Assembly: GCA_001871415.1 (NCBI GenBank)
Contig: MNWW01000002.1
Location: 1-42,690 of the forward strand
Direction of reading: 5' to 3'
Length of the DNA: 42,690 nucleotides
From: Candidatus Woesearchaeota archaeon CG1_02_57_44
GTDB taxonomy: Archaea > Nanobdellota > Nanobdellia > Woesearchaeales > CG1-02-57-44
Shown: positions 1 to 42,690 of the stretch, piece by piece
Position numbering within the stretch: the first letter of the stretch is position 1
How the letters are laid out: each line of letters starts with the position of its first letter
The notes under the pieces: model-generated
Told to the model about the DNA's origin: nothing
Seen by the model: only the letters and a program-made list of their open reading frames with translations
Database searches by the model: none
Made by a program: the position numbers and the translations under genes

Positions 1-315
1 GGTATCCATATCTCTGAAGAGTCGGAGTGCCAGCATACGGACCGCGAGATATGGGAGTCTACCATCGCGACCTTCCTTGCCAAGTTCCTCTTTGCCAGCA
101 CCTTCCTGATTCCCGTGCTGTTGTTGCCCTTGCAGCACGCGATTGAAGTCAGTATCGTCTGGGGGCTGCTGGTGCTGAGCATGCTCTCCTGGCGCATGGC
201 CACCACCGAGCATAAGAGGCCCTGGCGCGTCGTCGCAGAGCACTTGTTCATCGCCATGGCGGTCATCAGCATAACGAACCTGGCGGGCAAGCTGGTGGCG
301 AGCGTGTTTGGATAA
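1..315 (+). CDS. VIT1/CCC1-like membrane protein, C-terminal part (5' truncated by window)
   Basis: Frame is open from base 1 (GIHISEESECQHTDREIWESTIATFLAKFLFASTFLIPVLLLP...) with several hydrophobic helices; resembles archaeal VIT-family proteins. Confidence 0.6.
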   Translation, partial: GIHISEESECQHTDREIWESTIATFLAKFLFASTFLIPVLLLPLQHAIEVSIVWGLLVLSMLSWRMATTEHKRPWRVVAEHLFIAMAVISITNLAGKLVASVFG

Positions 316-404
316 GATGGATGAGGTGGCACCGACAGGCGGGTGTATATCAAGGTCTGATGTGTGCGCGAGTCTGGCAGGCGGTATCCGCTCACCTTGA
401 ACAG

Positions 405-1280
405 CTACATCCCAAGCTCATCCATGGCGTCGAGCACGAGTCGGGACTTCCACTCGTTGTTCGGATGGACGCTCGCCATGGAGTAAACGAGTGAATTTGC
501 GGACAGGTTAATGTCCGTGTGGTCCATGAGGGCGACGGTGCGTGGCGGGATGCCTGCTGCAAGAAATCCGCCCAATGCGGCGTAGGACGTATGCGTAGGA
601 AGTGCTGTCCACGCGTCGAGAAGATGCTCCCGTGCCATATAAGTCGCATAGCGCTCTTCCTGCGGTGTCACAGCCAGCGCAGCATGGTGCGAGAGGAGGG
701 TGTTCTGAATGCATATGGCATTCTCCCAGTAAGGATCCAAAGCAGTCTGCGTGGTGAAATATGCATCTCCCCATTCTCCGCGGACTTGTCTGAACGCGGC
801 CCTGCTGGCTGCTTCGGTCGCGAGGATCTCAAGATGCGGCCGGTCCCAGGGGAACTCGTAAACAGTGGGTGAAGTACCATGCTGATCTACGAGAATCACA
901 TGGTCTGGGAAATTGATGGTACCTGAATCTGACGCGACTTCAAAATAGGGCGGATAATCAAGGGCATCCACGCCATAGCCGAAGCGGGTTTTCGCTATGC
1001 GCTGCCGCTCGTCGCATGCCCGTGCATATACCTCAGGAGTATCGACCAGAAGGTTAAGCTCAAGTGTTTCGTCGTACCACGCGATGACGCGTTGCGCGGC
1101 CTCGCTTGCCGCTGCCATGACATCCTGCGGTGCGACAGGGTCTGCAGGGTGCAGGAGCGCATCCTGGGAATCCATGACTATACGGCCGAATAACTCGTTG
1201 GTTGGAACCAGTTCCGGACAGTGCAATCGTTCCCTGATGGGGCTCCAGAGCTGCTGGGGTGTGGGTGCGGAAAGTCTCAT
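405..1280 (-). CDS. hypothetical protein (291 aa)
   Basis: Longest ORF here, ATG start directly downstream of the Zn-ribbon gene; no recognisable motif. Confidence 0.6.
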   Translation of the reverse strand: MRLSAPTPQQLWSPIRERLHCPELVPTNELFGRIVMDSQDALLHPADPVAPQDVMAAASEAAQRVIAWYDETLELNLLVDTPEVYARACDERQRIAKTRFGYGVDALDYPPYFEVASDSGTINFPDHVILVDQHGTSPTVYEFPWDRPHLEILATEAASRAAFRQVRGEWGDAYFTTQTALDPYWENAICIQNTLLSHHAALAVTPQEERYATYMAREHLLDAWTALPTHTSYAALGGFLAAGIPPRTVALMDHTDINLSANSLVYSMASVHPNNEWKSRLVLDAMDELGM

Positions 1281-1297
1281 ATTCTGCCAGAAAAAAT

Positions 1298-1471
1298 TCA
1301 GTCTTCATCAATGTTACTGGCTTCCTCGATGATGGCGCCACACTTCTTGCAGTAGTGCTCGCCGTCATCGTAGCCGATGTCATCGTCTTCAGCGCCGCAG
1401 TCAGGGCATTTGAGGACTTTTTCGTGCTTTCGCTCCTCTTCATCCTTGCTGTAGCGATCAATAAGTGCCAT
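1298..1471 (-). CDS. small TFIIB-type zinc-ribbon protein
   Basis: CPDCG...DGEHYCKKCGAIIEE pattern; ATG at 1471 (MALIDRY) preferred over the track start at 1489. Confidence 0.75.
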   Translation of the reverse strand: MALIDRYSKDEEERKHEKVLKCPDCGAEDDDIGYDDGEHYCKKCGAIIEEASNIDED

Positions 1472-1709
1472 AATCAGTTGATTTCTCACTGCAGGATAAA
1501 AACTTTTCGGGTTTGGTTAAAGGATATCGGTGTATTATTAGTGCAATTCGTATCAAAATAAACTATCTTTTCCGATTACTAACATCATATACACAGGTTC
1601 TGCCGCTGTCTTCCTGGTTTCAACCAAGAATGCTTCGAGCACCTGGAGAATAACTCCAGTCTACCTGAGGATACCTTAAAATACCATTGCTCAATCGTTA
1701 GCAAAGCAG

Positions 1710-1793
1710 GCCAGGGTGGCGGAATCTGGTAACGCGCTCGCCTCGAGAGCGGGTGGCCGCAAGGCCTTTTGGGTTCAAATCCCAACCCTGGCG
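1710..1793 (+). tRNA. tRNA-Ser(CGA)
   Basis: Acceptor GCCAGGG/CCCTGGC-G, anticodon arm CTCGC-CT-CGA-GA-GCGGG, long variable arm GGCC-GCAA-GGCC, T-loop TTCAAAT; TTAAAATA box ~30 nt upstream. Confidence 0.95.
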
Positions 1794-1802
1794 TCCTGCT
1801 CA

Positions 1803-3122
1803 CTACACGAACCTTCTCTGCAGCGGGTCCCAGACCTTGCCGCGCTCTGAGCGCTCTGACCGTTCATGGTCGCGATCGCTGCTGCGTGGGCCGGATTCAC
1901 TGCTGCGTCCAAAACCGCCTCTGCTTCCAGAGCTTCCTCGTCCATAGCTTCGCGGGCCGCCTCGTCCACGACCTTCCCTGTCGCCGCGATCGCCACGCGC
2001 ATCAAACGGTATGCGCTCGAACTTGACCATCGGCAGTTTCTGGATATTGACGTGGTGCCTTCCCTGGATCTCACGGAATGCGTCGTGGTCCTTGTTGGAG
2101 AGCAGCGTTATGGCTTTGCCCTGCTCGCCTGCTCGTGCAGTCCTGCCGATGCGATGGATATATTCCTGCGGGTCATTGGCCAGGTCGTAGTTGAAGATAT
2201 GGCTGACATCCTTGATATCTATTCCTCTTGCAGCCACTGCTGAGGCCACGAGCACAGGCGGCTTTCCCTTGTTGAAATCCTCCATGACCGCAAGTCGCCT
2301 GCTCTGGCTCAGCTTGCCATGGATGGCCTCATTGTCAATGCCCTGCTTCTTGAGGTTCCTGGAGACGATATCGACTGTCGCCCGCGTGCTGCAGAAGATG
2401 ATGCATCGATGCACAGACTCCTTACGAAGCAGGTGCATGAGCAAGGAGAATTTCTCCTGTGGTTTGACATCATAGTAGTATTGTTTCAACGCGTCGGCCT
2501 CGACCATGGCCTTGGCCTCAACGACCACCGGGTTTTGCATATGCCTTTGCTGGATGGCCTGTATCTCGCTGGAAAGGGTCGCGCCGAAGAGCAGCATCTG
2601 CTTTTCCGCTGGCATGAATGACATGATGCGTTCGACATCTTCGATAAATCCCATTTCCACCATCTTGTCCGCTTCGTCTAGGACGAACATACTCAGATGG
2701 CTCAGATCGCAATTTCCCTGCTGCAGATGATCGAGCAGTCTTCCGGGGGTCGCGACAATGACTTCGCACTTACGCATCTTCTGTATCTGCAGATCGTAGC
2801 CCACGCCGCCATAGACTGTGGACACACTGGTGTCCTTGCGCCACTTGCGCAATTCATTGGCTATCTGCACAGCGAGCTCGCGTGTGGGGGCCAAGACGAG
2901 CGCCTGAGCGGCTTTTCCCGCCTGCAGGCGCTGCAGCAGCGGGACACCAAAGGCTGCGGTCTTGCCGCTGCCAGTCCTTGATTTGCCGATGACATCCCTG
3001 CCTTCCAGCACCGCTGGAATGGCGTTTGCCTGGATGTCCGTAGGTTCAGTGATCTCCTGCTTGCGCAGGTTGTCGGCAATAGCTTGAGCTACTCCTAAGT
3101 CTTCAAATGTGGTTTCTTCCAT
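1803..3122 (-). CDS. DEAD-box RNA helicase (DeaD/CshA-like)
   Basis: Q-motif, TGSGKT, PTRELA, TPGRLLD, DEAD, ARGID, HRIGRTARAG motifs; RG/RS-rich C-terminal tail. Confidence 0.95.
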   Translation of the reverse strand: MEETTFEDLGVAQAIADNLRKQEITEPTDIQANAIPAVLEGRDVIGKSRTGSGKTAAFGVPLLQRLQAGKAAQALVLAPTRELAVQIANELRKWRKDTSVSTVYGGVGYDLQIQKMRKCEVIVATPGRLLDHLQQGNCDLSHLSMFVLDEADKMVEMGFIEDVERIMSFMPAEKQMLLFGATLSSEIQAIQQRHMQNPVVVEAKAMVEADALKQYYYDVKPQEKFSLLMHLLRKESVHRCIIFCSTRATVDIVSRNLKKQGIDNEAIHGKLSQSRRLAVMEDFNKGKPPVLVASAVAARGIDIKDVSHIFNYDLANDPQEYIHRIGRTARAGEQGKAITLLSNKDHDAFREIQGRHHVNIQKLPMVKFERIPFDARGDRGDREGRGRGGPRSYGRGSSGSRGGFGRSSESGPRSSDRDHERSERSERGKVWDPLQRRFV

Positions 3123-3265
3123 AGTGTTTTACACCTCTGCGACAGGGCAGAGTGAAACAGAAGGAGCATGATGGACTTGTAAGGACTATCAATACTCTCT
3201 GTTTCTGCCGTATCTATACAGGCAATAATGCTCCTGCATTTATAAATCTTCCTCTGTCTAGGCTG

Positions 3266-4249
3266 TTAACGAGTCTTTCTCTTAATTACAGAATCGTACT
3301 CGTCAGCAATCTCTCCTACAATCTCCTCTAGCACGTCTTCCATTGTGATGATACCAACGAACTTGCGCCATTTGTTCTGCACCACAAACAGATGCACCCT
3401 TGCTTTGCGAAACCTGTTAAGCACATCGTCAAGCAACGCGTCATCTCGGATGAACTCTACCCGCCGGCGCATGACCGCGCTCACAGGGGTATTGGTATCT
3501 CCTTCCACCTTAATGAGGTCCTTGCTGTAGAGCATGCCCACTACGTGCTTTTTTATCTTGTCCAGAACAGGGATACGACTGTGTCCTTTTTCCTGTATTC
3601 TTGCCAGCAGGGCTATGGTGAGGACATCTGTTGCCTGCAGGGTGTATGCGAGCTCAATGGCTGTCATGGCATCCTTGACCCTCTTTTCAGAGAATTCCAG
3701 GCCGCCTTCCAAGATATCAAATTCGTCCTCATCCAGTTCAGAGCGCCTGGTCTTTTTCTGGTCATCCAGGAATAGCAATAGCTCTCTTCTACTGAGTACA
3801 TGCGGTCGTTCGTTCCCCATGAGCTTCTCCAGTATCAAGGATAGCGGCTTTGCCACTGGATACAGAATTGCCATGAAAAACCAGGCGAACCATGACATGC
3901 GCGAACCAAGATACATACTGTGACGATAAAAAACCGCTTGTGGCAATATTTCTCCAAAAATCACAATCAATGCCGTAGCAGTGATTCCCGCTATGATGCT
4001 GCTGGTGAGCGAGCCGAGATACACCGCCAGAGCCGCGTTGACAGCTACATTACCGAGCAGCAGTGTGGTGAGCAGAAGCATGGATTTATGCCGTAAAGGC
4101 AATATCTTGGCTGCTTGCATATTGCCAAGCTTAGCCCTGCGCTTGAGCGTATAATAATCAAGGCTCATAAGTCCCAGTGTCAATCCAGAAAATAATCCTG
4201 AAAATCCAATAAGCACAAGCACAACTAAAATACGAAGAAAAGAAATCAT
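3266..4249 (-). CDS. CNNM/DUF21 + CBS-pair protein (CorC/TlyC hemolysin family, putative Mg/Co transporter)
   Basis: FSGLTLGLMSLD, LLLGNVAVN, FGEILPQA, GHSRIPV, GIITMEDVLEEIVGEIADEYD. Confidence 0.92.
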   Translation of the reverse strand: MISFLRILVVLVLIGFSGLFSGLTLGLMSLDYYTLKRRAKLGNMQAAKILPLRHKSMLLLTTLLLGNVAVNAALAVYLGSLTSSIIAGITATALIVIFGEILPQAVFYRHSMYLGSRMSWFAWFFMAILYPVAKPLSLILEKLMGNERPHVLSRRELLLFLDDQKKTRRSELDEDEFDILEGGLEFSEKRVKDAMTAIELAYTLQATDVLTIALLARIQEKGHSRIPVLDKIKKHVVGMLYSKDLIKVEGDTNTPVSAVMRRRVEFIRDDALLDDVLNRFRKARVHLFVVQNKWRKFVGIITMEDVLEEIVGEIADEYDSVIKRKTR

Positions 4250-4252
4250 AGG

Positions 4253-4282
4253 AAAAGAAAAAAATGTACCCTTATGGGTACA
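4253..4282 (-). terminator. hairpin + oligo-T overlapping archaellin stop codon
   Basis: Minus strand TGTACCC-ATAA-GGGTACA followed by TTTTTTTCTTTT. Confidence 0.55.
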
Positions 4283-4853
4283 AGCTGATTCTCTTGTCCA
4301 CCATCAGGTCCGGTGTGGCGGTATCTACGACCAGTGGCGCACCTACCATGGGTACAAGTGTCAGCTTCACATCCTCGCTCTCATTAACAGAGCGGGGGGA
4401 TTGCAGGCATACTTGTACGACATCTCCCTTGGTCAGATATCCTGTCTTATTGTTGGTGCCTGTTATCTGCCACTTCACGCCGAAATTCAGACCGGCTCCC
4501 ATATACGCGGTGTTTGAGCAATCAATGGATTGATTATACTCATAATCTGACGACTGATCCTTTAGGTTTAAGCTTACCAGCGTATCAGTGAAACGTAGCT
4601 CTTCAGAACCTGAGGCGAGCTTTACTGTCCAGTAGATGTAATCCAGGTCTTGGTCGCTGCCATCTTCTCCATAGACCTCGACTGCGCTGAGGCTGGTTCC
4701 TACTTCCTGTGTTGTGGCTTTGCCTGTGGCAAGTGCCTTGTTTTGCAGGGTTCCTGTGGTGCTGATGAGCACGCTTGCGGCTACTGCTGCCACAAGAATC
4801 ATGGCGATGAATATAATCAATGTTCCCATTCCCATCTCAGCTTTCTTTTCCAT
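4272..4853 (-). CDS. flaB: archaellin (A1)
   Basis: Class III signal [38 protein letters not shown]; archaellin-like C-terminus; GGAGG RBS. Confidence 0.93.
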   Translation of the reverse strand: MEKKAEMGMGTLIIFIAMILVAAVAASVLISTTGTLQNKALATGKATTQEVGTSLSAVEVYGEDGSDQDLDYIYWTVKLASGSEELRFTDTLVSLNLKDQSSDYEYNQSIDCSNTAYMGAGLNFGVKWQITGTNNKTGYLTKGDVVQVCLQSPRSVNESEDVKLTLVPMVGAPLVVDTATPDLMVDKRISLYP

Positions 4854-4868
4854 TGTTTTGTCCTCCCT

Positions 4869-5483
4869 CTATGGGTATATCGGAATTCTCGTATCCACCA
4901 TCAGATCTGGCGTACTCGAATCAATAACCATAGGTGCGCCCACCATAGGCATCATAGTCAATTTAACTCCTTCACTTTCATTAATCGCCCTTGGCGTCTT
5001 AATGCATACCTGCACGACATCTCCCTTTGTCAAGTACCCGCTCTTGTTGTTGGTTCCTGTAATCTGATAGTTCACTCCAAAATTTGATTGATTTAATAAG
5101 GTCATATTATAGGCAGCGCTGACATTCTGATAGTAACTCGTATTGGCACAACGCACCGACGTATTATACTGATAATCCAATGAAGAATCCTTGAGATTGA
5201 GGCTAAGCAGCGTATCTTGCAACCTGATTTCATCTGATCCGCTTGAAAGTTTTATTGTCATGAACAAGTATTCTATATCTTGGTCGGTTCCATCTTCGCC
5301 ATATGCCTCAATCGCTCTGAGTGATGTTCCAACTTCCTGGCTAGTCGCTTTTCCCGTACTCAACGCTTTATTTTGTAAAGTTCCCGTGGTGCTTATCAGA
5401 ACCTTCGCAGCTACCGCGGCGACCAGAATCATAGCTATAAAAATGATGAGGGTGCCCATGCCCATCTCGGCCTTTTTATCCAT
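4869..5483 (-). CDS. flaB: archaellin (A2)
   Basis: Same N-terminal pilin-like helix; GGAGG RBS; many NxS/T sequons. Confidence 0.93.
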   Translation of the reverse strand: MDKKAEMGMGTLIIFIAMILVAAVAAKVLISTTGTLQNKALSTGKATSQEVGTSLRAIEAYGEDGTDQDIEYLFMTIKLSSGSDEIRLQDTLLSLNLKDSSLDYQYNTSVRCANTSYYQNVSAAYNMTLLNQSNFGVNYQITGTNNKSGYLTKGDVVQVCIKTPRAINESEGVKLTMMPMVGAPMVIDSSTPDLMVDTRIPIYP

Positions 5484-5535
5484 TGAATTCTCCTCCGCCC
5501 GACCAATAATCTACATCCTTTTCCGGATGTTCTGA

Positions 5536-5552
5536 TATATATACTTGTCGGT
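5536..5552 (-). promoter_or_regulatory. BRE-TATA promoter for archaellins A2-A1
   Basis: Minus strand ACCGACAAGTATATATA. Confidence 0.55.
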
Positions 5553-5597
5553 CGTCTTTATAAACGAGGGGTGTGAATCTGTATCTTAGTTGGGGTT

Positions 5598-6215
5598 CTA
5601 TGGATAAATGGCTATGCGGCTGTCCACCATCAGGTCTGGCAGGTTCCCTTCGACCAGGAGTGGCGCCCCTATCATGGGGACGATAGTGACCCTAAACTTT
5701 TCACCCTCAAATATGTCTCGGGGCGTTTTCAGGCAGATCTGCACTACATCGCCTTTTGTGATATATCCGCTTCTGTTGTTGGTTCCCGCAATCTGGTACT
5801 TTATTCCAAAATTGGACTGGTTGAGCAGGGTCATATTGTAGGCCGCGCTGACATTGTGATAATAACTGACGTTATCGCAGCGCACAGAGCTGTTGTACTT
5901 ATAGTCGTAGGATTGATTGCTGAGACTGAATGAGAGCAAAGTGTCTCCGATACGTAGGGGATCTGAGCCTGAATTGAGCTTAATAGTCTGAAAATAATAC
6001 TGCACACTCTGATTCTCTCCATTCTCGGCGTAGGCTTCTACTGTTTTGATGCTGGTTCCCACTTCCTGGGTCGTAGCTCTTCCGGTTCCCAACGCCTTGT
6101 TCTGCAGATTGCCTGTGGTGCTGATGAGCACGCTTGCGGCTACTGCTGCGACCAGTATCATGGCTATGAATATGATAAGGGTTCCCATTCCCATTTCCGC
6201 TTTTTTATCAGTCAT
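5598..6215 (-). CDS. flaB: archaellin (A3)
   Basis: [27 protein letters not shown]; archaellin motifs. Confidence 0.93.
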
Positions 6216-6264
6216 CACTCAAATCGCCACCAATATACATAAGTCTATACTTATGGGGGATAGT

Positions 6265-6281
6265 CATATAAATACCTTTCG
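6265..6281 (-). promoter_or_regulatory. BRE-TATA promoter for archaellin A3
   Basis: Minus strand CGAAAGGTATTTATATG. Confidence 0.6.
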
Positions 6282-6665
6282 ATATTGTCTTACAAAGATC
6301 TCTGAAACCCAGCGTTTTTCGCACAGTCTCGCAGTAGTCGTGGCTGATTCATCTAGACTCACCTATTCCTTGCGTAGAAAGGGAATTCATCGTCAGAATC
6401 ATTAAGTCTGCAGAAACTTGAGACTCCTTGCGATGGGTACATGCACCGTCCTTCAGGACGCGCCACCTATCGCAAGAATCAGACGCAAAAATCCTTTGCG
6501 GGCTTTTGAGCGTGAACATCCTGGGGTGTTCGCTGAATCCCGCGCGGTTCGACAAGTCACACTCAATGTGAAGCAAACTCTTCTTACAAAGTCCTCTTTC
6601 ATATCAACGCTAATAATGCCCTGATTAGAAGCAGACTAAAAAGAAAAAAGATTAAAAAATAAAAT

Positions 6666-7253
6666 TTATGGGTAAATGCTTACCCTGGTATCGACCATCA
6701 AATCAGGTGTTGTCGAATCAACGACCAGCGCTGAACCGACCATGGGTATCAGACTGATCTTGAGATCCTCAGCTTCATTGATTGGCCTTGGCATGTGCAG
6801 GCACAATTGGACGACATCACCCTTTGTCAGATAACCCGTCCTGTTATTAGTTCCTGTTATCTGCCATTTTGCTCCGAACATGGCCGAACTGGCATTGAAC
6901 TGGCTTGTATTCGTGCAATCAACGCTCTGATTATATCCATAATCGCTAGATATGTCATTCAAGTTCACGGTGACCAGCGTATCTATCAATCGAATCTCAT
7001 CTGATCCCGAGGCCAGTTTGATAGTCTCATAGATGTATTCCAGGCTTTGGTTGCTGCCGTCCTCTCCGTACAGCTCGACCGCGCTGAGGCTGGTTCCAAC
7101 TTCCTGCGTGGTGGCTTTGCCTGTGGCAAGTGCCTTGTTTTGCAGGGTTCCTGTGGTGCTGATGAGCACACTTGCTGCGACCGCTGCGACCAGTATCATG
7201 GCAATGAAGATGATGAGTGTACCCATGCCCATCTCAGCTTTCGTTCCTTTCAT
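6666..7253 (-). CDS. flaB: archaellin (A4)
   Basis: [15 protein letters not shown]...; GAGGT RBS; T-rich tract downstream. Confidence 0.93.
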   Translation of the reverse strand: MKGTKAEMGMGTLIIFIAMILVAAVAASVLISTTGTLQNKALATGKATTQEVGTSLSAVELYGEDGSNQSLEYIYETIKLASGSDEIRLIDTLVTVNLNDISSDYGYNQSVDCTNTSQFNASSAMFGAKWQITGTNNRTGYLTKGDVVQLCLHMPRPINEAEDLKISLIPMVGSALVVDSTTPDLMVDTRVSIYP

Positions 7254-7324
7254 GATATCGACCTCATTTTTTATTGGCTACTCTCAAATGTCAATAATAC
7301 ATGTTATTTTTTTGGGAATACTTG

Positions 7325-7340
7325 TATATTAATCTGTCGA
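7325..7340 (-). promoter_or_regulatory. BRE-TATA promoter for archaellin A4
   Basis: Minus strand TCGACAGATTAATATA. Confidence 0.5.
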
Positions 7341-7423
7341 TTAACTTTCGAATCTATAAAATTCAGACTTTTTCAATCAAAACGGTCTTATGCCGTCTCT
7401 GACTCCATGCCCGGCCTGACTCT

Positions 7424-8008
7424 TCATGGAAATAAAGAGACTCTCTTGTCCGTCACCTGATCAGGAACCGAGACCTCCAGTATGGTTGGTGAACCTGCCA
7501 TGGGGGTGATGCTCACGCGTATTTTTTCCCCTTCCCGTATTTCTCTTGGTGCGATCATGCAGACCTGGATGACATCTCCTCTGACAAGATAACCACTCTT
7601 ATTGTTAGTCCCTGTGATCTGATATTTGACGCCGAAATCTCCCCCTGCGGCAAGCGTGCTTGTGTCAGTGCACGAACCTGAAGCGCTATAGAGGTAGTCT
7701 GCGGTCGTGTTTGACAATTGCATCCTGATAAGTGTATCACTGAATTTTATGGCGTCTGATCCTGCTCCAAGTTTCACGGAAAGGTAGAGGTGATCGACCG
7801 TCTGATTGGATCCATCTTCTCCATACAACTGGACGGTTGAGATGACCGTGCCGACCTCTTGTGTCGTGGCCTTACCAGTGGTCAATGCCTTTCCCCGCAG
7901 CGCGCCTGTTGTGCTGATGAGCACACTAGCCGCGATTGCTGCGACCAGTATCATGGCTATGAAGATGATGAGTGTACCCATCCCCATTTCAGCGTTCTTA
8001 TCCACCAC
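7424..8008 (-). CDS. flaB: archaellin (A5)
   Basis: GTG start, [25 protein letters not shown]. Confidence 0.92.
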   Translation of the reverse strand: MVDKNAEMGMGTLIIFIAMILVAAIAASVLISTTGALRGKALTTGKATTQEVGTVISTVQLYGEDGSNQTVDHLYLSVKLGAGSDAIKFSDTLIRMQLSNTTADYLYSASGSCTDTSTLAAGGDFGVKYQITGTNNKSGYLVRGDVIQVCMIAPREIREGEKIRVSITPMAGSPTILEVSVPDQVTDKRVSLFP

Positions 8009-8042
8009 AACACCCCCCCATGAGTATCAGGTAGGGGGGTCT

Positions 8043-8057
8043 TATTTAAAGATTTCG
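8043..8057 (-). promoter_or_regulatory. BRE-TATA promoter for archaellin A5
   Basis: Minus strand CGAAATCTTTAAATA. Confidence 0.6.
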
Positions 8058-8216
8058 TCTATGCTGATGCGCCATGCCGCAGGATCGCCGACGACACAAG
8101 TGCCGCCTTGGGCCTCTGCGTCCGCAGCTGGCGGCCAAACAAATCTGGATGGCGCATGGGCCTTGAACAAAGAACCCTTGAACAAAGCTCAACGCGTTCG
8201 GTCAAAGAACCCAGAA

Positions 8217-8244
8217 TAATAAAAAATTCCCGTATTCACGGGAA
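8217..8244 (-). terminator. hairpin + oligo-T overlapping archaellin A6 stop codon
   Basis: Minus strand TTCCCGT-GAAT-ACGGGAA then TTTTTTATT. Confidence 0.55.
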
Positions 8245-8856
8245 GATGTGGATGCGCTTGGCAATCATTAGCTCAGGTGCGCTGCTTTCCGTAACAACAG
8301 GGTTGCCGACCATGGGCACGATGGTGACCTTGATGTCTTCACCTTCGCGCACCTTCCTGGGCGATTGCCAGCACAGCTGGATGACGTCGCCTTTGGTGAC
8401 ATAGCCGCTTTTGTTGTTCGTTCCTGTTATCTGGTACTTCATGCCAAAATCTCCGCCCGCTGACATGGTGCTGATGTCATCACAATCAACACTTGCGCTG
8501 TATCCGTAGTCCTGGGACACGTTATTCAGACCTACGGTCATCAGCATGTCTGCCAGTCTGACGGGATCAGAACCGCTGGACAATTTCACGCTCTGATAAA
8601 AATAGTCCACTGTCTGCGCTGTCCCGTTCTCTGCGTAGATGCGCACCACCTGGATGCTGGTGCCAACCTCTTGTGTAGTAGCCTTTCCTGTCGCAAGAGC
8701 CTTATTCTGGAGATTGCCCGTGGTGCTGATGAGCACGCTTGCTGCGATTGCCGCGACAAGTATCATGGCTATGAAGATGATGAGTGTGCCCATTCCCATC
8801 TCAGCCTTGCGCCTCAGACGATGCATTCTCCTTCCGCTTTTTTCGTGATTCGACAT
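8236..8856 (-). CDS. flaB: archaellin (A6)
   Basis: Longer basic leader ...[25 protein letters not shown]. Confidence 0.92.
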   Translation of the reverse strand: MSNHEKSGRRMHRLRRKAEMGMGTLIIFIAMILVAAIAASVLISTTGNLQNKALATGKATTQEVGTSIQVVRIYAENGTAQTVDYFYQSVKLSSGSDPVRLADMLMTVGLNNVSQDYGYSASVDCDDISTMSAGGDFGMKYQITGTNNKSGYVTKGDVIQLCWQSPRKVREGEDIKVTIVPMVGNPVVTESSAPELMIAKRIHIFP

Positions 8857-8933
8857 GATATCACCTCTTATTATCCTGGTGTTGATGTTAATATGTCAAT
8901 ATACATTTTAGTACCCTAATTTGGTGTATCATG

Positions 8934-8947
8934 TATATAAGCTTTTC
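8934..8947 (-). promoter_or_regulatory. BRE-TATA promoter for archaellin A6
   Basis: Minus strand GAAAAGCTTATATA. Confidence 0.6.
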
Positions 8948-9342
8948 TCTCTATCCCTTATAAGGTATTTAAAGAACTCGGGTATGGCGATGGCATCTTT
9001 ATAAGCAATATATCAACAAGACTAATGCTATCAATAGCTATCAATAAGACGTATGCGTCCTACCTGTCTTGGACGCGAATATCGATTGCCATAGCAACTG
9101 TCGCTGCCAAAATCCGGCATGTATCAGGTATTGCACAATTATCTGTACGAACCCTTTTCACAAAGAATTATTGCTGACCTAATCCTGGATTATCCTAACA
9201 TGCTATTGCATTAACTGGCACTCTCTTTTTTCAAGGAATCCTATACAGAACGCTATACATCACGCGCGTGGTTAAGTCGAGAATTCATTTCAACTTCTGG
9301 AGCACTACCTTTTCAGAGAAAACGGATTAGAAAAAATACAGT

Positions 9343-9375
9343 AAAAAAGAAAAAATATGTACCCTTATGGGTACA
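9343..9375 (-). terminator. hairpin + oligo-T overlapping archaellin A7 stop codon
   Basis: Minus strand TGTACCC-ATAA-GGGTACA then TATTTTTTCTTTTTT. Confidence 0.55.
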
Positions 9376-9952
9376 GGCTGATGCGCTTATCTACCATCAG
9401 GTCCGGTGTCGCTGTGTCAACCACCAGCGGGGAGCCGACCATCGGGATGAGACTTACCTTGATGCTCTCGCCCTCAAGCACTTCTCTTGGCGCGACAAAG
9501 CATACCTGCACCACATCTCCTTTCGTGAGATAGCCGCTCTTGTTGTTGGTGCCGGTGATCTGATACTTGATGCCGAAATCTCCACCCACTACCAGGCTTG
9601 TTGAAGTGTCGCAGTCATACGCTGATGCGTACTCATAGTCAGCAGATGTGTTGTCCAGATTCATGCTGAGCAAGGTATCGCTAAAGCGGATCTCGTCAGA
9701 ACCCGAGGCCAATTTAATGGTCATGTACATGAAATTGACAGACTGGTTGGTTCCGTCCTCGCCATACAATTCGACTGCGCTGAGGCTGGTTCCTACTTCC
9801 TGTGTGGTGGCTTTGCCTGTGGCAAGTGCCTTGTTTTGCAGGGTTCCTGTGGTGCTGATGAGCACGCTTGCGGCGACTGCTGCCACAAGAATCATGGCGA
9901 TGAATATAATCAATGTTCCCATTCCCATCTCTGCCTTTCGTTGCCAATGCAC
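9365..9952 (-). CDS. flaB: archaellin (A7)
   Basis: GTG start after [20 protein letters not shown]. Confidence 0.92.
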   Translation of the reverse strand: MHWQRKAEMGMGTLIIFIAMILVAAVAASVLISTTGTLQNKALATGKATTQEVGTSLSAVELYGEDGTNQSVNFMYMTIKLASGSDEIRFSDTLLSMNLDNTSADYEYASAYDCDTSTSLVVGGDFGIKYQITGTNNKSGYLTKGDVVQVCFVAPREVLEGESIKVSLIPMVGSPLVVDTATPDLMVDKRISLYP

Positions 9953-10045
9953 CCCATATCACCTCAATTGGTTTACCAGTTCCATTTCGACAAATACTGC
10001 CATTAACTACCATTATACTATACTGCTCTACTCTGGCACACGTGG

Positions 10046-10061
10046 TATATATACTTTTTGG
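10046..10061 (-). promoter_or_regulatory. BRE-TATA promoter for archaellin A7
   Basis: Minus strand CCAAAAAGTATATATA. Confidence 0.55.
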
Positions 10062-10197
10062 TTTTCAAGCGATAGAGCGATACCTTGGATATGCCTTCGT
10101 ACTGGTCCAATTGACAAATGAATTTACCAATGTGTCCATCGTGGTATTCGCTTTTGAGAACCTGTTGCAGAATAGTGTCCTGACAATGGGCTCTGCG

Positions 10198-11874
10198 CTA
10201 TCCAAGCATGCTGCCAAATCCCGGGATGATGTTTTGCGTTGCTGCGGGGATGACGACGCTCAGTACTGCGCCTATCCAGAGCATGAAGACCAAATCTATG
10301 AAACTCGCGGATAACATACCGCCGTCTACCAACTTCACAATGACGCTAGAGATGACGCTGTGTACGATAATAAGGATGCCGATGAGCAGCAGGACCCTGT
10401 CCATATTCGTTGCGGCAAGGTTCGGCGAGATGCCTCCGAGCACATCCTGCATATTGCTCGCTCCTTGCATGGGCGAGGAAAAGACTCCTCCGATGATTTC
10501 TGAAATTTTTGCTGTGACATAGATGGACGCGGAGAACCCGACCAGCGACCCATACAGGGCGCCTTTGAGGCCTGATGCGAGCTGCAGTCGCTGCATGCGC
10601 AAGGATACAAGCCTCTGAAAGTTCCTGCTGACTATCTCTCCCACCTTCTCTCCATCGCCTCCGAGGTAGATGGATTCGCTGAAAATCTTGCTGAAGTGCT
10701 GGATAAGGTGGCTTCCGGACTCTCCTGCGAAAAACAGCCAGCATTCGAATTTCTCAGATCCGACACGAAGCCTGCGATACAGATTGTGCATCATATCATT
10801 GATGGGTCCGAAGTCGTGCACCAGGATGATTTTCAGGCTGCTGAGCATCGCGCCATTACGCGCGCGTACAGCTGAACCAAGTGATCTGACAAAAGCCGGA
10901 AAGAAGGTGTCTCGGCGGAGTACATCCTGCTCTTCCCGCGTGGCCAGCCATCCTGGAATAATCAACGGTGTCGCACCAATAGCGACGCCGACCAGGAATG
11001 GCAGTCGGGTAAAAAATACAAGAATTATCAGCAGTATGGCTGAGATGGGCGCTGTTATCAGGACTGTCAGACGCACTTTTCGCATGCCGGGGTCTTTGAC
11101 TTGCAGGTTATGGCAGATCTTGTCAGCAGGAACGAGCGCTTTGACCAGGAACAATATGACGCCGTCGATGACGACGATGGTGAGGATGGCGTACTGAGCA
11201 ATGACTTCCAGACTGATGCCCATGAGTAGTGGCATCAGCAAAGAGATGCTGAGCATGAACGCTATAGCCACGGTCAGCGAGGTGAACAGGCTTTCTATCA
11301 TCCTGATGCTTTCCAGGCTTTTCTTGTACTCTAGCTCATACGCGTCCATGACCGCGTCCTGTTCTTCCAGCAGGAATGTTTCGATGTCCTGGCCAAAGTC
11401 CATGGCGACCGCGAAGCGGTCAAGAAAATCCGCGAATGCCTCGCTTGGTGAGAGCGCGCCAATCCGCTTGCATGTTTTGGGAAACCCCATGGTCCATTTC
11501 TTGGCGAGATAGAAAATTTTTTCCGCTATCTTGGATATCTCGCCAAACGCGCGCTTGCTGGCTATAAGGCGGAACAACACGGTCCTGTTGATTTTCATGG
11601 TGCTGACTGTGCCAGCGTAGGTGATGAAGAAATGCAAGTTGCCGTCAATGTCTGTTTTCTTGTTGAGAAACAGACCAAATGGATAGACAATCATGAACAA
11701 TGTGCCAAGGACGAGAGGTATTGCTGCCAGGGAGCGGGTGATGGGAATGAACGCGAATACGACAGCGCAGGCGATACTGGTGCCCAGCGTGGGTAGGGCG
11801 AACTTGAGCAGATATTCTGACACGGACAGATACCCTAAAGTCGCTATTGCTCTGGAAAGGTTGAATCGTTTCAT
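10198..11874 (-). CDS. flaJ: archaellum membrane platform protein FlaJ/ArlJ
   Basis: 558 aa multi-TM GspF/TadC-like protein; FADFLDRFA, RRLRVG, FAGESGSHLI, GEIVSRNF motifs; follows flaI. Confidence 0.93.
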   Translation of the reverse strand: MKRFNLSRAIATLGYLSVSEYLLKFALPTLGTSIACAVVFAFIPITRSLAAIPLVLGTLFMIVYPFGLFLNKKTDIDGNLHFFITYAGTVSTMKINRTVLFRLIASKRAFGEISKIAEKIFYLAKKWTMGFPKTCKRIGALSPSEAFADFLDRFAVAMDFGQDIETFLLEEQDAVMDAYELEYKKSLESIRMIESLFTSLTVAIAFMLSISLLMPLLMGISLEVIAQYAILTIVVIDGVILFLVKALVPADKICHNLQVKDPGMRKVRLTVLITAPISAILLIILVFFTRLPFLVGVAIGATPLIIPGWLATREEQDVLRRDTFFPAFVRSLGSAVRARNGAMLSSLKIILVHDFGPINDMMHNLYRRLRVGSEKFECWLFFAGESGSHLIQHFSKIFSESIYLGGDGEKVGEIVSRNFQRLVSLRMQRLQLASGLKGALYGSLVGFSASIYVTAKISEIIGGVFSSPMQGASNMQDVLGGISPNLAATNMDRVLLLIGILIIVHSVISSVIVKLVDGGMLSASFIDLVFMLWIGAVLSVVIPAATQNIIPGFGSMLG

Positions 11875-11979
11875 GAGGGCTCACTGCTCTTGTCCGCCGC
11901 CTGGTGGTTTCGCGCAATACATCGCGGCGTTGAGGGGAATCTTACCAAGCTTCCTCTTCGGGGGCGGGTCTAGAGGGGA

Positions 11980-13605
11980 CTAGACCTTGAAGGGGAGCGC
12001 TTTGACGCCCCCGAAGTGGTAGAGCTTGGTGATCTTCCAGACATCGTAATAATTGAATATCTTCTCTTCTACCATACGCCTGATGATGTTCGCGCGCAAT
12101 GTCAGTTCATCGTATATCTTCCTTGGATCAGCGTAGCCCTGGGCCATGGCTATCTTCTGCTCGAGGATGTAGCTGTTGAACATGCCCCGAAAGTTGTGCA
12201 CATCGTCCTGCGCGTTCCAGTCAAAGACGGTCCTGGTAATCATTTTCTTGAGGGGCTCATAGTAGCGCTCGATCTCCGTGAGGCTGACAATGCGCCTTGC
12301 CATACTGCCATGCAGGCGGATAGCGAGCTGGATGAGCACCAGGTTGAGGTTGTCAACAAACGTGATGGGGACACTAATGGGATGGCCCGTGATACGCTGT
12401 ATCATACTGGTGGGACTTGCCGCGTGAAACGTGCTGAGTACGGGGTGGCCTGTCTGCATGGCCTGGAAGGCGATACTGCCTTCTTTTCCGCGGATCTCTC
12501 CCACAATGATGTAGTTGGGGCGTGACCTGAGGGCCGCGGCCAGCAAGTCATCGTAGGTGACATCAGAGCTTTTTCCGGCTTCCCTGGTGAGCAGGTGCTG
12601 CCACACATCATGGGGCAGCTTGACTTCTGGTGTGTTCTCTACACTGTAGACTTTGTCGTCTGGTTTGATGAAGGTGCAGATGGCGTTGAGTGTGGTGGTC
12701 TTGCCTGAGGCGGTCTCTCCGCAGATGAACATGTTCATGCCGTTTTCCAGGGCGATCCAAAGGTATGCGCCCAGTTCGGCGCTCATGGTGCCCCAATTGA
12801 CGATCTGCGGAACGCTGGTGGGTACATCGGAAAACTTACGCAATGTGAAGCTGCTGCCTTCCAGGCTGATGTCTCTGCCGTAGATGAAGTTGGCGCGGCT
12901 GCCATCGGGCATCATGGCGTCTACCACGCTATGGGCGTCTGATGTTGGGCGCTCGACGCGCTCGGACACCTCGACGATATAGCGGTTGAGCTCCAGATCA
13001 TCACGGAAGATGACGCTGGTGTAGACCAGGCCGAAGATCTTATGGACGGTCTTGATGGCGCCAACACCCGTGCAGTGGACGTCCTCCAGATACGGGTCTT
13101 TGAGGATGGGATCAATCTTGTGAAATCCTATCCTGTTGCGTATCAGGAAGTACTTGATGAGCTCGAACTGCTGAGGGGTCATGACTACTTTGCTGCTCAA
13201 TCCTGCTTTAGCGCCGCTTTCTGTGACCTGGCAGACCTTCTGGAGCAGCTCTATCAGGATCGGCTCGATTTTGTCCAGTTTTTCCGGGACTGGCAGGCTA
13301 TGGGCTATCTCGATGAGCTTGTCCATGACCCTCTCAAAGAGCTTCTCGTCTTCAGGCTCCATGACTGGCTCAATGGCATAGTACTGGACCTGTCCGAATT
13401 CGTTCTTGTAGATGTGGATGAAAATAGGATCCCCCACTGGATAGATGAGGTTGGGCATCTTCATGCTCTTCATTTCCCGGCCCAGTTCAGGGTAAAACTC
13501 AGGTACTCCTCTCTCAGCGGCAATAGACTTGAGATATTTTTCTACATGAGGAAACTTCTTGCGAGCTTCGTCCAGATTCTTTGTGATGACTTTTTCCATG
13601 CCCAC
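11980..13605 (-). CDS. flaI: archaellum assembly/motor ATPase FlaI/ArlI
   Basis: NLIYPVGDPIFIHI N-terminus, GETASGKTT Walker A, RSRPNYIIVGEIRG, FQAMQTGHPVLSTFHA. Confidence 0.96.
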   Translation of the reverse strand: MGMEKVITKNLDEARKKFPHVEKYLKSIAAERGVPEFYPELGREMKSMKMPNLIYPVGDPIFIHIYKNEFGQVQYYAIEPVMEPEDEKLFERVMDKLIEIAHSLPVPEKLDKIEPILIELLQKVCQVTESGAKAGLSSKVVMTPQQFELIKYFLIRNRIGFHKIDPILKDPYLEDVHCTGVGAIKTVHKIFGLVYTSVIFRDDLELNRYIVEVSERVERPTSDAHSVVDAMMPDGSRANFIYGRDISLEGSSFTLRKFSDVPTSVPQIVNWGTMSAELGAYLWIALENGMNMFICGETASGKTTTLNAICTFIKPDDKVYSVENTPEVKLPHDVWQHLLTREAGKSSDVTYDDLLAAALRSRPNYIIVGEIRGKEGSIAFQAMQTGHPVLSTFHAASPTSMIQRITGHPISVPITFVDNLNLVLIQLAIRLHGSMARRIVSLTEIERYYEPLKKMITRTVFDWNAQDDVHNFRGMFNSYILEQKIAMAQGYADPRKIYDELTLRANIIRRMVEEKIFNYYDVWKITKLYHFGGVKALPFKV

Positions 13606-13632
13606 TACCCTGCCATGATGCCCGTCTGCGGC

Positions 13633-14376
13633 TCAGCTTGCGCTGGTGATTTCCATGACAATGCCGACTCCTGCCCTGACGCGAAACGCGATGTTCTCCT
13701 CCACATCAGATACCGCCCCGTTGAAGCGTTCTACTCTGATGAGTTTGGTCACCGTGCCAAAGCGCTCTACCGTGCCCAATTTCATATACACTTCTGAGAC
13801 GCTCTTGAGCAAGGTCGAGTAGGTGTTGTCATATTGCTCAGGGTCGATGGTGAAGATGATGCTCTTGTCCTGGCTGGTGACTTTGCGAAAGAACTTGATG
13901 ACCTCAAAGGCCTCCTTGAGCGACACATCATCAGGCACTATCCACCCATTCAGGGAATCGAAGATGATGACGTCGCTGTGAAACAGCTCTTCCATGCGTA
14001 GCCGTGAAAGAACGCTCCTGCCCACGTTAGTATCACCTACATACGGGAAGACTGACACGAAATTCAGCTGGCCGGTGACCAGCGCGTCATTGATATCGTA
14101 TTGCAATGATTTCATCTGATTGACGAAGCTCGGCAATGACAGCTCGGTGCTGACATAGGTGACTGAGACGCCGTGGCATACCAGACCATAGCAGAAGCGC
14201 TGGGCGATGATGCTCTTGCCAAGCGCGTTGCGGCCTTCAACTAGCATAAAACCATTCTTTGGCAAGCCTCCGCCGAACTTGTTGTGCAGTTCATCCTTGC
14301 GGATGCGGATGGGGAATACTCCTGAGGGTGCGGCAATCTGACTTGGATCCGGAACCTGTAATGCTGCTTCTGCCAT
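13633..14376 (-). CDS. flaH: archaellum RecA/KaiC-like protein FlaH/ArlH
   Basis: DELHNKFGGGLP, GRNALGKS, YVSTE, IIFDS, FRVRAGVGIVMEI. Confidence 0.93.
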   Translation of the reverse strand: MAEAALQVPDPSQIAAPSGVFPIRIRKDELHNKFGGGLPKNGFMLVEGRNALGKSIIAQRFCYGLVCHGVSVTYVSTELSLPSFVNQMKSLQYDINDALVTGQLNFVSVFPYVGDTNVGRSVLSRLRMEELFHSDVIIFDSLNGWIVPDDVSLKEAFEVIKFFRKVTSQDKSIIFTIDPEQYDNTYSTLLKSVSEVYMKLGTVERFGTVTKLIRVERFNGAVSDVEENIAFRVRAGVGIVMEITSAS

Positions 14377-14504
14377 GGGATTGTTGCCGCTCTATTGATT
14401 ATGGGCTGATTGGTGGCGGACTCTTCGTGCCCCTGTCGCCTATTGAAGGTTGGACGTGGAAAACTTCACGGTCGGGATTCCGCGCCTCCCGACTGAAATC
14501 ATCA

Positions 14505-14969
14505 TCATGCGATACTAAAACTGTCAAGATCCTTTCCTCCATACTGCGTGGTCACCGTGACCGTGTGGGTACCCGCGCCGATATGATCATAGACAATGGC
14601 CTGGGCGCTCTCATCAGGGTCCCAGATGCCCGGATTGACCAGTTCGGTGTCATTGAGCACGGAGAGGTTTCGGGCGGTCGTATTGCGTAGGTAGCGTAGT
14701 CCATCAATGAACACGTCTGTCAGATTGACCGTGAGCTTGGTCTTGCCGCTGTTAAGGATGGTGATCGTAGTATAGTTATGGGTCGTATTGTAATTCACAT
14801 TAGTGATGGTTATATCTGTCTTAAGATTGCTGGCCATCAGATCCTGACGAACACCAAGCGCTGCGCCTGATTCCGTTATATAGCCTTTGAAAAGGATGGC
14901 GACCGTGGTCGTCACGGAGAGTAGTGCGATAAAGAGAATCAGGTGCGATGCCACATTGCCGAATCCCAT
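14505..14969 (-). CDS. flaG: FlaG/FlaF-like archaellum stator protein
   Basis: MGFGNVASHLILFIA N-terminal TM, KTDITI, NSGKTKL, DVFIDG, WDPDE; ATG 14969 has an upstream GAGG. Confidence 0.8.
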   Translation of the reverse strand: MGFGNVASHLILFIALLSVTTTVAILFKGYITESGAALGVRQDLMASNLKTDITITNVNYNTTHNYTTITILNSGKTKLTVNLTDVFIDGLRYLRNTTARNLSVLNDTELVNPGIWDPDESAQAIVYDHIGAGTHTVTVTTQYGGKDLDSFSIA

Positions 14970-15060
14970 CCTCAGGTCCCTCTCGTCATGTTCATTGTGT
15001 TCATCTGCCCGAGCCCTGCAAAAGCGGTTATTCGGTAATCCCAAATAAGCAGACCAATGG

Positions 15061-15108
15061 CTTATATATTTTTCGGTTTTACCGAATTACTGGAGAAAAC
15101 CTTATATA
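15061..15108. promoter_or_regulatory. back-to-back promoters (flaG operon / regulator) with central palindrome
   Basis: Minus CCGAAAAATATATAAG, plus GAAAACCTTATATA; TTCGGT-TTT-ACCGAA (15072-15086) between them. Confidence 0.6.
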
Positions 15109-15130
15109 GCCAATCATCACCCACCGCTGT

Positions 15131-15706
15131 ATGGAAGGCTGCGTCTCCTACAATCGCAAGAGCTTCGAGCTGCTGGATTTCCTGCCTTCAGACATGGACG
15201 CAGGGCTGAAAAGCACTATCAACCAGTATTGGCACCAGCGCATTGCCCGTGAGATTCTCATAGCGCTCAGTAGCGCCGAGGAGATACCCATGTCGCAGCT
15301 GCGCGACCAGATAGGTCACAGCGCATCGACGCTACATGAGAATATCAAGCGTCTACAGGAAGTGGGTCTCATTGAGGCTGAGATGAGCTTCAAGGGCAAC
15401 AAGCAGCTGCTGCTGCGGCCACGCGTCATCTTTGTGTCAGACAATCCGAAGGTGGCGGCCGCGTTCCAGAAATTCTTTCAGGGACTGTTTATTGACACCA
15501 ATGCCACTAAGATTGTCCTCGCGTTCCTCAACGAGAACCCTGACAAATTCTTCACCTCAGCGGAAATAAGCTCAAGGACCAATATGCCAAAGACGCAGGT
15601 GGAAATAGCGCTCTCAAACTTGGAATCCCCGATTACGCGCGCCTACTCAACGTTCTACCGCTCCGCACCATTTGAGAAGCAGATTAGCTATCGCATCCGT
15701 AAATGA
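15131..15706 (+). CDS. ArsR/winged-helix transcriptional regulator with two HTH-like units
   Basis: MSQLRDQIGHSASTLHENIKRLQEVGLI and FTSAEISSRTNMPKTQVEIALSNL. Confidence 0.8.
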   Translation: MEGCVSYNRKSFELLDFLPSDMDAGLKSTINQYWHQRIAREILIALSSAEEIPMSQLRDQIGHSASTLHENIKRLQEVGLIEAEMSFKGNKQLLLRPRVIFVSDNPKVAAAFQKFFQGLFIDTNATKIVLAFLNENPDKFFTSAEISSRTNMPKTQVEIALSNLESPITRAYSTFYRSAPFEKQISYRIRK

Positions 15707-15839
15707 GTCGATATTCTGTGAGTGAGTGGATTGTTTTTATCTAGATTGCCACTGCATCGTCGATTATGTGGTCTCTCATCGATTATGTCATCTGCTATCG
15801 TCTCTTTAGCAAGTTTACAGCATACCGCCCCGGGCATGC

Positions 15840-17900
15840 TTAGAGCATACCGCGAAGCAATGACATGTCCTGCGCGAGCATCTGGAGCATGTGAGCCGCG
15901 TCTCGAGCACCAGCTATGCTTTGAGCGAGGTCAGGCATAGCCAGAACGCCTCCTACCCACAAGGAAAAGTCATTTCGCTGTCCGGTGACATGATGTTGAA
16001 ACGCTTCAGGCCTCATGCTGCCAAGCCCATGGGCTAATTCCAGGAGATTGCGCACGCATATCCTGTCACAGGTCCAGAACGCGCGCTCGGGAGCCGCTTC
16101 TTCGAGCAGTCGCATGACCTGCCGGAGGAATTCCTGCTGCTGCTGGCGAGGTACTGATAGATCAACAATGCTGGTGGCATTGGCCCAGGGGTTTTGGCCT
16201 TGAAGCACCTGTAGGACCAGGGTGGACCTGTTGTTGATCGCCAACAGCGCTGCCTGCCTTGTTGTGGTGCTTTCAAGTGCTCTTCCCAGTCCTGGCAGAT
16301 GCAAGCTATTAGACACCCAGGATGAAAAATCGCCGTGTTGCTGGTGGCCTTGGTATGTTGCCTCATCCAAAGACTGGATGCACTGCGCCAGTTCCAGCAC
16401 ATTGCGGACACAGGTGCCATTGACCGTCCAGAATGCGTGCTCCTGCGATGTCTCGTGCAGCAGCAAGAGCAGTTCTTGAATAAAGCGTTTCTGCTGCTCC
16501 GCTGGCAGCCGGGGAAGCAGCAACTGCAACTCCTTTGCGACAGCCTCTTGCTGGCGTAGCTCCTGCATGGTACGGTCCAGCAGAGCATTGCGCTCTTCCT
16601 CTGGCAGTTTGGCCAACAGACGGGTAAGGGTTTCATTGTCGCTGGCGGGGTTTGCTGCAGCGCCAGCCGCAACGGTCGTAGGTTGCCCGAACACAGGAGG
16701 AGTAGGCACCTGCACTGCGGCAGCAGTGATAGGCATTGGTTGCGTTGTAGCCTGAGGCGCAGGTGGCATCCCAGAAGGCGCACCTGTTTCGTTACTCGTC
16801 GTGGATTGCGAAGTGAGGGACTCTTTAGGTCGAAGGTCGCCCGCTCTTCCAATCATGGTCTGGTTGCTGGTCATGGATTCCATTATTTCGGATGCGCCAG
16901 ATGTATTGACCGTGGTGGAAGGATTCCTTGGCGTATCCTGATCTTGCAGCACACGGGGTATCTCGGGCATCACCGATATGGGTTGCGGCGCAGACTTCGG
17001 CGTATCTGCTGTCAGGTTATCAGCAGCTGTCGCAATGCTCGTCTCCGAGCCCTCGTCAGCATCAGGTGCAGTCCTTGATGCCTTATCGATATCAGGATTT
17101 CCAGCAACTCCTGCAACCACCGGCTCGACTGAAGCTGTAGGTCCGCTGATTTCTTTGGCGTGCAGGGATGCGATGGCATCCTCCAATTTGGGAATGGCTA
17201 TCTCCTCTGATGTATGCTCGACAGGATGCGCTTTTTGTGGAGAGCCGCCTAGTAGGTCCTTAGCGCCCCTGACAAATTCCTCTGACCTCTGAGCGCTATG
17301 TGCAGTGATGGCCGCCTCCTGGGTCTGTTTTGTGATGGAATCTTCGATACTGATAGACGCTGTTCCTGTCGATCCACCTGCTCCCGACGCATTGTTACCA
17401 GGCACGTGTATGCCTTCTTGCGGAGGCGCTGCACTAGCCTGCTGCCGCTGCTCAGCTGAGTGATTGGCGCTGCTGTGCCCATTGGTCTGCTCATCCACGA
17501 AGGGATTGAATTTATTCGTTATGAGTTCATACAGTCTGGTGAATTTTTCCAAAGAAGCCTCTATCTTGTCGATGCTCTTGAACTTCTCCTGCAGCGACAC
17601 CATGTCAATATCACCGCTGCTTTGCTTGGCCGCATCATTGACCTTCTTTTCCAGCGCTGCGACTTTGTCGTTCAGCGTATCATGAAGTTCCTTCAACTGG
17701 TCTTCTATCACTTGTAGTAATTGCTCTTCATGACCAGAACTCTCTTCCTGTTCATCAGCAGGAGCATCCGCAGTCTCTCCGGATGCAGCTTCAGCAGGGG
17801 CTTTGGCGTCCACTGCAGGCGCGCCAGGCACAGCTCCCGCAGGTCGTGCTTCTGGTTCTTTTTTTCGGCCTTTCAGGAAGGAAAAGCCTTTGACTGCCAT
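15840..17900 (-). CDS. FlaC-like archaellum accessory protein fused via long low-complexity linker to two DUF5752-like domains
   Basis: Coiled coil ending in LYELITNKFNPFVD (FlaC signature); two repeats of AFWT-x2-G/R-x-CVRN-x-LEL...H...DFS-x-WV. Confidence 0.8.
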   Translation of the reverse strand: MAVKGFSFLKGRKKEPEARPAGAVPGAPAVDAKAPAEAASGETADAPADEQEESSGHEEQLLQVIEDQLKELHDTLNDKVAALEKKVNDAAKQSSGDIDMVSLQEKFKSIDKIEASLEKFTRLYELITNKFNPFVDEQTNGHSSANHSAEQRQQASAAPPQEGIHVPGNNASGAGGSTGTASISIEDSITKQTQEAAITAHSAQRSEEFVRGAKDLLGGSPQKAHPVEHTSEEIAIPKLEDAIASLHAKEISGPTASVEPVVAGVAGNPDIDKASRTAPDADEGSETSIATAADNLTADTPKSAPQPISVMPEIPRVLQDQDTPRNPSTTVNTSGASEIMESMTSNQTMIGRAGDLRPKESLTSQSTTSNETGAPSGMPPAPQATTQPMPITAAAVQVPTPPVFGQPTTVAAGAAANPASDNETLTRLLAKLPEEERNALLDRTMQELRQQEAVAKELQLLLPRLPAEQQKRFIQELLLLLHETSQEHAFWTVNGTCVRNVLELAQCIQSLDEATYQGHQQHGDFSSWVSNSLHLPGLGRALESTTTRQAALLAINNRSTLVLQVLQGQNPWANATSIVDLSVPRQQQQEFLRQVMRLLEEAAPERAFWTCDRICVRNLLELAHGLGSMRPEAFQHHVTGQRNDFSLWVGGVLAMPDLAQSIAGARDAAHMLQMLAQDMSLLRGML

Positions 17901-17967
17901 ATGCTACCCCCTCTTTTTTTACCATACAGGTGCCTGCCCCCGCATGCACCAGGCTATGTTGCCACTC

Positions 17968-18576
17968 TTACCTAATCCTGATACGCGCTCTCAGGAACAC
18001 GTCCGGAACACGCAGATCCAATATCTCACTCGCGCCGGAGCTCGCCACAAGAGACAACTCGAAATCATCTTGGCTGCCCAGCGCGTGCGTGGTATTCAGT
18101 TTATATCGCACAGCAAGCAACTCTCCAGCTTCCAGCAGGATATTGGTGTTACCGACTTTCGGGAATATGCAATATTCCTCCTGGTTCTGAAGGTTATCAA
18201 ACGTGCAATTGGCGATGGTGCTGATAGACTGATTCAGGTCCGCAGACAAGGTAGTCTCTCCGGAAACAAAGCTTAGTCCAACAGAACTGAAGGATACAGG
18301 ATCCGCGCCCGCTCCCAGCCTGGTTATCAACTCAATGTTCTCGATGTTTTCCGCGGTGAGGTTCGGATACGCATACACATTGAGGACCTCAAGGCCACTG
18401 ACCAGTCGCGTCCTTGCTGCCTCTTCCACAAGAAGCGCTTTCTGCTGCAATTGTCCTGTGACCTTGACAAGGACGCCTGCCGCGACCGCGGATACAAGAA
18501 TAGTCGCGATGAAGATAATGAGCATACCTATGCCCATAATGGCCTTACGGTCTTGGAACCAGTGAATTTTTGTCAC
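17968..18576 (-). CDS. flaB: divergent (minor) archaellin A8
   Basis: DRKA/IMGIGMLIIFIATILVSAVAAGVLV..GQLQQKA; likely GTG start at 18576, about 24 nt below a CAAAAAGTTTAAATA promoter (18600-18614). Confidence 0.85.
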   Translation of the reverse strand: MTKIHWFQDRKAIMGIGMLIIFIATILVSAVAAGVLVKVTGQLQQKALLVEEAARTRLVSGLEVLNVYAYPNLTAENIENIELITRLGAGADPVSFSSVGLSFVSGETTLSADLNQSISTIANCTFDNLQNQEEYCIFPKVGNTNILLEAGELLAVRYKLNTTHALGSQDDFELSLVASSGASEILDLRVPDVFLRARIRIR

Positions 18577-18666
18577 CTGCAGGTCATTCCCCTTGTTGGT
18601 ATTTAAACTTTTTGCTGACATGGACACAGATACTGATAGTAATCTATGCGCATCTAAAGATGGCAT

Positions 18667-18882
18667 CTACATGGTCTGCTCATAGATCTTGATGAGCACA
18701 GCTGTCTGGCCGAGCATAACCAGCACGACGATGATGAGCATCTCCATAATCGCCGTCTCCGGGGTCAGGTTCCCGCTGCCCATAGCGGCGTAAAAGACAT
18801 AGATCGCCGCGAGGCCGAAGAGCACCATGAACGTCATGATGACTTTTTCCAGAACATGCGATTGGACGCGTTTTTTTAGCAT
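18667..18882 (-). CDS. small 2-TM membrane protein
   Basis: Two hydrophobic helices, GAGGAGG RBS, upstream ACCGAAACAGTTAAATA promoter. Confidence 0.7.
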   Translation of the reverse strand: MLKKRVQSHVLEKVIMTFMVLFGLAAIYVFYAAMGSGNLTPETAIMEMLIIVVLVMLGQTAVLIKIYEQTM

Positions 18883-19075
18883 TATTATCCCTCCTCAAAG
18901 AGTGGTGAACCTTTAGGGCAGTCAGGGGTATTTAACTGTTTCGGTAGTTCTGCATACTGCTCTGCGGTGAGCACTAAGAATCTGACCCAAGTCTTTCTCC
19001 TGTGGAGTCCCATATACGAAATCCGCTGTATGATGAACAAAGGACTAAATAGTCACATGCATCCCTAATTGCTTC

Positions 19076-20365
19076 ATGGTTCCCCCCTCGCATCCTCTGC
19101 TCGCTTGGCAGGATGTGCAAGGCATCATCGACGATGGAAAGTTCGCTGTTGTGCTCATAGCTCATCGTGACCGCGACTTCCAGTCCGTCCCAGCCCCTGA
19201 CGCATGGTTGACTACGGATCAGAAGCCCGATGCGGGCGCTTGTTTCATCATCGCTGGACAATCACAACGGCCGCTGAACCGACATCATCTCTTGTTCCGT
19301 GAGATGCTTTCAGAAGGGGACTATGCTCTCTATTCCAGCGACTTGCAGATGATTGCCTTGCAGATGGCTGCTGACAACAGCGGGGAGTACTACTCGTTCG
19401 GTTGCATGCCTGTTCTGCGCAGCATGACACAGGACGCGCAAGGAGCACCATGCAGACCGACGGAAGGAGAGATGTTCTGCGTCTTGCAGGCGACCCCTGA
19501 TTCAGCGCGACGATATGTCCGCAGCTCCATCAGGCTTGCGGCAGGAGACGGAGCGTTTCCTCTATGGGGTTATGCAGGTCAAGGCGAATACGTGCCCGCG
19601 ATTCCGTTTGAACCTCCTGTCCATTATGATCCCTCAAAGGCATTCTACTTCACCCCCACGCAGCAGCACGTGCTCCCTGATGCAGACCGACGCATCCGAT
19701 TCGCAAGAATCGATGATGACGGCTCTGTGGTGGTGGCATGCGATGCCCCTGACGGGATTCTGCCTTTTGGCACCGGTTCCGTGGATGGCATCGCCTCCCT
19801 CGAATGTCGTGTGGAGACTTTCTGCTGGACACGCGTGCTGGTGGATGGGGACGAACTGGAGACGTGGAACTACTGGGAAACAGATGTAGGGTATCGCGCG
19901 CAGCTGGGTTTGGTATTTCACAGCGTGGACGCTTACGAGACACTCCAGACAGTTGACGCGCTAGGAGGGCCCTATGTCATCTATCAGCATCTGCCAGTGA
20001 GGGCGGGCCCAGAGGCATCTGGAGATGCTGCGGATACTCAGTCATCCCGGCCTTTGACCTGGTTGGCTTACGTTCCCGAAGATCGCTCGATGGCGGCGCC
20101 TGATATTGCATCAGAGCTATTAAGCAAGGCAGACTTGCCCATGGGAGATTTTCCTCGTGTTGCTCAGTCCTGTGGTCTGTGCGCTGTGACCTCTGCGGAC
20201 TTGCGCGAGCAGGAAGTCCGCCTGCCTGTGCAGCTGCATTACGGTTCGCTTGCCGCATTGCATGGCCCGCAGATGTTCCGCATCTCGCCCATGGGTGATC
20301 CTTTATATGGCTTTAAGCACGGTGAGCGGCTGCAACGACTGGCACATGGGCTTAAGGGCTCATGA
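19076..20365 (+). CDS. hypothetical protein (429 aa)
   Basis: Long ORF with TATA-like CTAAATA ~25 nt upstream of the ATG; no recognised family. Confidence 0.65.
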   Translation: MVPPSHPLLAWQDVQGIIDDGKFAVVLIAHRDRDFQSVPAPDAWLTTDQKPDAGACFIIAGQSQRPLNRHHLLFREMLSEGDYALYSSDLQMIALQMAADNSGEYYSFGCMPVLRSMTQDAQGAPCRPTEGEMFCVLQATPDSARRYVRSSIRLAAGDGAFPLWGYAGQGEYVPAIPFEPPVHYDPSKAFYFTPTQQHVLPDADRRIRFARIDDDGSVVVACDAPDGILPFGTGSVDGIASLECRVETFCWTRVLVDGDELETWNYWETDVGYRAQLGLVFHSVDAYETLQTVDALGGPYVIYQHLPVRAGPEASGDAADTQSSRPLTWLAYVPEDRSMAAPDIASELLSKADLPMGDFPRVAQSCGLCAVTSADLREQEVRLPVQLHYGSLAALHGPQMFRISPMGDPLYGFKHGERLQRLAHGLKGS

Positions 20366-20675
20366 CCCGCTGGTTCGCATCCCCTCGTTGGCGGGTCGCC
20401 TCCCTGTACAGCTAACCATATATCCATCTACAGCTGACCTCACGCATTCACATGCTTTCTCTCCTGTGCGCGAAGGACCTAGGTGCTTGCCGCGCAAGAT
20501 AGGCGCTTCATAGATAAGCTGGCAGTCAAGATGCGTTGAGCGTCGATTGGCATCCTCAAAGCAAAATTGAGCCGCAACATCTCCTCGCGACCACGCATGC
20601 CAAGATATCTCGAGATGAATGTGGCGTCAGGCAATCGCGCTCCATCCTACCAGATTAAGCCCCTGCGTTCTTCTC

Positions 20676-23456
20676 CTACTTCTTCTCTTCCTTCTTCTGT
20701 TCCGTCTTCTCTGTGGATGTTCCTTTCTTGTCTGCTGATGCTGCTTCCGGGGGTGGCTGGTCGGCAGGTACCTGCACTCCATCAAGACCTTTTTCCTGCA
20801 GTTTCTTCGTGAGCGCCCCGTCATCCTTATTCATCGCACGGTTGAGCGCCTGCGCTATCTTGAGCATATCGCGCTCCGCCTTCTTGTGAGGTTTAGCGCT
20901 TGCAGTGGCACCTGCCTTTGCAGGGCCGCGTGAGGCGTCCTTCCCAGACCTTGGATGCTGGCCTGCCTTGGCGCCTTTCCCTCCAGTTGTTCCTTTTCTT
21001 TTCCTCATCATCCGTAGTATGATAAGGATGCCGACAATAATGAGCGCGAAGACGGCTATTTTTATTGCCCATCCCCTGATGCTGCTGGCAGGCTGCATGC
21101 GCACGTTGGCACGCTCCTCAAAGCTGAGCATGCGGACCACCAGGGTATTGTCGTAGGTATCAGACATATTCGCGTCAGGAAATGAAGAAAGAAGGAAACC
21201 GGTGGCCCTACCGTTTGGCGGCAGATCCAGGTAGCTATCTTCTACCTGGACAAATCTGTCCTGTTGCTCCAGATTGAGTTCCAGTGAGAGAGGAGTCTCC
21301 AGAAGGTTGATGACAACAAACGGTGTCCTTCCATCGACCGGAAGTTTCAGGAGACTCTGGGATATCCTGAATGGACGCGCCTTATATCTGCGGAATCGCA
21401 ATGAGAACGGACTCGTCACGCTGCCCAAGGAAGAGGTGCAGAAGAAATCCCCATCAAGTGAGCGCTCCCCTACTTCGTCATCTTCAAGGGTGAGGATCAT
21501 GCGCATGCTCTGCTCATTGGTGATATGAAAATCCTGAGGTGTGAGATAGGGGATGCTGCTCATGCAGGAAAATTCCATGCTGCTCTTGCGGACATGAAAC
21601 GTGATGTTGGTCTGGTTGCCGAACATGATTATCTCCTCAGGCGCTGAGAATTGGATGGTCGGCAGGTTGACAAGCGACACCGCAATCGCGCTGATATTCT
21701 TGCCATCGCCCTGAATCGTGATGATTCCCTCATACCTGCCGTCGTTCTCTGTTGTTTTCACCAGGGTGATGTTAGTGCTGTTCACGGAGAGATTGCCGCT
21801 GATGAGGATCTTGACGGCATCGGCGATACCGCTGTCCACATAGGCGGATATGTTCTGATAGCTCCAGGGTCCTTTGCGCAGGAGCAGTGCCTGGCTGTCC
21901 GCTGTGGTGAGCTCCAAGGTAGGTGGTCTTGCGAGGGCGTAGGGGATAAACGTGCTCGCGAGCGCTTGGTAGGTCAGGATATCCTGGTCAAGGTTGGACC
22001 ATCCGGACTTCGGGCGCGTGTCCTCTATCCAGGTCCTGGCGTCATGGATAGGCTCGGTGGTTTTTGCGCCTCCTGCCTTCTCCAGCGCCTCCAGCATGGT
22101 GGCGGTCTGCTGGATACGCTCGGCCGGAAGGCCTGTCCCCCAGGAGCCGTCATTGTTTTGCTGATAGAGCAACCAATCAAGGATGTCGTCGTTGTCCTCG
22201 ACCCTGAGGATGAAGAGCGCGTTGTTTTCCAGGGCGTTGCCCATCTCCAGGTACTTGCCCACTATGCTCCCTACGCGTAGTTTTTCCTTCAGGTATCCTA
22301 CTGCCGCGTCCTTGCGGTCACTATCAAGCAGGGGATTCATCGCCGCCAGCAGTGTTGCTTCAAGGTCGCAGCTTCGCCATGACTGATATCCCCAGCAAGG
22401 CGGGCTGACCGTGTATGTGATGTTGCCTGTGGTGCTGTTGTCCTCGATCACAAGGTGGTTCGCGCTATCATACAGGATGAGCCGCTTGGAATCAGTGCAG
22501 CTCAGGGTGATATTCATGCCCTGGCTGGCGGTCACATCGACAATGCTGAGCCACTCATCAGGCAGTACGACATCAGTGCTTTGCGTGCCCTGATACAGGG
22601 TGCAGCTGGTATTGTAATCCGCGATGATGTGAGCGGTCCATGCGCTGTCTGCGATGTAGTTCTGGTGATCATTCAGCCATATCATGCCGTCGCGAATCAC
22701 GCGTCCAGTATCATTGTAGCCAGCAAGACCCAGATACAGAAGAATCCTCGCATTGGTCCTCAGGTCGCAGGGATCACCCCAGCACTTCTGTGAGCCCTGC
22801 CGCTGCTGCTTGAGCCATTCCATGCCCGCGTCCTGGGACTTCTTGTAGGAATCATTGACCAAAGAGAAGGCGTAGATTGCCTGCGCGGTGCGCAGCGGAG
22901 TCTGCCACCCACCATCGGGCTGCTGCGCCGCGAGCAGCGTGTCCAGGAAGCGCAGCGCTTGGTCTTTGTCCACCGATAGATTTCCCTGCCAGTCATCGTG
23001 TGTGGCCCGTAGTTCTACGCTCGTGCAACTGCTGTTTGCCAGATCCAGTGTGGCCAACGTGCAGCCCTGCCAGGGCTGTTGGGCCAGTGGTTGCCAGGTC
23101 GAGGGCAGGCAGCGTGAACTGATAAGGGGCCTGCTGGATGACAGTCCATCATTGCCCGCATCCGGCGAACAAGCAAGCAGCAGCACCTGCTCATCAGCGA
23201 AGAATTGTCCATCATTGTTGATGATGCTGAAACTCGCGGCGCCAAGAACCCGAGGCGCGCTGGCAAGGACAGCAAAAAGCGTGATAGCGAGCGCCACCGC
23301 TAGCGCTGCGGCCGACAGCGGCCTTCGCGTCAATCCGGAAGAGCGCTTAAACTCTGCTGATCCCGTCACTAGCCACCCCTTTTTGGTCCTTATCGTCACG
23401 GCGCGATAATATAAATGTTTGCCTTCATTGCATTGACCCGTATTCTGGGATGTCAC
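20676..23456 (-). CDS. large secreted/membrane-anchored protein with prenyltransferase/squalene-cyclase-like (QW) alpha-toroid repeats
   Basis: Signal peptide, QQPDGGW and QQNNDGSWG repeats, many Cys, C-terminal TM plus basic tail; true start may be GTG 23369 (GGGGTG RBS). Confidence 0.75.
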   Translation of the reverse strand: MTSQNTGQCNEGKHLYYRAVTIRTKKGWLVTGSAEFKRSSGLTRRPLSAAALAVALAITLFAVLASAPRVLGAASFSIINNDGQFFADEQVLLLACSPDAGNDGLSSSRPLISSRCLPSTWQPLAQQPWQGCTLATLDLANSSCTSVELRATHDDWQGNLSVDKDQALRFLDTLLAAQQPDGGWQTPLRTAQAIYAFSLVNDSYKKSQDAGMEWLKQQRQGSQKCWGDPCDLRTNARILLYLGLAGYNDTGRVIRDGMIWLNDHQNYIADSAWTAHIIADYNTSCTLYQGTQSTDVVLPDEWLSIVDVTASQGMNITLSCTDSKRLILYDSANHLVIEDNSTTGNITYTVSPPCWGYQSWRSCDLEATLLAAMNPLLDSDRKDAAVGYLKEKLRVGSIVGKYLEMGNALENNALFILRVEDNDDILDWLLYQQNNDGSWGTGLPAERIQQTATMLEALEKAGGAKTTEPIHDARTWIEDTRPKSGWSNLDQDILTYQALASTFIPYALARPPTLELTTADSQALLLRKGPWSYQNISAYVDSGIADAVKILISGNLSVNSTNITLVKTTENDGRYEGIITIQGDGKNISAIAVSLVNLPTIQFSAPEEIIMFGNQTNITFHVRKSSMEFSCMSSIPYLTPQDFHITNEQSMRMILTLEDDEVGERSLDGDFFCTSSLGSVTSPFSLRFRRYKARPFRISQSLLKLPVDGRTPFVVINLLETPLSLELNLEQQDRFVQVEDSYLDLPPNGRATGFLLSSFPDANMSDTYDNTLVVRMLSFEERANVRMQPASSIRGWAIKIAVFALIIVGILIILRMMRKRKGTTGGKGAKAGQHPRSGKDASRGPAKAGATASAKPHKKAERDMLKIAQALNRAMNKDDGALTKKLQEKGLDGVQVPADQPPPEAASADKKGTSTEKTEQKKEEKK

Positions 23457-23541
23457 GTGCTACGCGAGGATGAGCTCTTCAGGGAAGGTCCGCATGATCA
23501 TATCGCTCTGAAGCTGCATGATCCTGTCGGACCGAATGCCC

Positions 23542-23997
23542 TTATTGCACACGGATGGAGGGGATGGAGAAATAGCGTCGCAGGAGCTCCTCCAGGAACA
23601 ACTGCCGCTTGCGCTCCCTGCCGATGATGGTAGCTCTTGTCTGGTGATCAGGCGCTGTGATGATGATGCGCGGCCCTGCTCCTGTCCCGGCTCCCTGATC
23701 GGATCCTGCCTGTCCGGCAGCGGCTTCCAGTCGGACATCCACCTTGAGCGGAAAGAGCGCATTGCGGATGAACTGCGCGGGATCCTCATGGTATTCGATG
23801 ATACGCACCTGTTTGCCTAGCGTCTTCTCTAAACGTTTGAGGTGCGTTGCTTGCTTGCCGATGACCCTGCCGGCTGCATGCTCAGGCACTATTAAGGTGA
23901 TGGCATCATCTAGGATGATATCCTTGGGCGTGACCCCTGTCAGGGTATGCACCAGGGAGCCGAGCCGCAGGTGCTCTGGCGTGTAGCGTCTACGCAT
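23542..23997 (-). CDS. nusA: archaeal NusA-like transcription factor
   Basis: Two KH motifs (GRVIGKQA, IIGRER), QFIRNALFP; position after L30e. Confidence 0.9.
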   Translation of the reverse strand: MRRRYTPEHLRLGSLVHTLTGVTPKDIILDDAITLIVPEHAAGRVIGKQATHLKRLEKTLGKQVRIIEYHEDPAQFIRNALFPLKVDVRLEAAAGQAGSDQGAGTGAGPRIIITAPDHQTRATIIGRERKRQLFLEELLRRYFSIPSIRVQ

Positions 23998-24253
23998 GGG
24001 GGATGCCCAGAAGCGCGATGGGAAATGGCTTCTTGCACATGATCCCGAAATCCGCTGCAGTCAGGTCCACCACTTCCAGCGGTCTTCCTGCGGCCTCGCA
24101 AAGGCGTCGTGCTTCCCTGAGCGCGTCAGGGCTGCAGTTCGAGGCCGCGATGACCTCGGCGAGGGTGTTCCTGCGCAGCTCCTTGAAGATGCGCTCAGTC
24201 CCGATGATTGCTTTGCCTTCGATGGCCAGACTGCGTATCATTTTCTTGTCCAT
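23990..24253 (-). CDS. rpl30e: 50S ribosomal protein L30e
   Basis: GKAIIG, IAASNC, FGIMCKKPFPIALLGI; conserved position after rpoA''. Confidence 0.9.
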   Translation of the reverse strand: MDKKMIRSLAIEGKAIIGTERIFKELRRNTLAEVIAASNCSPDALREARRLCEAAGRPLEVVDLTAADFGIMCKKPFPIALLGIPHA

Positions 24254-24336
24254 GAGTGTTCACCTTTCCTGTTGCGTCAGCTTGCGCCTGTTGCAGACCC
24301 GCTCATCCTCGCGGCTATAGCTGGACGCTTCATTGC

Positions 24337-25494
24337 TCAGCGTTTCGCGCTCAGCTGCGGCAGTCCTGTCCCCAGCGGCACAGGCTGATTGATCATCACA
24401 TTCTCGATCACGCTGGTCAGCTGGTCTATCTCGCCAGCCATGGCCGCGAGGAACACGTGCTTGATGGGCGTCTCAAAGGAAGCCCTCGCGAGCACGGAGC
24501 TCTTCTCCGCGATGATGCCGTAGCGGGTGATGCCTTTGATAGTGCCGCCGGAGCACATAGTGTCCGCGACTAGCATGATGTGCCTGACATCAACATTGAG
24601 GCCCTGGGTCTCAATGACCTTCATGAGCTCCAGAACAATCATCTCACGCGCGGCCTCGATGCCCAGGATGTCGCGAACCTCGTGCACATCATTGCTGATA
24701 GTGCGCTCGCTGTCCACGAAATCCAGACTGATGACATCCTTCAGGTTGCTGCCGGCCGTGATGATCATATACTCATCGTCCCGTTTGATGGGCAATATCT
24801 GCGTGATGCCTTTGATGCCTTTGACATGCACGCCCTTGAGCTTCTCTTTTATCTTGAATATCTCATTGATGGGTGCGCCCTTGGTTGGGTTCAGCGTCAC
24901 GGTGAGCTCATTATCGCTGCGCGAGATCTTCGCTGAGCGAAATGATTTTCCAAGTGGTTTTTGCACGTCAGCCGCGCTCATGTCAAGGCGCTCCAGCGCT
25001 TTTACGTCAAGCTCGATAACAATGGTATTTTCCAGCAGGTTGGTCCGAAACGCCAGCACCAGGTCCTGCAGCGTGGTCATCTTTATTTGCATGGCCAGCT
25101 CACGGATGTTCTTGCCGTTGTTGTGCGGCTTTTTCAGGAAAATCTCCATCATCGGGGTGCTGATGGTCTTCCTGCCGTCGAGGATCTCAATGATGCGAGG
25201 CAATCCGACGGTGATGTTCATCTCCGAGACTCCCGCAAAGTGGAATGTGTTCAGGGTCATCTGCGTTCCGGGCTCGCCGATGCTCTCCGCCGCGACCAGA
25301 CCGACACTCTCGCCAGGTTCCACCTGCATCGCGTGATAAGCGGCGTTGATGCGCTCTTCAGCCTGTTTCTTGCCTGCACCGTTCAGTCCGCTGCTCGCGT
25401 TCTCTAGTTCCTCGCGCAATCGCGGGGGCAATGAACGTGTTATGACAGCGGGGATATCGGGTATCCGCGTGCTTGGTCTTGTTGATGCGGTCAT
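24337..25494 (-). CDS. rpoA2: RNA polymerase subunit A'' (Rpo1C)
   Basis: [49 protein letters not shown]. Confidence 0.97.
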
Positions 25495-28091
25495 TGTTCC
25501 ACCTCCAGGGCGCGCTTCACATTCAGCGTGCCGGATTCACTCTTGGACACATCGATGCCATCTTCGCCATAGGCGAACTGCACGATTCTGCCCGCGGAGT
25601 CCCGCACCGAGCCGTCGTATTCTACCTTGAGATCCTGCATGGCATTGGCCAGCCTGCGGTAGAGGTATCCTGATTTCGGCGTTCGCAGCGCCGTATCCAT
25701 GAGACTGTCTCTTCCCGTCATTGCCTGGAAGAAGAACTCCTTCGGATTCAGGCCCTTGCGAAAGCCGCTGCGGATAAAGCCGCGTGACTCGGGCAAAAGG
25801 TCACCTTTGCGAAAGCAACTGAGCGTGCGCTGGTAGTATCCTTTGTCGATGCGCTTGCCGCGCATGGCTTGCTGTCCGACGACCGCTGACATCTGGGCCA
25901 GGTTGATGATGTTGCCGCGCGCTCCGGAATCAGCCATGATGCGCGTGTGACTGGTGCCGGTGCCCTGTTGTTGCACCACGCTTCCTGCCTTGTTACGCGC
26001 ATTATTGAGGTTCTCCAGAATGCGTATCTCCAACGTCTCTTCCACCGTGCGACCTGGAAGCGCTTCCAGATTGCCCGCTGCGTAGTCATTGATGAGTATG
26101 CGCACATCCTCATCCGCCTTGTTGAGCTCTGCATTGACTTGCGCCCAGGTGTCTTTGTCCAGGTCCGTGTCCGCGATACCCGCGGTGAATCCGCGATAGA
26201 GCAGATAGTGTACACCGAGCCGGAAGATCTTCTCGAGTATGTCGATGGTCTGGTCTGGTCCGTATTGCTTGTGCAGATTACGCAGAAGCAGTCCGGAGCC
26301 CTCACCAAGATTTGCCCGGTCAAGGATGCCTTGTTGCAGCTTGCCCTTCTTGATGATGACATACGAGGGATCCTTCTCTTCTTTGCCAGATTTCTTGGAC
26401 CTGCGGGAATGTCCCGAGAAGTTGAAGTCCGAAGGCAGCAGCACGCTGAATATCTCGCGGCCGCTCACGGTGTTCTTGTTGGGCAGTGTTTTGAACTCCA
26501 TTACGCCCGCCTGCGCGAGCATTCGGATAGCGACATGACGTGGTATGGCTTCTTCCTGGCTGAGCAGGTAATTGCCGCTGATAGCGTCCTGGATGCAGCC
26601 GATGACCGAGAGTCCATAGCGTGGGCTGATAAGCTGGGTCTGCACCATCATCAGGAACTTGGCCTCCGCGCGCGCTTCCTCGGTCTGGGGGATGTGTAGG
26701 TTCATCTCATCACCGTCGAAATCGGCGTTGTACGGATGGCACACGACCGGGTTGAGGCGGAATGTGCGGTACGGCAGGATGCGCACCTTGTGGCACATCA
26801 TGGACATGCGGTGCAGCGATGGCTGCCGGTTGAAGAGCGCGATGTCCCCATCCATCAGGTGGCGCTCGACGAGGAATCCGGGCTGCAGCTCTTCGAGCAG
26901 CGCCTCCTTGGTTTCGTCTGTGATTTTTTTCCTGCGTCCATCAGGCCTGATGACATAGTTCGCGCCCGGATAGGCGTTTGGTCCGCGCTCAACAAACTGC
27001 TTCAGGCGCTCAAAATTCCATTCCGTGACGCGCTCAGGGACCGTGAGTTTCTTGGCGATAATTTTTGGAACACCGACCTCGTTGACGGATATCATCGGGT
27101 CTGGGCTGATGACGGTTCTTGCCGAGAAATTGACGCGTTTTCCGGCCAGGTTGTGCCTGATGCGTCCTTCTTTGCTCTTGATGCGCTCGCAGAGCGTCTT
27201 GAGCGGCTGGCTGCTGCGGTGGCGCGCGGGCGGCAACTGGGCGATGTTATTATCAAAGAACGTGGTGATATGATACTGCAGCAGATCCCAGAGGTCCTCG
27301 ATGATGATCTCTGGGGCGCCGGCATTGATGTTCTCAAACAGGCGCTGGTTGATGCGCACGATGTCGCCGAGCTTGTGCGTGAGGTCATCTTCACTGCGCT
27401 CTCCGGTCTCCAGCGTGATGCTTGGGCGCATGGTGACAGGAGGTATGGCGAGAATGGTCAGCACCGTCCACTCCGGGCGCATGACGTGCGGGTTCAGGCC
27501 AAACAAGGGCAATGCTGCGTCAGGTATCTTCTCGAGCCGTGTGCGCACCTCGATAGGGCTGATGCGCTTCTCGTCCTCCAGGTACGTGGTCGGCTTCTCT
27601 ATGGTGATCTTGCCTTGCTTGGCATTGCAGTGAGGGCATTTGCCCGTTACCTTCATGCTGGCCAGCAGTTCCTTGACCGCGACGTGCTTGTTCGTGACGC
27701 CCGATTCAGCTTCCACCTGCTCAAGGCGCTTGAGCGCGACAGTCTGTTTCTGCTTGGTCATCAAAGGCTGGCTGCACTCGCGGCAGCTGGCGCGCAGGAT
27801 GTTCAGCAGTACGCTCGCGAACTTGACGTGCATGACAGGTCTTGCCAGCTCGATGTAGCCGAAGTGTCCAAGGTCCTCCTTAAGCTTGGCGCCGCTGGTC
27901 TTGCATCGCAATCCTGGGTCAATGACGCCCATGCGCGTGTCCATCAGGCCGCCGTCCACAGGATAGCCTTCGCGGTCATAGAGCTCGGGCGTGATGACCT
28001 TGACAGCAGCCATCTTCTTCACGAGCTTCGGGGAAAAGATGCCAAACGTGATTGCCTTGACTTTTTTTGATGCGACTTGCGGTTCTTCCAT
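25491..28091 (-). CDS. rpoA1: RNA polymerase subunit A' (Rpo1N)
   Basis: [10 protein letters not shown] catalytic motif, [31 protein letters not shown]. Confidence 0.98.
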
Positions 28092-28225
28092 GGTAGTCCC
28101 TCTGATTGTATTGCCGTGGTATCGGTGAGCGTTGCGTCACTGTTGCATTTCTCAACTGGTCAGCCATTGTTCGCAGGTATCAGCGGCAAATCGAAAACCG
28201 CCGCGTGTGGTTGCGAGGTGATGGT

Positions 28226-30028
28226 TCAGTAGCGGTCCTCCAGTTGCAGCTTCGGGTAAATGCCCAGGCTCATGAGCTCGTCGAGGAAGAGCTTGAACGC
28301 GTAGCTCATTTCAACAAAGCTCACCTTGGGGGTGTCCCCATAGATAGGACTGACCGTCACATTCCGGTACCGGTCTATATACGCGATAAGTCCTGACTCT
28401 TCGCAGACAGGAACCAGTGTCCTGTCAGAGTCAAAGCGCTCCTTGAGCAGCAGGCTGGCTCCATGCGCCACGAACGTATCCTTCTCCATCTCTCCCAGGC
28501 GCAAACCGCCTTCCTTTGCGCGGCCCTCGGTGGGCTGCCTGGTCAGCAGCTGGATAGGGCCTCTGGCCCTGCTGTGCAGCTTGTTGGCGACCATGTGCTT
28601 GAGCTTGAGGTAGTACATGCTGCCGATAAAAATCTGGGCCTGCATGGCTTCTCCCGATTCCCCATTGTAGATCTGTTCGGTCCCTGATTCACGGAATCCA
28701 TGACTGACGAGCGCTTTGCGAAGCGCGTCTGGATCCTCGGCGTCAAATGCCGTGCCGTCGATATATCTGCCCTCCAGGGAGCCAAGCTTGCCACCGACCA
28801 GCTCGATGAGATGGGCGATGGTCATGCGGCTGGGAATACCGTGCGGTGAGAAGATGATGTCCGGTGTGATGCCCGATACAGAGAAAGGCATGTCACTCTG
28901 CGGCACGATGAGGCCGATGACGCCCTTCTGTCCGTGCCTGCTGGTGAACTTGTCTCCGATTTCAGGGACACGCTGGTCGCGGATGCGAACCTGCACCATG
29001 CGGTTGCCTTCATCATTCTCGGTCAGCAGCACAAAATCCACCTTTCCCTTTTCTCCATGCGGCATGGAGACGCTGGATTCGCGTCGGATATTGCTCGTGA
29101 GCGAATACTCGTCCATGCCAGAAAGGAATCTTGGCGGGCTGGTCTTGCCGATGATGACATCTTCCTCTTGCACGCTGGCCTCAGGGTAGATGATGCCGTC
29201 TTCTTCCAGGTAGCGGTAGTCCTTCTCTGAGCGATAACCCTTCACATCTTTGTCCGGGATGCACACTTCATCGACCAGGCCGCCGGAATAGCGGAGCTCT
29301 TCAGCTACACTGGGTCGAAAATAGGTATTGCGCGCCAGGCCGCGATCAAGGCTCGCCTTGTTGATGATGATGGCGTCCTCCATGTTGTAGCCCTTGTAAC
29401 TCATGATGGCGACAATCATGTTCTGCCCGGAGGGGTGGCTTGCATAATCAGAGATGATGTGCATATCGCTGCGAACGATAGGCATCTGCGCCTCGTGCAG
29501 GACATTGGTGTCCATGTCCATGCGCACCAGGTAGTTGGCGGCGTACAAGCCGAGCGCCTGCTTCTGGTTCTTGCTGCCCGCGTTCAGGCGCGCGCTCTGG
29601 TTGTAGTTGGCGAAGGGGACCAGCGACGTGCACAGGCCAAGTATCGCGAGCGGCGTCACTTCCATGTGCGTGTGCGCTTCGGTGAGATCCGATGCAGTGA
29701 ATGCTACCAGCGTGTTCTCCTCTTCAGCTGCGTCCAGATGCTCGATGACTCCCTGCTTGACCAGGTCCTGCCACGAGAGCTCGTGCTTTCGCAACTGCGT
29801 GAGATGCGCGTCCGTCAGCAATGGCTTGCCATTCTTGACCACGATGAGCGGGCGTTGCACACGGCCTTTGCCCGTCTCCAGATTGACGTCGCCGGTGACT
29901 TCCGCCACCTGTACGCTCATGCGCTCGGGTAGCGCGCCACGCCGGCGCTCTGCGATAATCTTGTCGCGGAATTCTTCAGCATTGTCCACTTCACCTACAA
30001 AGACGCCGTTTAAGTATACTTCTGCCAT
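28226..30028 (-). CDS. rpoB1: RNA polymerase subunit B' (Rpo2C)
   Basis: GYNMEDA, GDKFTSRHGQKG, RQPTEGRAKEGGLRLGEME; start MAEVYLNG at 30028. Confidence 0.97.
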   Translation of the reverse strand: MAEVYLNGVFVGEVDNAEEFRDKIIAERRRGALPERMSVQVAEVTGDVNLETGKGRVQRPLIVVKNGKPLLTDAHLTQLRKHELSWQDLVKQGVIEHLDAAEEENTLVAFTASDLTEAHTHMEVTPLAILGLCTSLVPFANYNQSARLNAGSKNQKQALGLYAANYLVRMDMDTNVLHEAQMPIVRSDMHIISDYASHPSGQNMIVAIMSYKGYNMEDAIIINKASLDRGLARNTYFRPSVAEELRYSGGLVDEVCIPDKDVKGYRSEKDYRYLEEDGIIYPEASVQEEDVIIGKTSPPRFLSGMDEYSLTSNIRRESSVSMPHGEKGKVDFVLLTENDEGNRMVQVRIRDQRVPEIGDKFTSRHGQKGVIGLIVPQSDMPFSVSGITPDIIFSPHGIPSRMTIAHLIELVGGKLGSLEGRYIDGTAFDAEDPDALRKALVSHGFRESGTEQIYNGESGEAMQAQIFIGSMYYLKLKHMVANKLHSRARGPIQLLTRQPTEGRAKEGGLRLGEMEKDTFVAHGASLLLKERFDSDRTLVPVCEESGLIAYIDRYRNVTVSPIYGDTPKVSFVEMSYAFKLFLDELMSLGIYPKLQLEDRY

Positions 30029-30038
30029 GGGTATCGCC

Positions 30039-31562
30039 TCAGAGATAGGGCCGCAGGCCCAGCGCGCGAAGGTGATTGTACACTTCCTCTTCATCCGCGC
30101 CTTCAGTGATGCTGGCCAGGAGCGCGAGATTCTTGCGCAGGCCGATGTTGGTTCCTTCAGGAGTCTCTATGGGGCACAGCCTTCCCAGGTGTGTCGCGTG
30201 CAGTTCGCGCGCCGCGAAATTCTCCTGGCTCGCGGACAGCGGGCTCACGACGCGTTGCAGGTGGCTGAGCGTGTCCAGGTTGTTGAGCCGCTGGATGCGC
30301 TGTGCGATGCCCTTTCGGCCGCCGACCCACGAGCCTGTGGCCATGGCGCTGTAGATGCGCTGTGTGAGCAGCTTGTCACGTATGACGACCTTGACGCTCG
30401 GGAACTTGCCCCGCTTGACGATGCGCTGGAAGTTGTAGAGCATGTCGTGGATGAGCACCTTCAGGTTCATGCGGAATAAATCCCCCAGCAGATCGCCGGA
30501 GAGCTTGAGCCGCTTGTTCTGGTAGTGGTCCTTATCATCCAGCGGCACCTCCCTGTTGCTGACCATGATGTACTTGCGCAGCATCTTGCACAGGTTATGC
30601 GCCTTGATGAGGCGTCCCTCAGCTTCGGTGCCAAGGTGCGGAAGCAGGTATTTGTCAAGGATCTCACGCATACGCTCGACACGGATGTCCTTGCTCTGGG
30701 TGATGCCTATCTTCTTGGCTATCCAGTCGACCGCGTCATCCTCGCTCTTGATGTCCGCGAATTCCATGAGGTTGACGATGACTTCGTCGAACTGGCGCTC
30801 CTCGCTCACCGCTTTCATCAGGTCTTCGTCCGTGGTCATGCCAAGCGCCTTGATGATGACTATCACCGGTATGCGCTTGACCCTGGTGAACGAGAGGTAG
30901 AAGACGACATCCTTTGCCTTCTCCAGGACGTGCGGTATCTTAAAAGAGCCACGCTCGGAGAACATCTTGCCAACGAACTGGCTGATGCCTGTGCTGGTCT
31001 CTTCCACCATGAATCTGTTCTGGCAGAGGTCTTCGAGACTGATGAGTACTTTCTCTGATCCATTGATGATGAAATAGCCTCCAACCTCGTCGGGATCCTC
31101 GCCTTTCGCGATGAGTTCATCACGGTTCAAGCCATGCAAATGGCAGTTCTTGGACTTTATCATAACAGGCAAATTGCCCACCTGGGTCGTGAAGCTCTCG
31201 CGTTGTACGCCATTGATGTGACTGGACACCTTCATGAAAATAGGTGAGGCGTAGGTCATTTTTCTCAGGCGCGCTTCTACAGGGTAGATGGGCCTTTTGC
31301 TGCCATCCGCCTCAGTGATGCTGGGTCCGCTGGGTCCTGCTTCCTCTGGTCGGTTAAGGCCTGGCCTGCTGACCCATATCTCGTCGAGCCTTATCTTGAA
31401 CTCGTCGACATTTTGCGGGATGATGGTCGGTTCGATCTCGCGATTCTCTTCGATGATGGCCTGCATTTCATGGTCAACAAAGTGGTTGAAGCTTTGGATA
31501 TTGGAGTTGATGATGCTGTGGTCACGGAAGAACTGCTCCAGCAATATGGTTGATTGTTTCAT
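30039..31562 (-). CDS. rpoB2: RNA polymerase subunit B'' (Rpo2N)
   Basis: GGYFIINGSEKV, DDKDHYQNKRLKL, GRLCPIETPEGTNIGLRKNLA. Confidence 0.97.
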   Translation of the reverse strand: MKQSTILLEQFFRDHSIINSNIQSFNHFVDHEMQAIIEENREIEPTIIPQNVDEFKIRLDEIWVSRPGLNRPEEAGPSGPSITEADGSKRPIYPVEARLRKMTYASPIFMKVSSHINGVQRESFTTQVGNLPVMIKSKNCHLHGLNRDELIAKGEDPDEVGGYFIINGSEKVLISLEDLCQNRFMVEETSTGISQFVGKMFSERGSFKIPHVLEKAKDVVFYLSFTRVKRIPVIVIIKALGMTTDEDLMKAVSEERQFDEVIVNLMEFADIKSEDDAVDWIAKKIGITQSKDIRVERMREILDKYLLPHLGTEAEGRLIKAHNLCKMLRKYIMVSNREVPLDDKDHYQNKRLKLSGDLLGDLFRMNLKVLIHDMLYNFQRIVKRGKFPSVKVVIRDKLLTQRIYSAMATGSWVGGRKGIAQRIQRLNNLDTLSHLQRVVSPLSASQENFAARELHATHLGRLCPIETPEGTNIGLRKNLALLASITEGADEEEVYNHLRALGLRPYL

Positions 31563-31789
31563 TAGATCACCGTCCTGTAGAACACGGACTCGCCCGCGGT
31601 CTTGCTTTCCCGCACAATCTTGATGATGTCGCCTTCAGCGCAGTCCAGGTGCGCGATGGCCGCATCAGTCTTCAGAATCTTTGGCAAATCCTGTGGCCGT
31701 ACCTGGAACTGCTCGAGGAGCGCGTCGCGCTCTTTCTGTGAAACTTTGCTATGCTTGGGCAAAAGCCCGTGCTTGATTGCGTCACCCAC
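31562..31789 (-). CDS. rpoH: RNA polymerase subunit H (Rpo5)
   Basis: HGLLPKH, LPKILKTD, GDIIKIVRESKTAGESVFYRTV. Confidence 0.95.
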   Translation of the reverse strand: MGDAIKHGLLPKHSKVSQKERDALLEQFQVRPQDLPKILKTDAAIAHLDCAEGDIIKIVRESKTAGESVFYRTVI

Positions 31790-31822
31790 GTTTGACCACC
31801 TTTGACTTCACTGCTCTTGCTA

Positions 31823-31923
31823 CGGGCCGGACGAGATTCGAACTCGCGACCCCCTGGTTTCTTAGCATGCTGGTATGCATGTGCTTAAAAGCCAGGTGCT
31901 CCTCCAGGCTGAGCTACCGGCCC
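31823..31923 (-). tRNA. tRNA-Lys(TTT) with 27-nt intron at 37/38 (31859-31885)
   Basis: GGGCCGG/CCGGCCC-G acceptor; CCTGG-CTTTTA[intron]A-CCAGG; TTCGAAT T-loop. Confidence 0.92.
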
Positions 31924-32006
31924 AGTGCATGTCACTGGCACCCCTACTGTTGCGGATGGCACATATGCGGCGACATCCCCTGAATTGCATTCTTGCGCTA
32001 AAAAAA

Positions 32007-32106
32007 TGGCGCCCTGGCCGGGATTCGAACCCGGGTCGAAGCCTCGACAAGGCTTCATGATACTCCGGGCAGTTTTTAGCTGCTGGCCGGACTACACTAC
32101 CAAGGC
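32007..32106 (-). tRNA. tRNA-Asp(GTC), encoded CCA, 22-nt D-loop intron (32063-32084)
   Basis: AAGCC-TT-GTC-GA-GGCTT anticodon arm; removing AGCAGCTAAAAACTGCCCGGAG restores the D arm GTGTAGTCCGGCCTATCAT. Confidence 0.92.
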
Positions 32107-32246
32107 AACACATGTCTGATTTCACAGTGGATGTTCCCTGGGCTATGCCTCTAATACTTCCAAATACGGCAAGCATAGAGAATGCCCTTTTGTACTGCCC
32201 CAGAAAACCACCGTTCGCCTTTATTGTCTCACCCATTTGCAAAAGG

Positions 32247-32404
32247 TCCCCTCACCCGGATGCTCAGCCACAAAGACTCTTTGCGACTCTTGAACCGGGG
32301 ACTTTTCGGTGACTATTGCTGCCTATGATTCATCCTTTCCTGACCTCAGGAACGTCGCATAGGGGATCTACAGCCGAACGCTCTAGCCACTGAGCTATGA
32401 GGGG
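32247..32404 (-). tRNA. tRNA-Tyr(GTA) with two introns (57 nt at 37/38, 32311-32367; 28 nt at 59/60, 32261-32288)
   Basis: C1:G72 acceptor CCCCTCA/TGAGGGG-A; TTCGG-CT-GTA-G[..]A-CCGAA; BHB-type motifs at both junctions. Confidence 0.9.
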
Positions 32405-32432
32405 ACACCGACGACTACGAGAAAAAGGGTCC

Positions 32433-32449
32433 CTTTAAATAGTTTGCGG
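32433..32449 (-). promoter_or_regulatory. promoter for tRNA-Tyr/Asp/Lys cluster
   Basis: Minus strand CCGCAAACTATTTAAAG about 30 nt upstream of tRNA-Tyr. Confidence 0.6.
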
Positions 32450-32817
32450 ATTTCGGACGGGAAGTGAGCAGTTTCTGATTTTGCTGTTATTTGCACTTTT
32501 ATCGGCATCCCTGCTCGTTTTTTCTGTTTTTGGTTCGGCTAACCTGGGGGTATGCGCAGCAGCGTCTCTTCCATCGCACCTCGTCATGGTGAATGAGGCA
32601 TGCCAGCGACAGGAGGTGTGTGTCTGTCTACTGTGTATCTACTATGTACTATGGCTTTAGCCGTTCTGTCTGCTGTCGCTTTAGCCGTTGAATGGGGTCA
32701 TTTGGTGCTTCGGGGTGCAATGCTGAATATGCGCTTTGCAAAACCTTTAAATAATAGTTAAGCCAAAAAAAACATGGGTGTGGGCCCGCAGATGGGTGGA
32801 TAGTAGGTTCGAGAACA

Positions 32818-34383
32818 ATGAAACATCGTACTCTCCAAAACAGTGCCATTCCTCAGGATGAGCGGTTTCTTGAAGCCCGGCTGGTGCGTTCGACATCAGG
32901 CGTATCTTCGCAGTTGTCGGTCAGTCGCACAATCCCTCTTTGTGCGGTTCTCGCCGTGGCATTGCTGATCCTGGGCATATTGCCCTCATCCCTGGCATTC
33001 ACTGCGACGCTTGAGCCGCTGCAGAACCGCGTTGATCGCAATGAGTCCGCGCTACTCGATCTTGCCATCACCAATACCGGCAAGGTCCCGGACAGCTATA
33101 ATATCGGTATGGTGGATGGGCTCTGGGAGGTCTCCAGTCAGCCCGTTTACGCTTACCAGAGCGAGTATGGCGTGGATGTCGCTCCTGGCGAGACAGTCCA
33201 TACGACCCTCTATCTCAGGCCCATTCTGCAATTGCCATACGGTACCTACAGTATTCCATTCGAGATTGGGGCCAAACAGGAAAAGACCCTCCAGTCGCGC
33301 TCAGCAATTGTCAGTCTCCGTTCTGCTGATGAGGTCGCGCTGGTGCGCGCATATCAGCCAACGGTCCAGGTGGATGTGCAATTGCCCAACCGCGGTCTGC
33401 TCGACCCACGTGAAGAGGCCATCATCGCAATAAAAATGGACAACCAGAATCCTCTCAACCTGAGCGCTCTTCGGATAGTTGTCAACAGCCAGCTCATCAA
33501 TTACAACCTAAGCACGCGACTTGCTCCGCTAGAGCAGCGCACTGAGCAGTTCAGGGTTTCCTTTGATGCATTGGAAGCTCCGCGAAAAGACCAGCTTACC
33601 GTGGTCCTGTTCCGTGACGATGAAGTCCTCAAGACCGTGAGACAGCAGTATGAGATTATCGCCTACTCGTCGCTATCCAGGGAACAGCAGGAAGAGTCAT
33701 CGCTGCTAGGGGTCGTACACCATAAGACTCTGACGTTGCGTAATGACGGCAATATCGCCAGAACAGAGACGGTCGCTCTGCCGGCGTCCTGGTTCAACAG
33801 ACTCTTTTCTGGCGCGTCATCTGGTCACATAGTCAAGGACAACCAGTATGTCTGGAGCCTAGAGCTGTCACCTGGACAGCAGGTGCAATTGCAGGTGACC
33901 ACTAATTATGGGTTGCTCGTACTCATGTTGGTGCTCGCGGGCGCGGTGATTGTCCTCTACTATATCTATCGTAGTCCCCTCATAGCTATCAAGGAGGCGT
34001 CTGTCGACGTCCACGATGAGCGCGATGTCTCTGAGATGAAGATACTGCTGTTCATCAAGAACCGTTCTGGAAGGCAACTGCCTAATGTCAGGGTGCTCGA
34101 CAAGGTGCCTCACATCGCGGAATTGACAGATGAAGTGATTGTGGGGACCTTGCGCCCGGTCAAGATGAGCCGCTCTTCTGATGCGACCATTGTGGAATGG
34201 GTCGTACCGACCGTGGAGCCCTATGAGGAACGCATCATCAGTTACAAGATTCGCTCGAAACTGAGCATTATTGGCATGTTCAATCTGCCTCCTGCGATGC
34301 TCAAGTTCAAGCACCGCGGGGACAAAGAGCGTGTGGTGCTTTCCAACGCGCTCAAGTCAACCGAGTGCGCATCGGAGGACTAG
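32818..34383 (+). CDS. secreted Ig-like (NEW3/COG1470-like) protein with TM and cytoplasmic beta-domain
   Basis: Signal-like hydrophobic stretch, ITNTG..DSY, VAPGET, LRNDGN, LSPGQQ motifs; TM near residue 365; upstream CTTTAAATA box. Confidence 0.75.
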   Translation: MKHRTLQNSAIPQDERFLEARLVRSTSGVSSQLSVSRTIPLCAVLAVALLILGILPSSLAFTATLEPLQNRVDRNESALLDLAITNTGKVPDSYNIGMVDGLWEVSSQPVYAYQSEYGVDVAPGETVHTTLYLRPILQLPYGTYSIPFEIGAKQEKTLQSRSAIVSLRSADEVALVRAYQPTVQVDVQLPNRGLLDPREEAIIAIKMDNQNPLNLSALRIVVNSQLINYNLSTRLAPLEQRTEQFRVSFDALEAPRKDQLTVVLFRDDEVLKTVRQQYEIIAYSSLSREQQEESSLLGVVHHKTLTLRNDGNIARTETVALPASWFNRLFSGASSGHIVKDNQYVWSLELSPGQQVQLQVTTNYGLLVLMLVLAGAVIVLYYIYRSPLIAIKEASVDVHDERDVSEMKILLFIKNRSGRQLPNVRVLDKVPHIAELTDEVIVGTLRPVKMSRSSDATIVEWVVPTVEPYEERIISYKIRSKLSIIGMFNLPPAMLKFKHRGDKERVVLSNALKSTECASED

Positions 34384-34385
34384 CA

Positions 34386-35120
34386 ATGCTGGTTGAACAT
34401 CCTGCAATTGTCGCCCTGCTCAAGGCGGTCGTCATTCTTCTGGTGACGGGATTCGCGGCGTACGTGGTCCGAAAAGCCTTTGGCAGTGCGCTGTCGCACT
34501 CGGATGCGCGCATCATCAGTCCTGTGCTGCTCATGGCATCGCTTCTCGTCTGGGTGACCGGGACGCTGATTGCCGTGGGGACCCTGGGTGTTCCTATCGA
34601 GGCGATTCTTGCGGTATTTGCGGCCATCGCTTTTGCCTTCGGGCTGGGCATGGCGCGTCCGCTGGAGAATCTGCTGGCGCGCTCCCTCATTGATATGTTC
34701 TCCGGCATGGGCAAGGGTCGAACCCTGGTGATTGATGGTATTAAGGGGGTCATTACGGATATCAACGCGTTGTACACGGTCATTCTTCGTGATGACAATA
34801 GCTTGCTATTCATTCCCAACAGCAGGTTCCTTCGTGAGGGCTTCGCAGTGGAATTGGCAAAGTCAGGGCAGGAGATGATGCTGCAGGAAAAGGTGCCTGT
34901 CGGTATCGATCTTTCCCGGCTGGAATCTGCCGTGCTCGGGCAGCTCAAGCGCATCCCTGGAATTGTGCGCAAGCCCGGTCCACTGGTCGCACTGTCTGGC
35001 ACGGGCCGGGGAACGCAGGAGATATCTATGGTGTTCAATATCTCTGACCTGGGTCAGCGGGCGGAAATCATCCGTAAGGTGCGAAGGGCTTTTCGGAAGT
35101 GCATTGAGGATGTGTCATGA
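34386..35120 (+). CDS. mscS: small-conductance mechanosensitive channel (MscS family)
   Basis: 3 TMs, AFAFGLG..PLENLLA, IDGIKGVITDINALYTVI, FIPNS; GGAGGA RBS before ATG 34386. Confidence 0.85.
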   Translation: MLVEHPAIVALLKAVVILLVTGFAAYVVRKAFGSALSHSDARIISPVLLMASLLVWVTGTLIAVGTLGVPIEAILAVFAAIAFAFGLGMARPLENLLARSLIDMFSGMGKGRTLVIDGIKGVITDINALYTVILRDDNSLLFIPNSRFLREGFAVELAKSGQEMMLQEKVPVGIDLSRLESAVLGQLKRIPGIVRKPGPLVALSGTGRGTQEISMVFNISDLGQRAEIIRKVRRAFRKCIEDVS

Positions 35121-35207
35121 GTTGTATGGCCTAGCTGCCACAGGTCAGGTGCATATGCCAATAGGTCATGCCAGGCGTGTCTCAGGCCACGATTATATCT
35201 AAGGGTC

Positions 35208-35318
35208 ATGACTGCGCCTGTGGGTTGTATGGATAGGTTATATGATGACTGCGCCTGTGGGTTGTATGGATAGGTTATATGATGACTGCGCCTGTGGGTT
35301 GTATGGATAGGTTATATG
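35208..35318. repeat. 3 x 37-bp perfect tandem repeat
   Basis: ATGACTGCGCCTGTGGGTTGTATGGATAGGTTATATG at 35208, 35245, 35282; no spacers. Confidence 0.95.
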
Positions 35319-35480
35319 GATAGTATTATCTCATCATAGGCATCAGATGCTTGAAGGGATGCTTGATGGTCCACGGCGGTCTGGTGAGCAATACGAGGTG
35401 GCAGCAGTAGGGTGGTCTCAATAACGTATCAATAACAAGAGCTTCGGTATGAGACGTCTAGGTGACAGGAGTTTTATACA

Positions 35481-36335
35481 ATGAGTAAGTATCAGGGTAA
35501 GTATCAGATAGTGGCTGCCATTGCCAGCCGTGAGACGGTCAAACCAATCATGCTTGTTGCGACTGCGATAGCCAAGCAGAAGCATCAGGGGGTCACCGTC
35601 ATCACTGTGGTGGGCGCTTCGCTGCGTGAAGGACGCGCTCCTCTAGATGAAGCCAAGAAGGTCCTGGACGCGGCGAGTGTCATCGGCAAGGCGCAGCAGG
35701 TGCCTATCACTGCGCATACCCTCATGCACCAGGACGCGGGCACTGCCATTGCGGGGTTCATCCTGCGCAACAAGAGTGATATAGCAGTCCTTGGATGGAG
35801 CGGCAGGATATTCGCGGCAAAGATTCATCGTAGTGTCCCTGACCGTGTCCTGCAGGAAGGGCGGTGTGCCACTTGCATTATCAAACCAAAGGCGCCTACA
35901 GCAATCAAGCGCATCCTGGTTCCGGTCAGCCAGGGAAGCCCGGAGCATTTCTACAGACTCTCCATAGCTGCCCATGTGGCTAAGTCCATGGGTGCCAGCG
36001 TCACCTTGGCGACAATCGCCCGTGGCAAGCCATCACAACAGGAGCGCGCGTTGCTCGAGCGCGCGCGACAGCTGATGGGGATGCGCGCGGATAAGAAAAT
36101 AGTCTCCGGGACAAGTGTTGAGCAGGGTATCATTGATTTGTCAAAAGCGCATGACTTGGTCGTGCTCGGGCCAAGCAGGGATTGGGTGCTCCATGACTTC
36201 CTGTTCGGCCGCATGGTGGATGGCATCGCCAATGGCTCGCATTGTTCCGTTATGATGGTCAAGCGACCAAGCAGGCACGAAGGCGTGCTCGTAAGGATGG
36301 TTCAGCGTTTCCATAGTTTCAGGGCGCGCTCATAA
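35481..36335 (+). CDS. tandem universal stress protein (USP) domain protein
   Basis: DIAVLGWSG, RILVPVS, HDLVVLGPS, FLFGRMVDGIANGSHCSVMMVK. Confidence 0.88.
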   Translation: MSKYQGKYQIVAAIASRETVKPIMLVATAIAKQKHQGVTVITVVGASLREGRAPLDEAKKVLDAASVIGKAQQVPITAHTLMHQDAGTAIAGFILRNKSDIAVLGWSGRIFAAKIHRSVPDRVLQEGRCATCIIKPKAPTAIKRILVPVSQGSPEHFYRLSIAAHVAKSMGASVTLATIARGKPSQQERALLERARQLMGMRADKKIVSGTSVEQGIIDLSKAHDLVVLGPSRDWVLHDFLFGRMVDGIANGSHCSVMMVKRPSRHEGVLVRMVQRFHSFRARS

Positions 36336-37507
36336 CGTTCCAGGTTGCCCGTGTCAAACCATTGCCCTGAGAAGGGGAATCCATACAGACGGCCTTCTTT
36401 GGCCAGGACCGGAAACACATCTTTCTCGAACATGGCGAAACCGTCGGGTATTCTCTGCAGCACTTCGGGTTCAAGGATATAGAACCCTGCGCTGATGAGA
36501 TTGCTTGGCGGGTCCTTTGGTTTTTCCACAAACGCCAGGATGCGCTCACCTTCCATCAGAGCCACGCCATAATGTTGTGGTTCAGCGACCGTGGTCAGTG
36601 CGATAGTGGCCAATGCTTTGTGCTTGCGGTGGAACGCGTACATGGCCGCGATGTCAATATCCTTGAGCTCATCGCCATTGCTGACAATGAACGGACCTTT
36701 GAAAGAGAGTCCCTGAAGAGATCCTGCCGTGCCAAGCGGCTCGTTCTCCTCCACGTAGCTGACGCGCAGGCCAAATCGCGCGCCGTCCATGAAGTACGCC
36801 TTGATGCGCTCACGCAGGTAGCCGACGCTCATGGTGACGTCCCTGACACCATACTTGAGCAGCAGGTCAAAGAGATGCTCAGTGATGGTCTTGCCATGCA
36901 CCGGGATGAGTGCTTTGGGAATCTCGTAGGTGATGGGCCTAAGACGGGTTCCTTGGCCTCCCGCGAGGATGACTGCCGCGACGGGTGCTTCGCGCAAAGC
37001 TCCGCTCACCATACGCTCGAAATCCGCCCTGCCATAGTCATCGGAGAAGCGTTCAATATCATTCTCATCAAATGTGCCAAATGCCACCTCGACGATGCGT
37101 ACCTTGCCCTGGCTTGCGTACGCCCGGTGACGAGCGCCGCAGGGGATCTTGACCTGCTGATATGGCCTGGCGTGATAGACTTCATCCCCTATCTCGACGA
37201 GGAGGCCTTCTCCCAGCGGTATCCAGAGCTCGTCGCGCTCCTTATGGCTCTGCAGGCTGAGACGCTGGCCTCCTTTGAGTGTGATGACCTTGACCGTGCA
37301 GGTGCGATTATAGGCGAGCCGGTCAAAATAGCCCCAGGGTTTTTCCACATGGATGATTTCATCAAAGCCGGATGCGCCCGATAGTGGACCGTTGCCTGCT
37401 GAGCCGCACCTTGCTTGTTCCGGCGTGTGCGTCCTTTGGCTGTCCTGTTCAGGCGTATGCTCCGCTTGCGTCCCTTGGCTTTCCGCGTCTCGCGTGGGTT
37501 TTGCCAT
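36302..37507 (-). CDS. fusion: type II phosphomannose isomerase cupin + sugar-phosphate nucleotidyltransferase
   Basis: EKPWG, RLSLQSHKERDELW, FDENDIERFSDDYGR (PMI cupin); ILAGGQGTRLRPIT..PKALIP, EPLGTAG, EKP, WFDTG (NTP transferase). Confidence 0.9.
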   Translation of the reverse strand: MAKPTRDAESQGTQAEHTPEQDSQRTHTPEQARCGSAGNGPLSGASGFDEIIHVEKPWGYFDRLAYNRTCTVKVITLKGGQRLSLQSHKERDELWIPLGEGLLVEIGDEVYHARPYQQVKIPCGARHRAYASQGKVRIVEVAFGTFDENDIERFSDDYGRADFERMVSGALREAPVAAVILAGGQGTRLRPITYEIPKALIPVHGKTITEHLFDLLLKYGVRDVTMSVGYLRERIKAYFMDGARFGLRVSYVEENEPLGTAGSLQGLSFKGPFIVSNGDELKDIDIAAMYAFHRKHKALATIALTTVAEPQHYGVALMEGERILAFVEKPKDPPSNLISAGFYILEPEVLQRIPDGFAMFEKDVFPVLAKEGRLYGFPFSGQWFDTGNLERYERALKLWKR

Positions 37508-37646
37508 AGTGGACCAGGCACATGCCCTGTGTTTTATAGTTTTTGGCTAGATGTACATCCCATAGGGGCTACTCGATGATGTATGCCCTTGCTGTGTCCG
37601 ATGATTTGCCGATTATTTTTTATAATGGCTTGTTCATCAGCAGGGT

Positions 37647-38417
37647 ATGGGCGCACGAGGTAAGGACCTGGCCGCATGGCATGATACTACAATTATCATT
37701 CCCACCTATAATGAGGAGCAAAATATAGGTCAGCTGTTGCCCGTTCTGCTCCGGCAATACCAGGGTGTCAGTATTCTGGTCGTCGATGATGACAGCACCG
37801 ATAGGACCGCGCAGGTGGTGCGGCGAATAGCTGGCGAAAAACATCCCTCGGCAAAAGCAGTGCGAGGGGCAGCGCGGGTGCGCCTGCTCCAGAACAAGGG
37901 GCGAAGGCAGCGAGGACTGACAGCATCCGTGGTAGAAGGCATGATGGCGTGCGCATCGCCGACCAAAGCCACGGTTCACAGGTACTGTGTCGTGATGGAC
38001 GCTGATTTTCAGCACCCCCCTGAAAAAGTCGGGGATATTATCCATGCGCTGCGCGACGGAGCTGACCTTGCCGTCGGTGTGCGTGAGTCCTTGCCTGGTG
38101 ACTGGCCTATCAGCCGCAGGCTCATCTCCCGTGGAGCCATTTTGCTGGGCAACTGCCGTCTGCTATTGTCCGGAAGAGTCTGCCGGGATATCGCATCAGG
38201 CTTCTTCGGTTGCGACGTGGCTGTGGCGCAGCGCGCCATCAACCGCTCAGCTGGCAGTTTTGAGATGCCAGGCTACAAAGTGCTCTTCGATATCCTCAAA
38301 TACGGTGACATGCGCCGCATCGGTTACGTGCCCTACACATTCGCGTTGCGCAAGCACGGGGACTCAAAGCTCGGCAAAAAACATATTGTATCCTTTCTCA
38401 AGGCGCTGGTGAAGTGA
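37647..38417 (+). CDS. GT2 polyprenol-phosphate mannose synthase (DPM1-like)
   Basis: IIPTYNE, VVDDDSTDRT, MDADFQHPPE, SGFF, RKHGDSKL. Confidence 0.9.
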   Translation: MGARGKDLAAWHDTTIIIPTYNEEQNIGQLLPVLLRQYQGVSILVVDDDSTDRTAQVVRRIAGEKHPSAKAVRGAARVRLLQNKGRRQRGLTASVVEGMMACASPTKATVHRYCVVMDADFQHPPEKVGDIIHALRDGADLAVGVRESLPGDWPISRRLISRGAILLGNCRLLLSGRVCRDIASGFFGCDVAVAQRAINRSAGSFEMPGYKVLFDILKYGDMRRIGYVPYTFALRKHGDSKLGKKHIVSFLKALVK

Positions 38418-38470
38418 GGCCAGCTCCTACAACGACCCAAAGCATACGGGAATGGTCCTTGAAGGCCGAT

Positions 38471-38513
38471 CCCTGTTCCTGGAAGTGAAGACCCAGGCCC
38501 TGTTCCTGGAAGT
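38471..38513. repeat. 16-bp direct repeat
   Basis: CCCTGTTCCTGGAAGT at 38471 and 38498. Confidence 0.8.
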
Positions 38514-38610
38514 ATCTTCTTGCGGGCGACATTAAGTTCTTGCGACGTAACTAGGATGCGCCTTCTTTCTTTGGGCAAGCTAAATAAAGCAGTCTCGCAT
38601 CGCAGGGCTC

Positions 38611-40662
38611 ATGGGGGACAAACAGATGAATGGTGAGCTGACAGCGGAGGGGACCAAAGTTGCGGCAACAATAGCCCCCGATGAGCACGTAGTCGAACAC
38701 GCCGCTCCCGCAAGCTCAGATTCTGTCAGGCCGATGCGCCTGCAGCTGCCCGCCATAATTATTATTGTATTCACGCTGATAGGCCTCTACCTGGCGGCCC
38801 CCCTCTTTGCACCAGGAATTCCCGCGAGCCAGGATCTGCCCTTGCACTACGCGCGCTTCTGGTGCGCACAGCAGTCAGGATTACCGCTTGCCGCGTCGTG
38901 GTGTCCTTACTTTGACGCTGGCACTCCATTTTTCCGTGGCTATCCCATCCTGCCCTTTGAGTTGGCAACTATCTTTTCCTGGACGGTTGGCAGTGTTCTG
39001 GGCTACAAGCTCATGCTGCTGGTCATCTATTTTGTCGCGCCAGTGGGCGCTCTATTGCTCTTGCTTCAATTAGGATATCCTCTGGCGGGCGCCTTCGCAT
39101 ACGCTCTGCTGCTTGTCGACAAAGGAGGATGGCACTCCGGCGGCTATCTGCAGACGTTTCGCATCGGCATGTTCGCCAACGCCCTAGCGACGGGTATGAT
39201 GCTGGTGGCGCTCGCAGCGCTCTTGCATTTTTTGCATCATCCCGTCAAGCGTTCCTCCTTGATACTCGGGGTGGCGATGGCATTGCTGATCATGAGCCAT
39301 CTGACCCCGTTTGGTATATTCCTGCTGGCAGCTCTGGCGCTGCTTGCTCTGCGGGGCCGCAAGGTACTCGCGATGTGGAAAGAACTGCTGTTGTCCGCCG
39401 TACTCGCGTTGGGATTGGTGACGTTTTGGCTCGTCCCGCTCCTATTCACTCACGCGCAGGGTTATTTCAATGACATCACTTTCAAGCTGCCGTTTACGGT
39501 ATCTGACTTGCAGCTATTCCTGCTGCGCGACCTGCATCCTGGTCTGTTGTGGCTGGGTCTCTTTGGCGCTCTGGCTGTCCTGGTGCTGCGCCCGAAGCAA
39601 TGGCAAGCGCTGATGGTGGTGCTGTTGGTTGCTCCTGCTGTATATCTGTTCGGCATGCTGCTGCCAGGCGTGTACTTTTCCCTCCCTCTCTACAAGCTTA
39701 TCATTCCCGTGCGGCTCACAGCACAGCTGCGAACGTCATTGGCCATTGGGGCTGCCATGCTGCTGGCATTGCTGCCTCGCTTACCAATACCTGGCATCAC
39801 CAAACAGAATCGTCGACAGACATTGCTTATGCTCTCCCTGTTGGTGTTCGTTGTTATTGCTTGGGGCGCATTGCAGCAGACGCTTCAGACCCGTCAGCTC
39901 GTGCTCACAGACGCCAATCCTGCGTTCGCATGGCAGGAGCAGGTGTATAGAGAGGTCGCAGCGACGAACGCCCGAATCCTTCCCCAGGAGCTCTACAATC
40001 AGCCCGTGCCGCAGGAAGCAGCGGTATTGGCGATTAGTCATCTGGAATCATTGTATCCAGTGCTTGCGGGTGCGGATGTGCTTACCTACAATGGCATCAG
40101 CTTCCGGGAGAATTATGGCGAGTATGGTCATCGTGACCTGTTGCAGCTTCTGGCAGGAAAGCCGGCGGTTAATTTTTCCCGTCTCAATGATTTCTTTTTG
40201 CGCGCGAATGTGAAATGGGTGCTGCTCATGGATCCGGCCGCGCGTCTCGTGATGGAACAGGCGAATGCGAGCGTGCTGCGCGAGATAGGTCCGTACGCGC
40301 TCTATGACACCGGCGTCACGCCATCGTATTTCGCGGTGCTCTCCGGCGACGCCATCTTGAGCAATGAGCGGTATGTTCCCTCGGACGGCAATCATGCGTC
40401 CGTGCGTGTCAGCGCAAGTCAGCGATCGCGTATCTTGTTCAAGGTGCATGATTATCCAGACTGGCGTGTCACTATCGATGACGCCAGGGTGCAGACCGCC
40501 AACGGGCCAGGCATGCTCATGGAAGTTATGGTTCCAAAGGGCGATCATGTGGTCAGATTCTCCTACGGGCTGCGCGCCCTTGATATTGCCTGTTACCTGG
40601 TGACGGTGGTGTCATTGCTCCTGCTTGTTGTGCTCTGGCGCGACGCGAAGAACGAGCAATAA
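38611..40662 (+). CDS. multi-TM GT-C-like membrane protein (PTPS-related / YfhO-like)
   Basis: DLPLH, WCPYFDAGTPFFRGYP loop, about 12 TMs, C-terminal YPDWRVTIDD..VPKGDHVVRFSY. Confidence 0.75.
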   Translation: MGDKQMNGELTAEGTKVAATIAPDEHVVEHAAPASSDSVRPMRLQLPAIIIIVFTLIGLYLAAPLFAPGIPASQDLPLHYARFWCAQQSGLPLAASWCPYFDAGTPFFRGYPILPFELATIFSWTVGSVLGYKLMLLVIYFVAPVGALLLLLQLGYPLAGAFAYALLLVDKGGWHSGGYLQTFRIGMFANALATGMMLVALAALLHFLHHPVKRSSLILGVAMALLIMSHLTPFGIFLLAALALLALRGRKVLAMWKELLLSAVLALGLVTFWLVPLLFTHAQGYFNDITFKLPFTVSDLQLFLLRDLHPGLLWLGLFGALAVLVLRPKQWQALMVVLLVAPAVYLFGMLLPGVYFSLPLYKLIIPVRLTAQLRTSLAIGAAMLLALLPRLPIPGITKQNRRQTLLMLSLLVFVVIAWGALQQTLQTRQLVLTDANPAFAWQEQVYREVAATNARILPQELYNQPVPQEAAVLAISHLESLYPVLAGADVLTYNGISFRENYGEYGHRDLLQLLAGKPAVNFSRLNDFFLRANVKWVLLMDPAARLVMEQANASVLREIGPYALYDTGVTPSYFAVLSGDAILSNERYVPSDGNHASVRVSASQRSRILFKVHDYPDWRVTIDDARVQTANGPGMLMEVMVPKGDHVVRFSYGLRALDIACYLVTVVSLLLLVVLWRDAKNEQ

Positions 40663-40741
40663 TCAACAGCAGTGGATGACGGGCAGGGAATCCTTCAGGC
40701 CCACCAAAGACTTAAATACTCGGGCGCCCCGAATGCGCTGC

Positions 40742-41977
40742 ATGGTGGAAGTCCTGTCCGTGTTTCTTCTTATCGCAGGCATTCTCATCTTCGGTTTCCT
40801 GGGCGACCTTATCTTTCAGCGCTACAATATTCCGGACATCCTGTTTCTCATCCTGCTTGGCATGGTGCTCCAGCGATATGTGACCGGCTCTGCCGAGCAC
40901 GAACTCATCGTCCAGTTCGCTCCATTATTCACGACGTTCGCCCTGGTCTTTCTCATCTATGACGGCGCGTTCAATATCAATCTGGAGTCGTTTGCCAAAG
41001 GCATCGGCCCTTCCATGCTCGTGACACTCCTGAATTTCATCACATCCGTGTTCGTGGTGACGCTGGTCGCGCGTGCCTTCGCGCTCGTTGCGGGTATTGC
41101 AGGATTTGGATGGAGCCAGGCTCTGCTCATGGGATTCATCCTTGGCGGGGTATCCTCCGCTTTTGTCATCCCGGTAATCAAGAAAATTGCCCTCAGCAAG
41201 GACACCTACAGCATTCTGACGCTCGAGTCGGCGATGACTGATGTGTTCTGCATTGTTTCTTCGCTGACCATGATGGAGATCATCCAATTGAGCACGTTCA
41301 ACTTGGCGGTGGTTGCGGGAAAGATAACCACGTTGTTCGCGGTCGCAGGATTCATGGGCATCCTGGCGGGCATGCTCTGGATTTTCCTCACAAAAGTTTT
41401 CTTCCGCGAGAACAAGTCGTACATGATTACCCTCGCGTATCTGCTGCTCTTGTATGTGGTGACTGAGCTGCTCGGCGGCAATGGCGCGATCGCTGCGTTG
41501 TTCTTCGGCCTGGTGCTCAAGAATTCGCGGCAATTGATGCGCATAGGTGCGGCCATCATGGGTTCGCGCCAGGAGCACAAGGCGCTTATCGTGACCAGCC
41601 AGATGGAGCAGTTCTTCTATTCCCAGATATCCTTCTTGCTCAAGACGTTCTTTTTTGTCTTCATCGGTCTGCAGTTCAACTTCCACAGTACCAAGACCCT
41701 GGTGTTCGGTCTGCTGGTCGCGCTAGCCGTGGGTGCTTCCCGGCAGGTGACCTTCCTGCTCACTAAGAAGCGCAAGGAGCTAGACCAGAAGATAAGCGCG
41801 TCCATCTTCGCGCGCGGACTGGCAGCCGCAGCTATCGCGCAGTTTGCCATTGATCGCAATCTCTTTAACGCGGGGATCATGTTGGACATGACGTACGCGG
41901 CAATAATATTTACCATCCTCTTCAGCTCCCTGCGCATCTTCCAGGTCCTGCGCGCGCATCAGCAGCCTGTGCAGTGA
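40742..41977 (+). CDS. cation:proton antiporter (CPA1, NhaP-like)
   Basis: IPDILFLILLG, SSAFVIP, LESAMTDV, FFFVFIGL, ARGLAAA; CTTAAATA box ~25 nt upstream. Confidence 0.9.
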   Translation: MVEVLSVFLLIAGILIFGFLGDLIFQRYNIPDILFLILLGMVLQRYVTGSAEHELIVQFAPLFTTFALVFLIYDGAFNINLESFAKGIGPSMLVTLLNFITSVFVVTLVARAFALVAGIAGFGWSQALLMGFILGGVSSAFVIPVIKKIALSKDTYSILTLESAMTDVFCIVSSLTMMEIIQLSTFNLAVVAGKITTLFAVAGFMGILAGMLWIFLTKVFFRENKSYMITLAYLLLLYVVTELLGGNGAIAALFFGLVLKNSRQLMRIGAAIMGSRQEHKALIVTSQMEQFFYSQISFLLKTFFFVFIGLQFNFHSTKTLVFGLLVALAVGASRQVTFLLTKKRKELDQKISASIFARGLAAAAIAQFAIDRNLFNAGIMLDMTYAAIIFTILFSSLRIFQVLRAHQQPVQ

Positions 41978-42690
41978 TAGCTCAGGTCTTTTTCTGGTTA
42001 CCCTGGCAGGGTCATCAGGAATGTTCAGCAAGGCTGCAAGAAACCAAGCATCGTAGGCGACCAATACTCTTGACTACCATGTAGGCTTCTGGATGACTGA
42101 AATAACAAAAATCCGCCACTCGGCGCTAACCGCGGCCTGAAGGCCGCGGTATTACCGCGCCTCGTCATTGCAGGCGGATTTTTGAATTTTCAGTCATCCA
42201 GAAGCCTACATGGTAGTCAAGAGTATTGGTCGCCTACGATGCTTGGTTTCTTGCAGCCTTGCTGAACATTCCTGATGACCCTGCCAGGGTAACCAGAAAA
42301 AGACCTGAGCTATCACTGCACAGGCTGCTGATGCGCGCGCAGGACCTGGAAGATGCGCAGGGAGCTGAAGAGGATGGTAAATATTATTGCCGCGTACGTC
42401 ATGTCCAACATGATCCCCGCGTTAAAGAGATTGCGATCAATGGCAAACTGCGCGATAGCTGCGGCTGCCAGTCCGCGCGCGAAGATGGACGCGCTTATCT
42501 TCTGGTCTAGCTCCTTGCGCTTCTTAGTGAGCAGGAAGGTCACCTGCCGGGAAGCACCCACGGCTAGCGCGACCAGCAGACCGAACACCAGGGTCTTGGT
42601 ACTGTGGAAGTTGAACTGCAGACCGATGAAGACAAAAAAGAACGTCTTGAGCAAGAAGGATATCTGGGAATAGAAGAACTGCTCCATCTG
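41600..42690. repeat. 503-bp perfect inverted duplication (41600-42102 / 42188-42690) running to the window end
   Basis: 42188-42690 is the exact reverse complement of 41600-42102; duplicated ORFs appear in the track. Confidence 0.95.
42106..42184. other. nested hairpin element resembling an IS200/IS605-end or REP-like palindrome
   Basis: CAAAAATCCGCC/GGCGGATTTTTG outer stem, GGCGC/GCGCC middle stem, ACCGCGGCC-TGAA-GGCCGCGGT inner hairpin. Confidence 0.45.

Follow-up and report, generated by a model that had tools for sequence, protein, structure and literature searches.

Seven tandem archaellin genes in the archaellum locus of a woesearchaeon: one of many lineage-specific expansions, with about four predicted transcription units

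In this study, we analysed a 42,690-nucleotide window of the Candidatus Woesearchaeota archaeon CG1_02_57_44 genome (1.5 Mb; completeness 82%), whose DPANN origin, suspected in an earlier note on this DNA, is borne out. Seven intact, co-oriented ArlB (archaellin) genes, encoding 193–206 aa, lie on the minus strand downstream of arlH-I-J. The genes of the locus are as follows.

4272..4853, minus strand: archaellin A1, 193 aa; 3 N-glycosylation sequons; no promoter of its own, 15 nt after A2
4869..5483, minus strand: archaellin A2, 204 aa; 7 sequons; sequon-rich loop insertion in common with A3
5598..6218, minus strand: archaellin A3, 206 aa; 8 sequons; predicted head of an A3-A2-A1 unit
6666..7253, minus strand: archaellin A4, 195 aa; T-rich tract past the stop codon
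7424..8008, minus strand: archaellin A5, 194 aa; most divergent of the array; no 3' T-tract
8236..8856, minus strand: archaellin A6, 206 aa; own promoter; terminator of hairpin plus T-tract
9365..9952, minus strand: archaellin A7, 195 aa; first gene past arlJ; top-scoring promoter; terminator of hairpin plus T-tract, the hairpin being the same as that of A1
10198..11874, minus strand: arlJ platform protein (NF004704, E 2e-131, below its cut-off)
11980..13605, minus strand: arlI motor ATPase (NF058587, 681 bits, above the cut-off of 550)
13633..14376, minus strand: arlH (NF052589, 209.6 bits, just below the cut-off of 215)
14505..15044, minus strand: single arlF/arlG-type stator gene
15131..15706, plus strand: winged-helix regulator, divergent from arlF/G
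15840..17900, minus strand: arlCDE-like protein (weak PF05377 match, E 5.6e-6)
17968..18666, minus strand: archaellin B8, upstream of arlCDE; about 30% identity with A1; member of a separate conserved subfamily

An archaellum system is present, with arlH, arlI, arlJ and arlCDE/X all in the locus; the arlC domain is a putative assignment from a weak match. The genome also encodes a prepilin peptidase (PF01478, contig C54) and an oligosaccharyltransferase (STT3, contig C70) that qualifies as AglB, and CheW was not found in the 82%-complete assembly. One arlF/G-type gene was found in this incomplete genome, and the locus has no room for a second; relatives have one (G295 and the single-contig G093) or two (G164). 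The winged-helix gene occurs, among the genomes searched, only in archaellin-positive ones. Its product matches a generic wHTH and, weakly, Lrs14, with no other named family, and it lacks the methyltransferase neighbour that accompanies EarA. A search of positions 3500–19500 against Rfam gave no match at E ≤ 1.

All seven array proteins match PF01917 (E 6.7e-28 to 3.6e-32; 98.5–112.4 bits, cut-off 29.5), and archaellins (7ofq and 5o4u) are the nearest sequences to them in the PDB. Each begins with a class III signal peptide, in which one or more basic residues precede a long hydrophobic helix and cleavage is predicted. The AlphaFold2 model of mature A1 (pLDDT 89.6) has a helix at 2–47 followed by nine strands, the N-terminal helix and β-sandwich head expected of ArlB. 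All seven co-oriented genes have the near-invariant N-terminus and QI(T/A)GTNN(K/R)(S/T)GYxx(K/R)GD block described earlier. The copies had also been said to differ strongly in the middle; the divergence is indeed strong (pairwise identity 54–76%), but it spans the whole globular domain rather than the middle only, and it follows family-wide column entropy (Spearman 0.69). Predicted N-glycosylation sequons number 3–8 per copy, and the net charge of the heads ranges from −9 to +3.

Genome-wide, there are nine intact arlB genes (seven in the array, B8, and one on C54) and one frameshifted copy on C57, instead of the eight archaellins counted earlier. This pseudogene retains its promoter, resembles other copies over a short 5' stretch at most, and is fixed in four runs; such a dead copy alongside intact paralogs reflects birth and death of copies. 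B8 is likely a minor or cell-proximal filament subunit.

A false tandem array built from mis-assembled strain variants had been feared, and short-k contigs do break at the common 5' repeats. However, the array is not mis-assembled, because two further metagenome contigs are colinear across it with 3 SNPs and no indels: L171 covers 6246–11716 and L172 covers 2427–8220, both gapless at 99.96–99.98% identity. The two SNPs inside archaellin genes are synonymous. Read depth over the individual genes differs little from that of the flanks and is even in X3–X5, and the copies are too dissimilar (54–76%) for the fear to carry weight; mis-assembly can practically be dismissed. None of the four runs showed joints or indels within the array, a check in which contigs lose rare variants and all samples could stem from a single population.

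For promoters, we built a BRE-TATA matrix (consensus CCGAAACCTTTATATA) from 685 upstream regions of this genome, a training set that may contain the archaellin upstream regions themselves. The best sites upstream of A2–A7 are listed below.

5536..5551, minus strand: predicted BRE-TATA of A2, 14.6 bits
6267..6282, minus strand: predicted BRE-TATA of A3, 15.9 bits
7325..7340, minus strand: predicted BRE-TATA of A4, 11.2 bits, the weakest
8043..8058, minus strand: predicted BRE-TATA of A5, 16.3 bits
8934..8949, minus strand: predicted BRE-TATA of A6, 16.0 bits
10046..10061, minus strand: predicted BRE-TATA of A7, 18.0 bits
4265..4282, minus strand: hairpin plus T-tract at the array end, after A1

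Of 877 coding controls, at least 99.7% score lower than these sites (11.2–18.0 bits), which fall in the 68th–99th percentile of upstream regions, in agreement with the six separate promoters claimed before. The claimed coupling of A1 to A2 likewise holds: A1 starts 15 nt past A2, is preceded by GGAGG, and has no BRE-TATA upstream (best score 1.5 bits with the genome-trained matrix). T-rich terminators lie 3' of A7, A6, A4 and A1 only, and therefore about four units are predicted, namely A7, A6, A5-A4 and A3-A2-A1, with putative internal promoters at A4 and A2. The idea that each gene is separately switchable thus stands for the predicted promoters and not for the units, since no T-tract follows A5, A3 or A2 and these are not established as separate units.

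Two of the six array promoters, those of A3 and A6, carry a palindromic operator-like site over the predicted start.

6232..6251, no strand: A3 site, 2 mismatches to AGTATAC-N6-GTATACT, 15 nt past the A3 BRE-TATA
8898..8917, no strand: A6 site, 3 mismatches, 16 nt past the A6 BRE-TATA

The palindrome scores at background in the promoters of A2, A4, A5 and A7. In a cleaned test, 20 of 124 archaellin promoters carried it, with spacer 6 only, compared with 4 of 260 other promoters, and its perfect form occurs in 104 of the order's 401 genomes against 5 for the control. When 6-mer palindromes were screened without bias, on a control set that still contained 7 arlB promoters, the top ranks went to AATATA and AGTATA (spacer 8, the same site), but only at p 0.005–0.015. 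Support for the A6 site comes from its position and from relatives, because three-mismatch sites are at background in this genome (19, versus 13–22 with other spacers). In relatives, the palindrome is found near ftsZ, a PRC-barrel gene and a small RHH-like gene, and most perfect sites precede surface or unknown proteins. An ATGTA-N-ATTG motif at A2, A3, A4 and A6 was a first reading that the palindrome replaced. The locus winged-helix protein was set aside as the binder because the palindrome also occurs where this gene was not found, in G225, G033 and archaellin-less genomes. This genome has one RHH-like gene, on C68 ahead of a pilus ATPase; no small RHH ORF precedes either ftsZ.

The palindrome on two of six promoters may be read as a sign of differential control. 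We tentatively suggest that an undescribed, order-wide regulator might act on this candidate site to control some of the archaellins along with pilins, major secreted proteins and division genes, so that the filament coat would change between free-swimming and host-attached or dividing cells; we regard this as possible but improbable. If true, the palindrome would be a first handle on life-cycle control in uncultured Woesearchaeota. It marks an order-wide candidate regulon, for which we found no earlier report in the literature searched, and predicts that A3-A2-A1 and A6 co-vary, apart from A7 and A5-A4, a split testable in metatranscriptomes.

In the globular domain, pS is 0.70–0.97 and pN 0.21–0.38, with synonymous sites saturated and pN < pS in 28 of 28 pairs. 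The array copies are old and under purifying selection. The dN/dS-type comparison of variable regions proposed in the earlier note therefore yields no pN > pS; episodic selection still has room because dS is saturated. Gene-conversion tracts were detected as follows.

4678..4838, minus strand: tract in A1, 159 of 161 nt the same as A7; encodes the N-terminal helix
9771..9931, minus strand: matching tract in A7
7108..7169, minus strand: shorter tract in A4; 62 nt match A7 exactly and 59 nt match A1 exactly

The A1/A7 tract is significant (permutation, p < 5e-5), with identical synonymous codons at 48 of 51 positions versus 38 of 84. Significant tracts are confined to the constant, helix-coding 5' part and stop at the head; this recent gene conversion homogenises the constant part without shuffling the variable part. 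As a family rule, 5' homogenisation was rejected: over 175 within-genome pairs, mean synonymous identity is 0.51 for the N-terminus and 0.54 for the head, and significant pairs go in both directions.

The earlier note's proposal of a filament-switching or surface-variation system bears on these repeats. Stochastic phase or antigenic variation, in which heads are switched or recombined for virus escape or host change, could exploit the 59–161 nt direct repeats at the 5' ends of A1, A4 and A7 for promoter-head swaps or deletions, and archaellin change as virus evasion has been proposed for haloarchaea. However, the 24 window ORFs scanned include no recombinase, no long near-perfect inverted repeats surround the promoters, and homopolymers of 7 or more, at 4258, 7307 and 8013 only, include no slippage-suited tract. 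Inversion or slippage likewise left no trace in the four runs or in L171 and L172, and the archaellin-gene SNPs are silent. Cassette conversion finds no footing either: every copy except A1 has a promoter, there is no silent promoterless cassette set, and significant tracts lie in the constant part only. With no invertase, repeat tract, silent cassettes or rearrangement found and no sign of positive selection, a phase-variation switch is unsupported and, in our judgement, very unlikely.

Divergence could instead reflect dosage and drift, whereby duplication boosts production of a highly abundant protein and the heads diverge neutrally within structural limits, with no paralog-specific role. 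Variation that tracks column entropy, the absence of pN > pS, variable copy number (1 to 8 or more matches across positive genomes) and a fixed pseudogene agree with this, and flaB was among the top-expressed Woesearchaeota genes in one lake study. Yet dosage predicts near-identical copies, whereas synonymous sites are saturated, conversion covers the helix and halts at the head, and the operator-like site is on a subset only. We consider this explanation rather unlikely.

Archaellin matches occur in 64 of the 401 genomes of the order (median 4), and 9 of the 63 other positive genomes carry 7 or more. Together with the seven archaellins published for Halohasta litchfieldiae, this makes the premise that such numbers are rare overstated. 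Paralogs cluster by genome, with 8 label changes, the minimum, against a shuffled mean of 25.2, in a tree that excluded 30 ORFs as partial, over-long or motif-less; monophyly of this genome's own eight rows stands at 90/73, not starred, which counts against the grouping. B8 excepted, no paralog classes are conserved between genomes. Archaellin expansion is thus lineage-wide, the array being one of many separate expansions among relatives. On viral contigs, 53 pattern matches included no relative. Among 91 adjacent arlB pairs in relatives, 44 show tight coupling, 38 a promoter and 9 neither feature, and in L114, whose array has seven genes, genes 2–6 follow short gaps. Most other 7-gene arrays are polycistronic, and co-expression of many paralogs is therefore common in the family.

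The defensible core of the switchable-filament idea is that the copies are ecoparalogs, each unit making its own near-homopolymeric filament per condition or life stage. The predicted six promoters and four terminators, the palindrome on two promoters, long retention under purifying selection and the differences in head charge and sequons favour it, as does the published precedent of ArlA2/ArlB in Haloarcula marismortui. A2-A1 coupling, absent terminators after A5, A3 and A2, the polycistronic arrays of many relatives and the lack of conserved paralog classes (B8 excepted) weigh against it, and we hold it to be tenable without being probable.

On balance, we favour, at somewhat better than an even chance, lineage-duplicated archaellins that are co-expressed, at graded and regulated levels, from about four predicted units, the filament being tuned and not switched. 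The archaellum locus is real, and its filament-subunit gene has undergone repeated duplication inside this lineage. All copies would enter the same ArlIJ motor, because the filament-core helices are near identical, and the mix would alter filament surface and stability, because the heads differ in charge and sequon number. An order-wide regulator on the palindrome may turn down the A3 and A6 units according to growth or life stage; these units hold four genes, among them the two richest in sequons. B8 may make up a minor proximal portion. The six promoters and four terminators suit condition-specific use equally.

The locus, close to the upper end of the copy numbers found here and in a reduced genome, touches two open questions, the role of multiple archaellins and how DPANN archaea move between hosts, and the independent expansions of the order provide a comparable set. 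Seven archaellins, ecoparalogs and heteropolymers have each been published. Mixed filaments have precedents, since all five archaellins of H. salinarum are present in its archaella and two alternate in M. villosus; against mixing, in several many-gene archaea just one was found in the filament. Neisseria pilE/pilS and Salmonella flagellin switch or recombine surface subunits by phase or antigenic variation; they share with the array a constant N-terminus, a variable surface domain and inter-copy gene conversion, whereas here there are no silent cassettes, single expression locus or invertase, and conversion lies in the constant part. Any kinship of the palindrome with the sites of CdrS and aCcr1, two archaeal RHH cell-cycle regulators, is a lead only. 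aCcr1 is a repressor whose AGTATTA target lies between TATA and start. For CdrS, a symmetric site is described at ftsZ1, at dacZ and at a PRC gene, a set that resembles the palindrome's neighbours in relatives; this genome has no cdrS-ftsZ pair.

Nanobdella aerobiophila likewise has a DPANN archaellum. Only one of its genes is expressed more highly than that of its major archaellin, its free cells swim, and its filament has a distinct proximal segment; it has two arlB homologs and scattered genes, in contrast to nine in an ordered locus and genome here. Euryarchaeal arl clusters (Methanococcus ArlB1-3, five tandem arlB in Thermococcus kodakarensis, Pyrococcus furiosus arlB0-2) share tandem arlB with conserved 5' ends, the arlCDE/F-G/H/I/J machinery, T-tract terminators between arlB and a divergent arlB right before arlC, the ArlB3-like position; in Pyrococcus, intergenic T-tracts tune arlB levels. 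There, arlB precedes the machinery under one promoter and EarA, with a TACATA-like site upstream of BRE; here, the array lies past arlJ with six promoters and one arlF/G gene was found. The candidate site here, a 7-6-7 palindrome, lies past TATA. Haloarchaea (five archaellins in H. salinarum, seven in Halohasta litchfieldiae, ecoparalogs in Haloarcula marismortui, the Halorubrum ArlB1/B2 heteropolymer) also have lineage-specific duplications, quoted at 55–60% identity, separate operons and equal or similar copy number, and Hrr. lacusprofundi ACAM 34 lost a copy when conserved 5' ends recombined. Here, in contrast, nine intact copies, seven in one array, occupy a 1.5-Mb DPANN genome, and the expansion recurs in many families of the order. 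The array extends a known theme and is not a new switching machine.

The genome to which the window belongs (as contig C26) comprises 1.53 Mb in 77 contigs and is 82% complete. On the minus strand, the genes run arlB8 (B8), arlCDE-like, a divergent winged-helix gene, one arlF/G, arlH, arlI, arlJ and A7 to A1. The tandem array described in the earlier note is borne out: seven arlB genes follow arlJ, and they are true archaellins. A1–A7 share 54–76% pairwise identity, and the closest sequences with a solved structure are archaellins. Mature A1 is predicted to consist of a 46-residue helix and a β-sandwich (model pLDDT 89.6). Two cysteines are conserved in 80/102 and 81/102 aligned family members. 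The genome encodes both a prepilin peptidase and STT3; no CheW was found in the 82% that is covered. The window has a single stator gene of the arlF/G type (14505–15044), as do G295 (L039) and the single-contig genome G093 (L093); model archaella require both ArlF and ArlG.

The array is real and not a mis-assembly of strain variants. Short-k contigs from four sequencing runs (X1, possibly the source of the window, and X3–X5, from other studies) covered it at even depth; they broke solely where the 5′ repeats are shared and showed neither joints nor indels within it. Two JGI contigs cross these repeats colinearly with the same gene order, one over 6246–11716 with 2 differences (L171) and the other over 2427–8220 with 1 difference (L172), though the compared samples may represent one aquifer population and rare variants are hidden in contigs. 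Both differences falling in archaellin genes are synonymous.

A search of 401 genomes of the order with an alignment of the window's proteins (E ≤ 1e-25) gave matches in 64. The other 63 positive genomes had a median of 4 matches among the best ≤8 candidates per genome, with at least 5 in 21/63 and at least 7 in 9/63; these matches are not copy numbers. One relative (L049) carries nine archaellins in tandem after a B8-type gene. Sampling across the phylum gave matches in 27 of 301 genomes, 26 of them in the same order. Paralogs cluster by genome in a tree built from 38 globular domains of the nine nearest groups, with 8 label changes, the minimum possible, where shuffling gave a mean of 25.2; the eight rows of our genome received support of 90/73 and were not starred. 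The array arose by birth-and-death expansion of true archaellins, specific to this lineage. B8-type genes constitute a separate clade, and 16 of 22 directly precede an arlCDE hit. Many records titled uncultured Methanosarcinales (L040, L042, L050–L051, L056–L059 and others) carry Woesearchaeota-type loci; the titles look wrong because the placement of those matched to genomes (e.g., L042 = G225) is within this order. GC content is 45–50% over the array plus its left flank (3000–10000) compared with 57% for the genome, and the nearest homologs of this region still fall within the order.

Over the 28 pairs of globular domains, pS was 0.70–0.97 (saturated) and pN 0.21–0.38, showing that the copies are old and under purifying selection. 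There was no sign of dN/dS > 1 across these pairs, a test limited by pS saturation. The variable columns of the seven are those of the family (Spearman 0.69). The strong divergence previously placed in the middle of the proteins is present there and also reaches into the C-terminal third. In the helix-coding part, A1 and A7 are identical at 159/161 nt, and A4 has 59–62 nt in common with both. Synonymous-codon permutation gave p < 5e-5 for A1–A7 and A4–A7 and 0.0013 for A1–A4, while the remaining 25 pairs failed correction. These tracts and tests indicate that conversion homogenizes the constant part. Across relatives such homogenization is occasional, with the constant part the more alike in some pairs and the head in others. 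One locus (L056) contains an exact 1508-nt tandem duplication of two archaellins (4177–5684 and 5714–7221), either very recent or an assembly artefact.

Two further copies lie elsewhere in the genome. An intact orphan archaellin (C54:6254–6931), on the same contig as the prepilin peptidase, has a longer loop with an extra cysteine pair and 8 sequons. The other (C57:23745–24440; L005) is an orphan pseudogene with an intact promoter, whose reading frame is broken twice, once by a 20-nt tandem duplication; the breaks are identical in 4/4 runs.

A BRE-TATA matrix trained on the genome itself recovered all six promoters claimed earlier, upstream of A2–A7 and at the same positions, and none upstream of A1. 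T-rich tracts (11–13 T in 15) lie downstream of A7, A6, A4 and A1, accompanied by a hairpin at A7, A6 and A1; they are absent after A5, A3, A2 and arlJ (5–8 T in 15). From these signals, the predicted units are A7, A6, A5-A4 and A3-A2-A1, plus internal promoters. Of the proposal that each archaellin is separately switchable, the six predicted promoters are borne out; the terminators predict about four units. The units are likely partly separate and differentially regulated. Among 91 adjacent arlB pairs in relatives, 44 are tightly coupled, 38 have an intervening promoter and 9 have neither, and short gaps precede five of the six downstream genes in another seven-gene array (L114); separate promoters are therefore common in such arrays yet not required.

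Other elements were noted between the genes. A C6...G7 inverted repeat (8008–8036) would mask the A5 ribosome-binding site in an A6 read-through transcript. After the A2 TATA box lies a perfect inverted repeat, ACATCC-N6-GGATGT (5504–5521), with the spacing of the conserved palindrome described below and a different sequence. The A3/A4 gap (~6420–6560) holds a small hairpin-rich repeat resembling a REP-like or miniature mobile element, with diverged copies on contigs C53, C43 and C4 and no Rfam match.

The palindrome AGTATAC-N6-GTATACT was first seen in relatives' archaellin promoters, shortly downstream of the TATA box. Allowing ≤3 mismatches, it occurs in 20/124 arlB promoters versus 4/260 of the remaining promoters at these loci (p 1.5e-7, with non-independent kin and a motif derived from the same data). 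The enrichment is confined to spacer 6, and none of 17 B8-type promoters has the site. Two sites in the array overlie the predicted transcription start:

6232–6251, palindrome site at A3, 2 mismatches, 31 nt from the BRE start
8898–8917, palindrome site at A6, 3 mismatches, 32 nt from the BRE start

The other four array promoters score as background. Perfect palindromes occur in 104/401 genomes, while the reversed control occurs in 5 (100/397 for the palindrome without the unpublished G277, G125, G190 and G368), including genomes without archaellins, often 2 nt past the TATA box or ~5–15 nt ahead of the BRE. The best site in our genome (1 mismatch; C20:25363–25382) precedes the promoter of a 45-aa Cys-rich ORF. 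Elsewhere the palindrome adjoins secreted proteins, a pilin, ftsZ, a PRC-barrel gene and a small RHH-like gene, and numerous sites adjoin unrelated or uncharacterized genes. It recurs just past the TATA box of a 230–260 aa secreted family (L034, L104, L147, L156, L175), possibly a major surface protein, which has no Pfam match and was not found in our genome. It also recurs in promoters of a cytoplasmic 235–334 aa protein (L153, L159, L177) with no confident Pfam match. A background-level site with 3 mismatches (C13:3467–3486) overlies the promoter of what, judged by eye, resembles a diadenylate cyclase gene.

The winged-helix protein (15131–15706), single-copy, divergent from arlF/G and 34–49% identical across the order, is encoded in 42/64 archaellin-positive genomes and 0/337 others. 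Given this confinement, it is likely an archaellum regulator. It was assigned to no named family and is probably not the palindrome's binder.

The candidate surface-variation or filament-switching system of the earlier note finds no support. No recombinase was present among 24 ORFs scanned in the window, no long near-perfect inverted repeats and no promoterless cassette set were found at the array, homopolymers of 7 number only three, and neither the four runs nor the two JGI contigs revealed any rearrangement or indel. These results lend no support to phase or antigenic variation, and stochastic switching of archaellins is highly improbable. Use of the units as ecoparalogs ranks second and seems rather unlikely. 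Tuned mixed filaments would be the working mode on the most likely reading, which we consider somewhat probable.

A literature search, with subscription papers mostly outside its coverage, returned no paper on Woesearchaeota archaellin arrays or the palindrome. The following sources provide context. It is normal for archaellins to occur as multiple tandem genes whose 5′ ends are conserved, their role lacks consensus, EarA is treated and a virus-evasion idea is raised (PMC10117864). Hht. litchfieldiae has seven archaellin genes, flaB1 was lost through recombination, and minor-subunit, ecoparalog and heteropolymer models are in print (bioRxiv 10.1101/836379). ArlB1/B2 alternate in M. villosus (PMC8821640), and an EarA site and intergenic terminators have been described (PMC10665913). 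flaB is highly expressed in lake Woesearchaeota (PMC11606122), archaella are described in Nanobdella (bioRxiv 10.1101/2023.10.27.564410, PMC11104419), and 167 Nanobdellati genomes have an archaellum (PMC13705601), in passages that give no archaellin counts. The array itself extends this known theme; the new parts are the order-wide expansion pattern and the candidate operator. The cdrS-ftsZ pair is absent from the contigs of our genome (82% complete). B8-type genes before arlCDE occupy the same position as Methanococcus arlB3. For the regulators CdrS and aCcr1 (PMC8406309, PMC9976878, PMC9976892), the Haloferax targets of CdrS include dacZ, some CdrS targets resemble genes near the palindrome, and the aCcr1 site AGTATTA resembles the palindrome half-site.

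Follow-up and report, generated by a model that had tools for sequence, protein, structure and literature searches.

In one archaellum lineage of the DPANN archaea, an OrfY-type module has taken the place of FlaD/E, and the protein described here is a clade-wide variant of a known motor part. The window, a stretch of 42,690 nucleotides of Candidatus Woesearchaeota archaeon CG1_02_57_44, carries a gene for a 686-residue protein that combines a FlaC coiled coil with two C-terminal OrfY/DUF5752-type repeats. We propose that this gene codes for the ArlC (FlaC) of a Woesearchaeota-type archaellum motor, that the FlaD/E module was swapped for a helical OrfY/DUF5752-type module in the ancestor of one archaellum clade, and that the resulting protein acts as a tethered Che-independent adaptor; we consider this account about evenly balanced between right and wrong. 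Judged by sequence, the host is a DPANN, Woesearchaeota-like groundwater archaeon.

An arlC-like gene in a complete archaellum operon

The arlC-like gene is intact and lies within a complete archaellum operon in the order arlG-like, arlC-like, wHTH, arlF, arlH, arlI and arlJ, followed by seven archaellins. The features are:

15840..17900, minus strand: arlC-like gene, 686 aa, single ORF (FlaC coiled coil, disordered linker and two OrfY/DUF5752-type repeats)
17493..17735, minus strand: FlaC_arch coiled-coil region (PF05377), residues about 56-136, with the C-terminal end LYELITNKFNPFVD
16581..17489, minus strand: low-complexity linker of ~300 residues (about 138-440), identified by composition and presumed disordered
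16203..16454, minus strand: OrfY/DUF5752-type repeat 1, residues about 483-566 (single-repeat HMM, AF2, alignment)
15849..16100, minus strand: OrfY/DUF5752-type repeat 2, residues about 601-684 (PF19027 stretch, alignments, AF2)
17968..18666, minus strand: archaellin-fold protein in the ArlG-like slot, upstream of the arlC-like gene (PF01917, 74.9 bits)
15131..15706, plus strand: divergent winged-helix regulator between the arlC-like gene and arlF (MarR_2, HTH_24)
14505..15044, minus strand: ArlF-like stator protein (PF01917; NCBIfam ArlF 61.4 bits, below the cut-off of 110)
13633..14376, minus strand: ArlH, KaiC-like ATP-binding protein (PF06745, 43.9 bits)
11980..13605, minus strand: ArlI motor ATPase (T2SSE, 107.9 bits)
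10198..11874, minus strand: ArlJ platform protein (T2SSF, 25.5 bits; position after arlI)
4272..9952, minus strand: seven tandem archaellin genes downstream of arlJ (PF01917, 98-112 bits each)

The protein encoded at 17968..18666 matched an NCBIfam flagellin subfamily and, weakly, ArlG, and its slot is also filled in relatives. Homologous genes occupy the wHTH slot next to the arlC-like gene in relatives G003 and G021, while the arlC-like slot itself is also filled in G003, G021, G024 and G030. ArlH could be aligned with 24 homologues located directly upstream of ArlI, and ArlI shares 56-65% identity with the ArlI of Candidatus Woesearchaeota MAGs.

The FlaC coiled coil of the 686-residue protein terminates in LYELITNKFNPF. 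Using hmmscan, FlaC_arch (Pfam PF05377) was found on residues 103-135 with 27.1 bits (E 5.6e-6), narrowly missing the cut-off of 27.8, and a six-frame search of the genome exceeded this cut-off with 30.6 bits at 17496-17612. In an alignment of the window protein with eight FlaC proteins of relatives, F120, L123-Y124-E125 and N132-P133-F134 were invariant, and a local FlaC HMM grouped the window protein with the relatives. An earlier note on this DNA had taken the product for a FlaC-family protein of an archaellum operon; the PF05377 match, the invariant motif and the arlF/G/H/I/J neighbours bear this out, and the motif was located where the note had placed it, with LYELITNKFNPFVD at 17493-17534. 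The Ala/Pro/Ser/Thr-rich linker of about 300 residues that it had described was likewise recovered, with A, P, S, T, G and Q making up 58% of residues 138-444. The Pfam scan gave no family match within the linker, and the FlaC alignment places linkers of variable length at the same position in relatives. The protein has no transmembrane segment, as indicated by a top 19-residue Kyte-Doolittle mean of 1.18.

An independently assembled contig (X4) covers 15500-17780 without differences, and contig X1 covers the whole stretch. An assembly chimera of two genes was ruled out by these agreeing contigs together with the recurrence of the fusion in 19 genomes. NCBIfam returned nothing for the 686-aa protein, and a full-length query against a set of 5.8 billion proteins matched only itself, probably because the low-complexity linker absorbed the word candidates. 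No RNA dataset was listed as carrying the gene.

Identity of the C-terminal repeats

The C-terminal repeats are of the OrfY/DUF5752 type. They are about 80 residues long each and align with one another at E 1e-10, with 41% identity across 49 residues. Their positions, 16203-16454 and 15849-16100, fit those given in the earlier note. Repeat 2 shows the canonical signature (FW..., HHV..RNDF..W). That of repeat 1 is degenerate, with GH-QQHGDF instead of HHV..NDF, and this repeat was matched by a custom single-repeat HMM at E 1.2e-16. In the AF2 model, repeat 1 forms a beta-hairpin and helices, with most of its pLDDT values >85, and repeat 2 has pLDDT >90.

The window protein scored 17.8 bits against PF19027 (DUF5752), below the cut-off of 23, with the matching stretch at residues 616-664. 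Using the C-terminal 247 aa as query, 911 proteins were matched at E<=1e-3 in a library of 1.84 billion proteins, with repeat 2 as the best-matching part. Of the 46 best hits that were scanned, 43 carried PF19027 at E<=0.01, 32 of these 43 scored at or above the 23-bit cut-off, and homologues of the C-terminal region that pass PF19027 reach E values down to 5e-19. Searching the PDB with the repeat alignment profile returned OrfY of Thermoproteus tenax (4CSO) at E 2.7e-8 as the sole PDB sequence at E<=1. 4CSO was also the top Foldseek match (prob 0.99, E 8e-3) of the AF2 model of the C-terminal module (pLDDT 81.7) and the top match by VIA-align, with Z 7.7 over 138 residues and an rmsd of 14.7, a high value that results from a different or uncertain relative placement of the two repeats. 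A single C-terminal piece used as query found no relative in the genome contig collection.

OrfY (4CSO) and DUF5752 (PF19027) resemble the window module in three traits: a two-repeat helical unit, a beta-hairpin of short length, and the signature H..NDF..W. Since two repeats also make up the Pfam model and OrfY, the two repeats of the window protein correspond to one OrfY/DUF5752 unit. The description of this region as tandem DUF5752-like domains is correct as to type, but the two "domains" jointly form a single unit. The known family members differ in being mostly small stand-alone proteins or in lying beside or fused to glycosyltransferases, whereas the unit in the window is attached as a tail to an archaellum protein. 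OrfY is reportedly linked to the treT gene. Our literature searches found no paper on DUF5752 and, with TreT/OrfY searches included, no published function for OrfY of Thermoproteus tenax. Judged by its fusions to wHTH, glycosyltransferase, HAD, KaiC and HerA partners, DUF5752 may just as well be a module for regulation or ligand binding as a scaffold.

A divergent FlaD/E was considered as the identity of the repeats and rejected. PF04659 (Arch_fla_DE) had no match at E<=1 in the window protein or elsewhere in its genome, and hhalign gave a probability of 0.7% for the profile of the FlaC-linked repeats against a FlaD/E profile. The AF2 model of FlaD/E (pLDDT 86.5) is all-helical, lacks a beta-hairpin and gave no hit above Z 3.8. 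4CSO was absent among the 50 matches listed for this model and on top for the repeat model, a comparison made by separate fold searches. Given the hhalign result and the failure of the FlaD/E model to retrieve OrfY, the assertion in the earlier note that the repeats are not FlaD/E stands. Further, VIA-align comparisons of a single repeat with ViaA-N (Z 5.4) and with the ArnB paralogue VWA2 (Z 4.8) were within the noise for helical domains.

Distribution of the fusion and of Che genes

FlaC ORFs were searched for in 201 genomes belonging to the order of the window genome, and a separate set of loci was collected with ArlI as the anchor. The best 30 FlaC ORFs comprised 19 fused to the repeat, 2 split or frameshifted from it, 3 with FlaD/E and 6 with neither. 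FlaC+repeat was present in 12 of the 80 ArlI-anchored loci, and the ArlI of all 12 is at least 58% identical to that of the window. In the ArlI tree, where 11 of these 12 loci and the window were among those placed, all 13 FlaC+repeat rows fell into one Woesearchaeota-like clade of 24 (SH-aLRT 99). This clade contains no FlaD/E row, and no FlaC+repeat locus was found outside of it among the rows placed on the tree. The same slot of the archaellum operon is filled by FlaC+FlaD/E fusions in G014, G040 and G157 and by FlaC+repeat fusions in G003, G021 and G030. Linkage of the arlC-like gene to the operon is not universal, since no such gene was present in the DNA fetched for 10 of the 24 clade loci.

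FlaC joined to an OrfY-type repeat is the commonest ArlC form of the whole clade. The earlier note had inferred an undescribed motor-control architecture; it needs amending in that the form is not peculiar to the window genome. Among the papers that a literature search on the archaellum and FlaC listed, none named Woesearchaeota.

The window had been reported to be free of FlaD/E and che/cheF genes, and this extends to the whole 1.53-Mb assembly (82% complete), in which Arch_fla_DE, CheF, CheW and MCPsignal had no match. One lone Response_reg is encoded on contig C40 of the same genome. CheF was found in none of the 201 genomes of the order, including relatives that retain FlaD/E. Because Che absence is order-wide and includes these relatives, the swap from FlaD/E to OrfY is not tied to the loss of chemotaxis.

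Possible roles of the OrfY-type module

Archaellum motors are currently sorted by their cytoplasmic accessory, with ArlX in Thermoproteota (PMC13705601) and ArlCDE, which receive CheF, in Euryarchaeota (PMC7534055). ArlCE and ArlD of Haloferax dock to the motor mainly via ArlH and are required by CheF (PMC7534055), while ArlX is a coiled-coil accessory of Che-less archaella located around ArlH/ArlI in place of ArlCDE (PMC13705601). The window protein resembles euryarchaeal ArlC/ArlD/ArlE, natural ArlCE and CDE fusions included, in its FlaC_arch coiled coil, which closes with LYE...N..NPF, its operon position beside arlF/G/H/I/J, and its long linker leading to a small helical C-terminal module; moreover, in relatives of the same order this slot is taken by a genuine FlaC+FlaD/E fusion. 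It differs in that its C-terminal module is of the OrfY/DUF5752 type with no detectable FlaD/E similarity, and in that no CheF/Che system that it could switch on was found in the 82%-complete genome. Like ArlX, the window protein is a coiled-coil accessory in a Che-less archaellum. However, ArlX carries an N-terminal membrane anchor, whereas the window protein has no hydrophobic segment (hydropathy maximum 1.18) and bears a FlaC signature.

Taking FlaD/E as an analogue, we propose an adaptor or anchor role for the OrfY module. By analogy with euryarchaeal ArlC, the FlaC coiled coil would oligomerise on the cytoplasmic side of the core formed by ArlH, ArlI and ArlJ and may thereby dock the protein to the motor. 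The disordered tether of about 300 residues would keep the two-repeat OrfY module off the motor core, where the module may serve as a Che-independent binding or adaptor module that assumes the role of FlaD/E in scaffolding or anchoring. It would bind a partner, or pair with the OrfY repeats of neighbouring subunits, rather than bind CheY/CheF signals. Co-folding of ArlH (supplied as an alignment) with module residues 500-686 scored 0.00 in both runs, which speaks neither for nor against an interaction; the piece used began inside repeat 1, with the beta-hairpin (~487-499) cut off.

The data are as compatible with anchoring or scaffolding as with the signal input or motor control suggested in the earlier note. 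As a sensory input, the OrfY/DUF5752 module would bind a small molecule or polymer, for example a metabolite from the trehalose or alpha-glucan pathways, and modulate assembly or rotation via the ArlC ring, providing a metabolic-state input to motility in a Che-less archaeon; we regard this as possible but doubtful. It would agree with the fusion partners of DUF5752-type repeats, which are typical of regulatory or sensor modules. Among them are wHTH regulators of Thermoproteota clusters (Atlas rows 6-7), a GT1 glycosyltransferase (P0151), and ATPases of the KaiC-like (P0030, P0039) and HerA-like (P0025, P0081) kinds. None of the DUF5752 or OrfY proteins has a known ligand. The repeats further resemble models in HAD/S6PP clusters of the Atlas, but with scores of 0.82-0.85 and TM-scores mostly <0.5 the Atlas matches are leads only. 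A genome-wide check for other DUF5752 proteins, suggested in the earlier note, gave just two, encoded directly after glycogen synthase in a GH57/GT cluster. The FlaC-linked repeats have preserved the signature F..H(V)..NDF..W, so that the same biochemical property is probably retained, but the conserved residues could also be purely structural (aromatic core, N/D helix caps). A sensory module would face no competing Che input in its own genome or, as far as CheF is concerned, among the 201 genomes. Yet relatives keeping FlaD/E also lack CheF, from which it follows that the task of the C-terminal slot in this order is independent of Che and probably structural.

It is also conceivable, if quite improbable, that the OrfY repeats bind ArlH or another KaiC-like ATPase of the cell, so that the protein would be held at the motor by its C-terminus instead of its FlaC coiled coil. 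In P0030 and P0039, two or three DUF5752 repeats are joined to a KaiC-family ATPase in the manner of a "Rosetta stone", ArlH is itself KaiC-like, and Haloferax ArlCE and ArlD need ArlH for their localisation (PMC7534055). The KaiC domains of these fusions are, however, remote from ArlH (23% identity over 122 residues, E 7e-5), and such repeats also occur joined to very different proteins (HerA, GT1, wHTH). Besides arlH, the window genome has a KaiC-like gene that shares 36% identity with the ATPase part of P0030, but no DUF5752-KaiC fusion. Very improbable, in our estimation, is a role in nucleic-acid binding or transcription, in which the module would bind DNA or a regulator, for instance by sequestering the adjacent wHTH protein, and couple archaellum assembly to gene expression. 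The molecule name of 4CSO, "ORFY PROTEIN, TRANSCRIPTION FACTOR", points this way but is the depositors' label, for which no supporting paper was found. Clusters combining wHTH and DUF5752 exist, but the DNA-binding part of such fusions is the wHTH itself. A wHTH gene lies beside the arlC-like gene in the window, G003 and G021, whereas G024 is among the FlaC+repeat loci without one.

A broader proposal, which we consider distinctly unlikely, is that of a third class of cytoplasmic archaellum accessory beside ArlX and ArlCDE, in which the OrfY/DUF5752 module would sense carbon-storage or compatible-solute metabolism and metabolic state would tune assembly or rotation in Che-less DPANN via a tethered sensor on the motor ring. 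On this view, the module is the one also found alongside glycogen synthase, TreT-type glycosyltransferases and sugar-phosphate phosphatases. If the OrfY module is a sensor, it would represent a simple non-Che route of archaeal motility control.

Returning to the replacement of FlaD/E by an OrfY-type module, a whole archaellum clade of Woesearchaeota combines an ArlC head with another kind of tail and lacks a Che system, and the C-terminal slot of ArlC is exchangeable. Models that rely on ArlCDE or ArlX profiles to assess archaella will mis-score FlaC+repeat loci. For the OrfY/DUF5752 family, of which a structure has been solved, the archaellum provides a second defined cellular context for functional study. 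Further, paralogues of 400-450 aa consisting of a coiled coil and two repeats adjoin giant Big_13/CARDB surface proteins in two of the three loci examined.

The arlC-like protein and its C-terminal repeats

The arlC-like gene lies in an archaellum operon and is a single open reading frame, for which the coordinates and motifs given in an earlier note proved correct on ORF, Pfam and alignment evidence.

Features of the archaellum locus
18667-18882, minus strand: small membrane protein
17968-18666, minus strand: ArlG-like protein, archaellin fold
15840-17900, minus strand: arlC-like gene, single ORF, 686 aa
15131-15706, plus strand: winged-helix regulator
14505-15044, minus strand: ArlF
13633-14376, minus strand: ArlH
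11980-13605, minus strand: ArlI
10198-11874, minus strand: ArlJ
4272-9952, minus strand: seven tandem archaellin genes, 193-206 aa each

The Pfam family FlaC_arch matched residues 103-135 of the protein with 27.1 bits (E 5.6e-6), just below the cut-off of 27.8, while a six-frame search of the genome gave 30.6 bits, above the cut-off. The motif F120, L123-Y124-E125 and N132-P133-F134 was invariant when eight FlaC sequences from relatives were aligned with the protein. A, P, S, T, G and Q make up 58% of the linker (residues 138-444), and two C-terminal repeats (residues ~483-566 and ~601-684) share 41% identity over 49 residues (E 1e-10). The protein has no membrane segment, since its 19-residue hydropathy never exceeds 1.18. 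Two independently assembled groundwater contigs were compared with the window: X1 spans all of it and agrees, and X4, not flagged as source, spans 15500-17780 with zero differences. The fusion of FlaC and repeats is not an assembly artefact.

The DUF5752 family (PF19027) matched the protein itself weakly (residues 616-664, 17.8 bits against a cut-off of 23). A phmmer search of 1.84 billion representatives with the C-terminal 247 aa yielded 911 matches at E<=1e-3, 22 of them reaching E<=1e-10, and 43 of the 46 library matches scanned contained PF19027 at E<=0.01, 32 of these at or above the 23-bit cut-off. These matches fall in two halves of the 208-position model (~15-85 and ~125-190); the Pfam model hence already spans two repeats, and the window's "two domains" together correspond to one copy of it. 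The earlier note's two similar DUF5752-like domains thus stand as to family, but not as two separate domains. The signature F..H(V)..NDF..W is kept in FlaC-linked repeats, with repeat 1 of the window degenerate there.

Searching the PDB with a profile (A1) built from 15 proteins that carry two repeats gave one sequence alone, OrfY of Thermoproteus tenax (4CSO, E 2.7e-8). In an AF2 model of the repeats (pLDDT 81.7), each is predicted to form a short beta-hairpin and five helices, and 4CSO was the best match of this model both by Foldseek (prob 0.99, E 8e-3) and by VIA-align (Z 7.7 over 138 residues; runner-up 5.4). In a protein atlas, whose scores serve as leads only, the nearest neighbours are clusters of DUF5752 that occur most often in Nanobdellota and Woesearchaeota.

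Arch_fla_DE, the FlaD/E family, gave no match at E<=1 in the arlC-like protein and none in its genome, and hhalign of 15 repeats (A5) against 11 FlaD/E domains (A4) returned a probability of 0.7%. The FlaD/E domain of a relative was modelled as all-helical without a hairpin (pLDDT 86.5), with no structural match above Z 3.8 and 4CSO absent among the matches listed. On profiles and separately modelled structures the repeats are judged not to be FlaD/E, as the earlier note had it, though the two folds may be very remotely related. The protein belongs to the ArlC and OrfY/DUF5752 families and is neither ArlD/E nor ArlX.

Distribution across the order

Of the 201 genomes sampled from the order, 30 had a FlaC_arch match above cut-off. 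We sorted the top 30 FlaC ORFs (29 above cut-off, one at 27.0 bits) by their C-terminal content, using Pfam together with an HMM of the single repeat, 75 positions long and derived from 195 instances of it in library matches. FlaC was fused to the repeat in 19 (two repeats in three of these, window included) and to FlaD/E in three (genomes G014, G040 and G157); in two (G024 and G089) the repeat occupied the following frame or one that overlapped, and six showed neither repeat nor FlaD/E. In G089 (locus L033, contig C8) FlaC and repeat are encoded in different frames that overlap (1141-1959 and 431-1411), explained by a genuine frameshift or by faulty sequencing of the MAG. Genes of both fusion types share the slot between the ArlG-like gene and arlF.

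Among 80 ArlI-anchored loci from named genomes, which overlap with the 201-genome count and are not an independent sample, 12 carried FlaC fused to the repeat, all 12 with an ArlI at least 58% identical to that of the window. Fused FlaC and FlaD/E occurred in Nanopusillus and a second DPANN group, euryarchaea had the two as separate genes, and the repeat was not found outside the Woesearchaeota-like group in these 80 loci. For 41 ArlI rows, 40 chosen from these loci and one from the window, we calculated a quick ML tree, omitting L084 and L088, which are partial, and the majority of euryarchaeal rows. All 13 FlaC-repeat rows fell in one clade of 24 (SH-aLRT 99) containing no FlaD/E row, and FlaD/E fusions fell in separate clades. 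The arlC-like gene was not found in the fetched DNA of 10 of these 24 rows, where it may lie elsewhere; in loci L068, L069, L074 and L076 it is located downstream. Most simply, the distribution would reflect one event, basal to a single Woesearchaeota archaellum lineage, in which an OrfY-type repeat took the place of FlaD/E. The ArlC-OrfY architecture is, as an architecture, well supported as clade-wide.

Several MAGs titled "uncultured Methanosarcinales", "Bdellovibrionales bacterium" or "Sedimentibacter sp." (among L058, L059, L066, L068, L070, L071, L076, L077, L080, L081, L085 and L086) look mislabelled, since their ArlI clusters inside Woesearchaeota/DPANN clades.

In passages of published surveys, archaella are assigned either ArlCDE, fused in various ways, or ArlX, and 167 Nanobdellati genomes are counted as encoding an archaellum; these passages do not mention an OrfY/DUF5752 tail on ArlC (PMC13705601, PMC4858521). 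The term "DUF5752" was not found in the searched literature.

Possible roles of the OrfY unit

The earlier note had raised a possible non-Che input to the archaellum. A genome-wide che/cheF search found no CheF, CheW or MCPsignal in the window's own genome (82% complete). Its contig C40 (7865-8200 and 36012-36713) holds a lone receiver domain and a KaiC-like gene that shares 36% identity with the ATPase portion of library match P0030. CheF was found in none of the 201 genomes of the order, and Arch_fla_DE exceeded its cut-off in three. Since the lineages keeping FlaD/E likewise lack CheF, whatever fills the C-terminal slot in the order works independently of Che, and loss of chemotaxis cannot explain the swap.

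Repeat fusions among the library matches (P0030, P0039, P0025, P0081 and P0151) comprise two KaiC-like ATPases, two HerA-like ATPases with CarboxypepD_reg repeats and one GT1 glycosyltransferase. Atlas clusters, again scored as leads only, join the repeat to wHTH regulators or place it near HAD sugar-phosphatase clusters. The genome's only two other DUF5752 genes are adjacent, directly 3' of glycogen synthase in a GH57/glycosyltransferase cluster. Further, a basic N-terminal motif, M-x-K-x-L-x-G-K..KK, is common to ArlC-like proteins and to paralogues of 400-450 aa, and giant Big_13/CARDB surface proteins adjoin the latter in two of three loci examined, the paralogue following directly in G023 and G038. 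These contexts fit a portable binding/adaptor module or a small sensor domain alike.

In Haloferax, according to passages of one study, ArlCE and ArlD dock chiefly through ArlH, and CheF depends on them (PMC7534055). By homology and synteny, the FlaC coiled coil would be positioned on the cytoplasmic face of the ArlH/I/J core, and a disordered tether of ~300 residues would present the OrfY unit. Most likely, at roughly an even chance, this unit would serve as a Che-independent adaptor or anchor, a role favoured because Che-less relatives have FlaD/E in the same slot. Ligand sensing, with which the DUF5752 contexts agree equally well, is a less probable role that we would give about one chance in four. 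Docking to KaiC-like ATPases, partners of the repeat in two library fusions, seems improbable, and a transcription-linked role, suggested solely by the PDB label, very improbable; the adaptor or anchor role remains our preferred reading.

Neighbouring and related genes

The paralogues (L138:6978-8297, L139:7259-8473 and L140:7671-9011) lack the FlaC motif; in them the basic motif is accompanied by an acidic region, a coiled coil and a pair of DUF5752 repeats. On contig C37 (L057:5741-8635), DUF5752 genes of 221 and 124 aa follow a 596-aa glycogen synthase (PF05693) in a cluster with GH57 and GT4/GT5 enzymes, the "canonical" carbohydrate-enzyme setting of the family.

The window's assembly comprises 1.53 Mb in 77 contigs, and the ArlI it encodes is closest, at 56-65% identity, to those of MAGs titled Candidatus Woesearchaeota. 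The tandem archaellin genes are placed downstream of arlJ and not at the operon head. Divergent between the arlC-like gene and arlF, the winged-helix gene encodes 191 aa with two winged-helix regions (residues 41-84 and ~129-165) and is a candidate archaellum regulator; homologues occupy the same slot in genomes G003 and G021 and, in several further loci of Woesearchaeota, a position immediately upstream of arlG/F. A 429-aa ORF without a family match (19076-20365, plus strand) faces the gene of a 926-aa protein (20676-23456, minus strand) that has repeats weakly resembling squalene cyclase/prenyltransferase, a hydrophobic segment late in the chain and a tail rich in Lys.
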